DNA from: Paludibacteraceae bacterium | GTDB lineage: Bacteria > Bacteroidota > Bacteroidia > Bacteroidales > Paludibacteraceae | Direction: 5' to 3' | DNA length: 64,000 bases | Assembly (NCBI GenBank): GCA_024401455.1 | Contig: JAKSLA010000011.1 | Location: 1,894 to 65,893, forward strand | Shown: one piece after another, positions 1 to 64,000 of the stretch | Position numbering within the stretch: the stretch's first letter is position 1 | Layout of the letters: each line of letters starts with the position of its first letter | Program-made: the position numbers and the translations under genes | The notes under the pieces: model-generated | Told to the model about the DNA's origin: nothing | Seen by the model: only the letters and a program-made list of their open reading frames with translations | Databases searched by the model: none

Positions 1-1173
1 GTTGGAAGGAGTGTAATCTTTGACCGTTGTAATTGAGTCTTTGAATAACTTGTGAGTATGTTTTGCTAAAGAAAAGTATGTCTCGTATTTGTAGCAAAGT
101 TCTTCTATCTTTGGATTGATGTCTTCATCCACTAAAGTAATCTTTGTCCTGATGTTCTTTGTGACAAAGTTAGGGTAGTGGGCGATTTGAGCTGCAAGCA
201 ACGCCAATGATTCAGCCATCTTTGACATTCCTATTATTACGAAATGGACGTGTCGTGTTGTCTCGTCTGATATTCCTGTTCTATCTAACGGCAGGTAGTG
301 GATGCCACTTTGGGGACTCTTGTTGTCAACCAATACAATTTTAGCCCATGATTCTTCAAAATTGATAGACGAGAATTCGATGTCTGCTTTTTGAGTCTCT
401 GTCAGGACATTCGACGAGCGTGTCAGAGCATACGCGTTTAGGTCGGAAATGTTAACATAGCAGCGGGGTTTCTTTCTCGTCTTTTGGCAAATTGAAGAAA
501 TCAGTTCCAAACATCTTAAATTTTTCAAGTCACCATCAGTCTCGTTAGGTTGTCCTATAATATATACTTCGGAAGCAAAAGGAATATTCAAAGATCCCAA
601 ATCTTTTAATGAGTTTCTGTTGCCTCTAAGGAAGATAACTTTGTTTTCGTACCCTTTCTCCAAATCGCAGAGTAGAGTATAGCGCAGAGATGAAACATCC
701 TCATTGGTCATCAATGCAATGAGTGATTGTGGATGTTTTTTTAGCATCTGTTTGATCAGAATGGGGGTACAAATGTCTCTTCCACAAATCACGATATGCC
801 CTTTAAAAGAATAATGCAATAATCCATGTTTGAAGTGGTCTGCTCTTTTTCTCATAATGTTGGCTAATGTTGCAATTACGAGTCCACTCCAGACAACCAC
901 ACCAATAAGATAAACTAAAGCAAGAAAAAAAGTATATAATAAAGGAAATGACTCTAATTCCGTAGCGTCTTTTAGGGAAGAGGACGAGATCATGTTAAAA
1001 AAAGTCTTGTAAAAAGACTTTGAAAATGTTTCGTCTGTGAATACATTCTCTATTGTGGCAAGTAGGGTGCAGAGAAAGAGAAAGATGCATATGATAAGAC
1101 CAAATTGGACTTTCAATTTTCCCGATAAAGACTGGTCGAAACGGAGTTTGATGTTTTCTATAAATTGTCCCAT
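1..1173 (-). CDS. Membrane protein with two Rossmann/TrkA-N (RCK)-like nucleotide-binding domains; the C-terminus runs off the window
   Basis: Absent from the ORF track because it is open at nt 1. Checked by hand: ATG at 1173-1171 and no in-frame stop down to nt 1 (391 codons). Two hydrophobic stretches near the N-terminus (GLIICIFLFLCTLLATI; LLYTFFLALVYLIGVVVWSGLVIATLANI). These are followed by GHIVICGRD and later VHFVIIGMSKMAESLA, which look like Rossmann starts. No TVGYG-type K+ filter seen. Confidence 0.6.
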   Translation of the reverse strand, partial: MGQFIENIKLRFDQSLSGKLKVQFGLIICIFLFLCTLLATIENVFTDETFSKSFYKTFFNMISSSSLKDATELESFPLLYTFFLALVYLIGVVVWSGLVIATLANIMRKRADHFKHGLLHYSFKGHIVICGRDICTPILIKQMLKKHPQSLIALMTNEDVSSLRYTLLCDLEKGYENKVIFLRGNRNSLKDLGSLNIPFASEVYIIGQPNETDGDLKNLRCLELISSICQKTRKKPRCYVNISDLNAYALTRSSNVLTETQKADIEFSSINFEESWAKIVLVDNKSPQSGIHYLPLDRTGISDETTRHVHFVIIGMSKMAESLALLAAQIAHYPNFVTKNIRTKITLVDEDINPKIEELCYKYETYFSLAKHTHKLFKDSITTVKDYTPSN

Positions 1174-1179
1174 TTGTTT

Positions 1180-2466
1180 TTATTTTTTTGAGCCATCCAT
1201 TCCGAATACGATTTGGGATGAATGTACACCTTTTGTGATTAGATATTTTTTTATTCTATATAAGAATGTGACTTCTTTCTTTTTTGCGTTGACATTATCA
1301 AGATCCAGATGCTTCCCTTCGCTAAATATTACAACCTTTTCTATGGGGTTTTCCATCATAGATTTGGCAATCATATTCAGTTTCCTTTCTACATCTGCGC
1401 TGAACTCTTCGTTTAAAGGTTCTCTAATGTAAAAGGTTGCTTTAACGCCATGTGTACAGATAAGTCTTACTTTCCTTCCTTTAAACACGGGCTTGGAAAC
1501 TTTTTGTGGAGCCACTATTGTATCGACTTTGATCTCTATGGAATCAACAAAGTCAATGCATGGAAGAGTGTCAATTACGGCCACTTCTTCTACGATGGTG
1601 TCTAATTCTATTTCGTTGATAAAAGGTATAGAGTCGTAATAGGTCTCCACATACTCTTTCCCATTCTTGAAGATAATTCCGATGTTTATTCCTGCCGAAA
1701 TGAGGTTGGCTTTGGTTGTTATTGCGGGAGAAAGTGCCGTGGATGTTGTCTTTGAAGCGTAATAGTTCTTATTGCCTTCCAAAAGGTTGGAGATGCCATA
1801 AGAGCAATATGCTCCTACATATAGTCTGCATTTATGCGTTATGTTTCTTGAAACACCCACTTCCACAAAAGGGGAGATTCCGAATCCTTGCATCCAAAAA
1901 TCGTGGCTGGTGTCAACTGAATCAGTATAGAACCCGTGGTTTGGCATGTCGTGGAACGTGATGTTAGGCTCAATATAATGGGCTGTGGTAGTCTGGTATC
2001 CTTTTTTGTCGAACGTGCGGCTTACGGGAAGGTTGAATGTGGCGCCAATGTTAGTTCGTAAATCCCACTTGTCATTCAGATCGAATCTGGTTCTGAAAGA
2101 CAATGGAATATCAATCGAAAACATCTTAATGTATTCATTTAATCTCACCTTTGTATTCAGTTGGTAGGTGAACTCATTTAGTGTGTCTTGGAGCACACCC
2201 GATAGCGAATCTTGCGAAAGCGAAAATTTCGTTCCGTGGAGATTGGCATATAACCCCACGCCCACGCCTATATGGTCGTTTAGGTAGTATGATTCAGTCA
2301 CACCCAATTTCCCTCCCATAGACAAATTCATCTCTCCTGCCTCTGGTGTGAATAGCATAGAGTGAATGCCTGCACCAAAGTCAACTTGAGTTTGGAATCC
2401 TTTTTGAGCGAACCCTTGAAGCGTCAACAGTAGGCAAATGCAATATGTGAATATAAGACGTTTCAT
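1180..2466 (-). CDS. Outer-membrane beta-barrel protein with a divergent OmpA-like C-terminal domain
   Basis: 428-aa ORF with signal peptide MKRLIFTYCICLLLTLQGFAQ. The N-terminal part is Gly/aromatic-rich and beta-strand-like. The C-terminal ~100 aa (VVIFSEGKHLDLDNVNAKKKEVTFLYRIKKYLITKGVHSSQIVFGMDG) resembles the OmpA_C pattern. It overlaps the upstream gene by 4 nt. Confidence 0.55.
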   Translation of the reverse strand: MKRLIFTYCICLLLTLQGFAQKGFQTQVDFGAGIHSMLFTPEAGEMNLSMGGKLGVTESYYLNDHIGVGVGLYANLHGTKFSLSQDSLSGVLQDTLNEFTYQLNTKVRLNEYIKMFSIDIPLSFRTRFDLNDKWDLRTNIGATFNLPVSRTFDKKGYQTTTAHYIEPNITFHDMPNHGFYTDSVDTSHDFWMQGFGISPFVEVGVSRNITHKCRLYVGAYCSYGISNLLEGNKNYYASKTTSTALSPAITTKANLISAGINIGIIFKNGKEYVETYYDSIPFINEIELDTIVEEVAVIDTLPCIDFVDSIEIKVDTIVAPQKVSKPVFKGRKVRLICTHGVKATFYIREPLNEEFSADVERKLNMIAKSMMENPIEKVVIFSEGKHLDLDNVNAKKKEVTFLYRIKKYLITKGVHSSQIVFGMDGSKK

Positions 2467-5400
2467 TTCAATACTACTATTTCTTTACTTATTATTCGTC
2501 CATTAGTTAACTTGGCATATACTATATAAAAACCTACAGGCAAGGTGAACGTCTGATCAAAAGACGTGTCCTTTGAATTTAACACGATGTTTCCTATGTT
2601 GTCAACAATCTGTATGATTTCGATATTTAGGTTGCCAAGGTCACTGAATAGGACATGGAACTTTGCATTTGCTTGGGCTGGATTGGGGTATATATCGACT
2701 GACGGAACTAACGTTAGGGACCTGAATTCCTCATTGATGAGTATAGGACAAGTTTCTATTGTTGAACCGTCTGTTTTCCATATTTTTGCGTTGTAGGCAC
2801 CGACTGATAGGCCACCTGGCTCGTAGAAATACTGATCTGTTTCTCCATATAGTTCCATTCCATCGCGATACCATTGATATGATACGAATTGAGTGTCTGC
2901 ATTGTTTATTGCTACGACATCATTCCATTCTTTTAATAGGAATGGAGTTACCTTGTCAAAAATTATAGTATCGCGGATGGTGTGCTTGCAATCATTTTTT
3001 GTGATTTTGATTGAGAGAACAGCACTATTATCGGTTGATGAAATTGTCACGTCCGCTGAGTCATGAGCCGTTAGGAATATGTCGTTTACATACCATTGGT
3101 ATGAATCTCCACCCGAAACTCTCACCTTGAATGGCACATTTTTACAGACGAATTCAGGCCTTTCGTAGTCAATTTCATTGTTTGTCGCTTGACATGGAGA
3201 CAAGAATAAATAAGGGTATCCGTTGTTAATATTGCTTGTGTCAGGTTGCCAAAGCATATACACGGAGTCATTTTGTTCCTCCACCCATGCATTGAGAGCT
3301 TCTATCAAATTGAATGTCCCAAATGTTTCTTCCTTCAGTATATATGTTCCGTTCGGACCTTTCTCAAAAGACACGTTTCCTTGTGGCCAACTAGAACCAG
3401 CATATTCTTCGAAGTAATATACATACGAAAATCCATAGGTGTCAGCAACAGCTCGATTAGATGAAGTCTTATAACAATTCACCACGTTGCGTCCATCAGC
3501 TTCTCCGACAAGATCATTACCCTCTACAGAACCAATGTTATAGCAATTTGCCACAAGAGACGTTGTGCGCCCCATTGTGCCTACTATTCCGCCTGCGGCA
3601 AAATGCGCATTGTGGAAGTCTCCAAATCTGCCTTCCCCAGACACCGTATTTCTATTGGCACAATTTATAATTTTCCCATAAGTAGCACCCGCAATGCCTC
3701 CTACTCCAAAACCATTAGCAACTACCTCACCATCGTTGATGCAGGCATTTATCAGTCCCGAATTTAGTCCAACAATTCCACCTGTCGAACTTTCTGAATA
3801 TTCTCCCTTGTGAATCATATTTATTGTACCCGAGAAGACACAGTTCTCAACAACTCCTGCGTTATATCCTACAATTCCACCAATGTATGAAGAAGATATT
3901 TTGGGAGTGATGACAGTCACTTCTCCGTCCGCAGAGCAATTTTTTACACAACCATGATTTTCAGCAACCAAAGACGCACGGTATATATTTCCTTCCAACG
4001 AGTCTGATATATATACGTCTTTTAGGTTTAGGTTATAAATGGAGCCTGAATTCGAGCTGAACATAGCTGCATTACTGTGACCTGCATTTTTTCCATAATC
4101 TTCTGTATGAATCTGAAGACCCACAATATTGTGATCCTGACCATCAAAGTTTCCTGCAAATGCAATTGGACTCCAAAATTTTCCACAGAGATACAAATCT
4201 TGGTTCAGCACTACTGTTTTCCCAGCCATAGTTGAGTCCTTTTGGCACTCTTTCCCAAACCAGACAAACGCTTCTGTGTTATTCAAAAAGATAGTGTCTC
4301 CCGCCTCTACATACGAGCCGGGACACTCCTTAACACTTTCTATCCATTTGCCATCATACGGTGAAAAGCAATCACCTTCTGATGATTCAGACTCTGAAGG
4401 CAAGAATTGGATGAGTATCCCATACTCCACATTTTGGCATGGATATTCTTTGGAAAAAATTTTCATTACGAATGTATTCCCCTCGATTACTCCAGTTAGT
4501 GGATTTCTCACTCCATACTTTCCATTTAGATAATCATCGTAATTGGGAGAGGGGAATGAAGGATAATCGAATCGCTCTCCTTGATATTCTACATAAACAT
4601 TATAGTCTTCTATATGAGACAAAACATTAGGGTTTATTATGTTAGGATTTTGTTCTAGTAGAGTTGGATAAATTCCATCTATAGCGTCATCTACATTATA
4701 AACAACAATTGGGTCTCCACCGAGACTTGTAACATCTAAAACTGTTACCGTTATATCAATGGTATCGTTGCGGCACACACCTTCTTGCGTGACTTGGATT
4801 CTTCTTTCTCCTGGAATCTCTGTGTTGAGACTTATTGTATTACCAGTTCCAGATACAACTTCTGCCCCATCTATATTCCAATGAAACTCTCCAGAAAGTA
4901 AGTAATCACTAGTTTCTGATTCTACCAAAATTTCCGCAGTTTCAAATGGACAATAGGTGTCTTGGTAAACCACATTAGGCTTAGCTGATCCATTTACTGT
5001 AATTTTGAAAGTGTTTCCACTTGAAATTATTGAATTTTCAGACCATAGTGAATAAGAATAAGTGGTTTCTCCGAGTTGGGTAAGGTCTGGCTTTGTTGAA
5101 ATATCTATAATACGTCCATACTCATCCAATATTTGGATTCCCCAACGAAATGGGTCAAATCCCCAATGATAATCATCTAAAGCCCTCCTTACGTACTCTT
5201 CCCAAGTTTTCGCATCTGGGTCATATTGACAAAATTCAACAGAGAACTCTGGCGGTTGTGGCAAATAATTGACAAACAATCTTTGTTCGCAGACAGCTGA
5301 ATTACCTGATGCATCGGTAAAGGTATAATATAGAGAGGTTTCCCCTGCGGGATAGATGTCATTGTATACATCAAGTTCGTCTGATCTGTTGAGTGTTGCA

Positions 5401-6227
5401 AATAATTCTCCATCGCATTCGTCAACAAAAGAAAGATGGTCAAGAACATATCCGAGTTTGTATTGTAACAAATCAAATCTTGCAACTTCAGGTTGGAATA
5501 CATCTATGTCGATATCGAAGATTCCGAGTCGGTCGCAATCAACTATTGGTGGAACATCATCTACGACTTCAATGGTTTGTTCTGCGATAGTTTGGTTGCC
5601 AAAGTAATCGGTGACAATATAAGCGATAGTGTGGGTGCCAGCCTTTGCTTGAAAGTATAAATCGCTGTAGTGCAACTCGACTTTTCCCTCTCCATCAAAT
5701 CTATATTCTATTTTTTCGATAGGAGAACAGTCTGTAATGAGCGACGTTATATACGAATAAGAGATAGTAAATTCACCGTAACAATCCTGAGAAAAAGGAG
5801 ATTTATCCGACATTCTATAGACTAAAGGATCCGAAGGAATGTTTACAATGGGTGAAATGGTATCTGCTATGTGGATGATTTCTATTGCTGTAAGAGTCTC
5901 GTTATGTTCATCGACGAAACGCCAAAGAATGGTGTCGATATATGTATAATCGTCGAATTGTATCAAGGTGTCGCGAGTTAAATAACCGATAAATAAACTT
6001 GTTGCGGTAATAGTACTAATAGAGTTGGTTGAAATTCCAATTTTCTTGATCAACTCTAATCCTTTAGTGGTGTATGTCGCTTGACAAAGTTCATTTCTGT
6101 AAATAATCGTGTCAAATCTTGGTACGTTCCAGTCTTCCCAAGGGTCCACATAATTATCTTGAGCATTTGAGACTCCTAATGCTAAAGACAAAAACAAGCA
6201 TAATATGTAGTAAAGTTTAGTCTTCAT
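2463..6227 (-). CDS. Large T9SS-secreted surface protein with HYR-like Ig domains, GLUG-motif repeats and a type A T9SS C-terminal sorting domain
   Basis: 1254-aa ORF with signal peptide MKTKLYYILCLFLSLALGVSNAQ. HYR-like segments include GTHTIAYIVTDYFGNQTIAEQTIEVVDDVPPIV and GETSLYYTFTDASGNSAVCEQRLFV. GLUG repeats include GGIVGYNAGVVENC, GGIVGLNSGLINAC, GGIAGATYGKIINC and GGIVGTMG. The C-terminus (IYPNPAQANAKFHVLF...GFYIVYAKL...IVVLK) is typical of T9SS sorting domains. Confidence 0.75.
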   Translation of the reverse strand: MKTKLYYILCLFLSLALGVSNAQDNYVDPWEDWNVPRFDTIIYRNELCQATYTTKGLELIKKIGISTNSISTITATSLFIGYLTRDTLIQFDDYTYIDTILWRFVDEHNETLTAIEIIHIADTISPIVNIPSDPLVYRMSDKSPFSQDCYGEFTISYSYITSLITDCSPIEKIEYRFDGEGKVELHYSDLYFQAKAGTHTIAYIVTDYFGNQTIAEQTIEVVDDVPPIVDCDRLGIFDIDIDVFQPEVARFDLLQYKLGYVLDHLSFVDECDGELFATLNRSDELDVYNDIYPAGETSLYYTFTDASGNSAVCEQRLFVNYLPQPPEFSVEFCQYDPDAKTWEEYVRRALDDYHWGFDPFRWGIQILDEYGRIIDISTKPDLTQLGETTYSYSLWSENSIISSGNTFKITVNGSAKPNVVYQDTYCPFETAEILVESETSDYLLSGEFHWNIDGAEVVSGTGNTISLNTEIPGERRIQVTQEGVCRNDTIDITVTVLDVTSLGGDPIVVYNVDDAIDGIYPTLLEQNPNIINPNVLSHIEDYNVYVEYQGERFDYPSFPSPNYDDYLNGKYGVRNPLTGVIEGNTFVMKIFSKEYPCQNVEYGILIQFLPSESESSEGDCFSPYDGKWIESVKECPGSYVEAGDTIFLNNTEAFVWFGKECQKDSTMAGKTVVLNQDLYLCGKFWSPIAFAGNFDGQDHNIVGLQIHTEDYGKNAGHSNAAMFSSNSGSIYNLNLKDVYISDSLEGNIYRASLVAENHGCVKNCSADGEVTVITPKISSSYIGGIVGYNAGVVENCVFSGTINMIHKGEYSESSTGGIVGLNSGLINACINDGEVVANGFGVGGIAGATYGKIINCANRNTVSGEGRFGDFHNAHFAAGGIVGTMGRTTSLVANCYNIGSVEGNDLVGEADGRNVVNCYKTSSNRAVADTYGFSYVYYFEEYAGSSWPQGNVSFEKGPNGTYILKEETFGTFNLIEALNAWVEEQNDSVYMLWQPDTSNINNGYPYLFLSPCQATNNEIDYERPEFVCKNVPFKVRVSGGDSYQWYVNDIFLTAHDSADVTISSTDNSAVLSIKITKNDCKHTIRDTIIFDKVTPFLLKEWNDVVAINNADTQFVSYQWYRDGMELYGETDQYFYEPGGLSVGAYNAKIWKTDGSTIETCPILINEEFRSLTLVPSVDIYPNPAQANAKFHVLFSDLGNLNIEIIQIVDNIGNIVLNSKDTSFDQTFTLPVGFYIVYAKLTNGRIISKEIVVLK

Positions 6228-9200
6228 TTTCTTCCTCGCTTTTCAATGAGTTTACAACTACGTTCCATCCGTTGAAATAGCCTTCTATAAAGTATCCTGC
6301 CTCATACCAAGTGAATTTGCCTACTCCGCACGGTTCGTTATTTAGCATATAGCCTTCGTATTTCCAGTTTTTGGTCTTTAATACCTTATATACAGGTAGC
6401 ATATTGCTTTCCATTAAAAGACTAAATGGAAATTTATATTCTTCTTTGATGGTGTCCTTTTTAGCAACCTTCTCTCCGTTAAGGTAGGTTATTATTACAT
6501 CACCATGCTCTGAGTACTCAATGGCCTTCGATGTAAAGCCTTTCTGTTGGGTGCTTTTCCCGTCCTTGTCCTTGTAGGCTACTTCAGACAGTCTTTGTTT
6601 GTCGTCGTATTTGAATTCTGTGCTGATTGTGACGTTTGAATTTTTGTCCAAGGCGTTAGATTTGACCAATTTATTGCTCTCGTAGATTAATGTGTCTTTG
6701 TATTTCCCCTCATACGATATAGGCTCCATCATGTCATCCAAATAGGAGATTGAAACAACTTTGCCGAATTCATCGTTTTCTGAATGCTTGATGGCGTATG
6801 GTTTCCCTGGTGTGTTGATTACGAATCCGTTAACGTCATAGAATATTTCATCGGTCTTAAACTTGTTGATGTCGTATTGTGTCTCTTTCCGTTGCCATCC
6901 TTCTATTCCGTTTACAGGAGTCTTTTCGTCGCTCTTAAAGTTTTCGGAAAGTACAATGTTGCCAAATGGGTCGAATGTGTTCTTCGTTATGATTCCCTCT
7001 GTTACATTCTTTCCGTCTTTGTTTTTGCAGATGGTCTTAGTCTTGTTGCTGAATCTGTCGTATTCATACAAATAAGTTTGCGCATTTCCAATCTGAGTAG
7101 GCATACCATGCTCATCCATGAATGATTCTTTTATCAAATTGTCTCTGCTGTCATAGGCATAGTCAACAATCGAATAACCTTTTTCTTTGTTGATTGTCAA
7201 TGAGTTGTCTTTCGCTAAATAACGACAAGAAATGAGGTTGCTGTTGTCGTCATATTGGTATTCTGCTTTTGCGTAACCTGCATTATTGTTGATGCTTTCT
7301 CCTTTGTTGTTGAGATTTGTGACGGATAAGATATTTCCTTTGTCGTCGTATTCGTATTTGTATGACACAACGCCAGAGGCGTCGTTGGTTGGCTCGCCTG
7401 TCTCTCCAAGGTTGGTCTTGAACGTTACCAAAGCGTAGTCGTTAGGATCGTTGTACTCGTTGGAATATCCTGAAATCGAATCGGCGCAGACAAAACTTGA
7501 ACCGTCATAAGTGTAGTAGCGACATTTCCCTATCATTCCCTTGTCGTTATTCTCGTATGAGACATGGGCAAATCCTTGCTTAATCGGATTGTTGTTGACA
7601 TCTAAATATGTTATCTCTGAAATGAATCCTCGTGAGTCGTATGTGTACATAATAGCATGATATTCGGCTTTCTGCATTTTGGAAATCAACGCCTTGTTCT
7701 GTTTTTGGTCGTAATATGATTTCTTGGACAGACGATTTTCGTTGTCATATTCGTTCTTTTCGACAGCATATCCGTAGTTGTTGTTCTCCAATTTTCCTTG
7801 AGGGTTGCAATACTGTTGTTCGGTCAGTTTTGAGTTCTTGTATAAATATTTGATTACGGAATTGTTCTGGCTGTCATATACGTATATGCCTTTTTCGTTG
7901 ATTGCCCCTTTTTCTTGAAGGAGTCCATCTGAAGACGATTCCATTTTATAGGTGTAAACGCAGTTGTTGTCTCTGTCTCTATTGCCCCATGCGTCATAGA
8001 AATCTACCTTGCAACGGTAGCCGTTTTCATCCAATGTGATTTTGACGTTGTTGGCTCCGTTTTTATATGATTGGATAGGGTAGCCTGCCGCGTTGGTGTA
8101 CAAACCAACGCATCCACGAAGTTTCCCGTCGATAATCTTATTGTCTGTGAACGAGAAACTGTATATTAGTTCCCCCTTCTTATTATATGCTTTTTGTTGG
8201 ATTATGTTTGAATTTGAAGCATCGGATATAAACTCCCAAGATACTACAGTCTTAAGCATCTTTTGGTATTTCTTGTCAAGATTTCGGAGCGAATTGGCAT
8301 CTGTCTCTAAGAATACTTGATTAAAGGCATTGTCAACATTAGGCAGAAGTAGCCCATTTACTGCAGTAACAGTCGTCCAATGTGAGCATAGCGCCCCCTT
8401 CTTTTCTAACTTATACGATAGAGGCCTATGCTTGACTTGTGATTCCGAGATGGAATTGATGCCTTCTGGCCACTCATAGCAAAGTACAACATCTTCGTAA
8501 TAAGCTACTTTATGAAAGAAGAATGCCCAATATATTCCTGCAATCAATGCGATTAATGAACCAACAGCAAAGAAGAGGATTTGGTTTCTTTTGTTTCGTT
8601 GGTGTAACTTTTTCTGAAGTCGCTCGTTCTCCTTCTTCTCTTCCTCGATACGTTTTTCTTCTTCCCTGTTGTCTCTTCTCGCCTTTGCCACTTTACAAAG
8701 GATGTCGTGAGTGTATTCCAATCGTTTGACGCCACTCCACTCTTCTTCGCGGATAAGTCTGCTTTGAAGCAAGTAATTCAATTCGTCCTTTGTGAGTCCG
8801 CTTGACAGCGCATCTTGTACGGACACGTTATCTCGAAATCCATCCTTGGTCATCAATACATCTTCCAAGTATTCTGCACTTTGGACAGAGATGTTTGATA
8901 TGGTATCGTTGTAATAGTCGTTTATAATATTGTCTCCCCATTCGTTGAGTAGGGATTTTGATATTTTTAACTCGTTTCTTGCAATTCTTCGCTTGTCCAG
9001 TTCGTGACAGAACAGTGACAATAATGCAGGTTCAACAATTTTGTTTCTCGCTCCAGCAATTTTATAGTTAGATTTGTATGAAAGTTTAGATATGATCGCA
9101 GAAGCTACATCTTCGGTGACGATGCCTTCTCCTGGATTAAGGACAATCTCCATTGCTTGCTCTTCTGTCAAGGCTTGCAGACTGTATCTGTTATGTTTGA

Positions 9201-9849
9201 ATGCAGGAATCTCGTTTGAACACTCTTCCAAGCGAGGAAGAAAGTCTTCTCTTAATGAGATGACTAAGCGGTAACCGTCGTTTTTTTCCAAGTAAGGACT
9301 TCTAATTCCTTGGGAATTAAGTTTTTCCTTGACTTTCTTCGGCATCTTTGCATCGCATAAGTCAGACAATTGAACAAAGAAATCGTCTATCTTGTCTTGC
9401 TTGGCTGATAAAGTATAGAGTTCCTCGAATTGGTCAAGGACGATTAGTGGGGTGAGAGGATAGTTTGATGAATCCCAAAACTGATTGCCATGGAAGTATT
9501 CCCATAGAGATGAGTCCGCACCTTCAACTATAACCTCTTTTTCTCCGTTGGTGTTCCTTAAAGCTTCCTCAATTGCGGATATGATTTGCTGAGTGTAGGG
9601 AATTTCGGATTCAACGTTGATGCGGATATAAACCGGCAAGAACCCCTTTTTGCGAAAGTCTTCAAAGATGCCTGCTCGTATGATGGATGTCTTTCCTATG
9701 CCGGAAGGACCATATATGATAGTCTGTATGTTGAATTGGATGTCAGACGACAGCTCCAAAATCTCTTTAGACCGGCCAAAAAACAGAGAAGAATCTGATT
9801 CTTCGTACGATGATAGTCCTATCCATCTGTATTGTAGGTTACTCTTCAT
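6217..9849 (-). CDS. STAND-type P-loop NTPase (nSTAND-like) with a single predicted TM helix, C-terminal YD (Rhs-type) repeats and a MORN-like tail
   Basis: 1210-aa ORF. N-terminus YRWIGLSSYEESDSSLFFGR, Walker A GPSGIGKTS, Walker B-like LIVLDQFEE, then VEPALLSLFCHEL. A charged coil (EEKRIEEEKKENERLQKKLHQRNKRNQ) precedes the hydrophobic ILFFAVGSLIALIAGIYWAFFF (aa ~424-445, nt ~8515-8580). At least 6 YD repeats follow (YTYDSRGFISEI, YEYDDKGNILSV, YQYDDNSNLISC, YAYDSRDNLIKE, YEYDRFSNKTKT, FKYDDKQRLSEV). The tail is WKYEGYMLNNEPCGVGKFTW. Confidence 0.8.
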   Translation of the reverse strand: MKSNLQYRWIGLSSYEESDSSLFFGRSKEILELSSDIQFNIQTIIYGPSGIGKTSIIRAGIFEDFRKKGFLPVYIRINVESEIPYTQQIISAIEEALRNTNGEKEVIVEGADSSLWEYFHGNQFWDSSNYPLTPLIVLDQFEELYTLSAKQDKIDDFFVQLSDLCDAKMPKKVKEKLNSQGIRSPYLEKNDGYRLVISLREDFLPRLEECSNEIPAFKHNRYSLQALTEEQAMEIVLNPGEGIVTEDVASAIISKLSYKSNYKIAGARNKIVEPALLSLFCHELDKRRIARNELKISKSLLNEWGDNIINDYYNDTISNISVQSAEYLEDVLMTKDGFRDNVSVQDALSSGLTKDELNYLLQSRLIREEEWSGVKRLEYTHDILCKVAKARRDNREEEKRIEEEKKENERLQKKLHQRNKRNQILFFAVGSLIALIAGIYWAFFFHKVAYYEDVVLCYEWPEGINSISESQVKHRPLSYKLEKKGALCSHWTTVTAVNGLLLPNVDNAFNQVFLETDANSLRNLDKKYQKMLKTVVSWEFISDASNSNIIQQKAYNKKGELIYSFSFTDNKIIDGKLRGCVGLYTNAAGYPIQSYKNGANNVKITLDENGYRCKVDFYDAWGNRDRDNNCVYTYKMESSSDGLLQEKGAINEKGIYVYDSQNNSVIKYLYKNSKLTEQQYCNPQGKLENNNYGYAVEKNEYDNENRLSKKSYYDQKQNKALISKMQKAEYHAIMYTYDSRGFISEITYLDVNNNPIKQGFAHVSYENNDKGMIGKCRYYTYDGSSFVCADSISGYSNEYNDPNDYALVTFKTNLGETGEPTNDASGVVSYKYEYDDKGNILSVTNLNNKGESINNNAGYAKAEYQYDDNSNLISCRYLAKDNSLTINKEKGYSIVDYAYDSRDNLIKESFMDEHGMPTQIGNAQTYLYEYDRFSNKTKTICKNKDGKNVTEGIITKNTFDPFGNIVLSENFKSDEKTPVNGIEGWQRKETQYDINKFKTDEIFYDVNGFVINTPGKPYAIKHSENDEFGKVVSISYLDDMMEPISYEGKYKDTLIYESNKLVKSNALDKNSNVTISTEFKYDDKQRLSEVAYKDKDGKSTQQKGFTSKAIEYSEHGDVIITYLNGEKVAKKDTIKEEYKFPFSLLMESNMLPVYKVLKTKNWKYEGYMLNNEPCGVGKFTWYEAGYFIEGYFNGWNVVVNSLKSEEENED

Positions 9850-9859
9850 GCTTATAATA

Positions 9860-11152
9860 TTAACGTGACTGCGAACGCAGATTCCTGATTGTTTTCTTGA
9901 TGTTTTCTTCTCTGTCTTCTTTCCTGAAGTCTAGAACATGCTTGTTCTTGAAGAAGTTGGTGATAATATCATTCCCCAAATCGACATCGTCGATGGCGAT
10001 AGGGTAGATGAATGAGTCTGAACCTCTCCATTCTATTTCTTCACTGGCCCATGTCCATTCTCGTTTGTAGAATCGTCTGCCTGGATTCAATACGTTTTTT
10101 GATAGAATAGGGATGAATGCCTTGCAATCTTCGATGTTTTTCTTGATTGCTTTCACATATTCATCACCTGGTTCAAGTGAGGCCTTGTCAAACCATACTC
10201 CAACCCCTAGTCGCTTGAATGTCTCTGCAATTTCGTTGGCCGTTTCAAAGTCTTCGCTGGCGTATGAGATGAAGATCTCCTTTTTGAGATCTTCGGATTT
10301 GAAATCTTTGTATCGGGTCACTAATTCAGAAATGAAGTTTTCCGCATCGTCGTGTATGCTTGTTCGCATTCGAGAAAGAAATCCGACCAATTGCTCGTCC
10401 AATTTGCTATCCGCAATCAACCCAATACGGGATGAACTGGCGGCATGAGACGACGTTTTCATTGAGTGTAGGAAAAATCTGAAAAGCCAGTTTGGATAAT
10501 TGCATCCGATTACCAACAGATATTTGTCTCTCAATAAATTGGATAACCTTTTAGGCCTATAACTTTCTGACATCCAATCTGACACAAAATCCAGCATGTC
10601 GTCATCTGACAGAACAAATGAGTTGGGACAGACGTTGGCTTTGCCAAATATTTGATAACAAGTGGGTTGGTGTTCGTCTTCTATGTCGTCTTTTGTGGTG
10701 TGCTTTTCGTAAGATAGATTTTTTACTTTTCCTTTCCCCCAAACAGACTCCATGACTTTGAATACGAACTGCCCAAACGAAGTCGTCAGTACAAGTTTGA
10801 ATTGATCGATTGAGAGTAGTTCTTTTAGTTGGTTGGAAAAAACGAATTGAGAACTTTCCATCTCCTTGAGAATTTGGCAAGTCTCATAGTATGGGTCGGA
10901 ATCAATGTTGTCCCAGTAGGGCTCGAAAAATTTGCTTGAAAGTTGAGTGACATCCAACTGATCTTGAATTCCCAATCTTTGTCCTAGTTGTTTTGCAATG
11001 TAGGCCTTAAAAGGCATTGGTTTGCCGTTCTCCGTCACATTGAACAATTCGTCTCCAATGATAGGTATCACATTGCCTTTTGATATTTCAGATAAAAGCA
11101 ACATCCACCCTCTATCGTTCAATTTGGTTGTCTTTTGCACAAATTCCATCAA
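9860..11152 (-). CDS. Two-domain protein: N-terminal SIR2-like (SIR2_2/DHS-like fold) plus C-terminal TIR domain
   Basis: 430-aa ORF. The C-terminal ~140 aa has TIR hallmarks: EIFISYASEDFETANEIAETFKRLGVGVWFDKASLEPGDEY...AFIPILSKNVL...REWTWASEEI. The N-terminal part follows the SIR2_2 block order: VIPIIGDELF / LVLTTSFGQF / YQIFGK..FVLSDDDMLDF / LLVIGCNYPNWLFRFF. Confidence 0.7.
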   Translation of the reverse strand: MMEFVQKTTKLNDRGWMLLLSEISKGNVIPIIGDELFNVTENGKPMPFKAYIAKQLGQRLGIQDQLDVTQLSSKFFEPYWDNIDSDPYYETCQILKEMESSQFVFSNQLKELLSIDQFKLVLTTSFGQFVFKVMESVWGKGKVKNLSYEKHTTKDDIEDEHQPTCYQIFGKANVCPNSFVLSDDDMLDFVSDWMSESYRPKRLSNLLRDKYLLVIGCNYPNWLFRFFLHSMKTSSHAASSSRIGLIADSKLDEQLVGFLSRMRTSIHDDAENFISELVTRYKDFKSEDLKKEIFISYASEDFETANEIAETFKRLGVGVWFDKASLEPGDEYVKAIKKNIEDCKAFIPILSKNVLNPGRRFYKREWTWASEEIEWRGSDSFIYPIAIDDVDLGNDIITNFFKNKHVLDFRKEDREENIKKTIRNLRSQSR

Positions 11153-11427
11153 AATATTCTTTGAGTTCGTTATTGTTCAGACTCTTCCTCTAAGCAATGA
11201 CGAAAAATTATTTGTTCTATGTTATAGTTTCTCAACGTTTTGCGAGATGTTTACTGATAGTTTATATTCCTAAATTGGGAATAGAAATTTAAAGTTTGGG
11301 TAATTTGCTGATGGCATAAACCTCTTTTTATTGATGGCAAAAATAGATAATTAGTTTTGGAACTGCAAGTTTCTCATTCAAAAATGATTTGCGAGCAACA
11401 TCCTAGAGTCAAGAAGCAAGTGCAATA

Positions 11428-12414
11428 TTAGTCAAAAAAACTGAAGAAACGCTTTTTAGGCGATTCAAAGTCGAGTTTTTCTCTAGGCCTGTCATTGATT
11501 TTAGCGACAATGAAAGCAAGTTTCTTGTCAGAAATAAAGTTCAGCTCCATCTCTTTAGGGATATACTGACGAATAAGTTTGTTGGCATTTTCGATGGCGC
11601 CCTTCTGCCAAGAGGAATATGGGTCAGCAAAAAAGACAGGGACCTTAAGTCTCTTGGAAATGGACAAGTGTTCAGCGAATTCCGAACCGTTATCGGTGGT
11701 GATGGTTTTAAGTGCGAAGCCTTTATAAGGGAGAAGAAGCCTCCAAACAACCGAAGCGAGGGCAGCCGCATTTTTCCCATTAGGGAGGTTAGCCGCAAGG
11801 ATGAAGTTTGTGCTGCGCTCCGTAAGAGTAAGTATGGCCCCTTTATTGCCAGGCCCAACAATCGTGTCCATCTCCCAGTCCCCAAAACGAGATCCATCGG
11901 CCTCTTTAGGACGCTCATGTATGCTGACCCTGCCGGGGATGTTTTTAGCCACCTGCTTGATCCAATGATGCCTATATTTCATTTTGTGCCTACAATGACT
12001 GGCGAGCACACCCGACTTGTCGTTTCTGATGATTTGGTAAATAGCCTCGTGAGAAACCTTTATGGAATAGTTCTTTTCAAGCCATCCAGCCGTTTGTCTG
12101 GGAGACCAATCCTTCGTTATGCAGTCGTTAATCAGCATGACAATTTCGGGTTTCAACTTCCTGTTTGAGGTCCTATGAGCCAGCTTTTTAGCTTTTTCGT
12201 CAGCGGCAACCCAATTGTATCCAGAACGGGAACCTCCATGCCTCTTGATTTCCCTACAAACTGTACTTTCGCTGACTTTTATGGCCTGAGCAATAGCCTT
12301 CAGCGACTTTTTTTCTTGTAATCCCAGATAAATCCCATATCTTTGCTCTCGGGTAAGATGATTGTACATATGCAATACAAAATTATCAAACCTATTGGAG
12401 ACTTCGGTCTCCAT
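11428..12414 (-). CDS. IS30 family transposase
   Basis: The ORF track gives 11428..12486, but the first 24 codons translate a palindrome. Likely starts are METEV (12414) or MYNHLTREQRYGIYLG (12369). It has an N-terminal HTH (SESTVCREIKRHGG) and a DDE-type core (WEMDTIVG...ITTDNGSEF...WQKGAIENANKLIRQY) typical of IS30. Confidence 0.9.
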   Translation of the reverse strand: METEVSNRFDNFVLHMYNHLTREQRYGIYLGLQEKKSLKAIAQAIKVSESTVCREIKRHGGSRSGYNWVAADEKAKKLAHRTSNRKLKPEIVMLINDCITKDWSPRQTAGWLEKNYSIKVSHEAIYQIIRNDKSGVLASHCRHKMKYRHHWIKQVAKNIPGRVSIHERPKEADGSRFGDWEMDTIVGPGNKGAILTLTERSTNFILAANLPNGKNAAALASVVWRLLLPYKGFALKTITTDNGSEFAEHLSISKRLKVPVFFADPYSSWQKGAIENANKLIRQYIPKEMELNFISDKKLAFIVAKINDRPREKLDFESPKKRFFSFFD

Positions 12415-12447
12415 TTTTGTTTTTTTTATATTGCTTCTTGATTTCCT

Positions 12448-12503
12448 AAAGAGTCGGATGAAGGATGCAGGGGCTAGCCCCTGCATCCTTCATCCGACTC
12501 TTT
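12448..12503. repeat. Perfect 56-nt palindrome inside the IS30 right end, just upstream of the transposase start
   Basis: AAAGAGTCGGATGAAGGATGCAGGGGC-TA-GCCCCTGCATCCTTCATCCGACTCTTT. The arms are exact reverse complements with the centre between 12475 and 12476. Confidence 0.95.
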
Positions 12504-12675
12504 TTCTTGCACTTCTAAATTGAAAGTACACATTTGCCATCTTTCCATTTTCTCCCCATTGCGAATTTTTATTCCGTTTTATTTGCAAAAGTCGAAAACA
12601 TCTTTAATTTTGTGGTAATAATAGGGTTGCCGTTTCTGAGACGGTAATTGGTGTATCATTTAAATTTAGTTAGGA

Positions 12676-13305
12676 ATGAAAAAGATTTTTCGTTATGTGT
12701 TAGTTGCTATGATGGCAACTGCATCGGTAAGTATGGTTTCTTGTACAAAGGATGACGATGGTGATGCTTCTGTAGTGGTTTCTCAAGAAGATTTGGTGGG
12801 AACTTGGGCTTACAATTTGGAAGGCTCGTATGCTGACATCAAGATGAACGGTATCGCTATTTCTGAAGAGCAGGCGGGCAATTTGAATTTTATGAATGAA
12901 TTGGCTGGAGACATCACTTTCGGAGCAGACAATAGTTTTTCTGGCGTCACTGATGGAGATGAGTTCAAAGGCTCTTATGCGTTGGACAATGGTCAGTTGA
13001 CAATTGTTCGCGAGTATTTGGGTGAGCAACTTACTTTGGGTAAGGGTTGCGACCTCAAGAAAATCATTCTCTCTTCCGATTCAAGTAGTGCTTCTTATCT
13101 TGATATGATGGACTTGGAAATGAAGGATTTGTCAGTTAAGATCAATGGTGACAAGTTGTATCTCACGGTAAATTTTGAGGGCAGTTTGAACGGAACTCCT
13201 GAACTTGGGGACGAAGCCAACGATATCTTGGGCGGCTTGGCCGGCGATTTGATCTCTGGCTTGGGTGTAACTGCTAAGATCGTTTCTGCTTACGACAGAA
13301 AGTAA
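12676..13305 (+). CDS. Hypothetical lipoprotein
   Basis: 209-aa ORF. The lipoprotein signal ends in a Cys lipobox (MATASVSMVSC-TKDDDG). No recognisable catalytic motif. Confidence 0.6.
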   Translation: MKKIFRYVLVAMMATASVSMVSCTKDDDGDASVVVSQEDLVGTWAYNLEGSYADIKMNGIAISEEQAGNLNFMNELAGDITFGADNSFSGVTDGDEFKGSYALDNGQLTIVREYLGEQLTLGKGCDLKKIILSSDSSSASYLDMMDLEMKDLSVKINGDKLYLTVNFEGSLNGTPELGDEANDILGGLAGDLISGLGVTAKIVSAYDRK

Positions 13306-13423
13306 TTTTTGCGATAGATTCGTTTGGAATTCAGAGGTTGTCTTCGGACAGCCTCTTTTTTTTCGAGAAAAGTGCAGAGTAGGGCAGTTGCGTATTATCT
13401 TTGTCGTGTAAATAGAAAAGGAA

Positions 13424-14326
13424 ATGGACAGACAGACAAAACATCGGGGAATTGTGGCAACGGGCTATTTTATGGGCTTGTTGGCAGGTGCTGCGTATGG
13501 CACCAATCCGCTGTTTGCCAAACCGTTGTTGGATGACGGCGTGTCCGTCTTGACGATGCTCTTCTTCCGATATTTCATCTCCGCCTTGTTGATTGGCGGG
13601 TGGATGCTGTTGCGTAAGCATTCACTGAAGGTTTCTCTTCGGGAGTTCGGCTGGCTGTCGTTGTTGGGTTTTCTTTTTGCGACAAGCAGTATGGCCTTGT
13701 TCGCTTCTTACTGTTATATCCCTTCGGGGTTTGCAACGACGCTTATTTATCTTTATCCTGTGATGGTGGCTATGTTGATGGCCCTGCAGGGTGTTTACCC
13801 ATCCAAACGGACGTGGCTATCCATTGTGGTGACGTTTGTCGGGGTCGTGCTAATGTGTAACCCCTCTGAAAGTGTTGAATTTCAGCCCGTAGGTATATTG
13901 CTGGCTGTTGTTTCTGCGCTCTCCTATGCGGGCTATTTTGTGATTGTCAATAGCGTGAAGTCCATTCGGCGGGTCTCTCCCTCTACGATTACGTGCTACT
14001 CCCTAATTTCGGGTTCGGCGCTTTTCTTCCTTTGTATTTTAGTGCTGGGGGTTGATGTTGAGGCGGGACTTCGTTGGCCCGATAGTTGCCTCCGTTTCTT
14101 GGGCTTGGCTTTGATTCCGACAGTAGTGTCTATATTGGCCTTGACGATTGCCACCCGACTGATTGGTGCTACGAAAACTTCCGTCTTGGGTGTTACCGAA
14201 CCGTTGACGTCTATTTTTATAGGCGTGTTTTTGTTCGGGGAGGCAATGACGGCAGCCGGTATGTTGGGCGTGGCCCTTTGTCTTTCTGCCATTTTGTTTT
14301 TGATTGTCTCCCCGAAGGAAAAATAA
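13424..14326 (+). CDS. EamA/DMT-family transporter
   Basis: 300-aa ORF with about 10 hydrophobic segments and a two-fold EamA-like organisation. The exact start is uncertain. Confidence 0.75.
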   Translation: MDRQTKHRGIVATGYFMGLLAGAAYGTNPLFAKPLLDDGVSVLTMLFFRYFISALLIGGWMLLRKHSLKVSLREFGWLSLLGFLFATSSMALFASYCYIPSGFATTLIYLYPVMVAMLMALQGVYPSKRTWLSIVVTFVGVVLMCNPSESVEFQPVGILLAVVSALSYAGYFVIVNSVKSIRRVSPSTITCYSLISGSALFFLCILVLGVDVEAGLRWPDSCLRFLGLALIPTVVSILALTIATRLIGATKTSVLGVTEPLTSIFIGVFLFGEAMTAAGMLGVALCLSAILFLIVSPKEK

Positions 14327-14373
14327 AAATCGGTTTTTAGAATGATCTTATTCGAATCATTCCCGATGAATAC

Positions 14374-14913
14374 CTATATTGCTTTTAGCGCTCCCGTTTC
14401 ACTATCCATAATGTAGCCGCGAACCACAATGTCTTTAGGTACGAGCGGATGATTTTTTATGAGGTCAACCGTTTCGAGGATGGCCGCTTCCGTGTCGTCA
14501 AATCCGTGCAACCAAGAGTCCAGATCAATGCCGCAGTGCTTCATGAGATTGATATGCTCCTCGTCAATGCCACGTTCGCGCATAAGGTGCAGCATCTCTT
14601 GGCTGTCCATGCCTTGTACGCCACATCCCGTGTGACCGATGATCATTATTTCGTTTACTCCGAGTTCGTAGATGGCGACAAGAAGGGAGCGTACCGTGGA
14701 ATCGAACGGATTGGTGATTGTTCCTCCTGCATTCTTGATGATTTTCACATCGCCATTCTTGATGCCGATGGCGGCAGGGAGCAATTCCACCAATCGGGTG
14801 TCCATACAAGTTACGATGGCAATCTTCTTGTCAGGGTATTTACTGGTTCTGTATTTTTCATAAGCCTTCGTCTCAACGAATTGCTTATTGAATTCGAGCA
14901 TTTGGTCTATCAT
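14374..14913 (-). CDS. Beta-class carbonic anhydrase
   Basis: 179 aa. Zinc-ligand context CMDTRL ... HTGCG and a typical N-terminus (NKQFVETKAYEKY). Confidence 0.85.
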   Translation of the reverse strand: MIDQMLEFNKQFVETKAYEKYRTSKYPDKKIAIVTCMDTRLVELLPAAIGIKNGDVKIIKNAGGTITNPFDSTVRSLLVAIYELGVNEIMIIGHTGCGVQGMDSQEMLHLMRERGIDEEHINLMKHCGIDLDSWLHGFDDTEAAILETVDLIKNHPLVPKDIVVRGYIMDSETGALKAI

Positions 14914-16295
14914 TGTTCTTCTGTTTTTTCTTGAGTGTCGTTGTGTATATTCGCTTTTTCTGTAGTCGTAGTGTCACTTGGGACCTTTGCTTGTTTCGTG
15001 GAGTCGGCTGCCGCTTTTTCGTCAGACTTTGCATTTTCTTTGCTTGTCAATGCTTGTTTAACGTAGCCGTAGCGGTTGGAAGCGTTCCATAGCACCCATT
15101 CCTCGTAGCCTGCGTCATATACAGCTTGGATTTGTTGCTTGAGTTGTCTGCTGCCGTAAGAGATGTGCCCTCTGACCCAAGGGGCGGAGAAGCATTGGAG
15201 CCAAGGGCGAATGATGGCCGTAGGAATGGAGTCGCCTAATGGAACGAACTGTTTCTTTGAAAGTTCCAATGCTCCTTTGATGCAAGCGTAGGGATGGGCA
15301 TCCGGCACGTCGAGTCCAAAGGTGCGAGGCCCGTAGTGCGACGGGTAGATCATCGGGTAAAGGGCGTCGGCCTTCTTGCCTAAATCCACGTAGTCTTGCC
15401 CCGTGCGGTCTCTATCCGTATCGCTGCCGATGACGGTTCCGAAGAGGTCGGCTCCAAAGATGATGTTCTTTTTGTGTAGTCGTTCCTGTACATAGTCGAA
15501 AAAGTCGTTCAACCCATCTTCCCGAGGGTACTCCTTCAAATCCACGCCGTAGTCAGCCTTGTTGGCATCGTCGCCGATAGGGAAGCGAACGTAGTCGAAT
15601 TGTATTTCGTCGAAACCGTCGGCAGTGGCTTGTTCGGCAAGGGAACAAAGGTATTCCCAAACCTCCTTTTTGTAGGGGTTTACCCAAGGTTGGCCTTTGC
15701 CGTCGGTTACGGGGCCGCCGTTGGGTTTGCAGAGCGCTAATTCGGGTCTGTTTTTGGCCAAAACCGGGTCCTTGAAGCATACGATACGGCCGATGACGTA
15801 GATGCCTTTCTCGTGTAAGTTTTCGATGAGGCCAGGCATGTCGCGCACATATTTGATGCAAGCACCCATTTCTTGGGCTTGCTCGTTGTCGATTTTGTAA
15901 GTGATCTTTCCTCCGTCGTTTTTAATGTCGAGTACGATGGCATTCATTTCGGTAGAGGTGATGAGTTCCACCAACTCCTTCATCCTTTTGGTTCCTGCGG
16001 TAGGGCCGGTGATGTAAATACCCTTCACCTTGATGTTTGGTCGGATGAGTTTGCCCGACTTGTATGTTTGGCGGACAATCTTGGGGTGCTTGTAGATTGC
16101 CGAATCGCTGATCAAACTATCCTTGCCTGTCGAATCGGATTGGGTTGAGTCAGTTCTTGTGGCAAGACTGTCAATGTTTTCTGCATTACTGGTTGAGTCA
16201 GCAGTTGCCGTTGTGCCTTTGTTTTGTGTGGATTCGCCACACCCTATCATCAAAATGCCGGAGAAAAGAAGTCCGGCTATCCATCCTTTTGTCAT
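14910..16295 (-). CDS. Putative glycoside-hydrolase-like TIM-barrel lipoprotein (DUF4015-like)
   Basis: 461 aa with lipoprotein signal (LMIGCGES). The segment KGIYITGPTAGTKRMKELVELITSTEMNAIVLDIKNDGGKITY matches my recollection of the DUF4015 family. It overlaps the carbonic anhydrase start by 4 nt. Confidence 0.55.
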   Translation of the reverse strand: MTKGWIAGLLFSGILMIGCGESTQNKGTTATADSTSNAENIDSLATRTDSTQSDSTGKDSLISDSAIYKHPKIVRQTYKSGKLIRPNIKVKGIYITGPTAGTKRMKELVELITSTEMNAIVLDIKNDGGKITYKIDNEQAQEMGACIKYVRDMPGLIENLHEKGIYVIGRIVCFKDPVLAKNRPELALCKPNGGPVTDGKGQPWVNPYKKEVWEYLCSLAEQATADGFDEIQFDYVRFPIGDDANKADYGVDLKEYPREDGLNDFFDYVQERLHKKNIIFGADLFGTVIGSDTDRDRTGQDYVDLGKKADALYPMIYPSHYGPRTFGLDVPDAHPYACIKGALELSKKQFVPLGDSIPTAIIRPWLQCFSAPWVRGHISYGSRQLKQQIQAVYDAGYEEWVLWNASNRYGYVKQALTSKENAKSDEKAAADSTKQAKVPSDTTTTEKANIHNDTQEKTEEQ

Positions 16296-16445
16296 ACGAA
16301 ATGAAAAACTCTTTCTGTTAGTGTATTGAAATTTGAAACAAAATTAAGAAAAAGCATTGGATAAAAATCTATTATTGTTTCCTCCTTTTTTGAGGATTTA
16401 ATCGTAGATTTGTAAAAACCGTGTAATTAACTAAATTGAATAATT

Positions 16446-17258
16446 ATGGGAGGTGGCTTTTATTCTTACAAAACGGCTTTTACTCGCCGTGTAAGTCTCT
16501 ATGAAGAGACAGAAACAACTCAGATTTTCAGGAACAGGTCGATGGTTAAGGAGATGAATCCGTCGGGTGTGGTTCGCGAATGTTGCGAAAATGCCGAACA
16601 CCCAGAAGTGATGCCTATCATCATAGGGTTGGATGTGACCGGTTCAATGGGCCATATCCCCGCCAATCTTATCAAGAACGATTTTCCGGACGTGATGAAG
16701 AAAATATTGGACGAGGGAATTCCTTGTCCGCAGTTGTGCTTTGCCGCCTATGGCGACCATGAGTGTGATGATGCACCATTGCAGGTCGGTCAGTTTGAAG
16801 CCAGCGATGAGTTGATGGAGAAGTGGCTCACTTCCATATATTTGGAGGGAGGAGGCGGAGGCAACGATGGAGAAAGCACATCGTTGGTACACTATTTCGC
16901 GGCTCACCACACATCTTGTGATGCCATTAACAAGCGAGGAGAGAAAGGTTTGTTGATAACCATCGGAGACGAACCAGATTTGCGTTTTTACCCTAAAACG
17001 GCTCTTCGTGATATTTTCGGCGGTGCCCAACAAGATTTGACGTCGGAAGAGATTTTGGCCATGGCAAAGAAGAATTGGGAGGTTTATCATGTCAACCTGT
17101 TGGATTACAGTGGCCGGCTGAAAGGAACGAGAGAAAATTGGCGGAATTTGCTGGGCGACCACTACATTGAAGTGGAGGCTAATACAGATACCAACGTGTC
17201 GAATGTCATCTCTTATCTTGCCATTGAGCATTATAAGAAAAGGGCGAAGGTGTTGTAG
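16446..17258 (+). CDS. von Willebrand factor A (vWA) domain protein
   Basis: 270 aa with a MIDAS-like DVTGSMG after a beta-strand (VMPIIIGLDVTGSM). Further vWA-like blocks are GGGGGNDGES and LLITIGDEP. The stop lies 2 nt before the next gene. Confidence 0.6.
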   Translation: MGGGFYSYKTAFTRRVSLYEETETTQIFRNRSMVKEMNPSGVVRECCENAEHPEVMPIIIGLDVTGSMGHIPANLIKNDFPDVMKKILDEGIPCPQLCFAAYGDHECDDAPLQVGQFEASDELMEKWLTSIYLEGGGGGNDGESTSLVHYFAAHHTSCDAINKRGEKGLLITIGDEPDLRFYPKTALRDIFGGAQQDLTSEEILAMAKKNWEVYHVNLLDYSGRLKGTRENWRNLLGDHYIEVEANTDTNVSNVISYLAIEHYKKRAKVL

Positions 17259-17260
17259 TC

Positions 17261-18391
17261 TTGAGAAAACAGATCGTAATAGGGTCGCTTTTTGGCGACG
17301 AAGGGAAAGGTGTCACCGTCCAATGGCTTTGTAAAAAGTCGTTGGCGGAGGGACGCCGTCCGTTGGTGATTCGATTCACGGGAGGCCCACAGGCGGCCCA
17401 TACCGTGAAGGGCAATCTCTGCGGTCGAAAGGTGACGCATGTCTTTTCTTCGTTCGGGTCTGGAACGCTGTTGGGCGTGCCGACCCTCTATCGCTCGTCG
17501 GCTCTTATTGATCCTATTTGCCTCGTTTCAGAATGGAATGTGTTGGCGGAGAAGGGCGTCGCTCGCCCGATTTTTGACGTGAGTCGTTCGCCTATCATTA
17601 CACCGTATGATGTAGAGGCAAACCGAAACGACGCGCAAAGTCGCAGCGACGGCACTTGTGGGAAGGGCGTCTATTTTGCGTTGCGACGTTCGCAGTCGGG
17701 TGTCTGCTATACGATGCAGGATGACCCACAACAGATATTGGATGGCGTGGCTGCTTATTACAAGACAGAACGTTATGCCCCATACGATGAGATGTTTGTT
17801 GAGGCTTTCGATAAGATTAGAAAGGGTGCCGTCCATTTGGAAGAATCGGACTTTGACGATTTGATTTTTGAATCGACGCAGGGCCTATTGCTGGATGCAG
17901 ACTTAGGCTTTGTCCCTCACGTCACGGCTACGGCTACGGGGTTGAACGCATTGGAAAGGGCCGAATTGGTTGGCGCAGATGTTTATCTCGTGTCTCGCAC
18001 ATATCTGACTCGTCATGGGGCAGGGTACCAGCCTACTCCGATGGATGGGTACGATTTGATGGACGAGGCAAACGAAACGAATGTCTTGAATGAGTTTCAA
18101 GGCGTTTTTAAAAGGGGCATCTTTGATTTCGACTTGTTGAATGAAGCCATTGCTCGTCATGACTTCTCTTCCTATTCCCAATGTCGTTTCCATTGGGCGG
18201 TGACGCATCTTGATGTGGTGCGACGTAACGGCTTGATGTGTTATCGGCACGAAGGTGAAATCGCCCATTTGCCCGTTTTGGCGAAAGATGCCTATCGGGA
18301 AGTGGCGGAGTTGTTCCGTGCAAAATGCAATGTCGGCTTGGTTAATCTTTATGGTTGTGATTCGCCCGAAGGCCTGTTTGAACAACTATAA
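17261..18391 (+). CDS. Short, divergent adenylosuccinate synthetase (PurA)-family protein
   Basis: 376 aa with a TTG start. PurA blocks present: GSLFGDEGKGV (P-loop), GGPQAAHT, DGTCGKGV, ESTQGLLLDADLGFVPHVTAT, SRTYLTRHGAGYQPT and VTHLDVV. It is about 50 aa shorter than canonical PurA. Confidence 0.7.
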   Translation: MRKQIVIGSLFGDEGKGVTVQWLCKKSLAEGRRPLVIRFTGGPQAAHTVKGNLCGRKVTHVFSSFGSGTLLGVPTLYRSSALIDPICLVSEWNVLAEKGVARPIFDVSRSPIITPYDVEANRNDAQSRSDGTCGKGVYFALRRSQSGVCYTMQDDPQQILDGVAAYYKTERYAPYDEMFVEAFDKIRKGAVHLEESDFDDLIFESTQGLLLDADLGFVPHVTATATGLNALERAELVGADVYLVSRTYLTRHGAGYQPTPMDGYDLMDEANETNVLNEFQGVFKRGIFDFDLLNEAIARHDFSSYSQCRFHWAVTHLDVVRRNGLMCYRHEGEIAHLPVLAKDAYREVAELFRAKCNVGLVNLYGCDSPEGLFEQL

Positions 18392-18545
18392 AACAGATTT
18401 TCTACCCGTAACTGCCTATATTGTTGATTTCTTTTGGATTTGTACTTCACAAAAATGCCGTGTCGTAGGGTAAGTAGTTTTATTTTTTTGTACTTTTGCA
18501 GATATTTGGATTATTATCAAGAGATAACTATAAGTTAAAAGACGG

Positions 18546-20270
18546 ATGAGTTTATTGGATTTGAGTGAACAGGAAATCCTAAGGCGTGAGAGCCTAAAGG
18601 AGTTGCGGGCAATGGGTATAGATCCATATCCTGCTGCAGAATATGTCGTTACTGATTATTCGACAAATATCAAAAGTGAGTTCTCTGACGACGCTCCACG
18701 CAAGGAGGTATCAATTGCAGGACGTGTGATGAGCCGCCGTATCATGGGTAAGGCATCGTTCATGGAGTTGCAGGATAGCAAAGGCCGTGTTCAGGTCTAT
18801 ATCTCTCGTGATGATCTTTGTCCTGGAGAAAACAAGGACACATATAACGTGGTTTTCAAAAAGTTGCTCGACATTGGTGACTTTGTAGGAATCAAAGGAT
18901 TCGTGTTCCGTACGCAAATGGGAGAAATCTCCGTTCATGCAGAGGAATTGACCGTTTTGAGCAAGAGCCTTAAGCCGCTTCCAATCGTAAAATATAAGGA
19001 TGGTGTGGCATACGACGCATTCGACGACCCTGAACTTCGTTACCGTCAGCGTTATGTTGACTTGGTGGTGAACGAAGGCGTGAAGGAGACATTCTTGAAG
19101 CGTGCTACCATCGTCCGCACTATACGCAACATTTTGGACAACGCAGGATATACGGAGGTTGACACTCCAATCCTTCAAAGTATCGCAGGTGGTGCATCTG
19201 CCCGTCCATTCATCACGCATTTCAATGCTCTTAACCAAGATATGTACATGCGTATCGCTACGGAACTTTACTTGAAGCGTTTGATCGTTGGAGGATTCGA
19301 GGGCGTGTATGAGATGGGAAAGAACTTCCGTAACGAGGGTATGGATAAGACTCACAACCCTGAGTTCACTTGTATGGAACTTTACGTCTCTTACAAGGAT
19401 TTGAATTGGGGTATGGACTTCACAGAGAAGATGCTTGAGCAGATCTGTATCGCAGCCAACGGTAAGCCGGAGGTTGAGATCGATGGTAAGGTTATCTCGT
19501 TCAAGGCTCCGTTCCGTCGTCTTCCTATCCTTGACGCCATCAAGGAGAAAACGGGTTACGATTTATATCCGATGAGCGAGGAAGAAATCCGCGAGACCGC
19601 TAAGAAACTCGGTATCGAGGTTGACGAGACAATGGGTAAGGGTAAGCTTATCGACGAAATCTTCGGAGAGACTTGTGAAGGCGACTTTATCCAACCTACG
19701 TTCATCTGCGACTATCCGGTTGAGATGTCTCCACTTACCAAAATGCACCGTTCTAAGCCAGGTTTGACTGAGCGTTTTGAGTTGATGGTCAATGGTAAGG
19801 AGCTTGCTAATGCATATTCGGAGCTTAACGACCCAATCGATCAGGAGCAGAGATTCATCGACCAGATGAAACTTGCCGATAAGGGCGACGATGAAGCGAT
19901 GATCATCGACCACGACTTCCTTCGTGCTCTTCAATATGGTATGCCTCCAACATTCGGTATTGGTATCGGTATCGACCGTTTGGTGATGCTTATGACTGGT
20001 AAGTTCGCTATCGGTGAGGTAATGTTGTTCCCTCAAATGAAGCCTGAGGTGACACAAGCGAAGGATGCAAAGTCAAAGTATGTGGAACTTGGTATTCCTG
20101 AAGAGTGGGTTGAAGTAATCCAAAAGGCAGGTTTCTTGACAATCGAAAGCTTGAAGGAGTGTAATCCAAACAAGTTGCACCAAGATATTTGCGGCTTGAA
20201 TAAGAAATATAAACTTGATTTGGCTAACCCTGCTCGCGAAGAGGTCGCAGAGTGGATTGGCAAAATTTGA
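18546..20270 (+). CDS. lysS: Lysine--tRNA ligase (class II)
   Basis: 574 aa. It has an OB-fold N-terminal region and class II motifs (FRNEGMDKTHNPEFT; GMPPTFGIGIGIDRLVM). The C-terminal extension is as seen in Bacteroidetes LysS. Confidence 0.95.
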   Translation: MSLLDLSEQEILRRESLKELRAMGIDPYPAAEYVVTDYSTNIKSEFSDDAPRKEVSIAGRVMSRRIMGKASFMELQDSKGRVQVYISRDDLCPGENKDTYNVVFKKLLDIGDFVGIKGFVFRTQMGEISVHAEELTVLSKSLKPLPIVKYKDGVAYDAFDDPELRYRQRYVDLVVNEGVKETFLKRATIVRTIRNILDNAGYTEVDTPILQSIAGGASARPFITHFNALNQDMYMRIATELYLKRLIVGGFEGVYEMGKNFRNEGMDKTHNPEFTCMELYVSYKDLNWGMDFTEKMLEQICIAANGKPEVEIDGKVISFKAPFRRLPILDAIKEKTGYDLYPMSEEEIRETAKKLGIEVDETMGKGKLIDEIFGETCEGDFIQPTFICDYPVEMSPLTKMHRSKPGLTERFELMVNGKELANAYSELNDPIDQEQRFIDQMKLADKGDDEAMIIDHDFLRALQYGMPPTFGIGIGIDRLVMLMTGKFAIGEVMLFPQMKPEVTQAKDAKSKYVELGIPEEWVEVIQKAGFLTIESLKECNPNKLHQDICGLNKKYKLDLANPAREEVAEWIGKI

Positions 20271-20272
20271 TT

Positions 20273-21274
20273 ATGGAGGTAAAAGAACCAAAAATAGCAG
20301 TTTTGGGTGGTGGTAGCTGGGCTACTGCCATCGCCAAAATTTGTCTGATGAATCCGGAACGAAGTATCAATTGGTATCTTCGCAGGCAAGACCAAATTGA
20401 CGATTTCAAACGCCTCGGACGAAATCCGTCGTATTTGTCATCTGTTCAATTTGATACGAACAGAATCAATTTCAACGCCGATTTGAATGAAGTGGTAAGG
20501 TCATCAGACATCTTGATCTTCGCCACTCCATCCCCTTTCTTGAAGTCTCACCTTCAGAAATTGACGGAATCGTTGAGTGATAAGATTGTCGTCTCTGCCA
20601 TCAAAGGTATCGTGCCGGATGAAAATATGATTATATCGGATTATTTCCGTACGGTTTATAATGTGTCGGACGATAATCTGATGGTCATCTCTGGTCCGTG
20701 TCACGCAGAGGAGGTGGCTTTGGCTCGGCTTTCTTATTTGACCATCGGTTGCCAAAACAGGGAGAACGGCAAATTGTTGGCCGGAATGATGGCTTGTAAC
20801 TTTGTGAAGACGGCTGTTATTGATGATGTGGATGGTTTGGAGTATGCTTCTGTATTGAAGAACGTCTATGCCATCGCAGCGGGTCTTTGCCACGGTTTGA
20901 AGTATGGCGACAACTTCCAAGCCGTGCTTATCTCGAATGCAATTCAGGAGATGCTCCGATTCATCAACATTGTGAGCCAAAAGCATAGAAACATCAAGGA
21001 GTCGGCTTATTTGGGCGACTTGTTGGTGACGGCTTACTCCAAGTTTAGCCGTAACCGCACGTTTGGAACGATGATTGGTAAAGGCTACTCGGTGAAGACT
21101 GCTCAATTGGAGATGGAGATGATCGCTGAAGGTTATTATGGTACAAAATGTATCAAGGAGATCAATGAACGGTACAAGGTCAACATGCCGATTTTGGATG
21201 CCGTTTACAACATCCTTTACGGCAAGATTTCTCCAGCCATCGAGGTTAAATTATTGACGGACTACTTGCGTTGA
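20273..21274 (+). CDS. gpsA: NAD(P)H-dependent glycerol-3-phosphate dehydrogenase
   Basis: Rossmann start KIAVLGGGSWATAIAK. I prefer the MEVKEPK start (20273) over the track start (20252), which overlaps lysS. Confidence 0.9.
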   Translation: MEVKEPKIAVLGGGSWATAIAKICLMNPERSINWYLRRQDQIDDFKRLGRNPSYLSSVQFDTNRINFNADLNEVVRSSDILIFATPSPFLKSHLQKLTESLSDKIVVSAIKGIVPDENMIISDYFRTVYNVSDDNLMVISGPCHAEEVALARLSYLTIGCQNRENGKLLAGMMACNFVKTAVIDDVDGLEYASVLKNVYAIAAGLCHGLKYGDNFQAVLISNAIQEMLRFINIVSQKHRNIKESAYLGDLLVTAYSKFSRNRTFGTMIGKGYSVKTAQLEMEMIAEGYYGTKCIKEINERYKVNMPILDAVYNILYGKISPAIEVKLLTDYLR

Positions 21275-21316
21275 TTCGTCGCTTAAGATTAGATTTTTCG
21301 TAAATAACAAAATAGA

Positions 21317-22663
21317 ATGGAAAACATTAAATTGAACATTGAAAACGCATTCCCTTTCATCTGCAAGGATTGCGTTAATGCTTATGAGTCAAAGGTAAAG
21401 GAGTGCATGGAAATGTTGCACAAGGGTACTGGTCTTGGAAACGATTTCTTGGGCTGGTTGAACTTGCCATCTTCTATCACTGAGAAGTTTATGGACGAGG
21501 TTATCGCAGTTGCCAACGATTTGCGTAGCCGTTGCGAGGTTGTTGTTGTCGCTGGTATCGGTGGTAGCTACCTTGGTGCTCGTTCTGTAATCGATGCACT
21601 TTCAAACTATTTCGGCTGGTTGCAACAGGACAAGAAGAATCCTGTTATCGTATTTGCTGGAAACAACATTGGTGAGGATTATTTGGCTGAACTTTCTGCT
21701 TACTTGAAGAATAAGGAGTTCGGTATCATCAATATCTCTAAGTCAGGTACTACTACTGAGACTGCTTTGGCATTCCGTATCTTGAAGACTCAATTGGAGG
21801 AGCAAGTTGGAAAGGCAGAGGCTAAGAACCGTATCGTTGCTGTAACTGACGCCGCTAAGGGTGCATTGCGTACTTTGGCTACTCAAGAGGGTTATGAGAC
21901 TTATGTAATTCCTGATAATGTTGGTGGTCGTTTCTCTGTCCTTACTCCAGTAGGTTTGTTGCCAATCGCTGTTGCTGGCTTCGATATCAAGAAGTTGGTT
22001 GCTGGTGCTAAGAAGATGCAAGAGATGTGTAACATCGACGTTCCATTCTCAAAGAACCCTGCTGCTCAATACGCTGCTGTTCGTAACGAGTTGTACCAAA
22101 AGGGTAAGAAGATCGAGATCTTGGTTAACTACCATCCTAAATTGCACTTCATCGGTGAGTGGTGGAAGCAACTTTACGGAGAGTCTGAGGGTAAGGATTT
22201 GAAGGGTATTTTCCCTGCTGCTGTTGATTTCTCAACTGACCTTCACTCTATGGGTCAATGGATCCAAGAGGGTGAGCGTACTATCTTCGAGACTGTTATC
22301 TCTATCAAGAGAGCTAACAAGAAGGTGGTTGTTCCTTCTGACAAGGAGAACTTGGACGGTTTGAACTTCTTGGCTGGTAAGCGTGTTGACGAGGTGAACA
22401 AGATGGCTGAGTTGGGCGTTGTTTTGGCTCACGTGGATGGTCAAGTTCCTAACTTGCACATCGATCTTCCTGCATTGAACGAGTACTACATCGGTCAATT
22501 GTTCTACTTCTTCGAGAAGGCTTGTGGTATCAGCGGTTATTTGTTGGAGGTTAACCCATTCAACCAACCAGGTGTTGAGGCTTACAAGAAGAACATGTTC
22601 GCATTGCTTGGCAAGCCAGGTTACGAGAAGGAGACTGAGGCTATCAAGGCAAGATTGAAGTAA
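21317..22663 (+). CDS. pgi: Glucose-6-phosphate isomerase
   Basis: 448 aa with PGI/SIS signatures ([35 protein letters not shown]). Confidence 0.95.
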
Positions 22664-22688
22664 TTCATCCGACATATTGAAGTTAAGG

Positions 22689-22721
22689 AAGGCATGGGGA
22701 AACTCATGCCTTCTTTTTTTT
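22689..22721 (+). terminator. Rho-independent terminator after pgi
   Basis: 8-bp stem AAGGCATG / CATGCCTT with an 8-nt loop, followed by a C and a T-run. Confidence 0.7.
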
Positions 22722-22890
22722 GTTTAAGTATTGGGGGAAGGAAACATTCAATTAGTTTCATCGACAATCCAGACCATAATATCAACCGAACAAATTTTGC
22801 CGATTCGAGGGGGGGGCTATTTTTGCACAGATGGAAGATGTTAATAGTGATGAACCAATAGAGATATAGAAAAGACAGTTTACGCTCCCC

Positions 22891-22933
22891 CTATAACCCC
22901 GTACATGAAACGAAGACATGTGCGGGGTTATAG
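22891..22933. repeat. 17-bp-stem hairpin, a compact member of the dispersed ACGGGGTTAT/ATAACCCCGT repeat family
   Basis: CTATAACCCCGTACATG (22891-22907), a 9-nt loop, then CATGTGCGGGGTTATAG (22917-22933), with one G-U position. The following GAGGTAGCGTC matches the repeat blocks at 55.5 and 57.5 kb. Confidence 0.8.
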
Positions 22934-22969
22934 CTATGAGTGAGCTGCTGAGGTAGCGTCCTTCCCCCT

Positions 22970-23644
22970 TTATTCCTCCTTTTCAAACGACTTGCCGTTC
23001 CATTTGTATTTACAAACATAACCTTCCGTCTCTGCGTCGGAATTGATGCAGATTAGGAGTTCTGTGTGTGAAGTGAATCTGTAGAGTGGGTTGGTTACCT
23101 CTGTTGTTTGGCATAGTTTGTCCCAATCTTCCTGGGCGTAGTTTTCTGGCTTGATGGCGTCCTTCATGCTTGGATATAGATCGAAGTCACACTTTTTTAG
23201 GTTGCCGTCTTTGTATGTGTATGCTGCCTTTTGAAGAACAACTGATCCGTCGCATCCATTCTCATAGGTCCAATAGACCTTAAAAGAACCGTCTTCTACT
23301 GCATAACATTGCAAGTTGAAGGAGTGATAGTCACATTCGCCCAATGCAATGAATTTTGAGAGGTTCATGAAGTTGGTGAGTTCGGAATCTTCTCTTTTGA
23401 TGTCCTTGAACAAGTCAGGAAGGTCTTTTTTGTTGATTAGTTGGTAAACCTCAAAGGCAATGTCTTTGTCAACGGGAAGTTTGATTTCCTCTTCTTTGGC
23501 TTCTTCTGCCGTTGGAGTTGTTGCTGTTACTGAGTCGATTGCAATGGATCCGGCATTAGAGGTTTGTGGAGCATTGTTGACGTTTTGGTTCCCTGTGCAT
23601 GATGCCAATAATAATAAGCCTAAGCAGTAATGATGAATCTTCAT
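22970..23644 (-). CDS. Hypothetical lipoprotein
   Basis: 224 aa with lipobox LLLASC-TGNQ. No recognisable domain. Confidence 0.55.
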   Translation of the reverse strand: MKIHHYCLGLLLLASCTGNQNVNNAPQTSNAGSIAIDSVTATTPTAEEAKEEEIKLPVDKDIAFEVYQLINKKDLPDLFKDIKREDSELTNFMNLSKFIALGECDYHSFNLQCYAVEDGSFKVYWTYENGCDGSVVLQKAAYTYKDGNLKKCDFDLYPSMKDAIKPENYAQEDWDKLCQTTEVTNPLYRFTSHTELLICINSDAETEGYVCKYKWNGKSFEKEE

Positions 23645-23680
23645 TTGAAAATGATTTTGAGTGAGTAGGATGTGTATTGT

Positions 23681-23878
23681 GGTGACCTCTATAAATTCAC
23701 CGATTTTAAGAAATAAATGAGATTGTGCCCTCGGAAATCTTTTCGGAGCTTTTTGTTTTATTTTGGCATCTTGCTGTTTGTCAGTCGGTCACAGTGCTCG
23801 CACTGCTCCCTCCTTCCGCGCAGCAATCTGCTCAAAATAATTCCAAAAATCTCTTGAAATGAATTTATAGAGGTCACC
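23681..23878. repeat. 198-bp segment bounded by perfect 19-bp inverted repeats (inverton or MITE-like)
   Basis: GGTGACCTCTATAAATTCA (23681-23699) is the exact reverse complement of TGAATTTATAGAGGTCACC (23860-23878). The left arm lies 37 nt upstream of the lipoprotein ATG (23644). Confidence 0.85.
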
Positions 23879-23941
23879 TTATAAGAAAAAGAGGGGCAAC
23901 GAGTGGTTGTCCCTCTTGTAAGTGTGTCTAACCTAATTGGA

Positions 23942-24973
23942 TTAGTCCATAACAGTTACCCAGTTGTGCTTGTCAGCGGCACGACCGTATTGAATGTCGC
24001 GAAGGCTATCGTAAAGCTTCTTGCTCCAACCGCCAGGTTGCTCGCCTTCTTTGACGAATACGTAAGACTTCTTAGTGTCCAAGTCGTCGATACGGCCGAT
24101 AGGGCTGATAACGGCAGCAGTACCGCAAGCACCAGCCTCTTCGAATGTCTCCAACTCTTCGATAGGAATTTGTCTGCGCTCAACCTTCATGCCCAACTCC
24201 TCTGCCAATGTCATCAAACTCATGTTGGTGATAGACGGAAGGATAGAAGTAGAAAGTGGAGTTACGTATGTATTGTTCTTGATGCCGAAGAAGTTGGCTG
24301 CACCAGCCTCGTCGATGTACTTCTTCTCTTTTGCGTCAAGATAAAACTCGCAAGAGTAACCCAAGTCATGCGCCTTCTTGTTTGCCAAAAGGCTGGCAGC
24401 GTAGTTACCTCCGACTTTGTAGATACCTGTTCCCAATGGGGCTGAACGGTCGAAATCACGGATGACTACGTATGGGTTAGCTTGGAAACCACCCTTGAAG
24501 TAAGGGCCTACTGGCGTTACGAAGATGACGAAAAGGTACTCAGTAGCAGGGCGTACACCTACTTGTGCGCCTGTACCGATAAGGAGCGGACGGATGTAAA
24601 GTGATGCGCCACTCTCGTAAGGTGGGATGAAACGCTCGTTCAACTTAACGACCTTCTTTACCATCTCGACGAACTTCTCAGTTGGCAACTCTGGCATCAA
24701 GATACCACGGCAAGTTGACTGGAGGCGCTCTGCGTTAGCCTCAGGGCGGAAGATGCGGATCTTGCCGTCTGGACATCTATACGCTTTCAATCCCTCAAAT
24801 GCCTCTTGGCCATAGTGCAAACAAGTTGCAGCCATGTGTATGTTGATGGATTCTGATGAACTCACTTCGATTTCGCCCCATGCTCCGTTTCTGAAGTAGC
24901 AGCGAACATTGTAATCTGTGGGCATGTATCCGAATGATAGGTTAGCCCAATCTATTTTTTCAGACATATTCAA
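23942..24973 (-). CDS. ilvE: Branched-chain amino acid aminotransferase
   Basis: 343 aa. Class IV aminotransferase pattern (FEGLKAYR, GTGIYKVGGNYAASLL, GACGTAAVISPI). Confidence 0.9.
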   Translation of the reverse strand: MNMSEKIDWANLSFGYMPTDYNVRCYFRNGAWGEIEVSSSESINIHMAATCLHYGQEAFEGLKAYRCPDGKIRIFRPEANAERLQSTCRGILMPELPTEKFVEMVKKVVKLNERFIPPYESGASLYIRPLLIGTGAQVGVRPATEYLFVIFVTPVGPYFKGGFQANPYVVIRDFDRSAPLGTGIYKVGGNYAASLLANKKAHDLGYSCEFYLDAKEKKYIDEAGAANFFGIKNNTYVTPLSTSILPSITNMSLMTLAEELGMKVERRQIPIEELETFEEAGACGTAAVISPIGRIDDLDTKKSYVFVKEGEQPGGWSKKLYDSLRDIQYGRAADKHNWVTVMD

Positions 24974-25105
24974 CTGTGTTTATTATTGATTTCTAATGAT
25001 TCTCTATTTTATCCCAAAATTAATAAAAATAACCTAACAATGTTTTTTGTATATAGGATAAAATGTTGGAGTGCTGATAAAAATGTGCGATGAGGTGCTT
25101 GTTTT

Positions 25106-25141
25106 AGAGAAAAAAGAAAATCCCCGACATTTCTGCCGAGG
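25106..25141 (-). terminator. Rho-independent terminator of the rpmB-rpmG-DUF4295 operon
   Basis: On the minus strand: CCUCGGCA-GAAA-UGUCGGGG (includes G-U pairs), followed by AUUUUCUUUUUU. Confidence 0.65.
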
Positions 25142-25169
25142 ATTTGTATGTGTATAGACACGAATGAAC

Positions 25170-25322
25170 TTATTTAGCCAAGTGCTCCTTCACCTTGTCA
25201 TTGTGAATGATTTGCTCGTCGAAGTAGTAAGCTCCTGTCTTTGGAGATTTAACCATCTTGATTACCTTAGCGTAAGCACGACCTTCTCCTTTTTGCATTG
25301 ATGCAACTGCTTTCTTTGCCAT
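25170..25322 (-). CDS. Small DUF4295-family protein (50 aa) downstream of L33
   Basis: Not in the ORF track because it is under 60 aa. Hand translation gives MAKKAVASMQKGEGRAYAKVIKMVKSPKTGAYYFDEQIIHNDKVKEHLAK. Its position after rpmG matches the conserved Bacteroidetes arrangement as I recall it. Confidence 0.7.
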   Translation of the reverse strand: MAKKAVASMQKGEGRAYAKVIKMVKSPKTGAYYFDEQIIHNDKVKEHLAK

Positions 25323-25334
25323 AGTCTATAAATT

Positions 25335-25523
25335 TTACTTGATTTCCTTGTGAACTGTTACCTTCTTCAAATAAGGGTTGTATTTCTTCAACTCCAAACG
25401 GTCAGGAGTGTTCTTTCTGTTCTTAGTAGTGATGTAACGAGACATGCCAGGAACACCGCTAGCCTTTTGCTCTGTACACTCAAGAATAACTTGAACTCTA
25501 TTTTCTTTGCTTTTCTTTGCCAT
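25335..25523 (-). CDS. rpmG: 50S ribosomal protein L33
   Basis: 62 aa: [20 protein letters not shown]...[21 protein letters not shown]. Confidence 0.95.
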
Positions 25524-25542
25524 TTCTGTTTCCTCCTAAGAA

Positions 25543-25776
25543 TTAAATGCGACCTTTCTTTGCTGCATCGATCAATGCTGCGTTAATACCCTTTTTGTTG
25601 ATGGTACGAAGACCCTTAGCTGAAACTTTCAAAACGATCCACTCGTCTTGCTCTGGCCAATAGAACTTCTTTGAAAACAAATTAACGTCGAACGACTTCT
25701 TGGTTCTTCTCTTTGAGTGAGAAACGTTGTTACCATTCATCGCTCTTTTACCGGTGATTTGACAAACTTTTGACAT
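25543..25776 (-). CDS. rpmB: 50S ribosomal protein L28
   Basis: 77 aa: [29 protein letters not shown]. Confidence 0.95.
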
Positions 25777-25937
25777 TTCTGTATTCTTATGATTTGTTAT
25801 TCACATAAAAAACCGTACTACCAGATTCCCGTCCCCGAAGGAGAAGCGTAACTACAGAAATCATAAAAAAAGAGCACTGCGTTTTCTAATATTTAAAATT
25901 TGATCAATGACTTTCCCTGTTTGCATCTAGTGGGATT

Positions 25938-26450
25938 TCATTTTTCGGATGCAAAGGTAATGCTTTTTTGCTTTTGAACAAACTCTTTCAATAGAAAAAA
26001 AACTTCAAGGGTGGCTTTTTCTATGTTTTCCTTCCGGTCCGTACCGAAAAGGCATTTCTGGCTGATGACGTTTTCACCGTCGGAGGCGGCCATCCAAACT
26101 GTTCCGACTGGTTTTTCAGGACTTCCTCCGCCTGGGCCCGCAATACCTGAGGTGGATACGGCAAAGGTGGTTTTCAACGCCTTGGCTGCACCTTTCGCCA
26201 TTTGCTCCACTACGGGCTGGCTTACGGCCCCCTCTCGTTCTAAATCGTCTGCTTTGACGCCCAAAAGATTCATCTTCACTTCGTTGGAGTAGGAGACGAT
26301 TCCCCCGTTGAAAATGGCGGAACTGCCTGGAATAAGGGTGATGTTATGGGCAATGTTGCCGCCCGTGCAACTCTCTGCAGTGGATAGGGTCCATCCGTTT
26401 TCACTGAACTTTTGTATGATTTCTCTGACTATTTCTTCTGTCTTGTTCAT
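25938..26450 (-). CDS. pncC: CinA C-terminal domain protein / nicotinamide-nucleotide amidohydrolase
   Basis: Signature LSTAESCTGGNIAH. I prefer the MNKTEEIV start (26450) to the track start (26537). Confidence 0.8.
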   Translation of the reverse strand: MNKTEEIVREIIQKFSENGWTLSTAESCTGGNIAHNITLIPGSSAIFNGGIVSYSNEVKMNLLGVKADDLEREGAVSQPVVEQMAKGAAKALKTTFAVSTSGIAGPGGGSPEKPVGTVWMAASDGENVISQKCLFGTDRKENIEKATLEVFFLLKEFVQKQKSITFASEK

Positions 26451-26631
26451 CTTCTGCTTCCTTTTTATTATGTTGTTCCAGAAATCTATTTTTACAAAGG
26501 TAGTTTGAAAATTTGCTATATTTTTACTGCTTAACACAAAAAAAGTTTAAATTTGCGTGCTTTTCTGTTGGGAAAAGTTTTGCTATTGCTATTAAAACTT
26601 TGTTTACTATTCGATAATAAGTTGACAGAAG

Positions 26632-27849
26632 ATGAGTCTTATTCATAAATTGGCGGTTCTTGCATTCGTGATGATTTTCACGTGGGTGCCTGAAATTCAT
26701 GCTCAGAAGAACATGATTTTCAGAATGAAGACCGATGCATTTGCGGGTAAGGCGAGTGGGGGCGGCGGCTATGTCGGCGGTCTGGAGACGGATTTGGAGT
26801 TGCCTATGTATGGCGATGAGAATCTTGACTACACCTTCAATTTCCCGTCGTTGGGTTTTGCTTTGGGTGCCCTCAAAACAGAAAACTTCGATTATATAGA
26901 TCCTGTAATCTATACGTATCCCTATTTCTTATATCCAATCATTCATAAGCCGGCGTTCGAACTGAATATGAAGTTCGGTTTGGGTATCGCTACGAATGTT
27001 CATTATGGCGACTCCATCAATGGAAAGATGTTCCCTGTGACGGGAGTCGGTACGGCAGGCTTGTATCTGGATTTTGCTTTGGGTAAGTTGTATGGCAAAC
27101 CTCGCTCGCAATGGATGATCTCTTTGGGAGGAAATGTGATGGGCTTCCATAATGGTCATGTGCTTCGTCGTGCGAAATCGTTCTATATGGCCGATGCGGT
27201 TTTAGGACTAAGATATACACCGAATGTTAATCCGTTGCCGATGAAGGACAAGCCGAAGAAGGTGCGTCGTGTCTTGGCTATGGAGGGAAGTTTGCAAGGT
27301 GGCGCCCAACAGTTGGACCGTGATGACGAGTGGCATGTTTATCCTAATGCTTCTTTAAGTTATGGCTTCTATTTGCCGATAACGAATGGTTGGCGTCTCG
27401 GATTGGGTGCCGATGCTATGTATAATACCATTTATGACGGTACGCAACGAACGGAAAACACCCGCTATAATTTTATAACGGAAGACGACCCGATGACAAA
27501 ATTCCGTGTGGGCGGTTTCTTCGCTTGCGATTTTACAATTTATCGTTTGACGGCGGGTGTGCATGTGGGTGCTTATCTGTATGATAAGATTATCGTCCCA
27601 GATGAGGACGAGAACGGGGTAAAGAACGACAATCCTTCGGAGAATTTTATGTATGAGAAGTTGGTGACGAAATACTATATAACCAAGAATTTCTATTGCT
27701 TGCTACAAGTGAAAACGCACTTGAAGGAGGTGGAGTGCGCAGAAATGGGATTTGGCTTTGCCGTTCCTGATTTCGGTTCTCGTGTGAAAAATCCGTTTGC
27801 TCGAATCTCTTTCAAAAAGGAGAACTGGAAAGAGTTGAAGATAGATTGA
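26632..27849 (+). CDS. Putative outer-membrane beta-barrel protein (possibly acyloxyacyl-hydrolase-like)
   Basis: 405 aa with signal peptide (VPEIHAQ) and alternating Gly/aromatic beta-strand pattern. The family assignment is a guess. Confidence 0.45.
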   Translation: MSLIHKLAVLAFVMIFTWVPEIHAQKNMIFRMKTDAFAGKASGGGGYVGGLETDLELPMYGDENLDYTFNFPSLGFALGALKTENFDYIDPVIYTYPYFLYPIIHKPAFELNMKFGLGIATNVHYGDSINGKMFPVTGVGTAGLYLDFALGKLYGKPRSQWMISLGGNVMGFHNGHVLRRAKSFYMADAVLGLRYTPNVNPLPMKDKPKKVRRVLAMEGSLQGGAQQLDRDDEWHVYPNASLSYGFYLPITNGWRLGLGADAMYNTIYDGTQRTENTRYNFITEDDPMTKFRVGGFFACDFTIYRLTAGVHVGAYLYDKIIVPDEDENGVKNDNPSENFMYEKLVTKYYITKNFYCLLQVKTHLKEVECAEMGFGFAVPDFGSRVKNPFARISFKKENWKELKID

Positions 27850-27881
27850 TTCCCATCATCGACATAGACAATGATACTCAA

Positions 27882-27906
27882 AAACAGCGTCTGTAAGACG
27901 CTGTTT
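27882..27906. terminator. 11-bp-stem hairpin between convergent genes; member of the GCGTCT-N3-AGACGC hairpin family
   Basis: AAACAGCGTCT-GTA-AGACGCTGTTT, followed by CAGTAACCCCGTACAGG, which matches repeat block 2. Confidence 0.6.
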
Positions 27907-27991
27907 CAGTAACCCCGTACAGGCACAACACGGTAGTGGTGTGTATGTGGGGGCAGACCGATATGTGCTACCGTAACTTTGAAGTGTCGCT

Positions 27992-30900
27992 TTATGCATT
28001 GTTGGACTTCGAAGGAGGTATGCCGAACAGTGTCTTGAACTTTTTGCTGAAATAGTGAGGGTCGTTGAACCCGACTTCGTAAGCGATTTCGCTGATGTTC
28101 ATGTCCGAATTCTCTAAAAGGTATTTTGCCTTGTGGAGACGGTATTCGTTGATGAGGGTGTTGGATGTTTTTCCCGTCAACATCTTCAACTTTCGGTTGA
28201 GGGTGGACTGGCTCATCTCCAAGTCGGCGCAGATGTCATCGATGGAGAAGTTGGAATCTTTATATCTGTTTTCGATGGAGGCCATGATGCGCTCCAGCAT
28301 CGGACTGATGATTGTCTTGTCTGGCGTTTCTTCCGATGATTCGCCTTTGGAGATGTTTTCCATTTGTTGTGCAAGGATCATCTTGGTCTGCGCTTGCTGT
28401 GTCATTAGTATATTGCAGAGCTTTATCAAAAGTTCGTCGTCAACAAATGGCTTGGAGAGGTAGTCGATGGCTCCACTGAGGAGGCCGTTCAAACGGTCGG
28501 CGTCTGAGTTCCGAGCCGAAAGGAATAGGAATGGAATGGAGGCCGTCTCCTCTTGGCTGTGGATGTTCTTGGCGAACGCGATTCCATCCATTACGGGCAT
28601 CTCTACGTCGCTTAAGATGATGTCGGGTCTGTTTTGATTGATGATTTCAAGGGCCTCGGCTCCGTTGCTTGCTTCTGTTACAATCATGAATTGTTCCAAA
28701 AGTTTGCGTATGTGTAATCGGATGAGAGAGTCGTCTTCTACGATGAGAATGCTTGTTTCGTCCAACAGACTGAAGTTGAGGTCTTCCAGCCTATTGATTT
28801 TCTCTGCTCTCTTTTCTTCGCGTTCTTTAACCAAATCAATGGCCATCGGCATCTTGATGGTGAAGTTGGTGCCTTTGCCCTTTTCGCTTTCTATCGTCAT
28901 TTCAGACTTCATAAGGTCTAACAGTTGCTTGCAAGCCTTAAGTCCCAATCCGGTTCCTTTTTCGTTGTTCGTGCCAAGGGTGCTTTCTCCGCTGAATATC
29001 TTTTGTTTTTGTTCTTCGCTCATGCCTACACCGTTGTCGTGGACGGATACGAAGATGTGGCCTTCGTCCTCCCACGCTTTGATGTCGATGTTGCCATCGT
29101 TAGGGGTAAACTTGATGGCGTTGGCTATCAAGTTTCGGATGACTACCGCTATCATTCTTGGATCGACGAATGCCTTTGATTGGACCTCGTTGGAGAATGT
29201 GAGTTTAAGCGACTTTTCTGCCGATAGGTTTTTGAAAAACGAAATGTTGTCCTTGATGATGAGCGGAATGGTTGTCTCCATCGGGAGATAAGGCATCTCC
29301 TCGTTTTGCGCCGTGGCCCATTGGAGCAACTTAGACAACTCTGTTTGTAGCGATTTTGCGCTTTCGGCAACGTCAGCAATGATTTTTCTCTTTTGCTCGT
29401 CGCTGATGGATGTGGCGTCTTTGGATAATCTGTCCATGGCACTTGCAATTCCGAACATCGGATTTTTTAGGTCGTGTGCGATGATTGATAGAATCCTGTC
29501 CTTGCTGCTCAATGCGTTGCTCAACTCCTCGTTTTTCATCTCGATCAATATCTGATTCTCTTTCAAGAAGTTGTTTTGCTGCGTAATCTCTTGATTGGCT
29601 TCGTTCAATTCTTTCGTACGCTCCATTACCTTCTGCTCGAGGATTTTTTTCTGTTTGGTGATGCGCTTGATGCGGTGACTGAGTCCTATGGCAATCAGAG
29701 AGCCTATGAATAGTAGCAGAAGTGCCCTGAACCACCAAGTCTCCCACCAAGGTGGAAGGACGGTGATGTGGAGAGAAATCGTTTTCACATCATTGGGAAG
29801 GTCAGGCTTGTAGGCTCTCAATTCCAGGGTGTATTCGCCCGAAGGAATGTAGGAGAAATTAATTTTGTGGTTGGATTCGACACGAGTCCATTTGTCGTTG
29901 AGCCCGATTAGTCGGTAGTCGCACAAAGCCTTGAAGCCGGAGTAGTTGATGATGTCTATGTTGAACTCGATTTCCGTCTCGTCGTGGTTGAGGGTTATGC
30001 TTTGCGTGTTGGATATGCTGCCGTTGGGCAGTATTCTGCCGAATGTCTCTGGCCTTGCCCCGGAGATAAAGATGTCAGAGATGGCAAAATGTCTGATTGT
30101 ATTGTTCTCGTCGTTTTGAGATGGGTCGAAGGCTAAAAATCCATCGTTGCACCCGAAGAAAAGGCGGCCGTTCGAATCGCAAAATCCGGAACGGAGCGAG
30201 AAGTAGTTGGCCCCCTTGTCCGAGAAGTCGCTGGCGTAAGGCTTGCAAGTATTCTCTTTGGTGTCAATGGCCAGAATGCCGTTGGAACCGCTGGTGTATA
30301 AGATGCCGTCCTTTCCGATGCAGATGGATCCGTATTCTCCTTCGGGAACGTAGTTGAGTGTATCACAATGGTAGCCGTCGGCAGAGTAGCGTAGGATGTA
30401 TTTGCTTGTGGCGGCGAAAAGTTGCCCATCTTGGTCGCATACTGCGTCGTAAATGGCCAATGGGTTGTGCTTGTCCTTGTTAGGCGTGGAGAACAGGACG
30501 GGGCGCATCTCTGCACAGCGGCAGCGCCAAATGGCTCTGGGGGTCAGTACCCACCGGCTGTCGCTTCTACCTTCTACCACTTTGTAAACCCATTTTTCCG
30601 ATTCGGTGTTAGGTGCGTTTGGAAGTCTCTTTTGCCATTGGCCGTTTGTGTTTCGGACGTATATGCCGTCACCTGCCGTGCCGACCCAGACTTCACCGTT
30701 TTTCATGACTGTCGCGGAGAAGAAGCAATTGAGTTTGGTCCGTAATCCGTCAAAGGTGCATGGCGTGATGGTTTGTTTGTTGGCGTCGTAAGTGTAGATG
30801 CCGCCTCCCCATGTGGCGATCCAGAATGTTCCTTTCTGGTCGTTGGCGATGTTTACGACGTTTTTATTGTCCGTGTCGATGTTTTTTGACTGGGAAAAGT

Positions 30901-32050
30901 CAAGAGAAGAGAGTGTCAGTCCGCCACCGTCTGAAGCGATGAGTAGTTCGCCTTTGCTGGTCTCGTCAAAGTCACAACAAGAGGAGTGAGGGTATCTAAC
31001 GTCAGCAGAAGTGATGAGTCCATAACTGTCCTTCCTTTTGTATTTCCAAAGACCTGAGTTTTTTGTCCCCGCCCAAATGTTGCCTTCGTAGTCTTCTGCA
31101 ATAGCATAAACTTTGTCGAAAGTGTTTTTCTCGGCCTCGTAGGGGATGATTTTTGTGAAGTCGTTTACGTTTTGTGGAATCTTGTCGGAAAACCAAAGTC
31201 CGTTTCCGTCGGAGGCGAACCAGTAGTTGCCGAACCTGTCGCGCAACAAGCCCGAAATGTTATAGAATGGCGTCTTCAAAGAACTCGTTTGCGAGATTTC
31301 CCCGTCTGCATTGATGTTGAAATAGAATATGATGTCGGAGAAACTGGATGCGAGTAGGGTGGAGTCGTTCATCGGATAGAGTTGGGAGATGAACATCTGC
31401 TTGTGTTCGTCGGCCAAATCGAATTTTCGGATGAAAGTTCCCTCTTTGGAGAAGATGTGTAGTGTGTTGTGGGAGCAAGCCCAGAAACGCTCCATTTTGT
31501 CAATGTGTAGGGAGCGAATGGAAAGGTCTGACATGGCGTTGAATGCGGGAAAGTTGTTGGAAAACCGCTCCGCCTTTTTGTCGTAGATGTAAATGCCTTT
31601 TGTTGTACAGACGTAGATGTCGCCATTGGGGGCGTGATAGAAACCGGCTATTTCTTTATGTCCGGTTGAGTCGTTGAAAGACAAGGACAAGTCTTCGAAG
31701 AGATCCGTCTTTTCGTTGTATTGGACGAGCATGCCCAGGTATCCGCCGATGATGACTTTCCCATTGGAGAGAGACGTTATGTTTTTGCCATCGTTTCGGA
31801 ATAGGCTGGGGTAGTCTTTGATTTGGAACAACTTAAATGTGGATCCATCGAAGCGGTTCAGACCGCATAGCGTGCTTGCCCAAATATGGCCGAATGAGTC
31901 GGAGGAAATGGCAAGTACGTAGTCGGACGAGAGTCCGTCTTTGACGGTGAAATGGTCGAAACGAGCCATTTTCTGTTTTTGGGCCATGCCCGAGGCAAGA
32001 GATGCCCACCCCAAACAGATTACTAAAAATATTTTGAGTAAACAATTCAT
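27992..32050 (-). CDS. Hybrid two-component system sensor kinase/response regulator with AraC-type HTH output (HTCS)
   Basis: It has periplasmic beta-propeller/Y_Y_Y-type repeats, a TM helix, HisKA (SIIAHDLKNPM), HATPase (GTGLGL), a receiver domain (ILIVEDD...SDVEMPVMDG) and AraC HTH (ISEIAYEVGFNDPHYFSKKFK). I prefer the MNCLLKIFLVICLGW start (32050) to the track start (32242). Confidence 0.92.
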   Translation of the reverse strand: MNCLLKIFLVICLGWASLASGMAQKQKMARFDHFTVKDGLSSDYVLAISSDSFGHIWASTLCGLNRFDGSTFKLFQIKDYPSLFRNDGKNITSLSNGKVIIGGYLGMLVQYNEKTDLFEDLSLSFNDSTGHKEIAGFYHAPNGDIYVCTTKGIYIYDKKAERFSNNFPAFNAMSDLSIRSLHIDKMERFWACSHNTLHIFSKEGTFIRKFDLADEHKQMFISQLYPMNDSTLLASSFSDIIFYFNINADGEISQTSSLKTPFYNISGLLRDRFGNYWFASDGNGLWFSDKIPQNVNDFTKIIPYEAEKNTFDKVYAIAEDYEGNIWAGTKNSGLWKYKRKDSYGLITSADVRYPHSSCCDFDETSKGELLIASDGGGLTLSSLDFSQSKNIDTDNKNVVNIANDQKGTFWIATWGGGIYTYDANKQTITPCTFDGLRTKLNCFFSATVMKNGEVWVGTAGDGIYVRNTNGQWQKRLPNAPNTESEKWVYKVVEGRSDSRWVLTPRAIWRCRCAEMRPVLFSTPNKDKHNPLAIYDAVCDQDGQLFAATSKYILRYSADGYHCDTLNYVPEGEYGSICIGKDGILYTSGSNGILAIDTKENTCKPYASDFSDKGANYFSLRSGFCDSNGRLFFGCNDGFLAFDPSQNDENNTIRHFAISDIFISGARPETFGRILPNGSISNTQSITLNHDETEIEFNIDIINYSGFKALCDYRLIGLNDKWTRVESNHKINFSYIPSGEYTLELRAYKPDLPNDVKTISLHITVLPPWWETWWFRALLLLFIGSLIAIGLSHRIKRITKQKKILEQKVMERTKELNEANQEITQQNNFLKENQILIEMKNEELSNALSSKDRILSIIAHDLKNPMFGIASAMDRLSKDATSISDEQKRKIIADVAESAKSLQTELSKLLQWATAQNEEMPYLPMETTIPLIIKDNISFFKNLSAEKSLKLTFSNEVQSKAFVDPRMIAVVIRNLIANAIKFTPNDGNIDIKAWEDEGHIFVSVHDNGVGMSEEQKQKIFSGESTLGTNNEKGTGLGLKACKQLLDLMKSEMTIESEKGKGTNFTIKMPMAIDLVKEREEKRAEKINRLEDLNFSLLDETSILIVEDDSLIRLHIRKLLEQFMIVTEASNGAEALEIINQNRPDIILSDVEMPVMDGIAFAKNIHSQEETASIPFLFLSARNSDADRLNGLLSGAIDYLSKPFVDDELLIKLCNILMTQQAQTKMILAQQMENISKGESSEETPDKTIISPMLERIMASIENRYKDSNFSIDDICADLEMSQSTLNRKLKMLTGKTSNTLINEYRLHKAKYLLENSDMNISEIAYEVGFNDPHYFSKKFKTLFGIPPSKSNNA

Positions 32051-32463
32051 GTTCAAATATTTGTCGTTCTTGGGGAGCGAATTGTATGGGTTAATATGTG
32101 ATGCAATACAATCTCGCTCTTTTGAAAACTCTTTAAAAATCAGAAAGCAACCAATGTGCGAAACATACCTGTTTTCGAGATATTGGGTAAAAATACGTTT
32201 TTTTTCGTGGAAATACAAAGGGATTTTGGGGTAAAAAGCCATTGCTCCTACGAAAAATGGTAGATTCTTGATAGAGGGAATGTTAAGGCATGGTTTTTGT
32301 TTGAATTATTAAAGGGGAAGGTGAAACCCCTGGCTCGTCTTTTAGAATGCAAGGTCTGTCAATAAATAAGCGTAAATGCTTGAAATTTATGATGAATAAT
32401 GGCTTGTTTTTCTATAAAAATGATGATATTTGCAGTTGGGATTTTATTTGAAATATATATAAT

Positions 32464-32955
32464 ATGATTAATCGTTTATTGAAGTCAGTCGTGTTGGGCG
32501 TTTTGTTTGCCTCTTCTTTTGAGGCAATGGCGCAGACAGCAGTATTGGTTAATTTGAATGGAGTCGATGAAGAAAAGAAGTACGTTGTAGAAGAAAACGG
32601 AAAGATTTTTTTCTCGGACAATAAGATGTTTATTGAACAGATGGCGTCAAATGCACCCGTTTCCTTTGATTTGAGTGCTATCGCAAAAGTGCGTTTCCAA
32701 CCTGCTTCTAATGTAGGGGTAGAATCAATTTTCTCTGATGGAGGGGAACTTTTCCTTTATCCTAATCCGGCTACAGACCAGATTTTCTTGGCAAATGTTT
32801 CTGAAAAGACGGCGGTAAGCATCTTTTCCATTGATGGAGCATTGGTGAAGAAGGCAGTTTGTTCTCAAAAAAATGGCATTTCAGTTGCTGACTTGTCAAA
32901 CGGATTCTATTTAGTTAAGGTTGGTAATCAAACATTCAAATTAGAGAAGAAATGA
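32464..32955 (+). CDS. Small secreted protein with a T9SS C-terminal sorting domain
   Basis: 163 aa with a signal peptide. C-terminus LYPNPATDQIFL...GFYLVKVGNQTFKLEKK. Confidence 0.7.
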   Translation: MINRLLKSVVLGVLFASSFEAMAQTAVLVNLNGVDEEKKYVVEENGKIFFSDNKMFIEQMASNAPVSFDLSAIAKVRFQPASNVGVESIFSDGGELFLYPNPATDQIFLANVSEKTAVSIFSIDGALVKKAVCSQKNGISVADLSNGFYLVKVGNQTFKLEKK

Positions 32956-34361
32956 AAAGAATCGCTTCCTTGCTTTTCGCAAGTTTATTTTCTTTAGGTG
33001 CTTTTGCTGAACAACGAATGACGTTTCATTCCGCAAGCAATGGCGATGTCGTTTATTCTGTTTTCAATTGTAAGGATATTAGATTGAGCGGCGGTAAGGC
33101 TTTGGTAGAGGCCAAGGACGGAAGTGTGATGGGGGATGCTTTAAATTTCCAAGCATTGGATAGTTTGACATTTGCAGATCCTATTTCGTCAGACAAAGTA
33201 CAAATACTTTATGCTGGCGATACGGTTGAGATTATCAATCCTTATGCCGGCAAGGGCGTTGAGGTGAAGGCGAATGGCGCTAATGTCTCAATCGTTTCAA
33301 CGACGGATAAATATATAACATACTATTTGAAAGGTACGTCAATGGATGGTTCGCTTGACGTCACTCCGTCTGCAAAGTTTGCTTTGTATATGGATGGTTT
33401 GGTGTTGGCGAATATGGATGGTTCGGCTATCCGTATCTTGGAAGATTACCGTGCTAACATCATATTGGCCGATTGCTCTAAAAATGCTTTGGTCGCTTCT
33501 TGCGATACGATCAATAATGCAGCTCTTTGGGCAAAAACGCAGGTGGTATTCTGTGGTGAGGTGGATGAGAATGGTGATGAAATCGTAGGCGGCGACAATG
33601 GTACTGGTCACTTGGGCATCAGCACTATGGCAGGTCATGGCATTTATAGCAAGGACTATGTGAGAGTGAAGACTGGTGAGATTGTTCTTACGGACGTGGC
33701 TGGCGATGGTATCAATACGAAAGACTATTTCCGTTTGGATGGTGGTTCCGTTTCTATCGAGGCTAAGGGTGATGGTATCGACTGCAATGATCAAATCTAT
33801 ATCAATGGCGGTACGTTGAAGGTGACTTCTGCTTCGAACGGTGTTAAGGCGTTGAAGTGCGATAGCGTTATCGAAATCAAGGGTGGTGACATTGACATCG
33901 CAATGTCTGGTAATGGAGCAAGAGCCATCAAGAACGAGTTTGAAGACATTATCATCTCAGATGCTAAGCTTAAAATCGTTATGACGGGTAGTTTGCTTCA
34001 AGAGTCAGATGGTCCTACTTATGTGACGGGTATCAAGACTGAACAATTTGTAAGATTGATGGACGGTGCCGACGTTGACATCACTTGTGGTTCAAAGGCA
34101 ACTGCCTGCAAGGGTATTAATGCAACATCTGGAATTCAGATTTCAGGCGCAAAAGTCATTGTCGAAGTAGATGGTTTGAAGGATTATGAGGCTGAGTCGG
34201 GCGGTAAAGTGGCTGGCTTGAAGACAGACGGTAATATCACCATCTCAAACTCTTCGGTTGTTATCGTAGCAGAAAACTTGGAAGAGAGCGGCGTGAAGGC
34301 CATCAACTGTTCTAATAAGGACGAACTTACGGGCGTTTACGAAGAACGTGTTTCGAGATAA
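32952..34361 (+). CDS. Secreted beta-helix-like protein (carbohydrate-binding Cthe_2159-like family)
   Basis: 469 aa with a signal peptide. Repeated GDGI(N/D)..D...I.GG..V units. It overlaps the upstream gene by 4 nt. Family assigned from memory. Confidence 0.5.
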   Translation: MKRIASLLFASLFSLGAFAEQRMTFHSASNGDVVYSVFNCKDIRLSGGKALVEAKDGSVMGDALNFQALDSLTFADPISSDKVQILYAGDTVEIINPYAGKGVEVKANGANVSIVSTTDKYITYYLKGTSMDGSLDVTPSAKFALYMDGLVLANMDGSAIRILEDYRANIILADCSKNALVASCDTINNAALWAKTQVVFCGEVDENGDEIVGGDNGTGHLGISTMAGHGIYSKDYVRVKTGEIVLTDVAGDGINTKDYFRLDGGSVSIEAKGDGIDCNDQIYINGGTLKVTSASNGVKALKCDSVIEIKGGDIDIAMSGNGARAIKNEFEDIIISDAKLKIVMTGSLLQESDGPTYVTGIKTEQFVRLMDGADVDITCGSKATACKGINATSGIQISGAKVIVEVDGLKDYEAESGGKVAGLKTDGNITISNSSVVIVAENLEESGVKAINCSNKDELTGVYEERVSR

Positions 34362-34366
34362 TATGT

Positions 34367-34402
34367 AGGGGCGACCCTTGTGGTCGCCCCTTTCTTTTTT
34401 TT
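34367..34402 (+). terminator. Rho-independent terminator
   Basis: 10-bp stem AGGGGCGACC / GGTCGCCCCT with loop CTTGT, followed by a T-run. Confidence 0.8.
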
Positions 34403-34476
34403 GAGGTCGCCTTTTTCTTTTTTTGAGGTCGCCCTTTTTCTTTTTTTTGTGGTCGCCCTTTTCTTCCGCCTTTTTT
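34382..34476. repeat. Four tandem copies (~22-24-nt period) of the terminator 3' arm plus T-run
   Basis: GGTCGCC(C)(C)-T/C-rich run repeated at 34382, 34405, 34427 and 34451. Confidence 0.85.
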
Positions 34477-34509
34477 GTTCTCTTCTTGTTTCTGTTTTCC
34501 CTTCTTCTT

Positions 34510-35571
34510 TTATTTAATAGTTACCATGGTTGCACCAAATCCGTATTCGCGGAAAGAGGCATCTTGGTATGTGCAACTGCCGTATTTGGATTTGAGTTGT
34601 TTGATGATTTCGTTACGAAGCACACCCTCGCCTTTGCCGTGTATGAAGACAATCTTTTGACCTTTTCGGCTCATGTTTTCTTGCATTGTCTCGTTGAATT
34701 TTGAAAGTTGGTACTCCAACATATCCGCATTGCTGAGTCCGTTTAGATTGTCCAACAATTGACCGATGTGGAGGTCAATCTCGATGATGTCAGGGACGTT
34801 TTGCTTCTTTGAAACCTTGGCCGTGAATTTTGTCTCCTTGCTGCTGATGATTCTTTCCAAATCCTCTTCCTTGACTTCATCCTTTCCGTAAGCGACATCG
34901 TCTTTGATGACTTCGCAGAGAAGGGCGGCATCGTCGAAGAAGTCGTTGTCCACAAAACTGTGGAGTTTGTAGAATTTCACCGCGTTGATTTTTATATCTA
35001 CATTGTAGGTCGGCTTGATGCTGTACGACTTGCTTTGTTTCAAGGCGATGATTTGGATGTTGAGTTGCTCAATGTCGTTGAGTTGTTCTTTTTTCAACTC
35101 TTCGATAAAGATTTTGGTATTGGGTTGAATATATCCAGCCGAACGGCTCATGGCAATCTTCCCATTGCTTGATGCGATGTTGTAAGCGAGATAGTAGTTG
35201 CTGTCGTTGATGAGGTAAGCCTCGTATGAGGTGAATGACAGTTGCTTGATGTCCATCGGTACGAAGGCCAAGTGAACATTGAGTTTTTCGCCCTCGGCGG
35301 TCTCTTGTGGCTTGTATTCTTCTTCGTCATCCTCGTCTTTGGGAAGTTCTGGTTTTTTCTCCTCCAACTTCATCTTGCTTGGATCCTTGCGCTTTTCTTG
35401 CGTGTGGATGGTATTCTCCGTCTCAACAACGACACATTCACGGATGAGGGTTGGCATTCCGAATCCATCTTCATCTTCAACCTCCACCATCTCCTTGTTG
35501 ATGAACTTTTTCACTACGCCGCCTCCTGTGCTGTTGAGGAAGCGAACTCTATCTCCTATTTTTATTCCCAT
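34510..35571 (-). CDS. Smr (MutS2 C-terminal-like) domain protein, DUF2027-type N-terminus
   Basis: 353 aa. C-terminal Smr pattern IIEIDLHIGQLL...IVFIHGKGEGVLRNEIIKQLK. Confidence 0.75.
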   Translation of the reverse strand: MGIKIGDRVRFLNSTGGGVVKKFINKEMVEVEDEDGFGMPTLIRECVVVETENTIHTQEKRKDPSKMKLEEKKPELPKDEDDEEEYKPQETAEGEKLNVHLAFVPMDIKQLSFTSYEAYLINDSNYYLAYNIASSNGKIAMSRSAGYIQPNTKIFIEELKKEQLNDIEQLNIQIIALKQSKSYSIKPTYNVDIKINAVKFYKLHSFVDNDFFDDAALLCEVIKDDVAYGKDEVKEEDLERIISSKETKFTAKVSKKQNVPDIIEIDLHIGQLLDNLNGLSNADMLEYQLSKFNETMQENMSRKGQKIVFIHGKGEGVLRNEIIKQLKSKYGSCTYQDASFREYGFGATMVTIK

Positions 35572-35779
35572 GATTTTTTGGTTTTGTTTTTTTATCTTCT
35601 ATATGAAAATCTGTTTAAAATTTTACGGGAGAAATTTTATTGTACTTCTTTCAAAATCGATCAAACTATCCTGAAACTCTCCAATAAAAAATAAACACTT
35701 GAATTGTCAAAAGGAGGAAATGACAATGGATTTTTCTTGCGGGGGCCTCCTCTTGGTCATTATATTTTCCTTGTCCCTA

Positions 35780-35812
35780 TTTGCCATTATCCCACAAAGT
35801 TCACTATTTTTG
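35780..35812 (+). promoter_or_regulatory. Candidate Bacteroidetes sigma-A promoter for queA
   Basis: TTTG (35780-35783) and TATTTTTG (35805-35812, which fits TAnnTTTG) are separated by 21 nt. The element lies 34 nt upstream of the queA ATG. This fits the published Bacteroides -33/-7 consensus. Confidence 0.5.
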
Positions 35813-35845
35813 TGCATAAATTGAATTAAAGATAGGTTAAATACG

Positions 35846-37069
35846 ATGCAAGAGACGAAAAAAATATCGATGGAGGCGTATAACTACGAACTTCCGGACG
35901 AACGGATAGCCAAATTCCCTTTGGAGAAGCGAGACGAATCCAAGTTGTTGCTTTACGAGAATGGGGCTATATCTCATACGGTATTTAAGAACATTGCTGA
36001 CTATTTGCCAGAGGGGTCACTCATCGTATTCAATAATACTCGAGTGATTCAGGCCCGCCTTCTTTTCCAAAAGGAGACGGGAGCCCAGATAGAGGTCTTC
36101 TGCCTGGAGCCTCATGCTCCGTCCGATTATGTTTTGGCGTTTCAAGCCACGGGGTCTTGTGTGTGGAAATGCTTGGTTGGGAATGCAAAGCGTTGGAAGC
36201 AGGGGACCATTTCAAAGACATTCGTCGTGAGAGGGAAGGAGGTCGTGCTTTCGGCTCAACGATTAGGCGAGGCCGATGGTGGCGCTTTTTTCGTAGAGTT
36301 TTCTTGGAATGATACATCGGTTTCTTATGCCGATATTTTGGACGCGGCGGGACAATTGCCTATTCCGCCTTATTTGCATCGTGATACTTGCGAACGAGAC
36401 AAGGAGACCTATCAGACTATCTATTCGAAGATCAAGGGCTCAGTAGCCGCGCCTACAGCAGGCCTTCATTTTACAGAGGCTGTCTTTGAGTCATTGACGC
36501 CTAAGAAGATAGAACGAGCAGAGGTGACATTGCATGTAGGGGCGGGTACATTCAAGCCTGTCAAGTCGGAAACGATAGGAGAACATGAAATGCACTCTGA
36601 GTTCATTATCGTAAAGCGAGCGGTGATAGAGCGTTTGATAGAAAATGGTTGCCAAGCGGTGGCTGTCGGAACAACTTCAGTCCGCACGTTGGAGAGCCTT
36701 TACTATGTGGGTGTTCTCCTTTCGGACAAGAATTGGGCGGCTGATAGGGCTCTGAAGGTAAATCAATGGATGCCTTACGAAACGGAAACGACTATCACGG
36801 CAGAAGAGTCGTTGCGTACGATTTTGGCTTATCTGGATGCCAATGGCATGGAGGAAGTGAAGGCTGATACGCAGATTATCATCGTGCCGGGATATCAGTT
36901 CAAAATAGTGAAGTTCATTGTGACGAATTTCCACCAACCACAGAGTACGTTGTTGCTCTTGATTTCTGCTTATGTGGGGGAGGATTGGCGTCGCATTTAT
37001 TCTTATGCTATGGAAAATGGATTTCGCTTCTTGAGTTATGGTGATAGTTCTTTGTTGAGGGTTTATTAA
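35846..37069 (+). CDS. queA: S-adenosylmethionine:tRNA ribosyltransferase-isomerase
   Basis: 407 aa. Motifs YELPDERIAKFP, IPPYL, YQTIYS, VAAPTAGLHFT, TLHVGAGTF and VGTTSVRTLES. Confidence 0.9.
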   Translation: MQETKKISMEAYNYELPDERIAKFPLEKRDESKLLLYENGAISHTVFKNIADYLPEGSLIVFNNTRVIQARLLFQKETGAQIEVFCLEPHAPSDYVLAFQATGSCVWKCLVGNAKRWKQGTISKTFVVRGKEVVLSAQRLGEADGGAFFVEFSWNDTSVSYADILDAAGQLPIPPYLHRDTCERDKETYQTIYSKIKGSVAAPTAGLHFTEAVFESLTPKKIERAEVTLHVGAGTFKPVKSETIGEHEMHSEFIIVKRAVIERLIENGCQAVAVGTTSVRTLESLYYVGVLLSDKNWAADRALKVNQWMPYETETTITAEESLRTILAYLDANGMEEVKADTQIIIVPGYQFKIVKFIVTNFHQPQSTLLLLISAYVGEDWRRIYSYAMENGFRFLSYGDSSLLRVY

Positions 37070-37128
37070 CCACCGGGGGTAATGTTTCTAAAAAGGTTGA
37101 TTAAAAATAAATATATATTAGTTTAGTT

Positions 37129-37965
37129 ATGGAAATAGAAAATGCTTTGATTAAAGAGCGTGCTCTTGCTATTTTGAATGGCCATTGGGGAAATGCGGCG
37201 TTGACTACTTTGGTCAGTGTGTTGCTCTCATCGGTTGTTGGAGCTGTTCTTAATGCGCTCGGTTTAGGAATTGTTAGTGTAGTGTTGATTGACTTGCCTC
37301 TCGGATTTGGTTTTACTCTTGTCTTTAATCATTTGATGAAAACGGGCGATGGTGAGAGAATGGTGCAGCGAATGTTTAATATCGCTTATGGTGATTTTTC
37401 GCGCTCTCTTGCGGTCTCTGTTTTGCAAGCTGTATTTAATTTTTTGTGGTTTTTGCTTTTAATTATTCCGGGAATCATCAAAATGTATTCTTATGCAATG
37501 ACTTACTATATTGCTGAAGATTATCCCGAATTGGATGCTAATAAATGTATCGACAAGAGTAAGGAAATGATGGATGGATATAAGTTTGATCTATTTCTCC
37601 TGCATCTTAGTTTTCTTGGTTGGGCCTTGCTTTGTATTCTCACATTGGGTATAGGTGCTCTTTGGTTAAGACCGTATATTGCCACTTCGGAAGTGGTTTT
37701 CTATGAGCGATTGAAGGAAATAAAAGGCATAGGAAAAAAGGAGGATCCGGTAAACGATGGTCCGAAGAAATCACGAACGGAGGAACTTTTGGAGCAGAAA
37801 GGACAGGTAGCGGACGATAATTCTATGTCGGCAATTTCAAACTCGATAAACTCTTTGGAGAATTTGGCAAAAGAGGTTGAGGCAGAAGCAAACGGTCAAG
37901 ATTCGGAAAATGTCGGCGCGTCGTCTTCTGATGATCCTTATGACCGATGGAAACCTAAAATGTAG
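37129..37965 (+). CDS. DUF975-family integral membrane protein
   Basis: 278 aa. N-terminus ...LNGHWGNAALTTLV and multiple TM segments. Confidence 0.65.
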   Translation: MEIENALIKERALAILNGHWGNAALTTLVSVLLSSVVGAVLNALGLGIVSVVLIDLPLGFGFTLVFNHLMKTGDGERMVQRMFNIAYGDFSRSLAVSVLQAVFNFLWFLLLIIPGIIKMYSYAMTYYIAEDYPELDANKCIDKSKEMMDGYKFDLFLLHLSFLGWALLCILTLGIGALWLRPYIATSEVVFYERLKEIKGIGKKEDPVNDGPKKSRTEELLEQKGQVADDNSMSAISNSINSLENLAKEVEAEANGQDSENVGASSSDDPYDRWKPKM

Positions 37966-37989
37966 TAGTCGATTGTTTAGAAAGGTGTA

Positions 37990-38020
37990 GAGGCGTCCCC
38001 ATGGGGCGTCTCTTTTTTTT
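37990..38020 (+). terminator. Rho-independent terminator
   Basis: GAGGCGTCCCC / GGGGCGTCTC imperfect stem followed by T8. Confidence 0.65.
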
Positions 38021-38032
38021 GAGAAAAACGGC

Positions 38033-38464
38033 TTATGCTTTCTTCTTGGAATAGTGCCTTGCTAAAAAGTAGCCGGCCAAGCAACCTGCCGAGTTGGCTA
38101 TGATGTCGCTCCATTCGAAGGCTCGGGGAGGGAAAAAGTATTTTTGTACAAGTTCCATTGAAACACCAAAGAGGATAGGACCTAAAATGCTGAGTGTGGC
38201 TTGAACCTTGGCGGAAAGGCGGCAACTCTTTTTTAAGTCGAAAAATAGTGCAAATGCCAAAAGCATATAAAAACAGCAGTGGCCGATCGTGTCTCTGCAG
38301 AAAGTGAGCGAGATGAGTTCTTCTCCAGATGGCGTGTGTACGATGTCGTTTGTATAGTCAATGGTGATGGCTTCGGGCATACTCTCGATTGTGCTTAAAT
38401 AGAAGATGACGGAAGCGACTATAGGCGAGAACCATATTTTATTTGCAATGCCTGTTAGTTTCAT
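38033..38464 (-). CDS. VanZ-family membrane protein
   Basis: 143 aa with 4 hydrophobic segments and C-terminal WSDIIANSAGCLAGY. Confidence 0.6.
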   Translation of the reverse strand: MKLTGIANKIWFSPIVASVIFYLSTIESMPEAITIDYTNDIVHTPSGEELISLTFCRDTIGHCCFYMLLAFALFFDLKKSCRLSAKVQATLSILGPILFGVSMELVQKYFFPPRAFEWSDIIANSAGCLAGYFLARHYSKKKA

Positions 38465-38485
38465 TTTGTATGAGTGTGATTACCG

Positions 38486-41344
38486 TTATCGAAGTAGCGT
38501 GAAATGTCCTGTGTACAGTTGATCTTGCTCTTCTATGTTGATGATATACCAGTAGTCGTCTGAAGGCAGTGCCTTCCCGTTGTAGGTTCCGTCCCAAGGT
38601 TCGGAATTCTCGTCGAGTTGGCAGATGAGTTTGCCGTGTCGGTCATAGATGCTGACCGTGTATATCAAAAATTTCTCCAAGTTTTTTACGATGAAGAGGT
38701 CGTTCTCTCCGTCACCGTTAGGCGTGAAGAAATGGGGAATTTCAATTTCGCAGTCGGGCGTGTGGATAACTGTGTCTGTCACACAGCCTATAGCGTCTTT
38801 TACCTGGATTTTGTAGGTGCTGGAGTATCGTACGTTCTCGAATGAGTTTGATTCCTTAAATCCGTGTCCGAAATTGTAGGAGTAAACGCCTGTGCCGCCC
38901 TCGGCAATGATTCGGATGCTATGGTGGCCTGTTATTTCAATCTCTGCAATGTTAGGGAATGGAACCACATCAACGTATAGCGGCTGTTCCTCTTGGCAGG
39001 CTCCATTCTTTATGCGGACATGGTAGGTCGTCGCTTCCGTGGGAGCGAGTGCTGTTATCTCTGAGTTCGGGATGAGTTGCGAATACCCAGCGTCAAGCGA
39101 CCATTCGTAGCGGTAAGCGTTGTTCATAAACGGAGAAAGATTGAGTTGGTTGCCTATGCAGATGGTTGTGTCGTGGAGGTTGTTTATAATGGATTTGCTC
39201 AGATTGACGGAGAGAGGTTTGGAGACGACTTCGCATCCTGATGGGGTCACTGCCCTCATTCTATACTTGGCAGAACTTGTCGGAGTGAAAACGTATTCTT
39301 GCTTGCCTTCTCCCAACAAGGAGAAACTATTCAATGCCATAGGTGATTCCTCCCAAATGATATTTTCTGTGTCGGGGTAGTCGGTGCTGAGTGTTAATTC
39401 ATCCCCTTCGCAGAGACTGTCTGTTGACGTTTCAAAAGAGAACGCAGGTATTGGGGTTACTTTGATGGTTATGCTATCTGCGGCAATAGGGCATAGTTCA
39501 GACGATGCCTTCACCGTATAGGTGCTCGTCTCTTCTATGGATTCCCTCACTTTGAGAGAGTTCGTGCGGACTGCGCTGCTGCCGTTGCTGTTGATGCGTT
39601 CCCATTTCAATTGGTTAGCGTTCGCATTGGTGGTCGCTTGTATGAGAATGGTTTCGCCTTGGCAAGCATTCTCTTTTGCTTCCAATTGGATGGATATAGG
39701 AGCCTCAACTGTGACTTTGACGGGGTCTGACCATATTTCGGGGCAAGAGGAAGAACTTTCTGCCACCAGACAATAGGTGGCATCTTTTTCAGGCTTGTCA
39801 ATGATGGCATTTGTTAGTTCGGTGGAAATGCTTTTAAACACGGGATCGCCGGCCACTCTTCGTTGCCATTTGACAGAAGCGGCATTGCCGTATGTTCCGT
39901 TGAGGGTGAGTTCGTCGCCTGCGCATAGGCTTGTTTTTGAGATGCTGATCGTAGGTGTGGAGAGGTTCTCTACCGTAATTTTTATGGTGTCGCTTGCCGT
40001 AGGACAGGTGCTCGACTGAGCCCATACGACATAGGTGGCGTCAGTTGTGGCTTTTTCTTCGCAAGATGGCGCGTTGGATATCTCTGTTGCTCCATTTTCG
40101 GAGATGCGGGTCCAACCCAAATGTTCGAACTTTCCTTGATAGAGGTCGGCGTTCAATTGGATGACATCGTTGGTGCAGTAATTCTTGGCCATTGGTTTGA
40201 TTTTGATAAGCGGAGGTTCGTCCACATATACGGTAATCTCGTTGGAGGCTTCTTGCGGACAGGTGCTCTCTTTCAGACTCAAAACTCTGAACGTGGCATT
40301 CTCCTCCAAGACGATGCTTTTTGAGAGGTCTCGTCCAACGCCTAAAATCTTTGCCTGAGTTGTTGCGGTGGTGCTCATTTCCCATTGTAGTTGGTCGCAG
40401 TTCTCGGTAGCCACGTCCAGACGCAATTCCGTACCTTTGCAGATGCGGTCACCATTGTTGCTTGTCGTGAGTCGCAAGGATTGGGGTTGATCGACAAAGA
40501 CAGTTGTTTGTTGCGTTACGCTTTCGCATGCTTCGCTGTTTGCCGTAACGGTGTAAGTTGTTGTCTTTAGCGGCGTTTCTATGATGTTCCTTTCTTCTGG
40601 AGAAAATTCCACTTCGGGTCCATCTTCTTCTTGCTTAACATATTTGTAGGATGAAACGGCTCCTCCTCTTGCTCTGACACGGATGGAAATCTCCTCGCCT
40701 TTGCAGATATATTGGTCTTCAGAGAGGGTAAGTTTGATGGCCTTTTCTACATATACATTGAACCTTTTGGTCTCTGTTGAACAAACTCCGTCAGTAGCCA
40801 TGAGGGTTATCTCTATGTCGTCAGTGATGCCGACGAGGGTGTGGCTGGCTTGGTCGGACTTCTGTCCGTCCCAATAGAAAAGATTGGGTTCTCCTGCTTT
40901 GACTACATTCTTGATGGTGAGGTTGGCTCCTTCGCAGACGGTGGTGTCTGCCGGCAATTCAATCTTTATAGCCGGTCTTACTTTAATGGAAAATTCTTCT
41001 GGCGCCGATTGACAATCATCTTGGGTAGCCATGACGCGATAGTCCGTGTTGACGGAGGGAAGAAGGAGAATGCTATTCTCTGTCGAGATGTCTCTCCATT
41101 GACTCTCGCCCTGTGGTTTCTCTTGCCAAAGGAAGTTGGACGTTTGCCCACTTATTTCTTCTACTTGGCAGGTTATGGGTTGCCCGTTTTCGCTGCATAC
41201 GACGTCGTTGTCTTGGTGGAGTCGGATGTTTAGTCCTTCGCAATTGGATGTTTGGCTATGACCATTGGTGAAGAGGAGGCTGAAAATAAAGAAGCATATT
41301 ATTCTTAAGTGGTGCCACACGGTTCTTCTATTGCTGTGTTTCAT
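38486..41344 (-). CDS. Ig-like-repeat surface protein with a T9SS type B (gliding-motility-associated) C-terminal domain
   Basis: 952 aa. At least 8 modules with a C-x-G-x-x-h-x-L ... W pattern. C-terminus IPHFFTPNGDGENDLFIV...WDGTYNGKALPSDDYWYII. Confidence 0.8.
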   Translation of the reverse strand: MKHSNRRTVWHHLRIICFFIFSLLFTNGHSQTSNCEGLNIRLHQDNDVVCSENGQPITCQVEEISGQTSNFLWQEKPQGESQWRDISTENSILLLPSVNTDYRVMATQDDCQSAPEEFSIKVRPAIKIELPADTTVCEGANLTIKNVVKAGEPNLFYWDGQKSDQASHTLVGITDDIEITLMATDGVCSTETKRFNVYVEKAIKLTLSEDQYICKGEEISIRVRARGGAVSSYKYVKQEEDGPEVEFSPEERNIIETPLKTTTYTVTANSEACESVTQQTTVFVDQPQSLRLTTSNNGDRICKGTELRLDVATENCDQLQWEMSTTATTQAKILGVGRDLSKSIVLEENATFRVLSLKESTCPQEASNEITVYVDEPPLIKIKPMAKNYCTNDVIQLNADLYQGKFEHLGWTRISENGATEISNAPSCEEKATTDATYVVWAQSSTCPTASDTIKITVENLSTPTISISKTSLCAGDELTLNGTYGNAASVKWQRRVAGDPVFKSISTELTNAIIDKPEKDATYCLVAESSSSCPEIWSDPVKVTVEAPISIQLEAKENACQGETILIQATTNANANQLKWERINSNGSSAVRTNSLKVRESIEETSTYTVKASSELCPIAADSITIKVTPIPAFSFETSTDSLCEGDELTLSTDYPDTENIIWEESPMALNSFSLLGEGKQEYVFTPTSSAKYRMRAVTPSGCEVVSKPLSVNLSKSIINNLHDTTICIGNQLNLSPFMNNAYRYEWSLDAGYSQLIPNSEITALAPTEATTYHVRIKNGACQEEQPLYVDVVPFPNIAEIEITGHHSIRIIAEGGTGVYSYNFGHGFKESNSFENVRYSSTYKIQVKDAIGCVTDTVIHTPDCEIEIPHFFTPNGDGENDLFIVKNLEKFLIYTVSIYDRHGKLICQLDENSEPWDGTYNGKALPSDDYWYIINIEEQDQLYTGHFTLLR

Positions 41345-41499
41345 TGTTTTAAACTGTTTGGTTGCCCAAATTTTATGGGGCGGAAATCGGGTTCTTCGTT
41401 CTTATTGACCTTTGTGTTGAATGCTGCAAAATGTGTTCCAAAAAGCCCAAGGAACTTTGTTTTTTGTCGCCATTCTGGTTGTCTCTTCCGTACCTCTCT

Positions 41500-41778
41500 T
41501 TATCGTAGGCATCGGTAAAGGATTAGTATTTGAATGAAGATGATGGCTGGAACGCCATATTTGAATTTCTTGTGAAGTGTTTTATGCCTGAAAAAGAGCA
41601 TCCCGGCGAGGGCACCGATACTGCCTCCGAAAGCAGCCAGTAAAAGCAATGTCTTTTCAGGAATGCGCCTCGGTTTCTTAGGTGATTTGGCCAAATGCTT
41701 GTCCCACCCATATACACAGAATGTGAGAAGGGTCATCAGCAATAGAAAAGCGAGTGCAATTTTGATGTGTAGTTCCAT
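41500..41778 (-). CDS. DUF1294-family membrane protein
   Basis: GWDKHLAKSPKKPRRIPEKTLLLLAAFGGSIGALAGMLFFRHKTLHKKF. I prefer the MELHIKIA start (41778), directly after the upstream stop. Confidence 0.7.
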   Translation of the reverse strand: MELHIKIALAFLLLMTLLTFCVYGWDKHLAKSPKKPRRIPEKTLLLLAAFGGSIGALAGMLFFRHKTLHKKFKYGVPAIIFIQILILYRCLR

Positions 41779-41779
41779 T

Positions 41780-43423
41780 CTAAAATTCGTAATTGAAGCC
41801 AAGACTCAACTGCTCTTGAATACCTGTCTCGATGGTCGTCTTATTGTCTGTCCTCAGTTTGAACGATATACGCGAACTAAGGAAACGGTTGATGATGAAG
41901 TTTCCTACAAACTCAATTTCCGCCTCGATGTAGTCGTGCGGGTAGGCACAGAAGAGTTGAGCCTTCGCATTGAAGTTGATTTCGCGGGAGAACTTCCAAT
42001 AGAGTTCCCCATGGGTCATATATCCGAAGAGGTTGGCCACCTTGCCGTCTTTGATGCCTTCTGATAGCGGGTCAACCCTGTCGTCGATGATGAAGATAAG
42101 ACGATAGGCGAAGGGAGCCACTTGGAGGAATGTCTTTGAGTTGTGACGATAGTCAGCACCTAATCCGAATGTCAAGTAGGAAGGTGAGAGGAATGCTGAA
42201 GCCACATCGTTTGAATTGATACCGTCGTAACTGGTGAATAGAGAGGTGCGGAAATCTCCTGACAAACTGTAATACAGCTTTTTGATGCCCGTCGCATAGC
42301 CCAAACGGCTGATGATTTCAAACTCGTCGTTGTTTACACGGAAGGCGCGGATGGTATCTTCGCTCGTGTTGTAAAAACCGATTTCAGCGTTGATGCTGTT
42401 GTCCCAAGTCAGAATGTCGTTTTTGTTGTAATTCTTCTTGTAAGTAAGGACGGAAAGCAAGGTGGAGTTAGGTGTTCCACCTTTGTGCCAATTGTTGACG
42501 TAGTATTGGGAGAAGTGGATGGTCAGTTTCTTGTAATCTGTCCAAGGTCCTTGCTTCTTGGGTTTTAGCAGTTTGCTCAATTGCTCGAAAGCGGGTTCGC
42601 TCTTGTGCTTGTCAACGTCTTGGATGTATAGGTTGCGGTTGATGTTGTAGATGTCGCCCGCCTTGTTGTCAAATTCGCCTAAAGCATAGAATTCGATGAG
42701 GTCAGGGTCATAGCAGGAGATGCTGATGATGATACTGTTGTTGATTGCCTCCCTGTTGATTGCCTCTTCGCATTTCTTTTCGAAAGTTGATTTCTCGAAA
42801 AGTGGTGCTTTTTTCTTGTGGTAACTGACTTCGTCTAAAGTAAAAGTCGGCGTGATGTTTTCTCTTTTGATTTGAGAAAAGACGATGGGTTGAAAAGGGG
42901 TGATGCCCATTTTCTTGATTTGCACGTTCGTCAGCGAATCGGCTAACCTTTCGGTCTTCTCTAATTCTGTTTGTATGAAGTAGGTGTAGCGGTCGCTCTT
43001 TTGGCTTTTTTTTGCTCGGAGGCGGGCCAATTTAGCACTTGTGTCATCGCCTTTTAGACGAAGAATGTCCTTGTCCGTCTTGCTGATATAGTCTTCAATG
43101 TGTTCGGTGTCGGTGGACGACGACTCTTTGACGGTCATGTTGATGAGTTGCTTCTCTTGTTCGTCTTCGATGAATTGGTCGGTGCGGGCGGCCAACGAGT
43201 CGAGGGCAATCTCTTTGCCGAATTCTCTGTAGTCACGTATGTATTGGCTCATCAGGGCATTCTTGATGCTGTCGTGCGTCTCTTCGTCCAGGTGTGGCGT
43301 CTCTTTGATGAGGTGGGAGAAGAACCAATTAGGGTCTATGTTCTCCTGCGCCGTCGCATTAAGGACCGAAAGCACGAAAAGAATGGCTGTTGCGAGTATA
43401 TTGTGATACCTTGTTTTCATCAT
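41780..43423 (-). CDS. Secreted/outer-membrane protein (possibly DUF3078-like)
   Basis: 547 aa with a signal peptide (LNATAQ) and a beta-rich C-terminal half ending in F. Family is a guess. Confidence 0.45.
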   Translation of the reverse strand: MMKTRYHNILATAILFVLSVLNATAQENIDPNWFFSHLIKETPHLDEETHDSIKNALMSQYIRDYREFGKEIALDSLAARTDQFIEDEQEKQLINMTVKESSSTDTEHIEDYISKTDKDILRLKGDDTSAKLARLRAKKSQKSDRYTYFIQTELEKTERLADSLTNVQIKKMGITPFQPIVFSQIKRENITPTFTLDEVSYHKKKAPLFEKSTFEKKCEEAINREAINNSIIISISCYDPDLIEFYALGEFDNKAGDIYNINRNLYIQDVDKHKSEPAFEQLSKLLKPKKQGPWTDYKKLTIHFSQYYVNNWHKGGTPNSTLLSVLTYKKNYNKNDILTWDNSINAEIGFYNTSEDTIRAFRVNNDEFEIISRLGYATGIKKLYYSLSGDFRTSLFTSYDGINSNDVASAFLSPSYLTFGLGADYRHNSKTFLQVAPFAYRLIFIIDDRVDPLSEGIKDGKVANLFGYMTHGELYWKFSREINFNAKAQLFCAYPHDYIEAEIEFVGNFIINRFLSSRISFKLRTDNKTTIETGIQEQLSLGFNYEF

Positions 43424-43507
43424 TGCAAAGATAGGAAATAGTTATTTAATTGGAGGTCCGTCTTTAGTTTATTTAAGGACCTTCTTTGAAATTCCCGATT
43501 TTCTGAA

Positions 43508-45520
43508 TTATTCTTTGTTGTAGCGTTTGATGATGTTGTAGGCCGAGTAGATGCCCAATTCGCCTGCCTTGCTTAAGTCGGCAATGCCTTCACGGCTTTC
43601 TCCCACGAGGATGTGGACCAATCCTCGGTTGAAATAGGCTTCGGCGAAATCCTTGTCCAATTCGATGGCTTTTGTGTAGTTGGCCATGGCATTGCGGAAA
43701 TCTTTCTGCTCGGAGAGAATGTTGGCTTTGTTGTACCATCCGAATGGAAGTCTCGGGGCAAGGGTGGTTACTTGGTCGTAGTCGTTCAACATGAGTCCAT
43801 AGATCAATTGCGAACTGCTTTGAGAGAGTTCTTTCTCTTTCTCGCTTTTGATTTCGTCTTCAAGGGAAGCCTCGTATTCCATCTTCTTGTGTCTGATGTT
43901 TGCTCGGTTGAAGTAGGCAATCCAAGAACTTGGGTTGGCATCGATGGCTTTGCCGTAATCTTCGATGGCACTTTGGTAATCTTGAATCATCTCGAAGTCG
44001 ATGGCACGGCTCAAATAGAGAATGTAATGGCTGTTTTTCTCTATGCTCATAGTCTTCTCTTCGATGGCGTGGAAATGTTCGACAATCTGCTCTTTGCTCA
44101 ACTGCGTGTCGTGGTTGCCGATCTGGATTTTCTTTGGCAGTTGGCGTTTGGCGTTTATCTCGGTAATCTCTTGGACGAAGTAGTTCGTCTTCTTCATCTC
44201 GTTGTCCTTGATGTAGTAGGAGAGGTGGAAGAGCGGCTCTATGTCGATGTTGAAGTTGATGTTCTGAACCTTTCCGCGTGTTTCGCTCTTGAAGGAGATG
44301 CGGCGTTCTTCGTCCTCCTTGTCGGCTATGACGAGGCGGTTGAAGTTCTTGATGCTCTTGTCCGACTTCGTTCTTGTTTTTTTCTCTTTCCCTTTCTCCT
44401 TCTCCTCTTGGTGTTGCCCTTGTTGTTTCCAGCGGTCGCGTTCCATTAGCATGGCTTGGTTGTAGTCGAGTTGCGCTCCCTTTTTGTCGCCCTTCTTCTC
44501 TTTGGCTTCTGCGCGGCAGTAGTAGAGCGGGTAGAAGTCGGGGTATTCCTTTAAAACCTTGTTGATGTCGGCTATGGCACGGTTGCTTTCACCCAATTCG
44601 GTTTCGATCAAGGCACGGTTGTAGAGGGCGATGTAGTCGTCGGGGTTAAATTCAAGCACACGGTCGAAATCCTCTAAGGCGCGGTTCTTGTCTCCAATCT
44701 CGTTGCGAAGCAATCCGCGATTGTAGTAGGCCATTGAGTTGTTCGGGTCGAGTTGGATTACGTTGTCGTAGTCGTTGAGCGTCCCCTTCAAGTCGTTGAG
44801 GTGGTAGCGTATAAGTCCACGGTTGATGTAGTAGCCGGGGCGGTCGGGCTTCATGCGGATCGCTTCGTTGTAGTCGTCCAAGGCCGCTTTGTATTCGCCT
44901 CTTGTGTAGCGCACGATGCCTCTGGCTGCATAGCAGTCGGCTCTGTATTTGTCGAGTGAGAGGGCCTTCTCAAAATCGGCTAAGGAGGCCGTAGTGTCTT
45001 TGTTGGCAAGGTACGCTTGGCCTCGGTTGAGGTAGGCATCCACGAATTTCGGGTTCTTTTGGATGGTCGAAGAGAGTGTTTCGATGGCTTTCCCGTAATT
45101 CTCTTCTTGCATAAAGGCGATGCCAGAATAGAGCATCAGCCTTCGATTGCCTGGGTCGAACTTCAGACCTTGGGCGAAATCTTCTTGTGCCTCAGTATAT
45201 TTCTTTTGGTTGATGCGGGCGATGCCTCGACATTCGTATGCGTTGATCATGAACGGGTTACGTTCGAGCGCAAGCGTACAATCATCTTCCGATCCTTGGT
45301 AGTCCTCCAAATTGATTTTGGCTACGGCCCGAAGAAAATAGGGGTCGGCCAAGTGAGGTTTTACTCGGATTACTTGGTTGAAATATTGGATGGAGAGTAC
45401 GTAATCTTCAAAATAGAGTGCGTTTTGGCCGATGGCTAAAATTCGGTTGGTGTTGAGTTGCGAGTAGCCGTTCCCGAAGGAAAGGATCGTCAGTAATATG
45501 AATAGTGCTAAATGCCTCAT
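43508..45520 (-). CDS. Tetratricopeptide (TPR) repeat protein
   Basis: 670 aa with a signal peptide. Many 34-aa A..Y..A..L.P repeats are separated by a K/E-rich linker. Confidence 0.85.
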   Translation of the reverse strand: MRHLALFILLTILSFGNGYSQLNTNRILAIGQNALYFEDYVLSIQYFNQVIRVKPHLADPYFLRAVAKINLEDYQGSEDDCTLALERNPFMINAYECRGIARINQKKYTEAQEDFAQGLKFDPGNRRLMLYSGIAFMQEENYGKAIETLSSTIQKNPKFVDAYLNRGQAYLANKDTTASLADFEKALSLDKYRADCYAARGIVRYTRGEYKAALDDYNEAIRMKPDRPGYYINRGLIRYHLNDLKGTLNDYDNVIQLDPNNSMAYYNRGLLRNEIGDKNRALEDFDRVLEFNPDDYIALYNRALIETELGESNRAIADINKVLKEYPDFYPLYYCRAEAKEKKGDKKGAQLDYNQAMLMERDRWKQQGQHQEEKEKGKEKKTRTKSDKSIKNFNRLVIADKEDEERRISFKSETRGKVQNINFNIDIEPLFHLSYYIKDNEMKKTNYFVQEITEINAKRQLPKKIQIGNHDTQLSKEQIVEHFHAIEEKTMSIEKNSHYILYLSRAIDFEMIQDYQSAIEDYGKAIDANPSSWIAYFNRANIRHKKMEYEASLEDEIKSEKEKELSQSSSQLIYGLMLNDYDQVTTLAPRLPFGWYNKANILSEQKDFRNAMANYTKAIELDKDFAEAYFNRGLVHILVGESREGIADLSKAGELGIYSAYNIIKRYNKE

Positions 45521-45842
45521 GGGTTTGAAAAATCTCTCAATTTTACTTCATCGTTCAATATTACTAAATTTTTGGTAGTCGTACTTTATCTCAGCCCGTT
45601 TTTTAATGATATTTAGTGAAATGTTGCACGATGGTTCCTCTTTGTCCAAAATCTCGGTTTAAGGGAGTCAAAAAAAATGAATTTAGAAAATCAGGGAAGA
45701 TAGAAGTTCCTTTCATTCATTTTCTCTTTACAACGAAACACAATTCCCAATTTTTAATATCTTTGTAAGATTAAAGAAACGAAAGAAATGCAGATTTCTG
45801 ACGTCTGAAAACAAAGTGATTTTGTTCAAAAAAGGTAAATAG

Positions 45843-46409
45843 ATGAAGACGATTATTAAATTCGGATTGGGAATAGTAGTGGCATTGTTCATATTCGCTT
45901 GGATGCTTGATGACGAAGAGACGACAGAGCCGGAAATGAAGCCGGCCCAAGTGGATAAAAAGGCAGAAGAAAACAAGAAGCCAGAACAATCTAAAACGGC
46001 GGAGGATAAACCTCGGAAGCCTAAAACCAAGTCGGATACAAAGAAGGCTGCGGTTTGGGCGGATGGTAAAGTGGCAAGAATCGGTGCCGCTGAATATCGC
46101 CGTCGCGTGATTAACTATACATCATCCGATGCCAAATATTTGGGCGAAGGCCCTTGCGTGGTGGATCTCTATGCAAGTTGGTGCGCTCCTTGTATGGCTC
46201 TTGCTCCGCATGTGGAAGAGTTGGCGAAAAAATATAAGGGTAAAGTCCAATTCTTTAAGATTGATGTTGACGACAACGGCGCGTTAACTTCCCATTACAA
46301 TATCCGTTCCATTCCAACCTTGTTCTTATTTGATAAGAATGGCAAGATGGAGAAGATAGTTGGAGCCCCTACCAATTTGGCTGAAAAGGTTGAACGCCTT
46401 GCCCGATAG
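45843..46409 (+). CDS. Membrane-anchored thioredoxin-domain protein
   Basis: 188 aa with an N-terminal TM helix, a WCAPC active site and a thioredoxin fold (FFKIDVDDN...IRSIPTLFLF). Confidence 0.85.
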   Translation: MKTIIKFGLGIVVALFIFAWMLDDEETTEPEMKPAQVDKKAEENKKPEQSKTAEDKPRKPKTKSDTKKAAVWADGKVARIGAAEYRRRVINYTSSDAKYLGEGPCVVDLYASWCAPCMALAPHVEELAKKYKGKVQFFKIDVDDNGALTSHYNIRSIPTLFLFDKNGKMEKIVGAPTNLAEKVERLAR

Positions 46410-46472
46410 TTGGGCACCTTAGCCTTGAAAAATCCTCTTAGATTGCGTTAAACCATAAAAACATACAACCAG

Positions 46473-48377
46473 ATGAATGCAAAGAAAATATTTATGACAT
46501 TGGCATTGACCTCCTCGCTGTTGGCGGCCGATGCTGTGACCAAGCGGAATTTCAATTTCGTCGTAGGTGTCGATGGCGATTTCAAGGCGGCTAAGCAGGC
46601 GGCCGAGGTTTCCCGAAATGGACGTTTCTACATCTTTTTCCCTAATGGAGAATACAATATCGGCGCGCAGACGGGAGATGCTAACCAACGCACCACTTTC
46701 TCTGCTGCTCAGGTGTCGTTCATAGGCCAAAGCATGGAGGGCGTTGTGCTTTACAACCGATGTTCGTCGGAGGGTATCAGCGTGACGGCGACCCTCGATT
46801 TGCAGAAGAATGCTTCGTTCACTTACATGCAAGACATCACTTTACAAAATAGATCGTACAATGACCCTAATTCTTCGGTCAATAGATTTGTCGTTATTCG
46901 TGACCAGGCAGACAAGAACATTTACAAGAATGTTAGGATGTTGAGTACCCAAGACACCTATTACACCCCTTCTGGCGAGCGGCGCTCCTATTTGGAAAAT
47001 TGTGAAATACATGGAACGGTCGATTATATATGCGGTGGCGGCGACCTTTATTTCAACCAGTGTTCGCTCATCATGGAGAACAGGGCCAATAATTGTTTGA
47101 CGGCTCCAGCCACCCAAAGTTCTTGGGGCTACGTTTTCCAAAATTGTGTGATAGATGGATATCCCATCAATAACGGCTCGTTCCGTTTGGGTAGGTCTTG
47201 GAGCGGCAAACCTCGTGCTGTTTTCTTGAACACGAGAATGAAGGTGGTCCCTAAAGCCGAAGGATGGGGCGATCCGATGAATACCGTTCCGACACTATTT
47301 GCCGAGTTTAATTCAATGGATGGTAATGGAAATCCGCTTGATGTGAGCCGAAGAAGGGGCTACTACACTTGCTCGAAAGATGGTTCCACAGCCAATTTCA
47401 ATCCTCGTCTCTCCTACGAGGAGGCTTCTCGTTATACTATTGAGAATGTGATAGGCGGAAAAGATGGATGGCGTCCTGATTTGGCTACGAAGCAGTTGCC
47501 TGCCCCTCGTGTTTCTGCCTCTGGTGCCGTTATGGAATGGGAAGATATGGATGCGGCTTTGTGCTACGTCATCTTTAAGGACGGCCAATATTTGGCAAAC
47601 GTAACCGAACCATTTTACAAAGAGACGGGCACCATTGATTCTAACTCGACCTATACTGTTCGTGCCGCGAATGAGATGGGTGGACTTGGTGCCTCTTCCG
47701 AAGGGGTTCATCTCTCTCCGATAGCCCAAGAGCAGGAGGAGGATTGGAGTGAATTCAAGGTCTATTATTATGGCAATGGAGAAGTCTCATCGACCCATGG
47801 AAACGAATATAACAATCTGTGGAGTTGTAGTGACGCCGACAGCAAAGGAATTGCTTGGGCTATCACGGGCCGTGATGACAAGAGCGTTTTGTATGGTAAT
47901 GATGTGAGGGTGCAAATGGATGGACATACTTACACCACGTTTAAGAACTCAAACGGAGCGCAAAATACGTTCTATTTGCCTGAAAATACGGCGGTGAAGT
48001 CGGTGGCGTTTGTCGGTTATACCAACGATTCCGAAAGTGTAGGCTCTTTGACGGAGGTGAATGGAGAGCAACTCTCTGTTCCATTCAATAAGAATACGGG
48101 TGCAGCCAACTACACGTCAAATCCTTCTGTTGTTCGATATGATTTCAAGGAGGATGTTTGTGGCAGTTTCACCTTTACTTTCAGCAACAAACAAATCTGT
48201 TTCGTGGTTTTGATGAAGACCACCCCATGCTTCTGCCCGTCTGTTTCTGTAGAGGATGTTGAGGCTGGCGTGCCGAACAAGGATCAGAACTATTATGACC
48301 TTTCCGGGCGAAAAGTAGAAGCGTTGCGCAAGGGCGAGATCTATATTCATAATGGTCAATCGATATTGGTTAAATAA
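46473..48377 (+). CDS. Pectinesterase (CE8) with C-terminal extension and a probable T9SS-type tail
   Basis: 634 aa. CE8 motifs QDTYY, GTVDYICGGG and LGRSW. C-terminus NYYDLSGRKVEALRKGEIYIHNGQSILVK. Confidence 0.8.
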   Translation: MNAKKIFMTLALTSSLLAADAVTKRNFNFVVGVDGDFKAAKQAAEVSRNGRFYIFFPNGEYNIGAQTGDANQRTTFSAAQVSFIGQSMEGVVLYNRCSSEGISVTATLDLQKNASFTYMQDITLQNRSYNDPNSSVNRFVVIRDQADKNIYKNVRMLSTQDTYYTPSGERRSYLENCEIHGTVDYICGGGDLYFNQCSLIMENRANNCLTAPATQSSWGYVFQNCVIDGYPINNGSFRLGRSWSGKPRAVFLNTRMKVVPKAEGWGDPMNTVPTLFAEFNSMDGNGNPLDVSRRRGYYTCSKDGSTANFNPRLSYEEASRYTIENVIGGKDGWRPDLATKQLPAPRVSASGAVMEWEDMDAALCYVIFKDGQYLANVTEPFYKETGTIDSNSTYTVRAANEMGGLGASSEGVHLSPIAQEQEEDWSEFKVYYYGNGEVSSTHGNEYNNLWSCSDADSKGIAWAITGRDDKSVLYGNDVRVQMDGHTYTTFKNSNGAQNTFYLPENTAVKSVAFVGYTNDSESVGSLTEVNGEQLSVPFNKNTGAANYTSNPSVVRYDFKEDVCGSFTFTFSNKQICFVVLMKTTPCFCPSVSVEDVEAGVPNKDQNYYDLSGRKVEALRKGEIYIHNGQSILVK

Positions 48378-48901
48378 CAAAGGGGATAAGAAAAGGGTCG
48401 GATAGGAGGAAATCTTATCCGGCCCTATGTTTTTTCTTGTGGTCTTGGGTGTGGAAACTCACTTGATATTTGTTGCCAGAGGTTGATATACAGGTGTATA
48501 GTAAGGCAAAAGACCTTTTGTGTCGTAAATGATAAGGCGGTGAATTTGTAACCATTGCCTTGAATACATTGACCTTGAATAATCAAGTAGAATGATTTTT
48601 TTGTATTTTTGTGAAAATCTCTTGGCATGCAAGAGAAATTTATAGAACTCAAAATATTAACTAATAAAAAATTAATGGCGAAATAACAATCTGTTTACAT
48701 ATTAGTGAGCTTTAAGCATTCATTCTGAACATATAGCCGAAAACCGCCAAATCTTCAGCTAACTCATGCACCGGAATAAATGTAAGTGTGCTTGCGTCCT
48801 TAAGGGCGTGAGCTGCCTTCGTTTATCGGTGTATGGGGTTTCTTGGCGGTTTCCCTGGCTGTTCAATAAACAGACGGTAGTTGCACGCCTTTTTTATATT
48901 T

Positions 48902-49120
48902 ATGGCAGTACATATAGGGAAACTGATAAAAGCGGAGATGGATAGGCAGGAGCGTGGCCCGTCTTGGTTGGCGAAGCACCTTCATTGCAATCGGCAGAAT
49001 GTCTATGACATCTTCAAGCGGGAGAGTTGCGACACGGCACTGCTATTGAAAATATCCAACATTCTGAAACGTGATTTCTTCCAAACGCTCAGCAAGAATG
49101 TGGGGAAGGAGGAGCCGTGA
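48902..49120 (+). CDS. Small helix-turn-helix DNA-binding protein
   Basis: MAVHIGKLIKAEMDRQERGPSWLAKHLHCNRQNVYDIFKR... is XRE-like. The start was chosen at the internal Met. Confidence 0.55.
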   Translation: MAVHIGKLIKAEMDRQERGPSWLAKHLHCNRQNVYDIFKRESCDTALLLKISNILKRDFFQTLSKNVGKEEP

Positions 49121-49247
49121 ATGATGGTAATCTCCTCTCTCTTACCCGAATGTGGGTGCAAAGTGATATATTTTAACGTTTATGAATATATTTGGCTAAG
49201 GTTGCGGTACAGCTGTCGAGAGTCGCGAGATTTCTAACTTTTTTAAG

Positions 49248-50591
49248 TTACATTATTTTAGATGCAGCATAAAGAGGGATTATTTTTATGGTTCTCTCTC
49301 CATCTTTTATCTCGTTGAAATTTTCCAAGGAGCATCTTATGGCTTCCGTTAGATGCTTGTCCTTCATGAAAAGATGGAGACTTTTCATTTTCCCACTAGT
49401 GCCAGCTTTGCATTCGATAGGCAGCACTTTGAAATTTTTGCCTGTGATGTAGTCAACCTCAGAACATGCACCATCTTTTATGTTTTCCCAATAAAATAGG
49501 TCGTGAGAACTTGCTGGATTGCTGTGCTTTAACATTTCCCAACCCAAGAACAATTCGGCTAAGCCTCCTTTGTTTACTAGATCTGCAACAGATCCCGTCA
49601 CGATTAGTTCGGTCAACTCGTTTGCACCTCCTAAATCCAGATCTAAAATGCGCAATAAAAGGCCACTGTCTAGATAAAGATATTTTCTAAACTTATCGTT
49701 TATCTCCGCACCTAAGGGAAGTCCGTTAGCTGCAGTGTGGTTAACTCTTTTTATTATGCCTGCATCGCTTAGCATATTTAGAGCTTTTTTTATCTCTTCT
49801 GTTCTATAGCCGCCTTCCACTTTGTTGTAAACGAATTTCTTTCCGTTTTGGGCGACCACACTGAGAAGTGTATTACGAAGTAATTGGGGTGAGATTTTTT
49901 TTGAGTACTTTGCGAAATCGTCGTAGTAGGATGTTTGGATGTCGTCTAGTTCTGACTGACATAGTTTGTAGTCGTGTTTTTTTACCCACATAGCAACGCT
50001 TGCGGGCATACCGCCTATGATTAGGAAATTCCTGTATTGTGTTATCAGTTCGTTATGGATTGCATCGAACAAGGGGCTTTCTGCACTTGCCTCGCGTATT
50101 GCATCCACCCAATTATTTTTGCCGATTGCACAAAGAAATTCATTGAAGGAGAAAGGGTACATGAATAGTGATTTGATGCGTCCTACACCATACGAAGGCA
50201 TTTCTTTAAGAGTGAACTCTAATAAAGAACCAGCTGCAATGACGTGGAGTTCAGGAAAATCTTCTTTGAAAAACCATAGACTTTTTAATGCTTCAGGACA
50301 TGATTGTATTTCGTCCAGGAAAAGTAATGTTTTCCCTGGCTCTACATTTACACCCCAAAGCAATCCTAATTGTTTAGTGATGGTTCGCACATCCGTGTTG
50401 CTTTCAAAAAGAGTTTTGGTGTCGGGCCGTTTCTCGAAGTTCACTTCTAGGAAATATTCGAATTGTATGCCCAAGTTCCTGATCGCACACGATTTACCCA
50501 CTTGTCTTGCTCCTCTTAGTAATAGGGGTTTCCTGTTTTCGCTTTCTTTCCATTCGATTAGGAATTTGTCTATTATTCTATTTATGTACAT
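49248..50591 (-). CDS. AAA-family ATPase with a DUF4143 domain
   Basis: Walker A LLLRGARQVGKS and Walker B LLFLDEIQ. I prefer the MYINRIIDKF start (50591). The track N-terminal extension merely translates the tandem repeats. Confidence 0.85.
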   Translation of the reverse strand: MYINRIIDKFLIEWKESENRKPLLLRGARQVGKSCAIRNLGIQFEYFLEVNFEKRPDTKTLFESNTDVRTITKQLGLLWGVNVEPGKTLLFLDEIQSCPEALKSLWFFKEDFPELHVIAAGSLLEFTLKEMPSYGVGRIKSLFMYPFSFNEFLCAIGKNNWVDAIREASAESPLFDAIHNELITQYRNFLIIGGMPASVAMWVKKHDYKLCQSELDDIQTSYYDDFAKYSKKISPQLLRNTLLSVVAQNGKKFVYNKVEGGYRTEEIKKALNMLSDAGIIKRVNHTAANGLPLGAEINDKFRKYLYLDSGLLLRILDLDLGGANELTELIVTGSVADLVNKGGLAELFLGWEMLKHSNPASSHDLFYWENIKDGACSEVDYITGKNFKVLPIECKAGTSGKMKSLHLFMKDKHLTEAIRCSLENFNEIKDGERTIKIIPLYAASKIM

Positions 50592-50624
50592 AGTATGCTG
50601 ATTTTTATGCAAATATATTATTAA

Positions 50625-50711
50625 TTTGTAAAAATCGAGAGGAATAATGGTGCTATTTTTGTAAAAATCGAGAGGAATAATAGTGCTATTTTTGTAAAAA
50701 TCGAGAGGAAT
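50625..50711. repeat. 33-bp tandem direct repeat, 2.6 copies
   Basis: TTTGTAAAAATCGAGAGGAATAAT(G/A)GTGCTATT at 50625-50657 and 50658-50690, then a partial copy at 50691-50711. Confidence 0.95.
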
Positions 50712-51093
50712 GAGCTCTTGAGAATAATATTGGCTCTGTCCTATTTTGTGACTGATAACGCACAAGGTTAATCCCCTAACGGGGAATCGGTTTGTTCAAC
50801 GCATTGTGCATTGTGATTCTACCAACATTAAACGCCTAACGGCGTATATATGCCAATTTTAATTCTAAAAAGTACCGTGGCACGGAAATATTAGCTTGAG
50901 TAGTCTTCACTCCTCGTGTGTGTTTAACGCGCATTCGCCGTTAGGGTTTCATGTAGGTAGCCCATGTTTTATGTCCGACAGCATATTTTTTCGAAGATGT
51001 ATAAGATAGTTATACGGCTATGTAATAATATATGAGCGGAAGCGTAAAAAAATGTGGTACGATGGTTGTTTGATTGTGCGAATAAGATGTGAT

Positions 51094-51252
51094 ATGTTTG
51101 CAAAAACTAATTTAAATTTTATTGATATGCCAAAGAATACTAGTGACAAAGGATTATTACCTAAACCTAATAATGGAGGAGAGATAATAACTCCAAAACC
51201 CAATAAGCCAAAGATTGATCCCAAAACAGGCAAACAGATTTTGAACGATTAA
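51094..51252 (+). CDS. Candidate small peptide (52 aa; 41 aa from the Met at 51127), Pro/Lys-rich with an internal GG
   Basis: MFAKTNLNFIDMPKNTSDKGLLPKPNNGGEIITPKPNKPKIDPKTGKQILND. Its stop lies 10 nt before the radical SAM gene. Coding status unproven. Confidence 0.35.
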   Translation: MFAKTNLNFIDMPKNTSDKGLLPKPNNGGEIITPKPNKPKIDPKTGKQILND

Positions 51253-51262
51253 ACCATATTGT

Positions 51263-52711
51263 ATGTTAGTAAAGCAATCCAAAAATACATTTATCCGTTT
51301 CATCGGTGAGTATGGATATCTCATGAATCAGATGACGAGGCATGACCGTATCTATGACGATATTGGTGCTGACTTTTTGAAGAGGATTTCGAGAAAAGGT
51401 CAAGAGGTTGATGCGATAGTTGCTGATTTAAAGAGACTTTATGGAGATAGTGTTTCAATTGATGAATTGAAGACTGATTTCTGTGAGTTTATAAAAGATC
51501 TGGCTGATCATAAATTTCTTGTGATTGGTGAAACTGAGGAGGATTTAGAGGCGAACGATGTATCATTCTCTTATAGTCTTGACAATCCGAAAACATTCAT
51601 CAATGATTTTTCTCAGTTTACAACGGATGATATCCAACAGGATTCTCAGACACTAATGGAACAATTGCAACGTAAATATTATCAACTTCATGAACTGCAG
51701 TTTGAGTTGACAAGTCGTTGTAATGAACGTTGCATTCACTGTTATATCCCTAATGCCAAAAAAGATGTGGGCGGTGACATGCCATACGAAAAGGTATGCT
51801 CCCTCATTGATGAGTTTGCTGAGTTAGGTGGTTTCGGTGTCACTCTTTCGGGAGGTGAGGTCTTTATCTATAAGGATATCATGAAGGTGATTCAATATTG
51901 TAGGGAGAAAGATATGTGCGTAGGAGTCTTGTCCAATCTGACAGAATTGAAGGACGAACAGATACCTTTGTTGAAGGAGGCGAATCTTTCTATTGTTCAG
52001 GTTTCTCTTTATAGTATGGATTCGGAAATCCACGATAGAATCACTTTACGAAAGGGCTCTCATGCGAAGACAAAGGCGGCTATTGAGAAGTTGGTGGCGG
52101 CTGACATCCCAGTGCAGATATCGTGTCCGATTATGAAAGCCAATAAAGAGGGTTACGATAAAGTACTTGCCTACGCCCAAAGTCTAAAGGTGAAGGCACA
52201 GACAGATTTTATCATGATGGCACAGGCGGATTTAAATACGCAGAATCTAGCGAATCGTATTGATTTGCAGGAGACGGAACAGGTGATAAGAGATATTATT
52301 GAACATGATGTGAATTACCGAGAACGCATATTAAAGATGGCTCCACTATCGACAAAAGAACCAGAAGTTTTTGCTAATGAACCTTTTTGTGGTGCCGGAG
52401 TCAATTCATGCTGTATTACATCTAATGGTGATGTTTATCCGTGTGCTGGATGGCAAGAATATACCGTGGGTAATGTTTATCAACTCTCTCTGTCTGATAT
52501 TTGGAAAAAGTCAGATAAGCTTCATTATCTGAGAGACTTGAAACAAAAGGATTTGCCGCAATGTATGGCGTGTGAAGCACGTGATTATTGTGCTCCGTGT
52601 TTAGTTCGTAACTACAATGAGAATGGTGGCGATATGTTGAAAGTGACAAAGCATTTTTGCGATGTTGCTTTCCTCAACAAAAGATTAAAAGAAGAGTATT
52701 TCGGGAAATAA
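51263..52711 (+). CDS. Radical SAM/SPASM peptide maturase with an N-terminal PqqD-like (RRE) domain
   Basis: 482 aa. The N-terminal ~95 aa look PqqD-like (FIRFIGEYGYLMNQ...ADFLKRIS...VDAIVADLKRLYG). CNERCIHCY provides the CxxxCxxC motif, and GGEVF is present. The Cys-rich SPASM tail is FCGAGVNSCCITSNGDVYPCAGW...CMACEARDYCAPC. Confidence 0.9.
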   Translation: MLVKQSKNTFIRFIGEYGYLMNQMTRHDRIYDDIGADFLKRISRKGQEVDAIVADLKRLYGDSVSIDELKTDFCEFIKDLADHKFLVIGETEEDLEANDVSFSYSLDNPKTFINDFSQFTTDDIQQDSQTLMEQLQRKYYQLHELQFELTSRCNERCIHCYIPNAKKDVGGDMPYEKVCSLIDEFAELGGFGVTLSGGEVFIYKDIMKVIQYCREKDMCVGVLSNLTELKDEQIPLLKEANLSIVQVSLYSMDSEIHDRITLRKGSHAKTKAAIEKLVAADIPVQISCPIMKANKEGYDKVLAYAQSLKVKAQTDFIMMAQADLNTQNLANRIDLQETEQVIRDIIEHDVNYRERILKMAPLSTKEPEVFANEPFCGAGVNSCCITSNGDVYPCAGWQEYTVGNVYQLSLSDIWKKSDKLHYLRDLKQKDLPQCMACEARDYCAPCLVRNYNENGGDMLKVTKHFCDVAFLNKRLKEEYFGK

Positions 52712-52768
52712 AAACAGAGGTATGCTGAAAATCTGTGATAGAGTAGGCTCACTAAAATTTATATCAAA

Positions 52769-52885
52769 ATGAAAAATTACAAAAAAGCAAAAGTGGTAGC
52801 AAAGAATGCTCCAGTTGGTTCTTACGCAGCAGGTTGTCCAGAGAAGGTAGGAAAATGCTTCTGGACATGTGAGATCAGAGAGTAA
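52769..52885 (+). CDS. Candidate RiPP precursor peptide, 38 aa with three Cys
   Basis: Below the ORF-track length cutoff. Hand translation gives MKNYKKAKVVAKNAPVGSYAAGCPEKVGKCFWTCEIRE. It lies 57 nt after the maturase stop. An 8-bp-stem hairpin follows (GGAGGTGT 52899-52906 / ACACCTCC 52925-52932). Confidence 0.5.
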   Translation: MKNYKKAKVVAKNAPVGSYAAGCPEKVGKCFWTCEIRE

Positions 52886-52952
52886 TTTTTGTGTAAATGG
52901 AGGTGTTGAATAGTTTGACTATAGACACCTCCTCTTTAAATCAGAAAAGGAA

Positions 52953-53132
52953 ATGGAAGATTTGATAATCATAAAAGAAAATTCAATACTAATTACTGAA
53001 AGTACAGTGCTTGATTGGTATAAAAAAATTACAAATAATCAAGAAGTTCCCCAAGAGGAGATGGATGCTATATTAAGAAGATTCAGAGAATTGGTTAATT
53101 ATAGGAATACAAACGGTACAAGGATGCCGTAA
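52953..53132 (+). CDS. Candidate 59-aa protein of unknown function
   Basis: Just below the ORF-track cutoff: MEDLIIIKENSILITESTVLDWYKKITNNQEVPQEEMDAILRRFRELVNYRNTNGTRMP. Its stop lies 3 nt before the amidohydrolase ATG. Confidence 0.4.
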   Translation: MEDLIIIKENSILITESTVLDWYKKITNNQEVPQEEMDAILRRFRELVNYRNTNGTRMP

Positions 53133-53135
53133 GGA

Positions 53136-53921
53136 ATGATTGACTCTCATATTCACATAGGACAATTCTATGACATTTACACAACATCAACAGAACTGAA
53201 GAATTTCCTTGACTCTGTTGATGTTGAGAAATGTGCAGTTTCATCGACAACGATATGTGAGGAGAATTATGCGAAGGTGATAGGGGAGATAAGATCTTTT
53301 ATCATTGAGTTTGGTGCGGCGAATGTGTTCCCGATTTTGTGGGTTACGCCACAAATGATTAAGAACAACGCTTTAAACTTGTTTTTGAATAGTGGAATTG
53401 TGTGGAGGTGTCTGAAGATTCATCCACAATTACATCCGAAAGGTTGGCCGGTTCGCGGCAAAAACTTTCGTGTTCTGATTGAATTGGCAAGGAAAATGCA
53501 TTTGCCTATTCTCATTCACACTGGAGCAGATGACTGTTGTCATGCTGGAAAATATTTAAAACTCATTAAACGGAATGCTGATATAAATTTTATCTTAGCC
53601 CATGGAAGACCATTAAATGAAGCGTTGGAGGTTCTGGCAGCGTGCCCTAATGCGTATGTGGACACTGCATTTATGTCAGTTGACTCTATCGTGGAACTTT
53701 GTAATCGAGGATTTTCCTCTCGTGTGCTTTGGGGATCGGATGTGCCAATACCGCTTTATTTTTTCAGAAACAGTCCCTCTTTTGATATGCGGGAATACTA
53801 CTTGTCGCAGATTGAAGATTTAAAATCAAGGGTGACTTTCGCTGATTTTGAGTTGGTGTCAGAAATGAATTTCAGTCGTGTCTTCTGCTCTGTTGAGAGC
53901 AAAGAGAATTTTTGTGTTTGA
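53136..53921 (+). CDS. Metal-dependent amidohydrolase-superfamily (TIM-barrel) protein
   Basis: 261 aa. N-terminal IDSHIHIG, then KIHPQLH, ILIHTG, ILAHGRP and LWGSDVP, consistent with amidohydrolase_2-type ligand spacing. Confidence 0.7.
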   Translation: MIDSHIHIGQFYDIYTTSTELKNFLDSVDVEKCAVSSTTICEENYAKVIGEIRSFIIEFGAANVFPILWVTPQMIKNNALNLFLNSGIVWRCLKIHPQLHPKGWPVRGKNFRVLIELARKMHLPILIHTGADDCCHAGKYLKLIKRNADINFILAHGRPLNEALEVLAACPNAYVDTAFMSVDSIVELCNRGFSSRVLWGSDVPIPLYFFRNSPSFDMREYYLSQIEDLKSRVTFADFELVSEMNFSRVFCSVESKENFCV

Positions 53922-54031
53922 AAATGATTGAATGATTAACACTGTGCTCGTGTTTTAAATTTGTGTTCTGGTGGCTGTGTTTTTTTTGCTGTTGAGAAAA
54001 AAGTTTGGTTTAATATTAATTGAGTAATTCT

Positions 54032-55195
54032 ATGAAATATAAAATATTAGGTGCTTTTTTTATAGCATTCGGAATGTATGAGATATATATGTTCGCAGAT
54101 GGTGATGGTATGGTTTTCTTCATAAGTATTTTGGTGTTTTTGACAGTATTAGCTTTCTTTAAAGGATGGATTAACAACCGACAAGAAACTGCAGAAAAGG
54201 CATCTGATAGTTTGGAACAAAATTTATCTCAAAAACCGTCAGAAAAAGACTTTGAAACAAAATCGTTAGAATATTTTGAGAGGCTCAGCCGTTGTGAGGA
54301 TGTATTTGTACAATACATCAAATTGGGCAAGGAATATTATTATTACAACAGTCGCGATAAAGAAGAAAGAAATGTTGCAAAGTTGAAAGTCATACAAACA
54401 TCAATAATGTCCTTCCAATCTTTTCAAATTGAAGAACATTTTCGGTCGTTAGGCATAACCTTTTGTAGCTATCCGCTCTCTTATAATTATGCATGTACAT
54501 CGGACATCGATGCGAATTACAATAATATGGGTGATTTTTTTGAGAACAATCGTTTCCCTGATTTGGATGTCGTGCCATATCCTTTACAAGGTGATACTTG
54601 CAGATATGGTGACATTCAAATTGATAAACTTTGTAATACAAAATATGAAGCTCAAAAATTGTCGGCAAATGAACTTGAAGCGTCTTTAGAAGATAGAATG
54701 AAAGAAGATGTTACGTGTATTCCCACCCTATTTAAGTGTGGCACAGTCTTTTATGGAAGGTGTGGAAATAACCCCATTACCAAATATGTAATAGCCAAAA
54801 ATCACTTACTTTCTGATATGACGGTAATGGGAGAAGTGGTAACCAAACAAATGGCGGGAGTAGTGCCTGTTGACGAACTCATAGAAAGTTTAAAAAAAGG
54901 ATATAGACGTATATCCCTTTTTTATGTGGAACCCAAAGATATAGACCTGCTCTTTAAGACAGCAGAAGAACTGAAATCGTATGAAGACAATAAGGGAGAG
55001 TTTTGTTCTATAATAATTAAAGAAGTGAAATCACTTTCTTCTTTCTACTCAGATTCGTTGAAAGATAAGTCGCTTTATTGGTTGTTAGAAAGTAGGTTGT
55101 ATGAATACAAGGAAACTGATGCCAAATATCAGCGGGTACTTGATGCCTGGGAGGAGAGGATGGAAATGTGGGATCGGCAACACGGCACCATTTAA
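54032..55195 (+). CDS. Hypothetical membrane-anchored protein (two N-terminal TM helices)
   Basis: MKYKILGAFFIAFGMYEIYMF...VFFISILVFLTVLAFF, then ~320 soluble residues with no recognisable motif. Start chosen at the first ATG. Confidence 0.55.
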   Translation: MKYKILGAFFIAFGMYEIYMFADGDGMVFFISILVFLTVLAFFKGWINNRQETAEKASDSLEQNLSQKPSEKDFETKSLEYFERLSRCEDVFVQYIKLGKEYYYYNSRDKEERNVAKLKVIQTSIMSFQSFQIEEHFRSLGITFCSYPLSYNYACTSDIDANYNNMGDFFENNRFPDLDVVPYPLQGDTCRYGDIQIDKLCNTKYEAQKLSANELEASLEDRMKEDVTCIPTLFKCGTVFYGRCGNNPITKYVIAKNHLLSDMTVMGEVVTKQMAGVVPVDELIESLKKGYRRISLFYVEPKDIDLLFKTAEELKSYEDNKGEFCSIIIKEVKSLSSFYSDSLKDKSLYWLLESRLYEYKETDAKYQRVLDAWEERMEMWDRQHGTI

Positions 55196-55231
55196 TAGCA
55201 TTTTAGACAGTTTTAAGCGGATGTGTCAGGA

Positions 55232-55610
55232 TATTTGAGTAACCTTGTAGATACGAGCGGAGCGAGGATATGCGGAGGGATAGCGATGTCGGGTGGTCCA
55301 GTCGTCTGTGAGACGCTACGGTGGTGAGCCTTGGCCTGCCTCTTCTCTGCGGGTCTCAATCTGTCCGTCATCACAGCGCATTGCTGTCGTTCTGCACCGC
55401 CACTATCTGTGCTACTGCCTCACACATCCACTATCAGAGTAGTCGCTCTGCCTCACCTATCCACACTCTGTGCACCTGCCCCCGCACATCCCCGCCACTG
55501 CCGTGTCGTGTATGTACGGGGTTATAGAGGTAGCGTCTTGCAGACGCTGGGGTGGAGCGGACACGTCAGCATCTGCGAGACGCTATTTGAGTATATGAGC
55601 GGGCGGGGGG
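55232..55610. repeat. Composite repeat, copy A (block 2, hairpin, CA-rich tract, block 1, degenerate block 2)
   Basis: Block 1 (55461-55560) matches 57496-57595 at 95 of 100 positions. Block 2 (55232-55275) matches 57661-57704 at 42 of 44 positions. Confidence 0.9.
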
Positions 55611-55641
55611 AGGAGGTGCTCCGCAGATTTTGTCTGCTCCT

Positions 55642-57255
55642 TTAGAATTTCATGTCATTTATGAGGCATCCCTCGGCATCGGTGATGCGCCACTGGGTGA
55701 TGTTACGCTGCTCGCTTGCTATGCAAACTCCACATTTGGTCACTTTCCGGCCGTCAGACTCGTAAGGTATTGTATATCCCGTGCTGTCAATCTGTGCCAA
55801 AGCATTTTCGACAGAGTCATCTACCTTCAGCTCCAATACGAAAATGTCCGTCTTGGTCTTGACCACCACGTCGGCACGACCCAGAATGCTCTTGACTTCG
55901 GTATCGACCTTGCTGTTGAGCATAGAAAAGATGACGTAGATAAGCAACTTGTAGAACGCCTCACGCTTCTTTTTGGCCATCCATTCCTTCTTAGTTATGA
56001 TGTCGTATGGAAGGCTGGCAATGTAGGAGCGGAGTTGGGTCAATGCCTCAGACAGATCTCCGCGTTTGAGTGCGCGGGACATGGCAAGAATCAGGGCATT
56101 CTGCTCCAGATCATCCGTGTCCATCAGATAGTTGGCTAAGCCAGCGACCATACCTTGGCGGACCTCATAGTTGGGGAAGCCCAGCAGATAGACATCATCT
56201 TCCTTATCGTAGTTCTGGATGGTCAAATAACCACTTTGATAAAGTAATGGTATGGGAGTTCGTGCACTTTCGCATGGCATGTTGAAGTCCATAAGCGACA
56301 ATTCTGCTCCATCAAAATCCAATGGGTTGAACTCAGGATGATGCTGAAGATGTTCAATCAGTGACTTAGTCGTTCCAGTCTCAAACCAATAAGGAGTCGT
56401 TTTGTTATCATTAAGAGCATTCAACAAACTATATGGAGCATACACATCCTTACTATTCTCTGAGAAATGATAACCATCATAATTCTTCTTCAACAAAGCG
56501 TATGCTTCATCGACTGTTATCTTCTGATTCTGAGCATATTCCTCCACGCAAGGACGTAGAGTCGTGTCAAGTTCTTCCTGTGTGATGCCACAGATGCCAG
56601 AATATTCATCCAACATAGAAACCTGCTTCAGATTATTCAACTCGGAAAAGATGCTAAGTTGTGAGAATTTGGTAACACCCGTGATGAAGACATAACGGAG
56701 ATAAGCACCCTCGTCCTTCAGCACCTGATAGAACTCACGCAGCATCGAACGCATCGCATCAAGTTGTTCCTTGTCATACATCAGACGCATGATAGGAGAG
56801 TCATATTCGTCGAGGAGGACTACGACTTTCTCACGAGACTGTTCGGCAGCGTTGTGAATAAGATTGCGGAAACGATCACCAGGAGTTATCGAAAGAGGAT
56901 CTTTCCCATAGATATTCTCATAGCCTCTAATCAGACTTTCCAATTTCGTCTTTGCTTCACTTACCGAGAGGTTCTTCAATCCGCTCAGCGTGAAGTGTAG
57001 TACTGGGTGTTTTTTCCACTGCTTCTCCAACTCCATCACCTTCAGCCCCTCGAACAACTCTTTCTGCCCCTGAAAGTAGGCCTTGAAGGTGTTGCAAAGC
57101 AGAGACTTGCCAAAGCGGCGAGGACGAGCCAGAAAGATATACTTATACCTGTTGGCAAGATTGTACATCATGTCAGTCTTGTCAACATACAATAGTCCCT
57201 GTTCCCTTATTTCCTGGAACTGATCATTGTCAATTGGGTATCTGAATTTGCTCAT
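55642..57255 (-). CDS. Predicted AAA-ATPase (PF09820-like) fused to a PD-(D/E)XK nuclease-like domain (PDDEXK_9-like)
   Basis: 537 aa. N-terminus FQEIREQGLLYVDKTDMMYNL...IFLARPRRFGKSL is typical of this family, which is abundant in Bacteroidales. The C-terminus contains GRADVVVKTKTDIFVLELKVD. Confidence 0.85.
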   Translation of the reverse strand: MSKFRYPIDNDQFQEIREQGLLYVDKTDMMYNLANRYKYIFLARPRRFGKSLLCNTFKAYFQGQKELFEGLKVMELEKQWKKHPVLHFTLSGLKNLSVSEAKTKLESLIRGYENIYGKDPLSITPGDRFRNLIHNAAEQSREKVVVLLDEYDSPIMRLMYDKEQLDAMRSMLREFYQVLKDEGAYLRYVFITGVTKFSQLSIFSELNNLKQVSMLDEYSGICGITQEELDTTLRPCVEEYAQNQKITVDEAYALLKKNYDGYHFSENSKDVYAPYSLLNALNDNKTTPYWFETGTTKSLIEHLQHHPEFNPLDFDGAELSLMDFNMPCESARTPIPLLYQSGYLTIQNYDKEDDVYLLGFPNYEVRQGMVAGLANYLMDTDDLEQNALILAMSRALKRGDLSEALTQLRSYIASLPYDIITKKEWMAKKKREAFYKLLIYVIFSMLNSKVDTEVKSILGRADVVVKTKTDIFVLELKVDDSVENALAQIDSTGYTIPYESDGRKVTKCGVCIASEQRNITQWRITDAEGCLINDMKF

Positions 57256-57399
57256 ATTTTATCTGCCGACATTTGTCGGCAAGGATACGATTTTTTCTTC
57301 AAAAAGCAATCTTTTTTATCTTGTTTTGCACAATCTTTAACATAATTTCTTTAATGACTGTCGTTGCTTGGAAACAAACGTTTCATTGATAACTTAATT

Positions 57400-57704
57400 T
57401 GTGGCTCCGCTGCATCACACATCCACTGTTGCTCTGCCGTTGCCTCGTACATCTACTCTCTGCGCCTCCGCCTCTCACATCCACTCTCTGCACATCCACA
57501 CTCTGCGCACCTGCCCCCGCACATCCCCGCCACTGGCGTGTCGTGTATGTACGGGGTTATAGAGGTAGCGTTTTGCAGACGCTGATGTGGAGCGGTTATC
57601 GGCTTGTGGGGTGATGGCTGATGGATGGTGATGGACATGGCGGACGCGTCTGTAAGACGCTATTTGAGTAACCCCGTAGATACGAGCGGAGCGAGGATAT
57701 GCGG
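57400..57704. repeat. Composite repeat, copy B (CA-rich tract, block 1, hairpin, block 2), in direct orientation relative to copy A
   Basis: See copy A. Hairpins lie at 57567-57583 and 57646-57660. Confidence 0.9.
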
Positions 57705-57846
57705 GGATTTGCACATCTAAAAACTTTTCTATAACTTGCCAAGGATAATTGGAGAGATTGGTTGGATAGAATCAATGCTTTAAATATGCATTGGTGTTTT
57801 TTCTGGTCTCAAGTTGTTCTTGAATTGAATTTAAACAATAAAAACT

Positions 57847-58683
57847 ATGTTAGGCGCAATCATAGGCGACATTGTGGGCTCCGTTTACGAGTATGAGAAT
57901 CACAAGTCAACGGAGTTCGAATTTTTTGACGAGGAGTGTGAGTTTACGGACGACACTGTGCTTACAGTGGCGGTGGCCGATTGGCTATTGTCCGACAAGG
58001 CGTGTACCGAAGTTGAACTCCAAAAGAAATTGGTTGATTATGCAAAAAACTATATAGAAAGCGGCTACGGCCTTCATTTCTTGATGTGGATTCTCCACCC
58101 CAAAAAGGAAGTGGGGGAGGATGGTAGTCCGATAGAGGTGCGTCGTCCCTATGATTCGTATGGCAATGGGTCGGCTATGCGGTGCAGTGCAGTGGGTTGG
58201 ATGTTCGACACGTTGGAGGAGACCGAGCGGGTGGCAGCCATCTCTGCGAGTGTCACGCATAACCATCCCGAAGGCGTGAAGGGTGCGCAGGCTACAGCCG
58301 CAGCGATATTCATGGCAAGGACTGGTAGCAGCAAAGAGGAGATTCGTTCCTACATCGAATCTAAGTATGGATATGGCCTAAACTGCACCTGTGACGAGAT
58401 AAGACCGATTTATGAATATGATGTGACTTGCCAAGGTACTGTTCCGGAAGCTATCATCGCTTTTTTGGAATCAACCGACTATGAATCAGCCATTCGTCTC
58501 GGCGTAAGTTTAGGGGGAGACACCGATACGCTCTGCTGTATAACGGGAGGTATAGCCGAAGCCTACTATAAGCACATTCCGAAAGAGATGGCAGAGAAGG
58601 CTTTGTCCTATCTTCCTGAAGGCTTTGTAAGGGTCTTGCAAAAAATGAAGGAGGAGACTGTTTATGGAAAAATAGTGGGGTAG
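57847..58683 (+). CDS. ADP-ribosylglycohydrolase family protein
   Basis: 278 aa. N-terminus MLGAIIGDIVGSVYE...FTDDTVLTVAVA, then GNGSAMR and GGDTDTLCCITGGIAEA. Confidence 0.85.
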   Translation: MLGAIIGDIVGSVYEYENHKSTEFEFFDEECEFTDDTVLTVAVADWLLSDKACTEVELQKKLVDYAKNYIESGYGLHFLMWILHPKKEVGEDGSPIEVRRPYDSYGNGSAMRCSAVGWMFDTLEETERVAAISASVTHNHPEGVKGAQATAAAIFMARTGSSKEEIRSYIESKYGYGLNCTCDEIRPIYEYDVTCQGTVPEAIIAFLESTDYESAIRLGVSLGGDTDTLCCITGGIAEAYYKHIPKEMAEKALSYLPEGFVRVLQKMKEETVYGKIVG

Positions 58684-58717
58684 CACACCGTTTCCACCTA
58701 CAATCAACGTGAACCCG

Positions 58718-58767
58718 CATTCAGAGACGGTGTGCACACATTCAGAGACGGTGTGCACACCGTCTCT
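58718..58767. repeat. 21-nt tandem duplication ending in a perfect 24-nt palindrome between convergent genes (probable bidirectional terminator)
   Basis: CATTCAGAGACGGTGTGCACA occurs twice (58718-58738 and 58739-58759). The palindrome AGAGACGGTGTG/CACACCGTCTCT spans 58744-58767. Confidence 0.85.
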
Positions 58768-58855
58768 ACGGGTGAACGATGGAAATCCACATTCGTAGAT
58801 GAAAAAATGCAGCCTTGAAAAATTTGGGGGCTTATGAAGAACTAAACAGTTTCAG

Positions 58856-59191
58856 TCACTCTTCGCATAACATTTTATACAATATTTGTCTCAGTTCTTC
58901 TGCCTCTTTCGAGGATAGTTCGCCCAACTTTCCGTCAAATCTCTCTATTGACACGGTGCGGATCTGTTCACAGATTAATTCGCCAGAAACTCCATTCACC
59001 ACGCATCGCGTCCTAAATGGGAATCCTCTAACAGTGGATGTCAGCGGGACAATCGTCACGGTGCTGAGGACCTCGTTCAACTCGTCAGGCGACACAATTA
59101 CGCAAGGCCTTCTTTTTTTTTGCTCACTGCCTTTAGTGTGGTCAAGGTTGGCCCAATGTATCTCGTACTGTTTCACGTTACTCTTCTCCAT
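58856..59191 (-). CDS. PemK/MazF-family type II toxin (endoribonuclease)
   Basis: YEIHWANLDHTKGSEQKKRRPCVIVSPDELN...VTIVPLTST...CEQIRTVSIERF. I prefer the MEKSNVKQ start (59191) to the track start (59209). Confidence 0.85.
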   Translation of the reverse strand: MEKSNVKQYEIHWANLDHTKGSEQKKRRPCVIVSPDELNEVLSTVTIVPLTSTVRGFPFRTRCVVNGVSGELICEQIRTVSIERFDGKLGELSSKEAEELRQILYKMLCEE

Positions 59192-59264
59192 TCCAGGTCC
59201 ACTCTCCATTTAAATCGTCAAGTTCTTCGTCCATGCGCTCCTCGCCAAGGGCATTCAACTGCAT
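59178..59264 (-). pseudogene. 28-codon remnant (or mini-version) of an AbrB/MazE-type antitoxin containing only the acidic C-terminal tail
   Basis: Hand translation gives MQLNALGEERMDEELDDLNGEWTWNGEE. Its stop overlaps the toxin start in the typical TA coupling. The same frame upstream reads ..SEEGWKEAA but is closed by TGA and TAG stops, and no AbrB-like N-terminal domain appears in any frame. Confidence 0.4.
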
Positions 59265-59372
59265 GGCCGCCTCTTTCCATCCTTCTTCTGAATGTCCATT
59301 TGCTCATCCAATAAATCTTTGCTATTTTTGTTTTTGGAAAACTGTCGCAGAGATGACAGATTAGAGAAAAGA

Positions 59373-61805
59373 ATGGATAAGCTTAAATCGTTGATAAATA
59401 GGTGGATGGAGAATCCCGTTTGGGGTGAGGTTCGTTCCCGACTGGTCGCTCTTTGGATGTGTGTTCTTCCGAGACTGAGAAAAATGGGTTGGAAACGAGG
59501 ACTTGCCTTGGGCGTTTTTCTTGTGCTGTTCATTACTTGGCTGTTTTGCTTGCCTAAGCCGCTCTTTGCCCCTTCCTATTCGACGGTGGTGACGGATGCC
59601 AACGGAACGCTATTGGGTGCCCGTTTGGCTGACGATGGGCAATGGCGTTTCCCCGTAAGTGATTCTGTCCCTTACAAGATGGAGCGTTGCATTGTGATGT
59701 TTGAAGATCAATACTTTTGGATGCATCCCGGGGTGAATCCTGTTTCTATATGCCGAGCCATGAAGCAGAACTTTTCGGCGGGGCGTGTGGTGAGCGGCGG
59801 CAGTACGTTGACGATGCAGGTGGTCAGGAGTAGCCGTGGTCATCAAGTGCGTTCGTTTTCAGAAAAGTTTATAGAGGTGGCAATGGCGCTTCGTTTGGAG
59901 TTGACCTATTCCAAGTCTGAAATATTAAAGTTGTATCTTGATAATGCCCCTTTCGGGGGAAATACGGTGGGAATGCGTAGTGCTTCGTGGCGCTATTTTG
60001 GACGTTCGTGCGATAATCTTTCGTGGGCCGAGGCAGCGTTGTTGGCTGTCCTTCCCAATGCTCCCTCTCTGATCCACCCGGGGAAGAATCGTCAGATGCT
60101 TTTGGAGAAGCGCAACCGTTTGTTGGAGAAGTTGAAGACCGAGGGGGTTATAGATGAGGAGACGTGCGACTTGGCCCTGTCGGAGCCTTTGCCTGATAAG
60201 CCCAAATCGTTGCAGTTTGCCGCCCCTCATTTGGTGGACCGAATGAAATTGAGGAAGAGTGACCGGGTGATTCGTACGACCGTTGACTATACTTTGCAAA
60301 AACGAATGGAGGACAAGGTAAAGTATTTCCAGTCGATCTATTCTCAAAATCAGATTCAGAACATTGCTCTTATAGTGGCTGATACGCGGACGGGAAATGT
60401 CTTGGCTTATTGTGGTAATGCGGATTACAATCAGGAGGACAATAATCATGTGGATATCATTACGGCGCAGCGAAGCACCGGTAGCACGTTGAAACCTTTC
60501 CTTTTCAATGCGATGATTGAAGATGGCGAACTCTTGCCCGATATGCTTTTGGCCGACATCCCTATTCAGATAGCGGGATACCGCCCGAATAACTATGAAC
60601 GAAAGTTTGACGGCGCAGTTCCTGCCAAAGATGCCTTGGCTCGTTCACTGAATATTCCTGCTGTCTTGATGCTTCGTGAATATGGTATTCCTCGCTTTAT
60701 GGATTACCTGAAACGGATGGGTTTCACGACGATTAACCATTCTGCCGAACATTACGGATTGACCTTGATATTGGGAGGTGCGGAGAGTTCCTTGTGGGAG
60801 ATTGCGGGTGCGTATGGAAGTATGGCGCGCACGTTGATGCGTTATACGGACGCTCGTGTTTACTCGGCGGCCGATATTCATCCGTTGCGGTTGGAGCCGC
60901 GTGAGGAGGCCAAACCTCGTTTGCAGAAGGAGCCCGTGCTTTTTGAAGCGCAAGCCGTGTGGCAGACCATTAACGCCATAAAGGAGTTGAATCGTCCAGG
61001 TGTGAATTGGCGCGTTTTCTCCTCCTCTAAGTTGGTGGCGTGGAAGACGGGAACGAGTTTCGGAAACAAGGATGCATGGGCGATTGGAATGACCCCCGAC
61101 TACTTGGTGGGTGTTTGGGTGGGAAATGCCGATGGAGAGGGACGCCCGGGATTGACGGGTGTTTCGCATGCGGCACCAATCCTCTTTTCCGTCTTTAATG
61201 AGTTGCCAGCCACCACTTGGTTCCGCGAGCCGGATGGATTGACGGAGATTGAAATTTGTGCCCAAAGTGGTTACCGACGAGGCCCTAATTGTCCGGAGAT
61301 GCGCAAGGCAAAAGTCTATGAACCTCAGTTTGAAGCGCCGGCTTGCCCTTATCATAAGATTGTCCACCTTTCGCCAAATGAGCAGTATCAAGTCAATTCC
61401 TCTTGTATGTCCGTTGCCGAGATGGTACATGTGCCATGGTTTGTTCTCCCTCCGTCCATGGAGTGGTACTACAAGAAGCATAGCGTCACCTACCGTGAGT
61501 TGCCTCCTTTTATGCCCGGTTGCAATCCCGACGAGTCCACTCGCCCGATGGAGTTCATTTATCCGAAGGAGAACGGAAAGTTGTTCATACCGAAAGATTA
61601 TGACGGTAAGAAGAGCGAAGTGGTTTTTGAGGTGGCACATCGCAACAAGTCGGCGATTCTTTATTGGCATTTGGACCATGTTTATTTGGGCGAAACCTCT
61701 CAATTCCACCAAATGGGTGTGACGGCAGCCTCTGGTAAACATGTCATGACGATTGTGGATGAGGAGGGAAATATGATTTCAAAGAATTTTGAGGTTGTGG
61801 AGTGA
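59373..61805 (+). CDS. pbpC: Penicillin-binding protein 1C (bifunctional transglycosylase/transpeptidase family)
   Basis: GT51 motifs EDQYFWMHPGVNP and GGSTLTMQVV. Transpeptidase motifs STGSTLKPF (SxxK), SLN and KTGTS, followed by a long C-terminal domain. I prefer the MDKLKSLINRW start (59373) to the track start (59292). Confidence 0.85.
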   Translation: MDKLKSLINRWMENPVWGEVRSRLVALWMCVLPRLRKMGWKRGLALGVFLVLFITWLFCLPKPLFAPSYSTVVTDANGTLLGARLADDGQWRFPVSDSVPYKMERCIVMFEDQYFWMHPGVNPVSICRAMKQNFSAGRVVSGGSTLTMQVVRSSRGHQVRSFSEKFIEVAMALRLELTYSKSEILKLYLDNAPFGGNTVGMRSASWRYFGRSCDNLSWAEAALLAVLPNAPSLIHPGKNRQMLLEKRNRLLEKLKTEGVIDEETCDLALSEPLPDKPKSLQFAAPHLVDRMKLRKSDRVIRTTVDYTLQKRMEDKVKYFQSIYSQNQIQNIALIVADTRTGNVLAYCGNADYNQEDNNHVDIITAQRSTGSTLKPFLFNAMIEDGELLPDMLLADIPIQIAGYRPNNYERKFDGAVPAKDALARSLNIPAVLMLREYGIPRFMDYLKRMGFTTINHSAEHYGLTLILGGAESSLWEIAGAYGSMARTLMRYTDARVYSAADIHPLRLEPREEAKPRLQKEPVLFEAQAVWQTINAIKELNRPGVNWRVFSSSKLVAWKTGTSFGNKDAWAIGMTPDYLVGVWVGNADGEGRPGLTGVSHAAPILFSVFNELPATTWFREPDGLTEIEICAQSGYRRGPNCPEMRKAKVYEPQFEAPACPYHKIVHLSPNEQYQVNSSCMSVAEMVHVPWFVLPPSMEWYYKKHSVTYRELPPFMPGCNPDESTRPMEFIYPKENGKLFIPKDYDGKKSEVVFEVAHRNKSAILYWHLDHVYLGETSQFHQMGVTAASGKHVMTIVDEEGNMISKNFEVVE

Positions 61806-61846
61806 TTTCGTACTTTTATTCATCAATTGAATTCTAAATTTTGAGA

Positions 61847-63562
61847 ATGTTTTTTGAAAGTAAAAAAGGGGAGAGGGTATTGGTGGCATTTTTGCTCTTG
61901 CTGTTGATCCTCCCAAATATAATGGTGGCTTCTCTGTCAGAGGAGTTGGATGGTTTTTGGGTGAAGAAGATAGGCTATTTGCTCGTCTCTTCGGCCGGAC
62001 TCTTTTTGCCTGCCATCTTTCTGAAACGTAAGTCTTATTTCTTCTTCATGGGCGTGTTTAGTTTGCTCTTGGCTCCGATAGAGATGGCAAGCATATGTTT
62101 TAATCATGTCACGACCCATTTTATGATGATGGATACCCTCTTCAGCACAAATTGGCAGGAGTCGGTCGAGTTCTTCTCTTCGCTGTGGCCGATTGTCTTG
62201 TTGACTTTGGGCGTGTGGATGGGCTATTTTTTCTTGACGTTTAAGTATGTGCGGAATGAAGATTTCTTTCCGAAAAAGGTAAAGCGATATTTGCTTGTTT
62301 CGCTTCCCGTGGTCTTCCTTATCGGTTTTTTCTATTTCTTCACGTTGGCGAGGTTGCTGTTGACGAATGAGGGAACCACTATTTTGGACAATCTGTCGGA
62401 TGTGAAAGGAATGATGGAACAGAAGGTTGCTAAGGTTTTCCCGTTTGATGTCTATATGGCGACAAGTGATGTGTTGGCTCATCGTGCAGAGGTGCGCGAA
62501 TGCCAAGCGCAGTTGGCGGATTTCTCGTTCGGCATTTCCCCTAAGATGGATGATGAAGAGGAGGTTTATGTCTTGGTGATTGGTGAGGCGGCAAGGTGGC
62601 AGAACTTTGGGGTGAATGGCTACAGCCGAAATACGACCCCCAACCTTTCTCGACAAAAAAACTTGATTTCATACGACCATTTTATGACGCAGGCAAACCT
62701 TACGAGTAGGTCGGTGCCGTTAATCGTAACCAGGGCAGATGCTCAGCATCGTGAAATAGCAGCAAGGGAGAAATCGCTTTCTGAAGCTTTTGCCGAAGCG
62801 GGCTTCTTTACGGCTTGGATCAGTAGTCAAGAGTTGACCTCTTATCAGGAGCGAATCATTGCGGCTTGTGACACGAGTTTTAATTTGAACAAGACCATTA
62901 CGGGCGGTAGGAAATATGATTTGGATATGCTCCCTGCTTTTGCGTCGGTGATAAATGCGCCTGCGAAAAAGAAGTTCATCGTGGTGCATACGATGGGAAG
63001 CCATTTTAAGTACAATGAGCGCTATCCGGAAGATTCTGTTTTCTTCCGTCCAAGTTTTGATAATTCGATGGACTTCCTTTCTGCTTCGTCGGAGAATGCG
63101 GAATATTTAGTCAATGCCTATGATAATACCATTCGATATACGGATGCGTTCTTGTCGTCTCTCATTAAGAGGTTGGAGGCGAAAGGTGGTGTTTGGGCTA
63201 TGCTCTATTTGGCCGATCATGGAGAAAACCTTTATGATGACGAACGAAAATTGATACTGCACGGTACGTTGGTCGTGTCCGAGTACGAGGCTCATATTCC
63301 GTTTTTTGTGGCCTATTCGGATGGTTATCAATCCCGTTATGCCGATAAGGTGGAGAGTATAAAGGAGAACAAGGCGAAAAACATTACGTCGGGCGTGGTG
63401 TTCCACTCCTTGCTTGATATGGCAGGCATCCAATCGGATGTGGTAGTGGATTCACTTTGTATCGGAAAAAACAAGTTGGTTGATTTAGCCAATTCCTATG
63501 TCTTAAACGGAAATATGGAACCAATCTTCTTTGATTTCAAGCAGTTGGAAAATGTAAAGTAG
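61847..63562 (+). CDS. Phosphoethanolamine transferase (EptA/LptA-like, sulfatase superfamily)
   Basis: The N-terminal region has 5 TM segments. Sulfatase-domain motifs include VLVIGEAARWQNFGVNGYSRNTTPNL, HTMGSHFKYNERYP, YDNTIRYTD and LADHGE. Confidence 0.8.
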   Translation: MFFESKKGERVLVAFLLLLLILPNIMVASLSEELDGFWVKKIGYLLVSSAGLFLPAIFLKRKSYFFFMGVFSLLLAPIEMASICFNHVTTHFMMMDTLFSTNWQESVEFFSSLWPIVLLTLGVWMGYFFLTFKYVRNEDFFPKKVKRYLLVSLPVVFLIGFFYFFTLARLLLTNEGTTILDNLSDVKGMMEQKVAKVFPFDVYMATSDVLAHRAEVRECQAQLADFSFGISPKMDDEEEVYVLVIGEAARWQNFGVNGYSRNTTPNLSRQKNLISYDHFMTQANLTSRSVPLIVTRADAQHREIAAREKSLSEAFAEAGFFTAWISSQELTSYQERIIAACDTSFNLNKTITGGRKYDLDMLPAFASVINAPAKKKFIVVHTMGSHFKYNERYPEDSVFFRPSFDNSMDFLSASSENAEYLVNAYDNTIRYTDAFLSSLIKRLEAKGGVWAMLYLADHGENLYDDERKLILHGTLVVSEYEAHIPFFVAYSDGYQSRYADKVESIKENKAKNITSGVVFHSLLDMAGIQSDVVVDSLCIGKNKLVDLANSYVLNGNMEPIFFDFKQLENVK

Positions 63563-63643
63563 GGCCCTTTTGAAGTCGAACGCCTTGTCGGGAAAGTGAT
63601 GGACGGAAATGGGGTGAAAACTAATGTATAATAAGAAAGCATT

Positions 63644-64000
63644 ATGTGGGTAGAAGGAAGTGAAATAGAAATTAAGCCGAGAAAAAGTAGAATTGTTCAT
63701 ATCTCTGTCCTTTCATGTATTGGAATTGGCTTTCTGTTGTTGATTTTGAATAAAACAGTGACAGGAGTTTGGCTTTGGGTTTGGAATATATCATTGCCAT
63801 CCCTTTGGGCTCTCTGTGTCTATTTTGTGATGAATCTTCCCATTGTAACTATAGGAAGAAAAGGAATCGGTTTTGGGAAGAAAAAATTGTATGAATGGAA
63901 GAATATAAAACATGCCTTCCTGATAAAATATAACAATAAGTATCATTCTGTCCATTTCAATGTTGTATATGATGATGATAAAGGAATCCAGAAAGAAGCT
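63644..64000 (+). CDS. Hypothetical membrane protein, truncated by the window end
   Basis: ATG at 63644 and open to nt 64000 (119 codons). Two hydrophobic segments: VHISVLSCIGIGFLLLIL and SLWALCVYFVMNLPIV. Confidence 0.45.
   Translation, partial: MWVEGSEIEIKPRKSRIVHISVLSCIGIGFLLLILNKTVTGVWLWVWNISLPSLWALCVYFVMNLPIVTIGRKGIGFGKKKLYEWKNIKHAFLIKYNNKYHSVHFNVVYDDDKGIQKEA

What the first reader, a model, noticed from the sequence alone, without database searches (positions are those of the whole stretch)
1..11152. Five-gene operon linking a SIR2-like/TIR protein and a STAND NTPase to envelope proteins (T9SS surface protein, OmpA-like OM protein, Rossmann-domain membrane protein)
All five minus-strand genes are nearly contiguous. 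The junctions are a 10-nt gap at 9849/9860, an 11-nt overlap at 6217-6227, a 4-nt overlap at 2463-2466, and a 6-nt gap at 1173/1180. That spacing argues for one transcript with translational coupling. TIR plus STAND is the hallmark of NLR-like antiphage/conflict systems such as Avs, bNACHT and the nSTAND ternary systems. I know of no described system that also hard-wires a T9SS-exported GLUG/HYR protein, an OmpA-like OM protein and a Rossmann-domain membrane protein. An IS30 element sits immediately upstream. The lines I sampled were AT-richer (22 of 60 G+C at nt 1-60) than a core line (30 of 60 at about 17.3 kb). My hypothesis is an envelope-surveillance or abortive-infection module, or a contact-dependent conflict module. 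In it the TIR domain consumes NAD+ or makes a nucleotide signal.
Basis: partly seen in the sequence, partly recalled or inferred. Interest (0 to 1): 0.85.

Follow-up and report, generated by a model that had tools for sequence, protein, structure and literature searches.

The report
Membrane-spanning STAND–TIR immune operon with channel
This is a real five-gene operon whose core, a TIR-domain protein paired with a membrane-spanning STAND ATPase whose sensor half appears to lie outside the cytoplasm, is conserved across many bacterial phyla and is joined here by a nucleotide-gated-channel-like protein, so it looks like an uncharacterised immune system that watches the cell envelope.

Summary

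The fixed five-gene unit is not the conserved entity. The ancient core is a two-gene pair: a SIR2-like/TIR protein directly upstream of an nSTAND1 ATPase. That pair occurs in 75 of 79 informative genome loci across at least eight phyla. The STAND protein has one transmembrane helix after the NTPase in essentially all homologs. The positive-inside rule places its 420-1150-aa repeat sensor outside the cytoplasm.

Gene 5 is a GsuK-like protein with a 2-TM pore and tandem RCK domains, plus a RyR-like C-terminal domain. That domain keeps the H/W/H/D residues reported to bind cADPR-type signals. Its family recurs next to TIR and stand-alone RyR genes. In other phyla, SLATT and patatin effector genes accompany the pair instead.

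The T9SS surface protein and the OmpA-like protein are clade-specific. The slot they occupy always holds exported proteins. The IS30 is a recent, strain-specific insertion.

Best reading: an envelope-sensing, NLR-like, TIR-signalling abortive-infection system with a channel effector. It has no match in PADLOC and I found no paper naming it. It is a new variant of a known kind. All mechanistic steps are inferred.

The parts
9860..11149 (-). g1: SIR2-like/TIR protein, 429 aa. The SIR2-like domain is at about nt 10427-10795 and the TIR domain at about nt 9896-10276.
   Evidence: Pfam gives SIR2_2 E 3e-8 and TIR_2 E 4e-19. PADLOC hits fall in the TIR region only. PDB sequence hits are AbTIR and PdTIR. 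In the 78-member family, E370, W371 and A374 are invariant, and the SIR2 catalytic Asn and His positions are T/S and F/L/M.
8590..9849 (-). g2 N-terminal cytoplasmic nSTAND1 NTPase module, residues 1-420. Walker A is GPSGIGKTS at residue 47 and Walker B is DQFEE at residue 139.
   Evidence: Pfam nSTAND1 PF20703, E 2.5e-26, above the gathering score. The Walker residues are invariant in alignment A1.
8515..8580 (-). g2 single transmembrane helix, residues 424-445 (ILFFAVGSLIALIAGIYWAFFF).
   Evidence: A hydrophobic helix sits at the same position, about 420-450 residues after the NTPase start, in essentially all full-length homologs from all phyla. K+R in the 15 flanking residues averages 5.4 before the helix and 2.3 after it, which indicates N-in/C-out.
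6217..8514 (-). g2 C-terminal region of about 765 aa, predicted to be extracytoplasmic. It has YD/RHS-type repeats and a MORN-like end, and is the putative sensor.
   Evidence: RHS_repeat is weak but above its cutoff, and there are seven Y.YD motifs. This region diverges much faster than the NTPase. In 20 of 65 homologs from other phyla it is replaced by WD40 propellers.
2463..6227 (-). g3: exported surface protein, 1254 aa, with a signal peptide, HYR/Ig-like region, GLUG motif and T9SS C-terminal sorting domain. It is a clade-specific accessory gene.
   Evidence: Pfam gives Glug E 1.6e-7 and Por_Secre_tail 21.5 bits, below the gathering score of 27, though the score is 32 bits in the L005 homolog. 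It has a signal-peptide-like N-terminus. Homologs occur only in L001-L007.
1180..2466 (-). g4: OmpA-like outer-membrane protein, 428 aa. It has a signal peptide, a small beta-barrel, a disordered linker and a degenerate, truncated OmpA-like C-domain. It is a clade-specific accessory gene.
   Evidence: Pfam gives OMP_b-brl_2 E 9e-9. Eleven of 16 remote full-length homologs hit OmpA PF00691. The AF2 model has pLDDT 77, and the top Foldseek hits are OmpA, including full-length OmpA over 408 columns.
1..1173 (-). g5: the N-terminal 391 of 636 aa, cut by the window edge. The protein is a GsuK-like 2-TM pore plus tandem RCK protein with a RyR-like C-terminal domain, and is the putative effector. The second RCK and the RyR-like domain lie beyond the window.
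   Evidence: The full gene is present on identical contigs L001-L003. The AF2 model has pLDDT 88.6 and pTM 0.84. The top Foldseek hits are the GsuK channel (including NAD- and ADP-bound forms; E 5e-10, 558 columns), then Slo1, CASTOR and MthK. hhalign of the C-terminus against PF02026 neighbour proteins gives 85% probability and E 6e-6.
11150..11401 (-). Retained 5' intergenic region between g1 and the IS30 insertion. It contains a Bacteroidetes-type -7 motif, TATTTTTG, at 11345-11338.
   Evidence: The sequence matches IS-free contigs up to the insertion point, with one mismatch in about 300 aligned bases. The motif was found, but its count across the window is only marginally above chance, so this is a candidate promoter only.

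Best explanation
The locus encodes an NLR-like conflict system that monitors the cell envelope. It is most probably an anti-phage, abortive-infection system.

1. **Sensing.** g2 is a single-pass membrane STAND ATPase. Its nSTAND1 NTPase is cytoplasmic, and its YD-repeat C-terminal half projects into the periplasm and acts as the sensor. In this clade the co-transcribed exported proteins may extend or tune sensing toward the outer membrane and cell surface. These are g3, a T9SS surface protein, and g4, an OmpA-like OM protein with a periplasmic domain.
2. **Signal transmission.** Ligand engagement would drive NTP-dependent oligomerisation of the cytoplasmic NTPase modules.
3. **TIR activation.** Oligomerisation would recruit and cluster g1. 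The catalytically degenerate SIR2-like domain of g1 would serve as an adaptor or regulatory module. The TIR domain would be activated by proximity to cleave NAD+ and/or make an ADPR-derived nucleotide.
4. **Effector.** g5 is a tetrameric-channel-like protein built like the NAD+/ADP-binding channel GsuK, with an added RyR-like nucleotide pocket. It would bind that product or sense the NAD+ drop, then open and collapse the membrane potential, arresting the infected cell.

**What is shown.** Gene order and its conservation, the domain identities, conservation of the TM helix, the charge bias around it, the fold of g5, and the recurrent association of g5 with TIR and RyR genes.

**What is inferred.** The topology, the ligand, the g1-g2 contact, TIR chemistry, g5 gating, and the defence phenotype.
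For: **Operon.**
- Tight junctions are conserved at 68% and 45% identity, with different flanking genes each time.

**Core pair.**
- A SIR2-like/TIR gene lies directly upstream of nSTAND1 on the same strand in 75 of 79 informative loci from one-genome-per-species scanning. These include Bacteroidota, Acidobacteriota, Pseudomonadota, Verrucomicrobiota, Actinomycetota, Gemmatimonadota, Chlorobiales and Thermodesulfobacteriota.
- The pair is also present in cultured Paraburkholderia caribensis.

**NTPase and membrane topology.**
- Walker A and Walker B are invariant.
- The TM helix is conserved in position across phyla, and K+R averages 5.4 before it and 2.3 after it.
- The ectodomain is hypervariable and modular, using YD, MORN or WD40 repeats, as expected of a sensor.
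- All middle-slot proteins carry signal-peptide-like N-termini.

**g5.**
- The AF2 model is confident and matches full-length GsuK, Slo1 and MthK best.
- The RyR-like C-terminus aligns H563, W566, H602 and D622 with the H/W/H/D positions of bona fide RyR-domain neighbours.
- The equivalent residues (H75, W78, H100, D117) are reported to bind or cleave cADPR isomers in RyDEP (PMC13232231).
- In 32 non-redundant metagenome loci, the g5 family sits next to stand-alone RyR genes in about 18, has TIR genes in the locus in about 10, and has nSTAND1 directly upstream in 2.

**Parallel effectors.**
- SLATT and patatin genes recur next to the pair in other phyla.
- TIR+SLATT (type VII, cADPR) and TIR+ion channel (type X) are experimentally validated Thoeris types (bioRxiv 10.64898/2025.12.03.692087).

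**Acquisition.**
- The operon's G+C is 5 points below the rest of the window.
Against: - There are no experimental data for any component.
- The canonical TIR catalytic Glu position (W+4) is hydrophobic in this family. The neighbouring position 376 is D/E in only 68 of 78 members, so NADase or cyclase competence is not established.
- The pair occurs without g5 or any conserved third gene in most phyla. g5 plus RyR occurs without a detectable TIR in the most abundant gut clusters. The modules may therefore be separable.
- g5 lacks a K+ selectivity filter. The family has DPGN and the window clade has ISSSS, so conduction is unproven.
- Pfam does not call RyR on g5, and the PDB profile hits to RyR are marginal, at E about 0.1-0.2.
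- The defence-island signal around the pair is modest, at about 6% of sampled neighbours, and has no background control.
- No phage or plasmid-borne close relatives were found.
- WD40 sensors outside the cytoplasm are unusual.
- Topology rests on hydrophobicity and charge bias only.
Confidence: 0.55

Rival explanations
1. The locus is a juxtaposition of separable modules, not one system. In this reading the SIR2-like/TIR plus nSTAND1 pair is a self-contained NAD+-depleting abortive-infection unit. The RCK-RyR channel, which normally travels with a stand-alone RyR gene, is an independent cassette. g3 and g4 are ordinary surface proteins that happen to be co-transcribed in a variable island.
For: - Most loci outside Bacteroidales have the pair with no conserved third gene.
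- The most abundant g5 clusters in gut metagenomes carry only RyR plus g5, with no detectable TIR or STAND.
- In L034, g5 lies upstream of the pair, not downstream.
- g3 and g4 homologs are restricted to close relatives.
Against: - The order pair, then exported protein(s), then g5 recurs from 68% down to about 34% STAND identity, in different genomic contexts and with overlapping or nearly abutting reading frames.
- nSTAND1 lies directly upstream of g5 in independent metagenome loci L149 and L159.
- g5 relatives also pair directly with other TIR proteins.
- The middle-slot proteins are all exported, which matches the predicted location of the STAND sensor.
Confidence: 0.25
2. The system senses attack by other bacteria or envelope damage, not phage. 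Candidates are T6SS or contact-dependent effectors and peptidoglycan or outer-membrane injury. It would trigger dormancy or death of the damaged cell, or a protective ion flux.
For: - The sensor domain is predicted to be periplasmic.
- The accessory proteins are an OmpA-like protein that spans the OM with a periplasmic domain, and a surface-anchored T9SS cargo.
- YD/RHS repeats are typical of interbacterial conflict proteins.
- No phage-encoded relatives or counter-defence context was seen.
Against: - Nearly all characterised TIR, STAND, SLATT and patatin combinations are anti-phage.
- Neighbouring genes include Cas5e, PD-T4-6 and mad6 homologs.
- No T6SS or immunity genes were seen adjacent in the loci inspected.
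Confidence: 0.12
3. The locus is a non-immune housekeeping signalling or ion-homeostasis operon. In this reading a membrane ATPase receptor regulates a K+-channel-like protein in response to surface or nutrient cues, and the TIR and SIR2-like domains act only as protein-interaction scaffolds.
For: - The SIR2-like domain is catalytically degenerate and the canonical TIR Glu is not cleanly conserved.
- g5 resembles physiological RCK channels.
- The flanking genes in the window are ordinary chromosomal genes.
Against: - Distribution is patchy, with variable genomic context and lower G+C.
- The sensor domain is hypervariable.
- The pair associates with SLATT, patatin and RyR genes typical of nucleotide-signalling immunity.
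- g5 lacks a K+ selectivity filter.
Confidence: 0.08

Closest known systems
Avs / bacterial NLR-like STAND defence proteins (Avs1-5, bNACHT)
   Same: It has a P-loop STAND NTPase with intact Walker motifs, a hypervariable repeat sensor, and TIR/SIR2-type NAD+-directed output domains. The presumed logic is ligand-induced oligomerisation.
   Different: - The NTPase belongs to the nSTAND1 clade, and no PADLOC Avs or bNACHT model hits it.
- The effector is a separate upstream gene and is not fused. No fusions appeared among 372 homologs.
- A conserved TM helix separates the NTPase from the sensor, so sensing is predicted to occur outside the cytoplasm. Avs proteins instead recognise cytoplasmic terminase or portal.
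nSTAND1-centred conflict systems of Kaur, Iyer, Burroughs and Aravind (eLife 2021, PMC8195603)
   Same: It uses the same NTPase family, PF20703. TIR is among the listed associated output domains, and the paper likewise predicts a counter-invader role.
   Different: The described versions use N-terminal EAD/Death-like adaptors or fused effectors, with FGS/DGR-diversified sensors. I found no description there of the separate SIR2-like/TIR partner gene, the TM helix, or the RCK-RyR channel.
Thoeris, especially type VII (TIR+SLATT, cADPR) and type X (TIR + ion channel) (bioRxiv 10.64898/2025.12.03.692087)
   Same: A TIR protein is encoded next to a membrane effector. The g5 family and the SLATT genes found beside this pair mirror those effector classes. 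The RyR-like pocket suggests an ADPR-type ligand.
   Different: - Thoeris TIR proteins are their own sensors, and no STAND partner is involved. That study explicitly set aside TIRs in Avs (AVAST) proteins.
- The type X TIRs listed are ThsB-like and unrelated in sequence, and the effector sequences are not given.
- No signal molecule is known for this locus.
GsuK / MthK / Slo RCK-gated channels
   Same: g5 has a 2-TM pore-like N-terminus followed by two RCK (KTN/Rossmann) domains per chain. Full-length GsuK, which was crystallised with NAD+ and ADP, is the best structural match.
   Different: There is no TVGYG selectivity filter; the family has DPGN and this clade has ISSSS. It carries an extra RyR-like C-terminal domain and sits in a conflict-system gene context.
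RyR-domain proteins (PF02026), including phage RyDEP (PMC13232231)
   Same: The g5 C-terminus aligns to stand-alone PF02026 proteins encoded next to g5 homologs (hhalign 85%). It conserves the H, W, H and D positions that contact cADPR-derived ligands in RyDEP.
   Different: Pfam does not score it. It is fused to a channel instead of being a free dimeric enzyme or sponge. It is host-encoded, and binding or hydrolysis is untested.

Membership tests
nSTAND1 STAND NTPases (PF20703) | Match to the family profile above the curated cutoff, with intact Walker A and Walker B | tested here: met
   93.6 bits against a cutoff of 27.1. GxxGxGKT/S and DQFEE are invariant in A1.
nSTAND1 conflict systems as described (Kaur et al. 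2021) | Paired EAD/Death-like adaptor domains on the NTPase and on separate effectors, or FGS/DGR-diversified sensors | tested here: not met
   No such Pfam domains appear on g1-g5. g2 starts directly with the NTPase, and its sensor is YD repeats. Very divergent EADs could escape Pfam.
Avs (antiviral STAND) | Match to Avs-family profiles | tested here: not met
   g2 has no PADLOC hit at E<=0.1.
Avs (antiviral STAND) | Effector domain fused to the N-terminus of the STAND protein | tested here: not met
   The effector is a separate gene 10 nt upstream. No TIR or SIR2 Pfam domains appear on the 120 listed STAND homologs.
Avs (antiviral STAND) | Soluble cytoplasmic sensor that binds phage terminase or portal | tested here: not met
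   A conserved TM helix and the charge bias place the sensor outside the cytoplasm. The ligand is not testable here.
Thoeris | A TIR (ThsB) protein that itself senses infection and makes a nucleotide signal, encoded with a signal-binding effector and no STAND partner | tested here: not met
   The TIR is fused to a SIR2-like domain and is almost always paired with nSTAND1. Signal production is not testable with these tools.
TIR NADase/cyclase | Catalytic glutamate four residues after the conserved Trp (the WxxxE context) | tested here: inconclusive
   E370, W371 and A374 are invariant, but W+4 is I/V/L. W+5 is D in 46 and E in 22 of 78 members. Alignments to AbTIR and PdTIR stop at or before the motif.
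SIR2 NADase/deacetylase (SIR2_2, PF13289) | Catalytic Asn (TTNYD-type motif) and His (LHG-type motif) | tested here: not met
   The profile match is above its cutoff. However, position 130 is T in 58 and S in 11 members, and position 174 is F in 39, L in 30 and M in 6 of 78. The window reads TTSFG and QIFG. The motif mapping was done by inspection.
RCK-gated K+ channels (GsuK/MthK type) | Tandem RCK domains following a 2-TM pore | tested here: met
   Foldseek to full-length GsuK gives E 5e-10 over 558 columns. Pfam gives Slo-like_RCK for g5 and TrkA_N for distant relatives.
RCK-gated K+ channels (GsuK/MthK type) | TVGYG-type K+ selectivity filter | tested here: not met
   The family consensus at that position is DPGN. 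The window clade has ISSSS or ISPVS.
RyR domain (PF02026) | Profile match, and the conserved H/W/H/D ligand residues | tested here: inconclusive
   There is no Pfam hit on g5. hhalign to PF02026-positive neighbours gives 85% probability and E 6e-6, with H, W, H and D aligned. The top PDB profile hits are RyR1 and 3NRT, but only at E 0.1-0.2.
OmpA family (PF00691) | C-terminal OmpA-like peptidoglycan-binding domain | tested here: inconclusive
   There is no Pfam or PDB sequence hit for the window copy. Eleven of 16 full-length homologs hit PF00691, and the model matches OmpA best. The GHTD, RA and NRR motifs are degenerate or missing in this copy.
T9SS cargo | C-terminal sorting domain (Por_Secre_tail/TIGR04183) plus an N-terminal signal peptide | tested here: inconclusive
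   The CTD scores 21.5 bits against a cutoff of 27 for g3. The L005 homolog scores 32 bits. It has a signal-peptide-like N-terminus. Another T9SS cargo protein (CHU_C) is encoded in the window.
IS30 family | HTH_38 plus rve (DDE) transposase in an element of about 1.1 kb | tested here: met
   The insertion of about 1128 bp is bounded by comparison with IS-free contigs.

The most novel reading that the evidence does not exclude
This family would be a bacterial counterpart of Toll-like-receptor logic built on an NLR chassis. An extracytoplasmic repeat sensor is joined through one TM helix to a cytoplasmic STAND switch. That switch activates a TIR enzyme. The ADPR-derived product of the TIR then gates a RyR-domain/RCK ion channel. 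If so, it would be the first bacterial immune receptor shown to detect invaders from outside the cytoplasm, and a prokaryotic precedent for cADPR-to-RyR-type channel signalling.
Probability: 0.25. Interest if true: 0.9.

Novelty: new variant of a known kind. Interest (0 to 1): 0.7.

Why it matters
Characterised bacterial STAND/NLR-like defences sense phage proteins inside the cytoplasm. It would open the question of what bacteria can detect in the periplasm or at the surface before or during genome injection.

The Bacteroidales version adds a GsuK-like channel carrying a RyR-like nucleotide pocket. Together with recent reports that RyR domains bind cADPR isomers and that TIR+ion-channel operons defend against phage, this gives a directly testable link between TIR signalling and ion-channel gating. 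The family is common in human-gut Bacteroidales, where defence systems are poorly charted.

Cultured carriers exist for experiments: Bacteroides ilei Marseille-P3208, Paraburkholderia caribensis MBA4 and Mycolicibacterium porcinum.

Tried and rejected
- **PADLOC on all five proteins.** Only generic TIR hits appeared for g1, so the locus is not a catalogued system. NCBIfam gave nothing above its cutoffs.
- **'Ternary nSTAND system' reading.** Rejected, because those systems use vWA-MoxR, iSTAND or EAD components that are absent here.
- **IS30 as part of the island or a marker of it.** Rejected, because identical contigs lack it.
- **g4 as not OmpA-like.** This was my initial reading after the negative Pfam and PDB searches. 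Remote homologs and the structure model reversed it.
- **E370 as the catalytic Glu.** I first took the invariant E370 to be the catalytic glutamate. Closer comparison with the PdTIR and AbTIR motifs shows that assignment is unsafe.
- **Word-index homolog search for g4.** It found only two proteins.
- **Sigma-70 promoter, terminator and Bacteroidetes -7 motif scans.** They gave counts at or near chance and cannot settle the transcription units.
- **tRNA and Rfam scans of the window.** Both were empty.
- **Phage collection.** No STAND homolog was found.
- **Equating g5 with the Thoeris type X effector.** The supplementary tables give only TIR sequences, which are unrelated to g1.
- **Literature searches.** Searches for SIR2-TIR/TIR-SIR2 and for membrane STAND/NLR terms found no description of this pair. 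The only related text is a passing mention of 'transmembrane STAND ATPases'.

Full report
**1. What is in the sequence**

The minus-strand ORFs lie at 9860-11152, 6217-9849, 2463-6227 and 1180-2466. A fifth ORF, at 1-1173, runs off the left edge of the window. The junctions are a 10-nt gap, an 11-nt overlap, a 4-nt overlap and a 6-nt gap. Metagenome contigs encoding the identical STAND protein (L001-L004) carry the same genes. They show that gene 5 is 636 aa and is followed by a convergent gene, so the cluster ends there.

| Gene | Result |
|---|---|
| g1 | SIR2_2 and TIR_2 |
| g2 | nSTAND1 plus weak RHS repeats |
| g3 | GLUG; HYR and the T9SS sorting domain fall just under threshold |
| g4 | An OM beta-barrel |
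| g5 | A Slo-like RCK domain |
| Upstream | An IS30-type transposase |

PADLOC recognises only the TIR part of g1 and nothing in g2-g5. The operon has 39.5% G+C against 44.5% for the rest of the window.

**2. The IS30 is incidental**

Contigs L001, L002 and L004 are near-identical to the window across the g1 upstream region (one mismatch in about 300 aligned bases) but lack the element. Alignment bounds the insertion at about 11402-12529. It lies about 250 bp upstream of the g1 start, inside a 395-bp intergenic region. A Bacteroidetes-type -7 motif remains between the IS and g1. Promoter and terminator scans are at chance level, so they only fail to contradict a single transcript.

**3. What is conserved**

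I inspected the neighbourhoods of STAND homologs at decreasing identity:

| Locus | STAND identity | Gene order after SIR2-TIR and nSTAND1 |
|---|---|---|
| L005 | 68% | T9SS-tail protein, OM barrel, RCK protein |
| L007 | 45% | T9SS-tail protein, OM barrel, RCK protein, small RyR-domain gene |
| L008 | 37% | Sel1-repeat protein, distant RCK protein |
| L009/L010 | 34% | RCK protein, RyR gene |

The flanking genes differ each time, so the cluster moves as a unit. The tight junctions persist at 68% and 45% identity.

I then scanned one genome per species with a STAND alignment, which returned 80 loci from many phyla. In 75 of the 79 informative loci, a gene matching both halves of g1 lies immediately upstream of the nSTAND1 gene on the same strand. 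The phyla include Bacteroidota, Acidobacteriota, Beta- and Gammaproteobacteria, Verrucomicrobiota, Actinomycetota, Gemmatimonadota, Chlorobiales and Thermodesulfobacteriota.

The pair is also in cultured Paraburkholderia caribensis MBA4. No downstream gene is conserved across phyla. g3 and g4 homologs occur only in the closest relatives. The conserved entity is therefore a two-gene pair, and the five-gene arrangement is a clade-specific elaboration.

**4. The STAND protein spans the membrane**

A strongly hydrophobic helix lies 420-450 residues after the NTPase start in essentially every full-length homolog, whatever the phylum. In the window it is residues 424-445. The 15 residues before it carry 5.4 K+R on average, and the 15 after it carry 2.3. 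That is the positive-inside signature of an N-in/C-out protein. PknB-type kinases and some anti-sigma factors share this topology (my own knowledge).

Walker A and Walker B are invariant. The post-TM region of 420-1150 aa is extremely divergent, with a mean column identity of 11%. In this clade it consists of YD/RHS and MORN-type repeats. In 20 of 65 homologs it consists of WD40 propellers. That is the behaviour expected of a sensor module.

All genes occupying the slot between the STAND gene and g5 in Bacteroidota loci begin with signal-peptide-like sequences. These are the T9SS cargo, the OM protein, the Sel1-repeat proteins and the giant YD-repeat proteins. This matches the predicted location of the sensor.

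**5. The SIR2-like/TIR protein**

In a 78-member family alignment, the TIR half has many invariant positions (F299, S301, Y302, D327, F351, E370, P389), with W371 (77/78) and A374 (77/78) nearly so. It matches the NADases AbTIR and PdTIR in the PDB.

The canonical catalytic glutamate should sit four residues after the conserved Trp. That position is hydrophobic here. The next position is D/E in 68 of 78 members. Catalytic competence is therefore plausible but not established.

The SIR2-like half scores above the SIR2_2 cutoff. However, it has T/S where the catalytic Asn should be and F/L/M where the catalytic His should be. The window reads TTSFG and QIFG. I mapped these motifs by inspection. 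I read this half as an adaptor or regulatory pseudo-enzyme. No fusion of g1-type domains to the STAND protein was seen among the listed homologs.

**6. Gene 5 is a channel-like protein with a RyR-like pocket**

An AlphaFold2 model built on 31 homologs is confident, with pLDDT 88.6 and pTM 0.84. Its best PDB matches are the full-length GsuK channel at E 5e-10 over 558 columns, including the NAD+- and ADP-bound crystal forms. Slo1/BK, the CASTOR gating ring and MthK follow.

The N-terminus has the TM1, pore-helix, TM2 layout. Where K+ channels have TVGYG, the family has DPGN and this clade has ISSSS or ISPVS.

The C-terminal 90 residues carry the motif VEHNRWN...GYRP...AH.DI.PY..L...D. Profile-profile comparison with the stand-alone PF02026 proteins encoded next to g5 homologs gives 85% probability and E 6e-6, with H, W, H and D aligned. 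A profile search of the PDB puts RyR1 repeats and the Bacteroides 'putative ryanodine receptor' 3NRT at the top, but only at E 0.1-0.2.

A 2026 preprint reports that phage RyR-domain proteins bind and cleave 2'/3'cADPR through H75, W78, H100 and D117 (PMC13232231). The g5 residues H563, W566, H602 and D622 are invariant or nearly so.

**7. Genomic associations of the g5 family**

Distant g5 homologs sit next to TIR proteins without any STAND gene. In L011 the order is g5, RyR, TIR-WD40, an unknown gene, then TIR-WG. L013 also has a TIR gene nearby.

A metagenome scan gave 80 loci, which collapse to 32 clusters at 90% identity:

| Feature | Clusters (of 32) |
|---|---|
| Stand-alone RyR gene adjacent to g5 | about 18 |
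| TIR gene in the locus (six directly downstream) | about 10 |
| nSTAND1 directly upstream | 2 |
| None of these | 7 |

The largest human-gut clusters are RyR plus g5 only. The g5 and RyR genes therefore form a cassette that is frequently, but not always, coupled to TIR proteins.

**8. Parallel effectors in other phyla**

Clustering the genes downstream of the pair shows recurrent partners:

| Downstream gene | Loci |
|---|---|
| SLATT 2-TM protein | L019, L022, L042, L066, L093 |
| Patatin phospholipase | L019, L022, L042, L090, L093 |
| TPR-S protein | L028, L031, L053 |
| Cyclase-domain proteins | L023, L026, L031, L039 |

I sampled 126 neighbouring ORFs at random against PADLOC at E<=1e-10. 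Four hit patatin effector models. Single ORFs hit Cas5e, PD-T4-6, mad6 and a kinase model. This is a modest signal and has no background control.

A 2025 preprint validates TIR+SLATT (type VII, signal cADPR) and TIR+ion channel (type X, signal unknown) as Thoeris defence types. It states that TIRs in Avs (AVAST) proteins were set aside. Its tables do not allow g5 to be equated with the type X effector.

**9. Gene 4 and gene 3**

g4 has very few close relatives, and one source names it a PorT family protein of a Paludibacteraceae MAG. An exhaustive HMMER search found remote full-length homologs. Eleven of the 16 aligned sequences hit OmpA PF00691. The family consensus ends in the classic GHT..G...RA...NRR.E signature, which is degenerate and truncated in the window copy.

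The AF2 model has pLDDT 77, with the barrel above 90, a disordered linker, and a small alpha/beta C-domain. It matches OmpA best, including full-length OmpA. 'OmpA-like' therefore stands by homology, but peptidoglycan binding is doubtful.

g3 is a signal-peptide-bearing, GLUG-containing protein with a T9SS sorting domain. The 68%-identity homolog's sorting domain scores above the cutoff. The genome encodes other T9SS cargo.

**10. Interpretation**

The most economical reading is an NLR-like conflict system with an extracytoplasmic sensor:
1. The g2 ectodomain detects an envelope-side cue, possibly with g3 and g4.
2. The cytoplasmic NTPase oligomerises.
3. g1 is recruited, and its TIR acts on NAD+.
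4. g5 responds and depolarises the cell.

In other lineages SLATT and patatin would take the place of g5. Every mechanistic step is inferred.

The main rival reading is that the pair, the g5(+RyR) cassette and the exported proteins are separable modules that share an island. Both the pair and the cassette do occur alone. Conserved order, overlapping frames and independent nSTAND1-g5 adjacency argue for functional coupling in Bacteroidales.

**11. Novelty**

The parts are all of known kinds: STAND, TIR, RCK channel, RyR domain, OmpA and T9SS cargo. The nSTAND1 family was defined in 2021 with TIR among its associated domains. 'Transmembrane STAND ATPases' are mentioned once, in passing, in a 2025 preprint.

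I found no description of the following:
- the SIR2-like/TIR plus TM-nSTAND1 pair;
- its extracytoplasmic sensor;
- its coupling to an RCK-RyR channel.

I classify it as a new variant of a known kind. Interest is fairly high because the pair is widespread and because it poses a testable question: whether bacterial NLR-like receptors can sense outside the cytoplasm.

Noticed in passing
window 11402-12529: An IS30-family element of about 1128 bp is inserted about 250 bp upstream of g1. It is absent from otherwise identical metagenome contigs. It carries a 20-bp perfect hairpin at 12453-12498, overlapping the 5' end of the transposase ORF. It could alter expression of the operon.
   Followed up: partly
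L127, L119, L101, L153, L162, L141 and related loci (human-gut metagenomes): A two-gene cassette of a stand-alone RyR-domain gene plus a g5-like RCK channel, with no detectable TIR or STAND nearby, forms the most abundant g5-family configuration in gut metagenomes. It may respond to signals made in trans, or it may act on its own.
   Followed up: partly
L011 10001-18188: The array is a g5-like channel, a RyR gene, a TIR-WD40 protein (947 aa), an unknown 280-aa protein and a TIR-WG_beta_rep protein (601 aa). It looks like a multi-TIR Thoeris-like locus with a channel effector.
   Followed up: no
L019, L022, L042, L066, L090, L093: SLATT (2-TM effector) and patatin phospholipase genes recur next to the SIR2-like/TIR plus nSTAND1 pair in Acidobacteriota, Verrucomicrobiota and other lineages. 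In some loci they are convergent with the pair and in others co-directional.
   Followed up: partly
L023, L026, L031, L039 (Betaproteobacteria and unclassified Proteobacteria MAGs): Several tandem genes encoding proteins with adenylate/guanylate-cyclase domains follow the pair. TPR-S proteins follow it in L028, L031 and L053.
   Followed up: no
L034 19886-24011; L071 16976-18352: Downstream of the pair and the giant YD-repeat proteins in Bacteroides ilei and a Bacteroidales MAG lie genes that look, by N-terminal motifs only, like a Ser/Thr kinase, a PP2C phosphatase and FHA-domain proteins.
   Followed up: no
L054 8393-9856; L068 513-2081: In two proteobacterial loci the SIR2-like match lies on the opposite strand to the STAND gene, and no TIR match was found. 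These may be rearranged or decayed versions of the pair.
   Followed up: no
window 49248-55195: This is a second low-GC patch (about 38%). It holds an AAA_14/DUF4143 ATPase, a radical-SAM/SPASM protein, an amidohydrolase and an unannotated 391-aa ORF. It may be another acquired island or a peptide-modification cluster.
   Followed up: no
window 34510-35571 and 38486-41344: A DUF2027-Smr protein and a 952-aa Ig-like protein with a CHU_C-type T9SS signal are encoded here. The latter confirms that the organism uses a type IX secretion system.
   Followed up: no
L005 2595-7549: The 68%-identity relative of the operon sits next to three AAA-ATPase_like/PDDEXK_9 and AAA_14/DUF4143 genes. These are typical of variable regions in Bacteroidales.
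   Followed up: no

Follow-up and report, generated by a model that had tools for sequence, protein, structure and literature searches.

The window analysed here (the whole stretch of 64,000 nucleotides) carries a pair of adjacent genes on the minus strand, one coding for a STAND NTPase with a membrane helix and a YD-repeat arm and the other for a SIR2-like/TIR protein, which we interpret, with a probability of roughly 60 %, as the core of a two-gene, NLR-like conflict system (probably anti-phage or anti-competitor) that would signal across the inner membrane to a TIR NADase. The features of the locus are collected in Table 1. A literature search found no published description of the system, and no significant NCBIfam match was obtained for it. 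Since the STAND protein had no family match in PADLOC-DB v2, the proposed defence role is argued from domain logic.

Table 1. Features of the locus, with positions in the window
Feature	Position	Strand	Basis
Membrane protein with RCK/TrkA-N-type nucleotide-binding domain, cut by window edge; candidate third component	4..1173	-	Slo-like_RCK
Outer-membrane beta-barrel-like protein with signal peptide; possible accessory	1180..2466	-	OMP_b-brl_2, E 9e-9 (Pfam)
Exported surface protein with signal peptide and GLUG/HYR/Ig-like domains; possible lineage-specific accessory	2463..6227	-	Pfam
C-terminal MORN-like hairpin module, aa ~1148-1203	6241..6408	-	Pfam MORN, sub-threshold
YD-repeat beta-hairpin solenoid, aa ~537-1134, ~22 hairpins; predicted periplasmic sensor	6448..8241	-	AlphaFold, Foldseek, motifs
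Juxtamembrane beta-rich domain, aa 446-535; predicted periplasmic	8242..8514	-	AlphaFold strands at model residues 2-52
Single TM helix, aa 424-445, ILFFAVGSLIALIAGIYWAFFF	8515..8580	-	Hydropathy; equivalent helix in 167/191 relatives
Charged Lys/Arg/Glu-rich stalk helix, aa 383-423, running on into the membrane helix	8581..8703	-	AlphaFold; 6 K/R in 15 residues before TM
nSTAND1 NTPase module, aa 1-382 (P-loop domain, helical domain, winged helix); predicted cytoplasmic	8704..9849	-	Pfam, AlphaFold, Foldseek
Walker B DQFEE, aa 139-143	9421..9435	-	Columns D139, Q140, F141, E142, E143 invariant
Walker A GPSGIGKTS, aa 47-55	9685..9711	-	Columns G47, S49, G50, G52, K53, S55 invariant
Partner gene, SIR2-like + TIR protein, 429 aa from ATG	9860..11149	-	Pfam TIR_2, SIR2_2
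TIR domain, aa ~290-429, catalytic Glu conserved	9863..10282	-	E364 in 36/36
SIR2-like domain, aa ~1-285; predicted catalytically inactive	10295..11149	-	Alignment to ThsA 6LHX
IS30-family transposase, 276 bp upstream of the operon, edge of low-GC block	11428..12486	-	NCBIfam transpos_IS30, E 1e-72

The STAND gene (6217-9849, minus strand) is an ORF of 1210 aa whose product is made of four parts, an nSTAND1 NTPase, a stalk with a TM helix, a 765-aa all-beta region and a weak MORN-like tail. The nSTAND1 profile (PF20703) matched aa 11-242 with 93.6 bits (E 2.5e-26; gathering score, 27.1 bits), and in homologues the match reached profile position ~367 of 379. The motifs FFGR, GPSGIGKTS and DQFEE, which a preliminary description had read as nSTAND-type, were real and invariant in an alignment of 30 sequences (A2), the first of them at G25-R26; the Walker A and Walker B motifs conform to the consensus forms GxxGxGKS/T and hhhhDQxEE. 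The AlphaFold model of the N-terminal part (pLDDT 87.4) begins with a P-loop domain of alpha/beta type, continues with helices and has a beta-hairpin wing at residues 366-379. It thus shows all three elements of a STAND module (NBD, helical domain, winged helix), and Foldseek matched it to Cdc6/ORC, NLRP2/3/7/9, SAMD9 and Avs4. The succession of STAND domain, TM helix and repeats was seen again in most of the 120 homologues among the matches listed and in 80 genomic loci, indicating that the architecture is not due to chance; the observation originally made on this ORF was confirmed.

The STAND protein contains exactly one strongly hydrophobic segment, the 22 uncharged residues at aa 424-445 where a membrane helix had been proposed, with a Kyte-Doolittle (KD) value of 2.24 over 19 residues (aa 424-442) as compared with 1.06 for the second-best segment. 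Its 15-residue flanks hold six Lys/Arg on the N side and one on the C side; there is no N-terminal signal peptide, and one helix of ~20 residues with a positive-inside bias predicts a single-pass protein. Among the 191 family proteins of at least 600 aa, a hydrophobic helix (KD of at least 1.6, and up to 3.4) directly followed the NTPase in 167, and Lys/Arg were more frequent on the N side in 151 of these 167 and less frequent in 4 (mean number of Lys/Arg per flank, 6.1 for N and 2.7 for C), in agreement with the charge bias claimed previously. The Lys/Arg-rich segment before the helix was also found, but not as a separate coiled coil, because AlphaFold models one unbroken helix over residues 383-444 (pLDDT 87.4), which makes the charged segment and the TM helix a single stalk.

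The region after the helix, given as ~760 aa in the preliminary description, was modelled with beta hairpins throughout (aa 446-1210, pLDDT 86.5, pTM 0.74), and its juxtamembrane domain includes a 'GWPxG' segment conserved in the family consensus. In the solenoid, where pLDDT was mostly above 85, the best PDB matches found by Foldseek were the Rhs cores 8qja/8qjc/8uy4, teneurins, TcB-TcC and 4o9x (E 2e-21 to 1e-12, probability 1.0), while TM-scores to Rhs shells were low (0.13-0.39), indicating that the likeness to Rhs, teneurin and Tc shells is local and not global. The RHS_repeat family (PF05593, TIGR01643) was marginal in the full-length protein (24.3 bits versus a cut-off of 22), no single stretch passing alone, and scored 20.4 bits on the ectodomain alone; it reached 31.8 bits in a 38 %-identical homologue (P0011) and 48-51 bits in YD relatives. 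The fold and these homologues bear out the assignment of the repeats to the YD/Rhs class, but the count of at least six YxYDxxxN(L/I) repeats was too high, as the protein has seven YxYD motifs and just 4-5 of them conform to this stricter pattern. As for the MORN-like tail, a hairpin module was indeed modelled, with lower confidence (58-77), and MORN (PF02493) was found with 45.2 bits and four repeats in P0011, but its own match (aa ~1164-1181) missed the gathering score (15.7 versus 22.5 bits). In a search of 1.84 billion representative proteins, the YD module was found behind a single membrane helix in protein kinases (Pkinase, P0168) and TIR proteins (P0142), and directly behind signal peptides elsewhere, which fits an extracytoplasmic module. 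The arm was less conserved than the NTPase (62 versus 79 % identity for P0002, 31 versus 48 % for P0011), and this fast divergence, together with the exchange of the arm for other repeat types, is as expected of an immune receptor.

The partner gene, which was absent from the preliminary description, lies upstream of the STAND gene, its stop codon 10 bp from the STAND start; in the ORF list it begins one codon earlier, at TTG 11152. Its product matched TIR_2 (E 4e-19, 69.7 bits) and SIR2_2 (E 3e-8). In a profile alignment to ThsA (6LHX), N112 of ThsA stood opposite T/S and H152 opposite F/L/M, the window protein carrying S124 and F168; over 36 sequences the Asn was found once (otherwise T/S/A/C) and the His never (F/L/M). 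The Asn and His of active SIR2 NADases (ThsA/DSR type) are therefore missing, and the domain is predicted to be catalytically dead. The TIR domain matched those of AbTIR, PdTIR and SARM1, and its Glu, present in all 36 sequences, aligned with E77 of SPARTA TIR-APAZ (numbered by counting along the alignment), making it a candidate NADase or signal-producing TIR. Of 80 related loci, 76 had a homologous SIR2-like/TIR gene upstream in the same orientation, and in 7 of 7 look-up loci it was immediately upstream, with start and stop codons that often overlap by 4 bp. The paired loci are spread over at least seven phyla (Bacteroidota, Acidobacteriota, Verrucomicrobiota, Proteobacteria, Actinomycetota, Chlorobiales and Thermodesulfobacteriota). 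In PADLOC-DB the partner was recognized by its TIR domain alone, with matches to PDC-S66, Aga, ThsB and retron-TIR.

Three genes follow downstream, and all have counterparts in a related locus (L001). The first overlaps the STAND stop by 11 bp and encodes a protein 41 % identical to the gene at the same position in L001, with Glug above the Pfam cut-off and a weak, sub-threshold match to the C-terminal sorting domain of type-IX secretion (Por_Secre_tail, 21.5 bits versus a cut-off of 27). The beta-barrel-like gene overlaps it by 4 bp and is 42 % identical to L001 13734-15506. The RCK-type product (Slo-like_RCK, 25.5 bits versus a cut-off of 24) is 61 % identical to L001 15513-17456, and analogous proteins with 2-3 TM segments and TrkA_N follow the STAND gene in four other loci (L003, L004, L006, L011). 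Both the RCK gene and the genes for exported proteins are lineage-specific, and their proximity to the pair may be incidental; the genomic neighbours of the pair differed in every locus examined. GC content was 38-41 % over 1-12 kb of the window versus 44-49 % over 12-20 kb, and tandem arrays of such systems were present in L009 and L091. The low-GC block beside the IS30 element, the changing neighbours and the arrays point to mobility of the locus.

The hydrophobic helix could alternatively be a mere tether at the inner membrane face, inserted in a monotopic or re-entrant manner, or be buried in an oligomer, leaving NTPase and arm in the cytoplasm as in classical Avs/NLR proteins. WD40, TPR and ankyrin arms are usually cytosolic in STAND proteins, and it is these that follow the helix in family members from Acidobacteriota, Verrucomicrobiota and Proteobacteria; TM-less paralogues with WD40 arms (P0060, P0042) are likewise paired with a SIR2-like/TIR gene. 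We nevertheless consider this arrangement quite unlikely, as 22 uncharged residues of such hydropathy are long enough to span a bilayer but could not form a hairpin, the charge bias is pronounced and holds across the family, and the same TM-then-YD layout stands behind kinase and TIR domains that must be cytoplasmic. SBP_bac_3, PDZ and BspA-type LRR, which are typical extracytoplasmic domains as the YD module is, also follow the helix in related nSTAND1 proteins (P0048, P0038 and the L009 gene). Together with the conserved, charge-biased helix, these occurrences make an N-in/C-out topology, with the NTPase cytoplasmic and the repeat arm periplasmic, a well-supported prediction, and they support the earlier proposal of a putative extracytoplasmic YD sensor arm on a STAND NTPase. 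That the YD region is instead the shell of an Rhs-type polymorphic toxin, encapsulating and delivering a C-terminal toxin, is hardly credible even though T6SS Rhs cores and Tc toxin shells were its best structural matches and RHS_repeat matched weakly: neither DPxGL, PxxxxDPxG(L) autoproteolysis motifs nor PAAR was found in the STAND protein, no toxin domain follows the repeats but just the MORN-like tail of ~60 aa, a cytoplasmic NTPase without a secretion signal makes up the N-terminus, the TM-scores to closed shells were low, and DPxGL occurred in just 8 of the best 145 YD relatives.

Keeping the architecture and topology as proposed, the system might serve envelope monitoring or cell-cell recognition rather than immunity, the YD arm binding a self/kin surface ligand, polysaccharide or peptidoglycan cue, like teneurins or PknB-type receptor kinases, and the TIR output giving an NAD-derived signal in normal physiology or switching cells to dormancy. 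The YD module is common to receptor-type Ser/Thr kinases (P0168, P0131), the Bacteroidota downstream genes encode exported, surface or outer-membrane proteins, and the system is located on chromosomes, with no occurrence in the collections of phages and plasmids that were searched; the lack of a PADLOC match for the STAND protein points the same way. We regard this possibility as unlikely, since swapped, fast-diverging sensor arms, tandem arrays and variable, IS-flanked contexts are typical of immune loci, and since the combination of TIR and STAND in bacteria has so far been tied to conflict systems (Kaur et al., 2020, 2021; Kibby et al., 2023).

The two-gene conflict system that we favour resembles several known systems. 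The STAND protein belongs to the same NTPase clade (PF20703) as the nSTAND1 conflict systems (Kaur, Burroughs, Iyer & Aravind, eLife 2020, 2021) and shares their logic, in which a STAND switch is combined with a TIR-type effector and a variable arm of repeats or sensor domains. In the available text of those papers, nSTAND1 is linked to effectors via EAD/Death-like adaptor domains or EACC1, and to FGS/CLec sensors, whereas the present system has no adaptor domain, a separate pseudo-SIR2/TIR effector and a sensor behind a membrane helix. The antiviral Avs/AVAST and bacterial NACHT (bNACHT) proteins are likewise STAND NTPases; they carry repeat sensors at the C-terminus and use SIR2, TIR or nuclease effectors. 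Those characterised are soluble, have the effector at the N-terminus of the same polypeptide and sense cytosolic phage proteins; the STAND protein differs in its clade, its trans-acting effector and its large YD ectodomain. A 'TM regions' class of bNACHT, listed by Kibby et al., likely senses intramembrane or periplasmic signals.

Toll-like receptors and PknB/PknD-type receptor kinases have the same layout of extracytoplasmic repeat sensor, single TM and cytoplasmic signalling module; in Toll-like receptors the output is also a TIR domain, and the YD module itself occurs on Pkinase-TM and TIR-TM proteins. Unlike in these receptors, a STAND NTPase stands between TM and TIR output, the TIR is on a separate polypeptide and the orientation is N-in/C-out, and Toll-like receptor ectodomains showed no evidence of homology to the YD arm. 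With Rhs/YD shells (T6SS Rhs, TcB-TcC, teneurins) the arm shares the beta-hairpin YD repeat with YxYDxxGN(L/I) motifs, but it has no plug, aspartyl autoprotease motif or encapsulated toxin, and its ~22 hairpins form no demonstrated closed cocoon. SIR2-family and TIR domains are also used by Thoeris (ThsA SIR2 effector, ThsB TIR sensor), and the partner aligned to ThsA in its SIR2-like region (E 3e-7) and weakly to ThsB models in its TIR; here, however, a single protein combines both domains, the SIR2 Asn/His are lost and the trigger would be supplied by a separate STAND protein. Membership of Thoeris was rejected, as the NCBIfam Thoeris model scored 13 bits (cut-off 220) and profile searches found no SLOG or Macro signal-binding domain in the operon. 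Finally, envelope-associated phage defences such as Zorya, Kiwa and SNIPE share the concept of sensing infection at or across the inner membrane (review PMC13434031), but their proteins are unrelated, being stator-like motors, DUF4868 or nucleases and not a STAND switch or TIR.

We propose that the STAND protein would be a single-pass N-in/C-out protein whose cytoplasmic NTPase switch continues through a rigid charged stalk straight into the TM helix, with the YD beta-solenoid and the small MORN-like tail projecting into the periplasm as a ligand-binding arm. The partner, probably co-translated with it, would contribute a cytosolic dead SIR2-like domain, with a likely docking or regulatory function, and the TIR. 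A periplasmic cue would bind or deform the YD arm, and the change, relayed by the stalk/TM helix, would lead to nucleotide exchange by the STAND module and its oligomerization at the inner face of the membrane; this would cluster the SIR2-like/TIR partners, and TIR-TIR assembly would turn on NAD+ cleavage, resulting in NAD+ depletion and/or a cyclic-ADPR-type signal and then in growth arrest or cell death. In the Bacteroidota lineage, the co-transcribed membrane RCK-domain protein may act as a downstream nucleotide-gated effector, and the exported proteins encoded between the STAND and RCK genes may be co-receptors or guarded targets. Taken together, the recurrent position of the STAND gene beside its TIR partner suggests that the pair represents a widespread bacterial alarm system, as yet unnamed, for cues that arise beyond the cytoplasm.

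By its profile match, the 1210-residue STAND protein belongs to the nSTAND1 clade: Pfam placed nSTAND1 (PF20703) at residues 11–242 (E 2.5e-26, 93.6 bits; cut-off 27.1), and in homologues the match reaches approximately residue 400. The motifs FFGR, GPSGIGKTS and DQFEE, quoted in the preliminary description, proved genuine and invariant in a 30-sequence alignment. The AlphaFold model of residues 1–450 (pLDDT 87.4, pTM 0.77) presented a P-loop alpha/beta domain, a helical domain and a winged helix, followed by one unbroken helix at residues 383–444, and its top structural matches were Cdc6/ORC AAA+ proteins, NLRP2/3/7/9, SAMD9 and Avs4, as would be expected of a STAND module.

Features of the STAND/partner operon and motifs of the STAND NTPase
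Feature	Position	Strand	Remarks
Membrane protein with RCK domain	4–1173	minus	cut by window edge
Outer-membrane-barrel-like protein	1180–2466	minus	4-bp overlap
Exported surface protein	2463–6227	minus	1254 aa; 11-bp overlap with STAND gene; weak type-IX-secretion sorting-domain match
STAND ORF	6217–9849	minus	1210 aa
FFGR	G25, R26		invariant, 30-sequence alignment
Walker A, GPSGIGKTS	aa 47–55		invariant, 30-sequence alignment
Walker B, DQFEE	aa 139–143		invariant, 30-sequence alignment
Partner SIR2-like + TIR gene	9860–11149	minus	429 aa; ends 10 bp upstream of STAND gene
IS30-family transposase	11428–12486	minus	276 bp upstream of operon

The hydrophobic segment at residues 424–445, ILFFAVGSLIALIAGIYWAFFF, reached a Kyte-Doolittle (KD) value of 2.24 over 19 residues, with the next-best segments of the protein at or below 1.06, in agreement with the single helix proposed previously. 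Its 15-residue flanks contain six Lys/Arg before the segment and one after it, which is the positive-inside bias that had been claimed. A Lys/Arg-rich coiled coil had also been described ahead of the helix; the charged segment is present, but in the AlphaFold model it forms one single stalk with the membrane helix and not a separate element. To establish whether this architecture recurs, as the preliminary description had asked, we surveyed 191 relatives of at least 600 aa, taken from database hits and genomic loci, and found a helix (KD at least 1.6) directly after the NTPase in 167. The flanks in relatives with the helix averaged 6.1 Lys/Arg before it and 2.7 after it; the N flank was the richer in 151, equal in 12 and the poorer in 4. 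The membrane helix is thus a family trait and not an oddity of one sequence. No signal peptide is present at the N terminus, the NTPase requires cytoplasmic ATP and the protein has a single span, so that the C-terminal 765 residues are predicted to lie beyond the inner membrane, which supports, at the level of prediction, the periplasm-facing sensor arm put forward earlier.

Sequence profiles of the arm were weak in this protein, RHS_repeat reaching 24.3 bits (cut-off 22) and MORN, in the tail, 15.7 bits (cut-off 22.5), while in the homologue P0011 (38% identical) both exceeded their cut-offs (31.8 and 45.2 bits, respectively). The AlphaFold model of the ectodomain, residues 446–1210, built from a 42-sequence alignment (pLDDT 86.5, pTM 0.74), was all-beta and consisted of a small juxtamembrane domain, approximately 22 beta hairpins, and a poorly ordered linker with a short hairpin module. 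This C-terminal module corresponds to the MORN-like tail claimed before. Foldseek searches of the PDB matched the ectodomain to the Rhs cores of type VI secretion systems (T6SS; 8qja, 8qjc and 8uy4, E about 1e-21 to 1e-20) and to teneurins and Tc-toxin TcB-TcC shells (E 1e-15 to 1e-12), all with probability 1.0 and with TM-scores of just 0.13–0.39. These matches indicate that the modelled repeats are of the YD/Rhs type, as proposed, while the low TM-scores mean that a closed cocoon is not demonstrated and, on their own, hint that the solenoid differs from the canonical cocoon. Among viral protein models, the matches of the arm were MORN-repeat proteins. No DPxGL autoprotease motif, PAAR or toxin domain was found in the STAND protein, which led us to reject its reading as an Rhs toxin, although the arm has its repeat fold in common with Rhs, teneurin and Tc shells.

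A search with the ectodomain against 1.84 billion representative proteins returned 2714 hits at E ≤ 1e-3, of which 297 were at E ≤ 1e-30. Long YD-repeat proteins make up the best 145 new hits, which, classed by simple N-terminal motif patterns, included approximately 24 STAND proteins, 19 proteins with a TIR-like N-terminal motif, 21 of kinase type and 14 with a signal-peptide start; DPxGL occurred in only 8 of the 145. In approximately 12 of the TIR-like proteins a membrane helix precedes the YD repeats (at about residues 170–220 in those listed), and the kinase-type proteins comprised 13 that have a glycine-loop motif, with the helix at approximately 280–420, and 8 whose N-terminal motif is different and whose helix lies at approximately 700; one of the latter, P0131, was confirmed as Pkinase. 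Pfam identified TIR_2 with RHS_repeat (51 bits) in P0142 and Pkinase with RHS_repeat (48 bits) in P0168; in these two, P0131, P0152, P0162, P0177 and others, whose N-terminus is a TIR domain or a Ser/Thr kinase, the YD module lies behind one membrane helix. The bacterial TIR-TM-YD proteins resemble Toll-like receptors in layout, and together these proteins appear to form a general receptor class built on YD ectodomains. Because the YD module is consistently preceded by one membrane helix or by a signal peptide, and kinase and TIR domains are necessarily cytoplasmic, the module is best read as extracytoplasmic. Other domains found after the helix in related nSTAND1 proteins, namely SBP_bac_3 (P0048), PDZ (P0038) and BspA-type LRR (genomic locus L009), are best read as independent support for an extracytoplasmic arm.

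The helix might instead serve as a tether only, with the arm not exported, a reading favoured by relatives from Acidobacteriota, Verrucomicrobiota and Proteobacteria in which WD40, TPR or WD40 plus ankyrin repeats follow the helix, and by the existence of paralogues without a TM segment (P0042 and P0060). Propellers and TPRs are, however, known to occur in the periplasm, so that WD40 or TPR arms do not refute the predicted topology, and we assign the tether a low probability. The TM-less paralogues (P0031, P0042, P0049, P0058, P0060 and P0094) have a best hydrophobic window of 0.8–1.5 and 46–51% identity in the NTPase; both of those checked, P0042 and P0060, have the same partner gene, suggesting that the STAND family alternates between soluble and membrane-anchored sensors. 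Homologues P0033 and P0096–P0113 and the gene at 1646–5167 of L009 are polytopic variants of the same system, some with 8–13 hydrophobic helices after the NTPase and then WG_beta_rep repeats, others with an LRR ectodomain and then three extra C-terminal helices. At locus L012 (2159–3969, a Salinivirgaceae MAG) the NTPase ORF ends at 410 aa and the next ORF, overlapping it by 4 bp, starts with a membrane helix, reflecting either a split gene or a frameshift.

The preliminary description missed the partner gene, whose product matches SIR2_2 (E 3e-8) and TIR_2 (E 4e-19) in Pfam. The mechanically called ORF, 9860–11152, starts at a TTG at 11152; homologues start at the next ATG (MEF...), and the true start is probably 11149. 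A partner homologue lies immediately upstream in 7/7 loci fetched via homologues of 27–68% identity. A scan of GTDB species representatives yielded at least 450 confirmed relatives (species-level genomes) in at least seven phyla, and among the 80 loci examined, from Bacteroidota, Acidobacteriota, Verrucomicrobiota, beta- and gamma-Proteobacteria, Actinomycetota, Chlorobiales and Thermodesulfobacteriota, the partner was immediately upstream on the same strand in 76, frequently with a 4-bp overlap of partner stop and STAND start codons. The pairing is close to universal. The TIR glutamate E364, kept in 36/36 aligned partners, aligns with E77 of SPARTA TIR-APAZ (number counted from the alignment) and with the AbTIR, PdTIR and SARM1 TIR family. 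The SIR2-like domain aligns to ThsA (E 3e-7), with the N112 position occupied by T/S (N in 1/36; S124 in the window protein) and the H152 position by F/L/M (H in 0/36; F168 in the window protein). Despite this catalytic loss the domain is well conserved, with G32, L111, G169, G215 and W221 invariant in alignments A3/A4, which cover the partner. Since the N112 and H152 equivalents are replaced family-wide, it is predicted to be a conserved pseudo-enzyme, for which we infer a docking or regulatory role.

Three further genes are tightly packed downstream of the STAND gene on the same strand, and all are conserved in L001, a 68% identical locus. The gene that immediately follows the STAND gene in Bacteroidota usually encodes a signal-peptide protein and often overlaps the STAND stop codon, which fits an envelope-located function. 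Examples, in addition to window genes 2463–6227 and 1180–2466, are L003 12569–13855, L008 10378–17381 and genes in L046, L059, L074 and L078, and the proteins include weak type-IX-sorting surface, outer-membrane-barrel-like, Sel1-repeat and uncharacterised secreted kinds. Other Bacteroidota loci (L003, L004, L006 and L011) carry a 2–3-TM TrkA_N/RCK protein with a RyR-like C-terminus. RCK/TrkA_N membrane proteins with 2–3 N-terminal helices recur downstream of the STAND gene in this phylum (L001 15513–17456, L003 13875–15842, L004 12425–14389 and L006 11263–13230) and may be signal-gated effectors; the RyR-like C-terminus of the L004 protein is weak, and small stand-alone RyR-domain proteins are encoded nearby in L006, L009 and L091. 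BLAST did not support homology between the L001/window-type and L003-type RCK proteins (E 0.011), their likeness being one of architecture only. Clustering of downstream ORFs over the 80 loci gave only lineage-restricted families, each in at most 6 loci, so that only the two-gene core is general.

The GC content of 38–41% over window positions 1–12000, bounded by the IS30 transposase, compared with 44–49% in the adjacent housekeeping DNA, suggests that the operon block was horizontally acquired; operon neighbours differ in every locus. Searches of plasmids with the two-gene DNA (megablast) and of phages with the NTPase (tblastn) gave no match, and hence no evidence of plasmid or phage carriage, and tRNA and Rfam scans of the whole 64-kb window found nothing. 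Tandem arrays at L009 146–9505, L091 1–10004 and L092 1–8309 place at least two nSTAND1 genes side by side, each with its own SIR2-like/TIR partner and with differing sensor arms (BspA-LRR, a short form, WD40 and a 1660-aa TM-less form). The window also encodes, at 27992–32242 (minus), a 1416-aa hybrid two-component system (Reg_prop/Y_Y_Y sensor, HisKA, HATPase, receiver and AraC HTH) of the kind with which Bacteroidales typically regulate polysaccharide utilisation. Homologue P0002, at 68% identity, comes from the NCBI MAG assembly GCA_045640705.1. The window probably represents chromosomal DNA of a Bacteroidales species.

The STAND protein matched no PADLOC model, its NCBIfam matches were insignificant (E 0.024 and 0.071), and none of the literature searched describes a pairing of SIR2-like/TIR with nSTAND1-TM. 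It would work like Avs, bNACHT and NLR proteins, yet is in no PADLOC model; Thoeris combines the same domain types, but the present system has neither a signal-binding effector nor an active SIR2. Among the nearest precedents, periplasmic CLec sensors were predicted for some DGR-diversified NACHT targets (Doré et al.), TM-type bNACHT proteins received generic remarks only (Kibby et al.), and in Kaur et al. nSTAND1 is defined within systems linked to EAD and EACC1.

Divergence is faster in the sensor arm than in the NTPase (62% against 79% identity in P0002, 31% against 48% in P0011), and the arm is swapped for WD40, TPR or WD40 plus ankyrin repeats in relatives, two features typically seen in immune receptors. 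The evidence best supports a model of an NLR-like switch controlled from outside the cytoplasm, in which a periplasmic cue would act on the YD arm, the stalk/TM helix would pass on the change, the nSTAND1 module would oligomerise at the inner face of the membrane and concentrate the pseudo-SIR2/TIR partners there, and TIR assembly would switch on NAD+ cleavage or signal production. Taken together, our results confirm the original observation. At the level of prediction they support a putative conflict system of the STAND/TIR kind, whose sensor would be transmembrane and extracytoplasmic and whose adaptor would be the pseudo-SIR2 domain, an interpretation widened by the discovery of the nearly universal TIR partner and by the broad phyletic spread. 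A more ambitious joint reading, which we regard as possible but rather doubtful (probability roughly 0.3), is a trans-envelope innate immune receptor, a hybrid of TLR and NLR designs, whose YD arm would detect something appearing only outside the cytoplasm: tail or ejection proteins of a phage on their way through the periplasm, a spike or effector arriving from a T6SS or, in a 'guard' arrangement, the damage or loss of surface and outer-membrane proteins encoded in the same operon. The single stalk/TM helix would carry the event to the STAND oligomerisation switch, which would fire the TIR NADase held by the pseudo-SIR2 adaptor, and the co-encoded membrane RCK(-RyR-like) protein would in turn be a nucleotide-gated ion-channel effector. 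As the arm is exchangeable (YD, WD40, TPR, Ank, LRR, SBP and PDZ), such receptors would form a wide extracytoplasmic pattern-recognition repertoire across many Gram-negative phyla.

To our knowledge, the bacterial STAND/NLR-like immune proteins characterised so far all sense their triggers in the cytoplasm, after phage gene expression. Coupled to a periplasmic sensor, a STAND switch could allow detection at or before genome entry, and could also detect non-phage attack such as that by T6SS. If true, ATP-driven NLR-type oligomerisation could be controlled via a single membrane helix, a mode of signalling that we do not know to have been demonstrated for the STAND superfamily. The system is common, although unnamed in PADLOC and NCBIfam, and NAD+ loss through its conserved pseudo-SIR2/TIR partner would be a tractable read-out. 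The wider pattern indicated is that YD-repeat ectodomains may be an extracytoplasmic sensor shared by TIR, kinase and STAND signalling proteins.

Follow-up and report, generated by a model that had tools for sequence, protein, structure and literature searches.

A three-cysteine peptide with a hypervariable core, encoded beside a radical SAM-SPASM enzyme of gut bacteria, as a probable RiPP precursor

The window analysed here, a 64,000-nucleotide stretch of DNA, carries a short gene (52769-52885) whose product is likely to be a RiPP precursor matured by an RRE-radical SAM-SPASM enzyme encoded at 51263-52711. Within this explanation, the part that we hold with the greatest confidence, on comparative sequence grounds, is that the short peptide is the genuine precursor of the adjacent radical SAM enzyme, which we consider very likely; its precursor status is well supported. 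Judged from its domains and gene content, the system is of a known kind, an RRE-radical SAM-SPASM RiPP with a Cys-containing precursor. It is nevertheless set apart from the named sactipeptides and ranthipeptides by a three-Cys framework with a hypervariable loop, an Amidohydro_2 partner, a DUF805b leader and its predominance in diderm gut anaerobes. The genome that holds the window is a 3.27-Mb gut-metagenome MAG, in the same family as MAGs labelled Paludibacteraceae (loci L004 and L016). The features of the locus are the following.

51263-52711, + strand: putative peptide maturase, 482 aa, with a PqqD domain (aa 32-86), a radical SAM core and a SPASM domain (aa 376-438)
52714-52749, + strand: DUF805b-type 5' leader RNA motif (Rfam RF02914)
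52769-52885, + strand: putative precursor peptide gene, 38 aa plus stop, from its translation and family HMM matches
52899-52932, + strand: stem-loop after the peptide stop, GGAGGUGUU...GACACCUCC, then a weak U-tract (UCUUUAAAUC)
52953-53132, + strand: 59-aa 'variable slot' ORF, ending 3 nt before the amidohydrolase start
53136-53921, + strand: Amidohydro_2 metal-dependent TIM barrel, 261 aa (PF04909)
54020-55195, + strand: 391-aa ORF with no domain match, lineage-specific and outside the conserved core

The peptide ORF starts 57 nt 3' of the stop codon of the 482-aa ORF, and its product is MKNYKKAKVVAKNAPVGSYAAGCPEKVGKCFWTCEIRE, with MKNYKKAKVVAKNAPVGSYAAGCP as the leader and EKVGKCFWTCEIRE as the core. 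Its three cysteines, Cys23, Cys30 and Cys34, with a CFWTC stretch, had been described in the initial annotation, and that 38-aa translation was reproduced exactly. No match to the exact peptide exists in a collection of ~15 billion proteins, indicating that it has been missed by gene callers, and no Pfam or NCBIfam model matched it. The stretch was found in gut-metagenome DNA runs only; none of the RNA runs searched contains it.

To define how far the peptide and the enzyme travel together, one genome per species was scanned for enzyme loci, yielding 80 loci with enzyme identities of 35-89%, which were then searched with a peptide profile HMM built from 14 peptides. A significant homologous small ORF was present on the same strand in 65 of the 80 loci, and the loci without a match were mostly contigs ending close to the enzyme gene. 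Because of this recurrence the ORF is judged to lie far beyond chance, and we conclude from the comparison of loci that the 38-codon ORF is a real gene and not a chance frame. Divergent peptide variants were detected in three more loci: L019 and L021 each carry two tandem divergent copies, MKKYQKVQRLASSG..FAAC..YCG..NYKA[RF], and L080 carries a third variant. The conserved homologous small ORF in syntenic loci, on which the initial annotation had made its proposal depend, is thus found in 65-68 of the 80 maturase loci. The MAGs that carry the enzyme are labelled as Bacteroidales, Treponema and other Spirochaetes, Fibrobacterota, Lentisphaeria/Victivallaceae, Verrucomicrobiota, Desulfuromonadaceae, Competibacteraceae and a few Bacillota. 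In a reciprocal check, the contigs of two family peptides proved to carry a 483-493-aa Radical_SAM+SPASM gene downstream, followed by an Amidohydro_2 gene as well on the Fibrobacter contig that was reached from the peptide side.

A profile of 31 peptides retrieved 2324 protein clusters (90% identity) at E <=1e-3 among 5.8 billion proteins. Every named cluster is a 'hypothetical protein' and none bears a Pfam domain. The family peptides had no match in NCBIfam at E values up to 10, and Pfam, NCBIfam and PADLOC scans of typical members gave nothing meaningful. No description of the family was found in the searchable full-text literature, whose scope does not extend to papers behind a subscription (the radical SAM RiPP 'atlas' among them), and an earlier bioinformatic listing is possible. 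We conclude that this is a large peptide family from gut bacteria, without a curated Pfam or NCBIfam model.

The 66 unique peptides are 37-55 aa long (median 42) and follow the pattern M-x-Y-x-K-P-x-x-x-A-[KQ]-N-x3-G-S-[YF]-A-A-G-C-P, a variable stretch, and C-x-x-C-[ED]-[RIL]-[TAS]-x. Their conserved features, numbered from the motif Cys, are listed below.

Tyr at -19 from the motif Cys: 65/65 peptides
Lys at -17: 64/65 peptides
Ala at -12: 66/66 peptides
Asn at -10: 61/66 peptides
G-S-[YF]-A-A-G-C-P block: nearly invariant
Motif Cys to last Cys: 10-27 residues, mostly polar, rich in Gly, Ser, Asn, Ala and Thr
C-x-x-C-[ED] followed by 2-4 residues at the C-terminus: 57/66 peptides
Exactly three Cys: 54/66 peptides

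In addition, the residue at -4 from the motif Cys is invariably aromatic (57 Tyr and 9 Phe), an acidic residue follows the last Cys in 62 peptides, and a Cxxx[DE] motif is present in 60. The division of the peptide into a leader and a core, as initially proposed, was right in outline: residues 1-24 form a conserved RRE-type leader, and the hypervariable loop beyond it ends in a conserved Cys motif with a fixed four-residue tail. The CxxCE motif is not universal, since the divergent subfamily (L019, L021 and L080) has two Cys only and lacks it, while retaining F-A-[AN]-C. The window peptide is itself atypical. In place of CxxC it has CFWTC, with a Cys spacing of 3 that is present in only 2 of the 66 peptides, and its C-F-W-T-C-E reads as Cxxxx-E, which places Glu35 at i+5 from Cys30, as opposed to i+4 in Cxxx[D/E].

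Pairwise comparison of the loci shows a core that changes much more rapidly than the leader or the enzyme. Where the enzymes of two loci share at least 90% identity, the leaders are 94% and the cores 40% identical. In L039 and L040, the enzymes and the leaders are 100% identical and the cores only 37%; at the DNA level, the two loci are near-identical in the upstream region, the leader and the 3' hairpin, with a scrambled patch of ~40 nt that encodes the loop. The window shows the same trend relative to L004, with an enzyme 89% identical, a nearly identical leader and a diverged core. From these alignments, we read the scrambled patch as the signature of allele replacement or of diversifying selection on the loop itself. 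A diversity-generating retroelement was considered as the source of the patch and set aside: the aligned patch shows no adenine-specific changes, and the cassette has no conserved reverse transcriptase.

To find the families shared between loci, all ORFs of at least 60 aa in 81 loci were clustered. Only two protein families are widely shared, the enzyme and a hydrolase of ~253 aa, whose gene is found immediately downstream and in the same orientation in 65 of the 81 loci; by this clustering, the cassette has no conserved exporter or protease. The gene content and host range show a conserved, horizontally spread three-gene cassette comprising the peptide, the enzyme and the Amidohydro_2 hydrolase. 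Its surroundings contain toxin-antitoxin and regulator genes. With two exceptions, the loci share the order peptide, small ORF, enzyme and hydrolase. In the exceptions, the window and its closest relative L004, the peptide and the small ORF sit between the enzyme and the hydrolase, and therefore the unit formed by the peptide and the small ORF has moved in this lineage, from upstream of the maturase to its place between maturase and amidohydrolase.

The small ORF occupies what we call a variable slot: in most loci examined, an ORF of 59-113 aa follows the peptide and its hairpin, and abuts or overlaps the next start codon. Slot ORFs display no detectable sequence conservation between lineages. 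The 59-aa ORF of the window had no tblastn match, even in L004, where an unrelated 70-aa ORF fills the slot, and Pfam, NCBIfam and PADLOC scans of it gave nothing meaningful. The 391-aa ORF downstream likewise matched no Pfam, NCBIfam or PADLOC model, and its only homologue is in L004.

The peptide gene is flanked by two candidate RNA elements. The DUF805b motif consists of a 4-bp hairpin and, behind it, a conserved AGAGUAGGC tail, and ends 19 nt before the peptide ATG. Its match to RF02914 spans all 35 model positions, in both sequence and hairpin, and scores 33.9 bits (E 3.3e-7), which is 1.7 bits under the gathering threshold of 35.6. The same site before the peptide scores above gathering (38.9-48.4 bits) in the Bacteroidales loci L004, L006, L008, L011 and L079. 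Across the order, 105 of 151 genomes carry the motif. Thirty other copies, upon inspection, end 17-29 nt ahead of the start codons of widely differing genes, mostly encoding GG-leader bacteriocin-like peptides or signal-peptide proteins, and in one case a DUF805 protein; the only other strong copy in the window's genome precedes a 25-codon ORF that is then followed by a hairpin. Rfam lists the motif as cis-regulatory and takes its name from DUF805 genes, whereas in the window it stands ahead of a putative RiPP precursor gene.

On the 3' side, the hairpin noted in the initial annotation was confirmed, with a 9-bp outer and an inner 5-bp stem, a minimum free energy of -21.1 kcal/mol and a z-score of -4.65; none of 200 shuffled sequences folded as well. 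A hairpin at this position is a property of the family: within 80 nt after the peptide stop, z is below -2 in 54 of 68 loci (median -3.69), as compared with 10 of 79 loci (median -0.56) at a control site after the enzyme stop. The stem sequences vary between lineages. In L004, a different stem, GAGAGGGC...GCCCUCUC with a T-run, occupies the place of the window's GGAGGUGU/ACACCUCC. The leader RNA, the ORF and the stem-loop may together constitute a self-contained expression unit. Using the Bacteroidetes -7 box TAnnTTTG as a promoter signature, we found no such box between the enzyme and peptide genes, the nearest + strand boxes being at 50654, 50687 and 51093, and therefore the window peptide is probably co-transcribed with the enzyme. 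Scans for sigma-70-type promoters and for strict terminators yielded no usable signal, as is to be expected in Bacteroidetes. The suggestion that the hairpin gives a high precursor-to-enzyme transcript ratio did not hold for the window: with the enzyme upstream and no -7 box in between, termination would be unable to raise the peptide transcript over that of the radical SAM enzyme. As read from this gene order, the roles left to the hairpin are to limit read-through into the small ORF and the amidohydrolase, by attenuation, or to stabilise the 3' end. The suggestion fits the usual peptide-first order better.

The three domains of the maturase score above their Pfam cut-offs (PF05402, 24.7 bits; PF04055, 81.1 bits; PF13186, 44.6 bits), and its radical SAM cluster motif, CNERCIHC, conforms to CX3CX2C. 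With these domains, and with a co-occurring short precursor that has a conserved leader and a variable core, the locus displays the features of a generic RRE-dependent radical SAM/SPASM RiPP system. By contrast, none of the NCBIfam equivalogs reaches its cut-off. The best is AhbD (127 bits against a cut-off of 500), and the others include MftC (TIGR03962, 108 against 265), PqqE (TIGR02109, 97 against 381), the sactisynthases AlbA (NF012164, 105 against 850), SkfB (TIGR04403, 73 against 300) and StsB (NF045574, 93 against 625), and PapB (NF047865, 64 against 340). PADLOC pVip matches of the maturase reflect only the shared radical SAM core. Among solved structures, the closest is SkfB (6efn, E 2.9e-16), along with PqqE, CteB and SuiB, all of them peptide maturases. 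Since the curated models stay below cut-off, we do not file the system under a named sactipeptide or ranthipeptide family. The likeness to these families is therefore a resemblance, and since the haem and cofactor models (AhbD, NirJ2, MftC) score as high as AlbA or StsB, sequence cannot assign the chemistry.

Two groups of known systems are nonetheless instructive. In the ranthipeptide/SCIFF systems (PapA-PapB of freyrasin, CteA-CteB of thermocellin), as here, an RRE-radical SAM-SPASM maturase adjoins a short Cys precursor, and CteB is among the structural matches noted above. PapB targets Cxxx(D/E) motifs (PMC12715619), and the family C-x-x-C-[E/D] can be read as such a donor-acceptor motif. 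However, in place of many repeats the present peptides have only three Cys and a single candidate motif, their conserved Cys are held apart by a long hypervariable loop, and an amidohydrolase partner is conserved; no SCIFF or other curated peptide model matched them, and the window peptide has the Cxxxx-E spacing. Among the sactipeptide systems (SkfA-SkfB, AlbA/subtilosin, StsB), SkfB is the best structural match, and AlbA and StsB belong to the better-scoring NCBIfam models for the maturase. SkfA carries one thioether and one disulfide (PMC6231123), which would be a natural use of three Cys. There are differences as well: SkfB has a twitch domain where the window enzyme has a full SPASM domain, the hosts here are mostly diderm gut anaerobes rather than Bacillota, and genes for an ABC exporter, a peptidase or head-to-tail cyclisation are absent here.

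On this basis, we propose that the PqqD-like domain would bind the peptide leader (..Y.K[PA]...A[KQ]N..) and that the radical SAM/SPASM domain would form thioether crosslinks with one or more of the three conserved Cys. The most plausible links would join a Cys to the Glu or Asp after the last Cys, in a Cxxx[D/E]-like manner, and/or Cys23 to the C-terminal segment. Such links would close a macrocycle displaying the hypervariable loop, and the remaining two Cys could pair as a disulfide. Cys-derived thioether chemistry is favoured by the odd number of Cys, the similarity of C-x-x-C-[E/D] to the Cxxx(D/E) motif of PapB and the best structural match to SkfB; weighing these analogies, we put it at an even chance.

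The cassette's second enzyme, the hydrolase, scores 39.7 bits against PF04909 (cut-off 26.4), and its residues H5 and H7 (HxH), H96, H128, H156 and D202 are invariant in 40 sequences. The Pfam score, the TIM barrel and the HxH plus His/His/Asp metal ligands place it in Amidohydro_2. Its AF2 model has a pLDDT of 96.1 and, among solved structures, comes closest in fold to LigI-type lactonases, LigY, ACMSD, IDCase and uncharacterised Amidohydro_2 proteins (TM ~0.68, 12-15% identity), with a Foldseek probability of 1.0 to LigI, LigY and ACMSD. Because of the invariant ligands, the model and these nearest folds, it is predicted to be an intact metal hydrolase or decarboxylase-type barrel. In the cassette, this presumably Zn-type enzyme might remove the leader or carry out other hydrolytic or decarboxylative tailoring. 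A precedent exists in bottromycin biosynthesis, where the amidohydrolase PurAH cleaves off the follower peptide (PMC10885120). PurAH/BotAH and the window enzyme are both metal-dependent members of the amidohydrolase superfamily encoded in RiPP clusters. The likeness lies at the level of the superfamily; PurAH is described as dinuclear, whereas the window enzyme belongs to the Amidohydro_2 branch (LigI, LigY, ACMSD-like) with its HxH/H/H/D set. The closest characterised relatives are lactonases, C-C hydrolases and decarboxylases, and not peptidases; a role as a leader or follower peptidase is somewhat less likely than its opposite.

The main competing explanation accepts the precursor and disputes the thioethers. 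Rather than thioethers, the enzyme could form a C-C or C-O crosslink at the aromatic position that never varies, or act by epimerisation or other backbone editing, the Cys serving as disulfide partners or metal ligands. Indeed, [YF]-A-A is formally an aromatic-X-X cyclophane-type motif whose aromatic position is invariant (57 Y and 9 F of 66), the similarly scoring SPASM enzymes PqqE, MftC, SuiB and WgkB make C-C bonds, and the divergent subfamily keeps F-A-[AN]-C in the absence of CxxCE. Three Cys in 54 of 66 peptides, an odd number, are however most simply explained if at least one Cys is used outside a disulfide; the acidic residue after the last Cys (62 of 66) and the sactisynthase SkfB as the best solved-structure match also speak for thioethers, and we rate the non-thioether alternative as rather unlikely. 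Much less probable is that the peptide is the sacrificial precursor of a cofactor or metabolite of the PQQ or mycofactocin kind, in which the conserved residues would be crosslinked and from which the amidohydrolase and cellular proteases would excise the product, the loop being discarded. MftC (108 bits) and PqqE (97 bits) belong to the better-scoring NCBIfam models, the cassette has neither a conserved exporter nor a conserved immunity gene, the fixed four-residue tail recalls cofactor precursors that are defined C-terminally, and Amidohydro_2 relatives act on small aromatic acids and lactones. These scores are nevertheless far under the cut-offs of 265 and 381, and the cassette is sporadic, the enzyme being present in only 2 of 61 related genomes, the window's own included, and lies among toxin-antitoxin and regulator genes. 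Moreover, the hypervariability of the core between identical flanks argues that the loop is under selection, unlike a discarded spacer.

Two further alternatives deny that the peptide is a substrate, and both are more improbable still. It could be a real small protein acting as a metal-binding accessory, chaperone or regulator with Cys ligands, a role that three conserved Cys including CxxC might serve and that recalls a chance-level PHD-finger match (E 0.03) of one family member. Yet the enzyme has a dedicated peptide-recognition PqqD/RRE domain, a peptide of ~40 aa whose centre is hypervariable and whose N-terminal part bears a conserved strand-like motif has standard precursor anatomy, and the cassette contains no other conserved candidate substrate; we consider this reading very improbable. 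Hardly credible is the last alternative, in which the 38-aa ORF is incidental and the true substrate is the Pro/Lys-rich ORF upstream of the enzyme (51052-51252, or 51094-51252). This 66-aa ORF ends 10 nt before the maturase, the usual position of a precursor, but it was rejected as a candidate substrate, having no tblastn homologue in the 80 loci; L004, with its 89% identical enzyme, has an unrelated 97-aa ORF instead.

Keeping to the reading of 52769-52885 as a precursor matured by the radical SAM enzyme, we can ask what the cassette might represent. The hypervariability and the exported nature of the other genes led by DUF805b allow the speculation that the product is an antimicrobial, with cognate immunity encoded by the variable small ORF, or a strain-specific signal. 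At its boldest, the cassette would represent a new class of RiPPs, made by diderm gut anaerobes (Treponema, Bacteroidales, Fibrobacterota and Lentisphaeria), in which the radical SAM/SPASM enzyme staples the N-terminal G-S-Y-A-A-G-C-P to the C-terminal C-x-x-C-E to display a loop of 10-27 residues, with Amidohydro_2 as a new maturation step, strain-level specificity and DUF805b as a dedicated leader; we regard this as doubtful at present. If it were true, the loop and the non-conserved small ORF would reflect narrow-spectrum antagonism with immunity, or pherotype-like signalling, and the DUF805b RNA would be a Bacteroidales leader for strongly expressed exported peptides and proteins. To our knowledge, the Amidohydro_2 fold is not known to act on peptides, and RiPPs of Gram-negative gut anaerobes are barely charted, Bacteroidales and Treponema being usually scored as RiPP-poor.

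In practical terms, the cassette is compact and easily cloned, with three genes and thousands of natural core variants (the 2324 clusters at 90% identity), and both precursor and maturase are without a curated family model, most precursors being unannotated or labelled 'hypothetical'. Should the Cys staple around the variable loop prove true, the system would provide a natural display scaffold and a macrocyclisation biocatalyst tolerant of loop sequence. With the amidohydrolase, a novel kind of tailoring or of leader removal may join the RiPP repertoire, and the link to DUF805b gives a functional handle on an orphan Rfam motif. Finally, the strain-level hypervariability of the core suggests that the product serves competition or recognition in the communities of gut and rumen.

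Three boxes matching the Bacteroidetes -7 consensus, TAnnTTTG, lie 5' of the radical SAM/SPASM enzyme gene, the first two within a short tandem repeat; between the enzyme gene and the peptide gene of the window, no such box was found. The peptide ATG is preceded by a near-threshold match to the Rfam DUF805b leader RNA motif.

50654-50661, forward strand: TAnnTTTG box
50687-50694, forward strand: TAnnTTTG box
51093-51100, forward strand: TAnnTTTG box
52714-52749: DUF805b motif, upstream of the peptide ATG

Across copies, the downstream ATG follows the end of the DUF805b motif by 17-29 nt. Within the order, the motif is carried by 105 of 151 genomes, and only one of the 30 other copies inspected (L091-L120) precedes a DUF805 protein (L115). 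Many of the genes led by these copies encode signal-peptide proteins, and GG-leader bacteriocin-like peptides follow the copies in L100, L105, L108 and L117, with three tandem cases in L108. The second strong copy in the window's own genome (G000:C70:12245-12279, L084) leads a 25-aa ORF, MNIDLKELKFKFKIGKATISIEIKW, followed by a hairpin. Its behavior is that of a generic 5' leader in Bacteroidales.

A divergent precursor subfamily, which retains the leader core Y-x-K-x-x-x-x-A, was found at three loci encoding enzyme homologues.

L019 3618-3918: divergent precursors
L021 3627-3927: divergent precursors
L080 2706-2921: divergent precursor

L019 and L021 each encode two 39-40-aa peptides in tandem, with the pattern MKKYQKVQRLASSG..FA[AN]C..YCG..NYKA[RF], which contain only two Cys and no CxxCE, and the L080 peptide follows the pattern MEYKKPAVLAKS..AEC..PC. 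Some cassettes contain an additional radical SAM gene of 342-390 aa, devoid of a SPASM domain, directly 5' of the SPASM enzyme (L121-L127, 6498-7526; 5445-6617), a second enzyme homologue is present in about 14 of 80 loci, and L048 has two amidohydrolase genes. Taken together, these extra enzyme genes suggest tandem or expanded cassettes.

The window cassette is adjoined by two further genes.

49248-50765, reverse strand: divergent AAA_14/DUF4143 ATPase
54020-55195: 391-aa ORF, 3' of the hydrolase

The ATPase, labeled by PADLOC as candidate system PDC-S01 (E 5e-133), lies by the cassette in 8 of 81 loci, and the P0061 contigs carry two copies (L121-L124, 1831-4545). Since AAA_14/DUF4143 genes are frequent in variable regions, this pairing may be coincidental. 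The 391-aa ORF had no match in Pfam, NCBIfam or PADLOC, and its homologue, a 421-aa protein with an N-terminal hydrophobic segment, was found only in L004, the closest relative of the window. Among Treponema-type loci, a divergent XRE-type HTH gene lies 5' of the peptide in 16 (e.g., L040 2134-2463, L050 3416-3944), a RelB-like gene separates peptide and enzyme in five, three of them with a YafQ-like partner, and a conserved terminator, CCCCGCCATGTAAAATAAGGTGGG followed by a T-run, recurs behind the peptide in several.

Nearly all cassettes encode a 59-113-aa ORF 3' of the peptide hairpin and adjoining the next gene (52953-53132 in the window), including in the peptide-enzyme gaps of L006-L079. 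No sequence similarity was detectable between lineages for these ORFs, the majority of which are acidic and helical, some with an N-terminal transmembrane helix (L029, L039, L040, L043), and they might act as immunity proteins or partners.

The hypervariable loop was compared at the DNA level in three loci (alignment A4).

L039:150-520
L040:2525-2895
L043:3373-3743

These sequences are near-identical upstream, across the leader and past the stop codon, and the loop-encoding patch of about 40 nt is scrambled with indels, for which recombinational allele exchange and intense diversifying selection are candidate sources.
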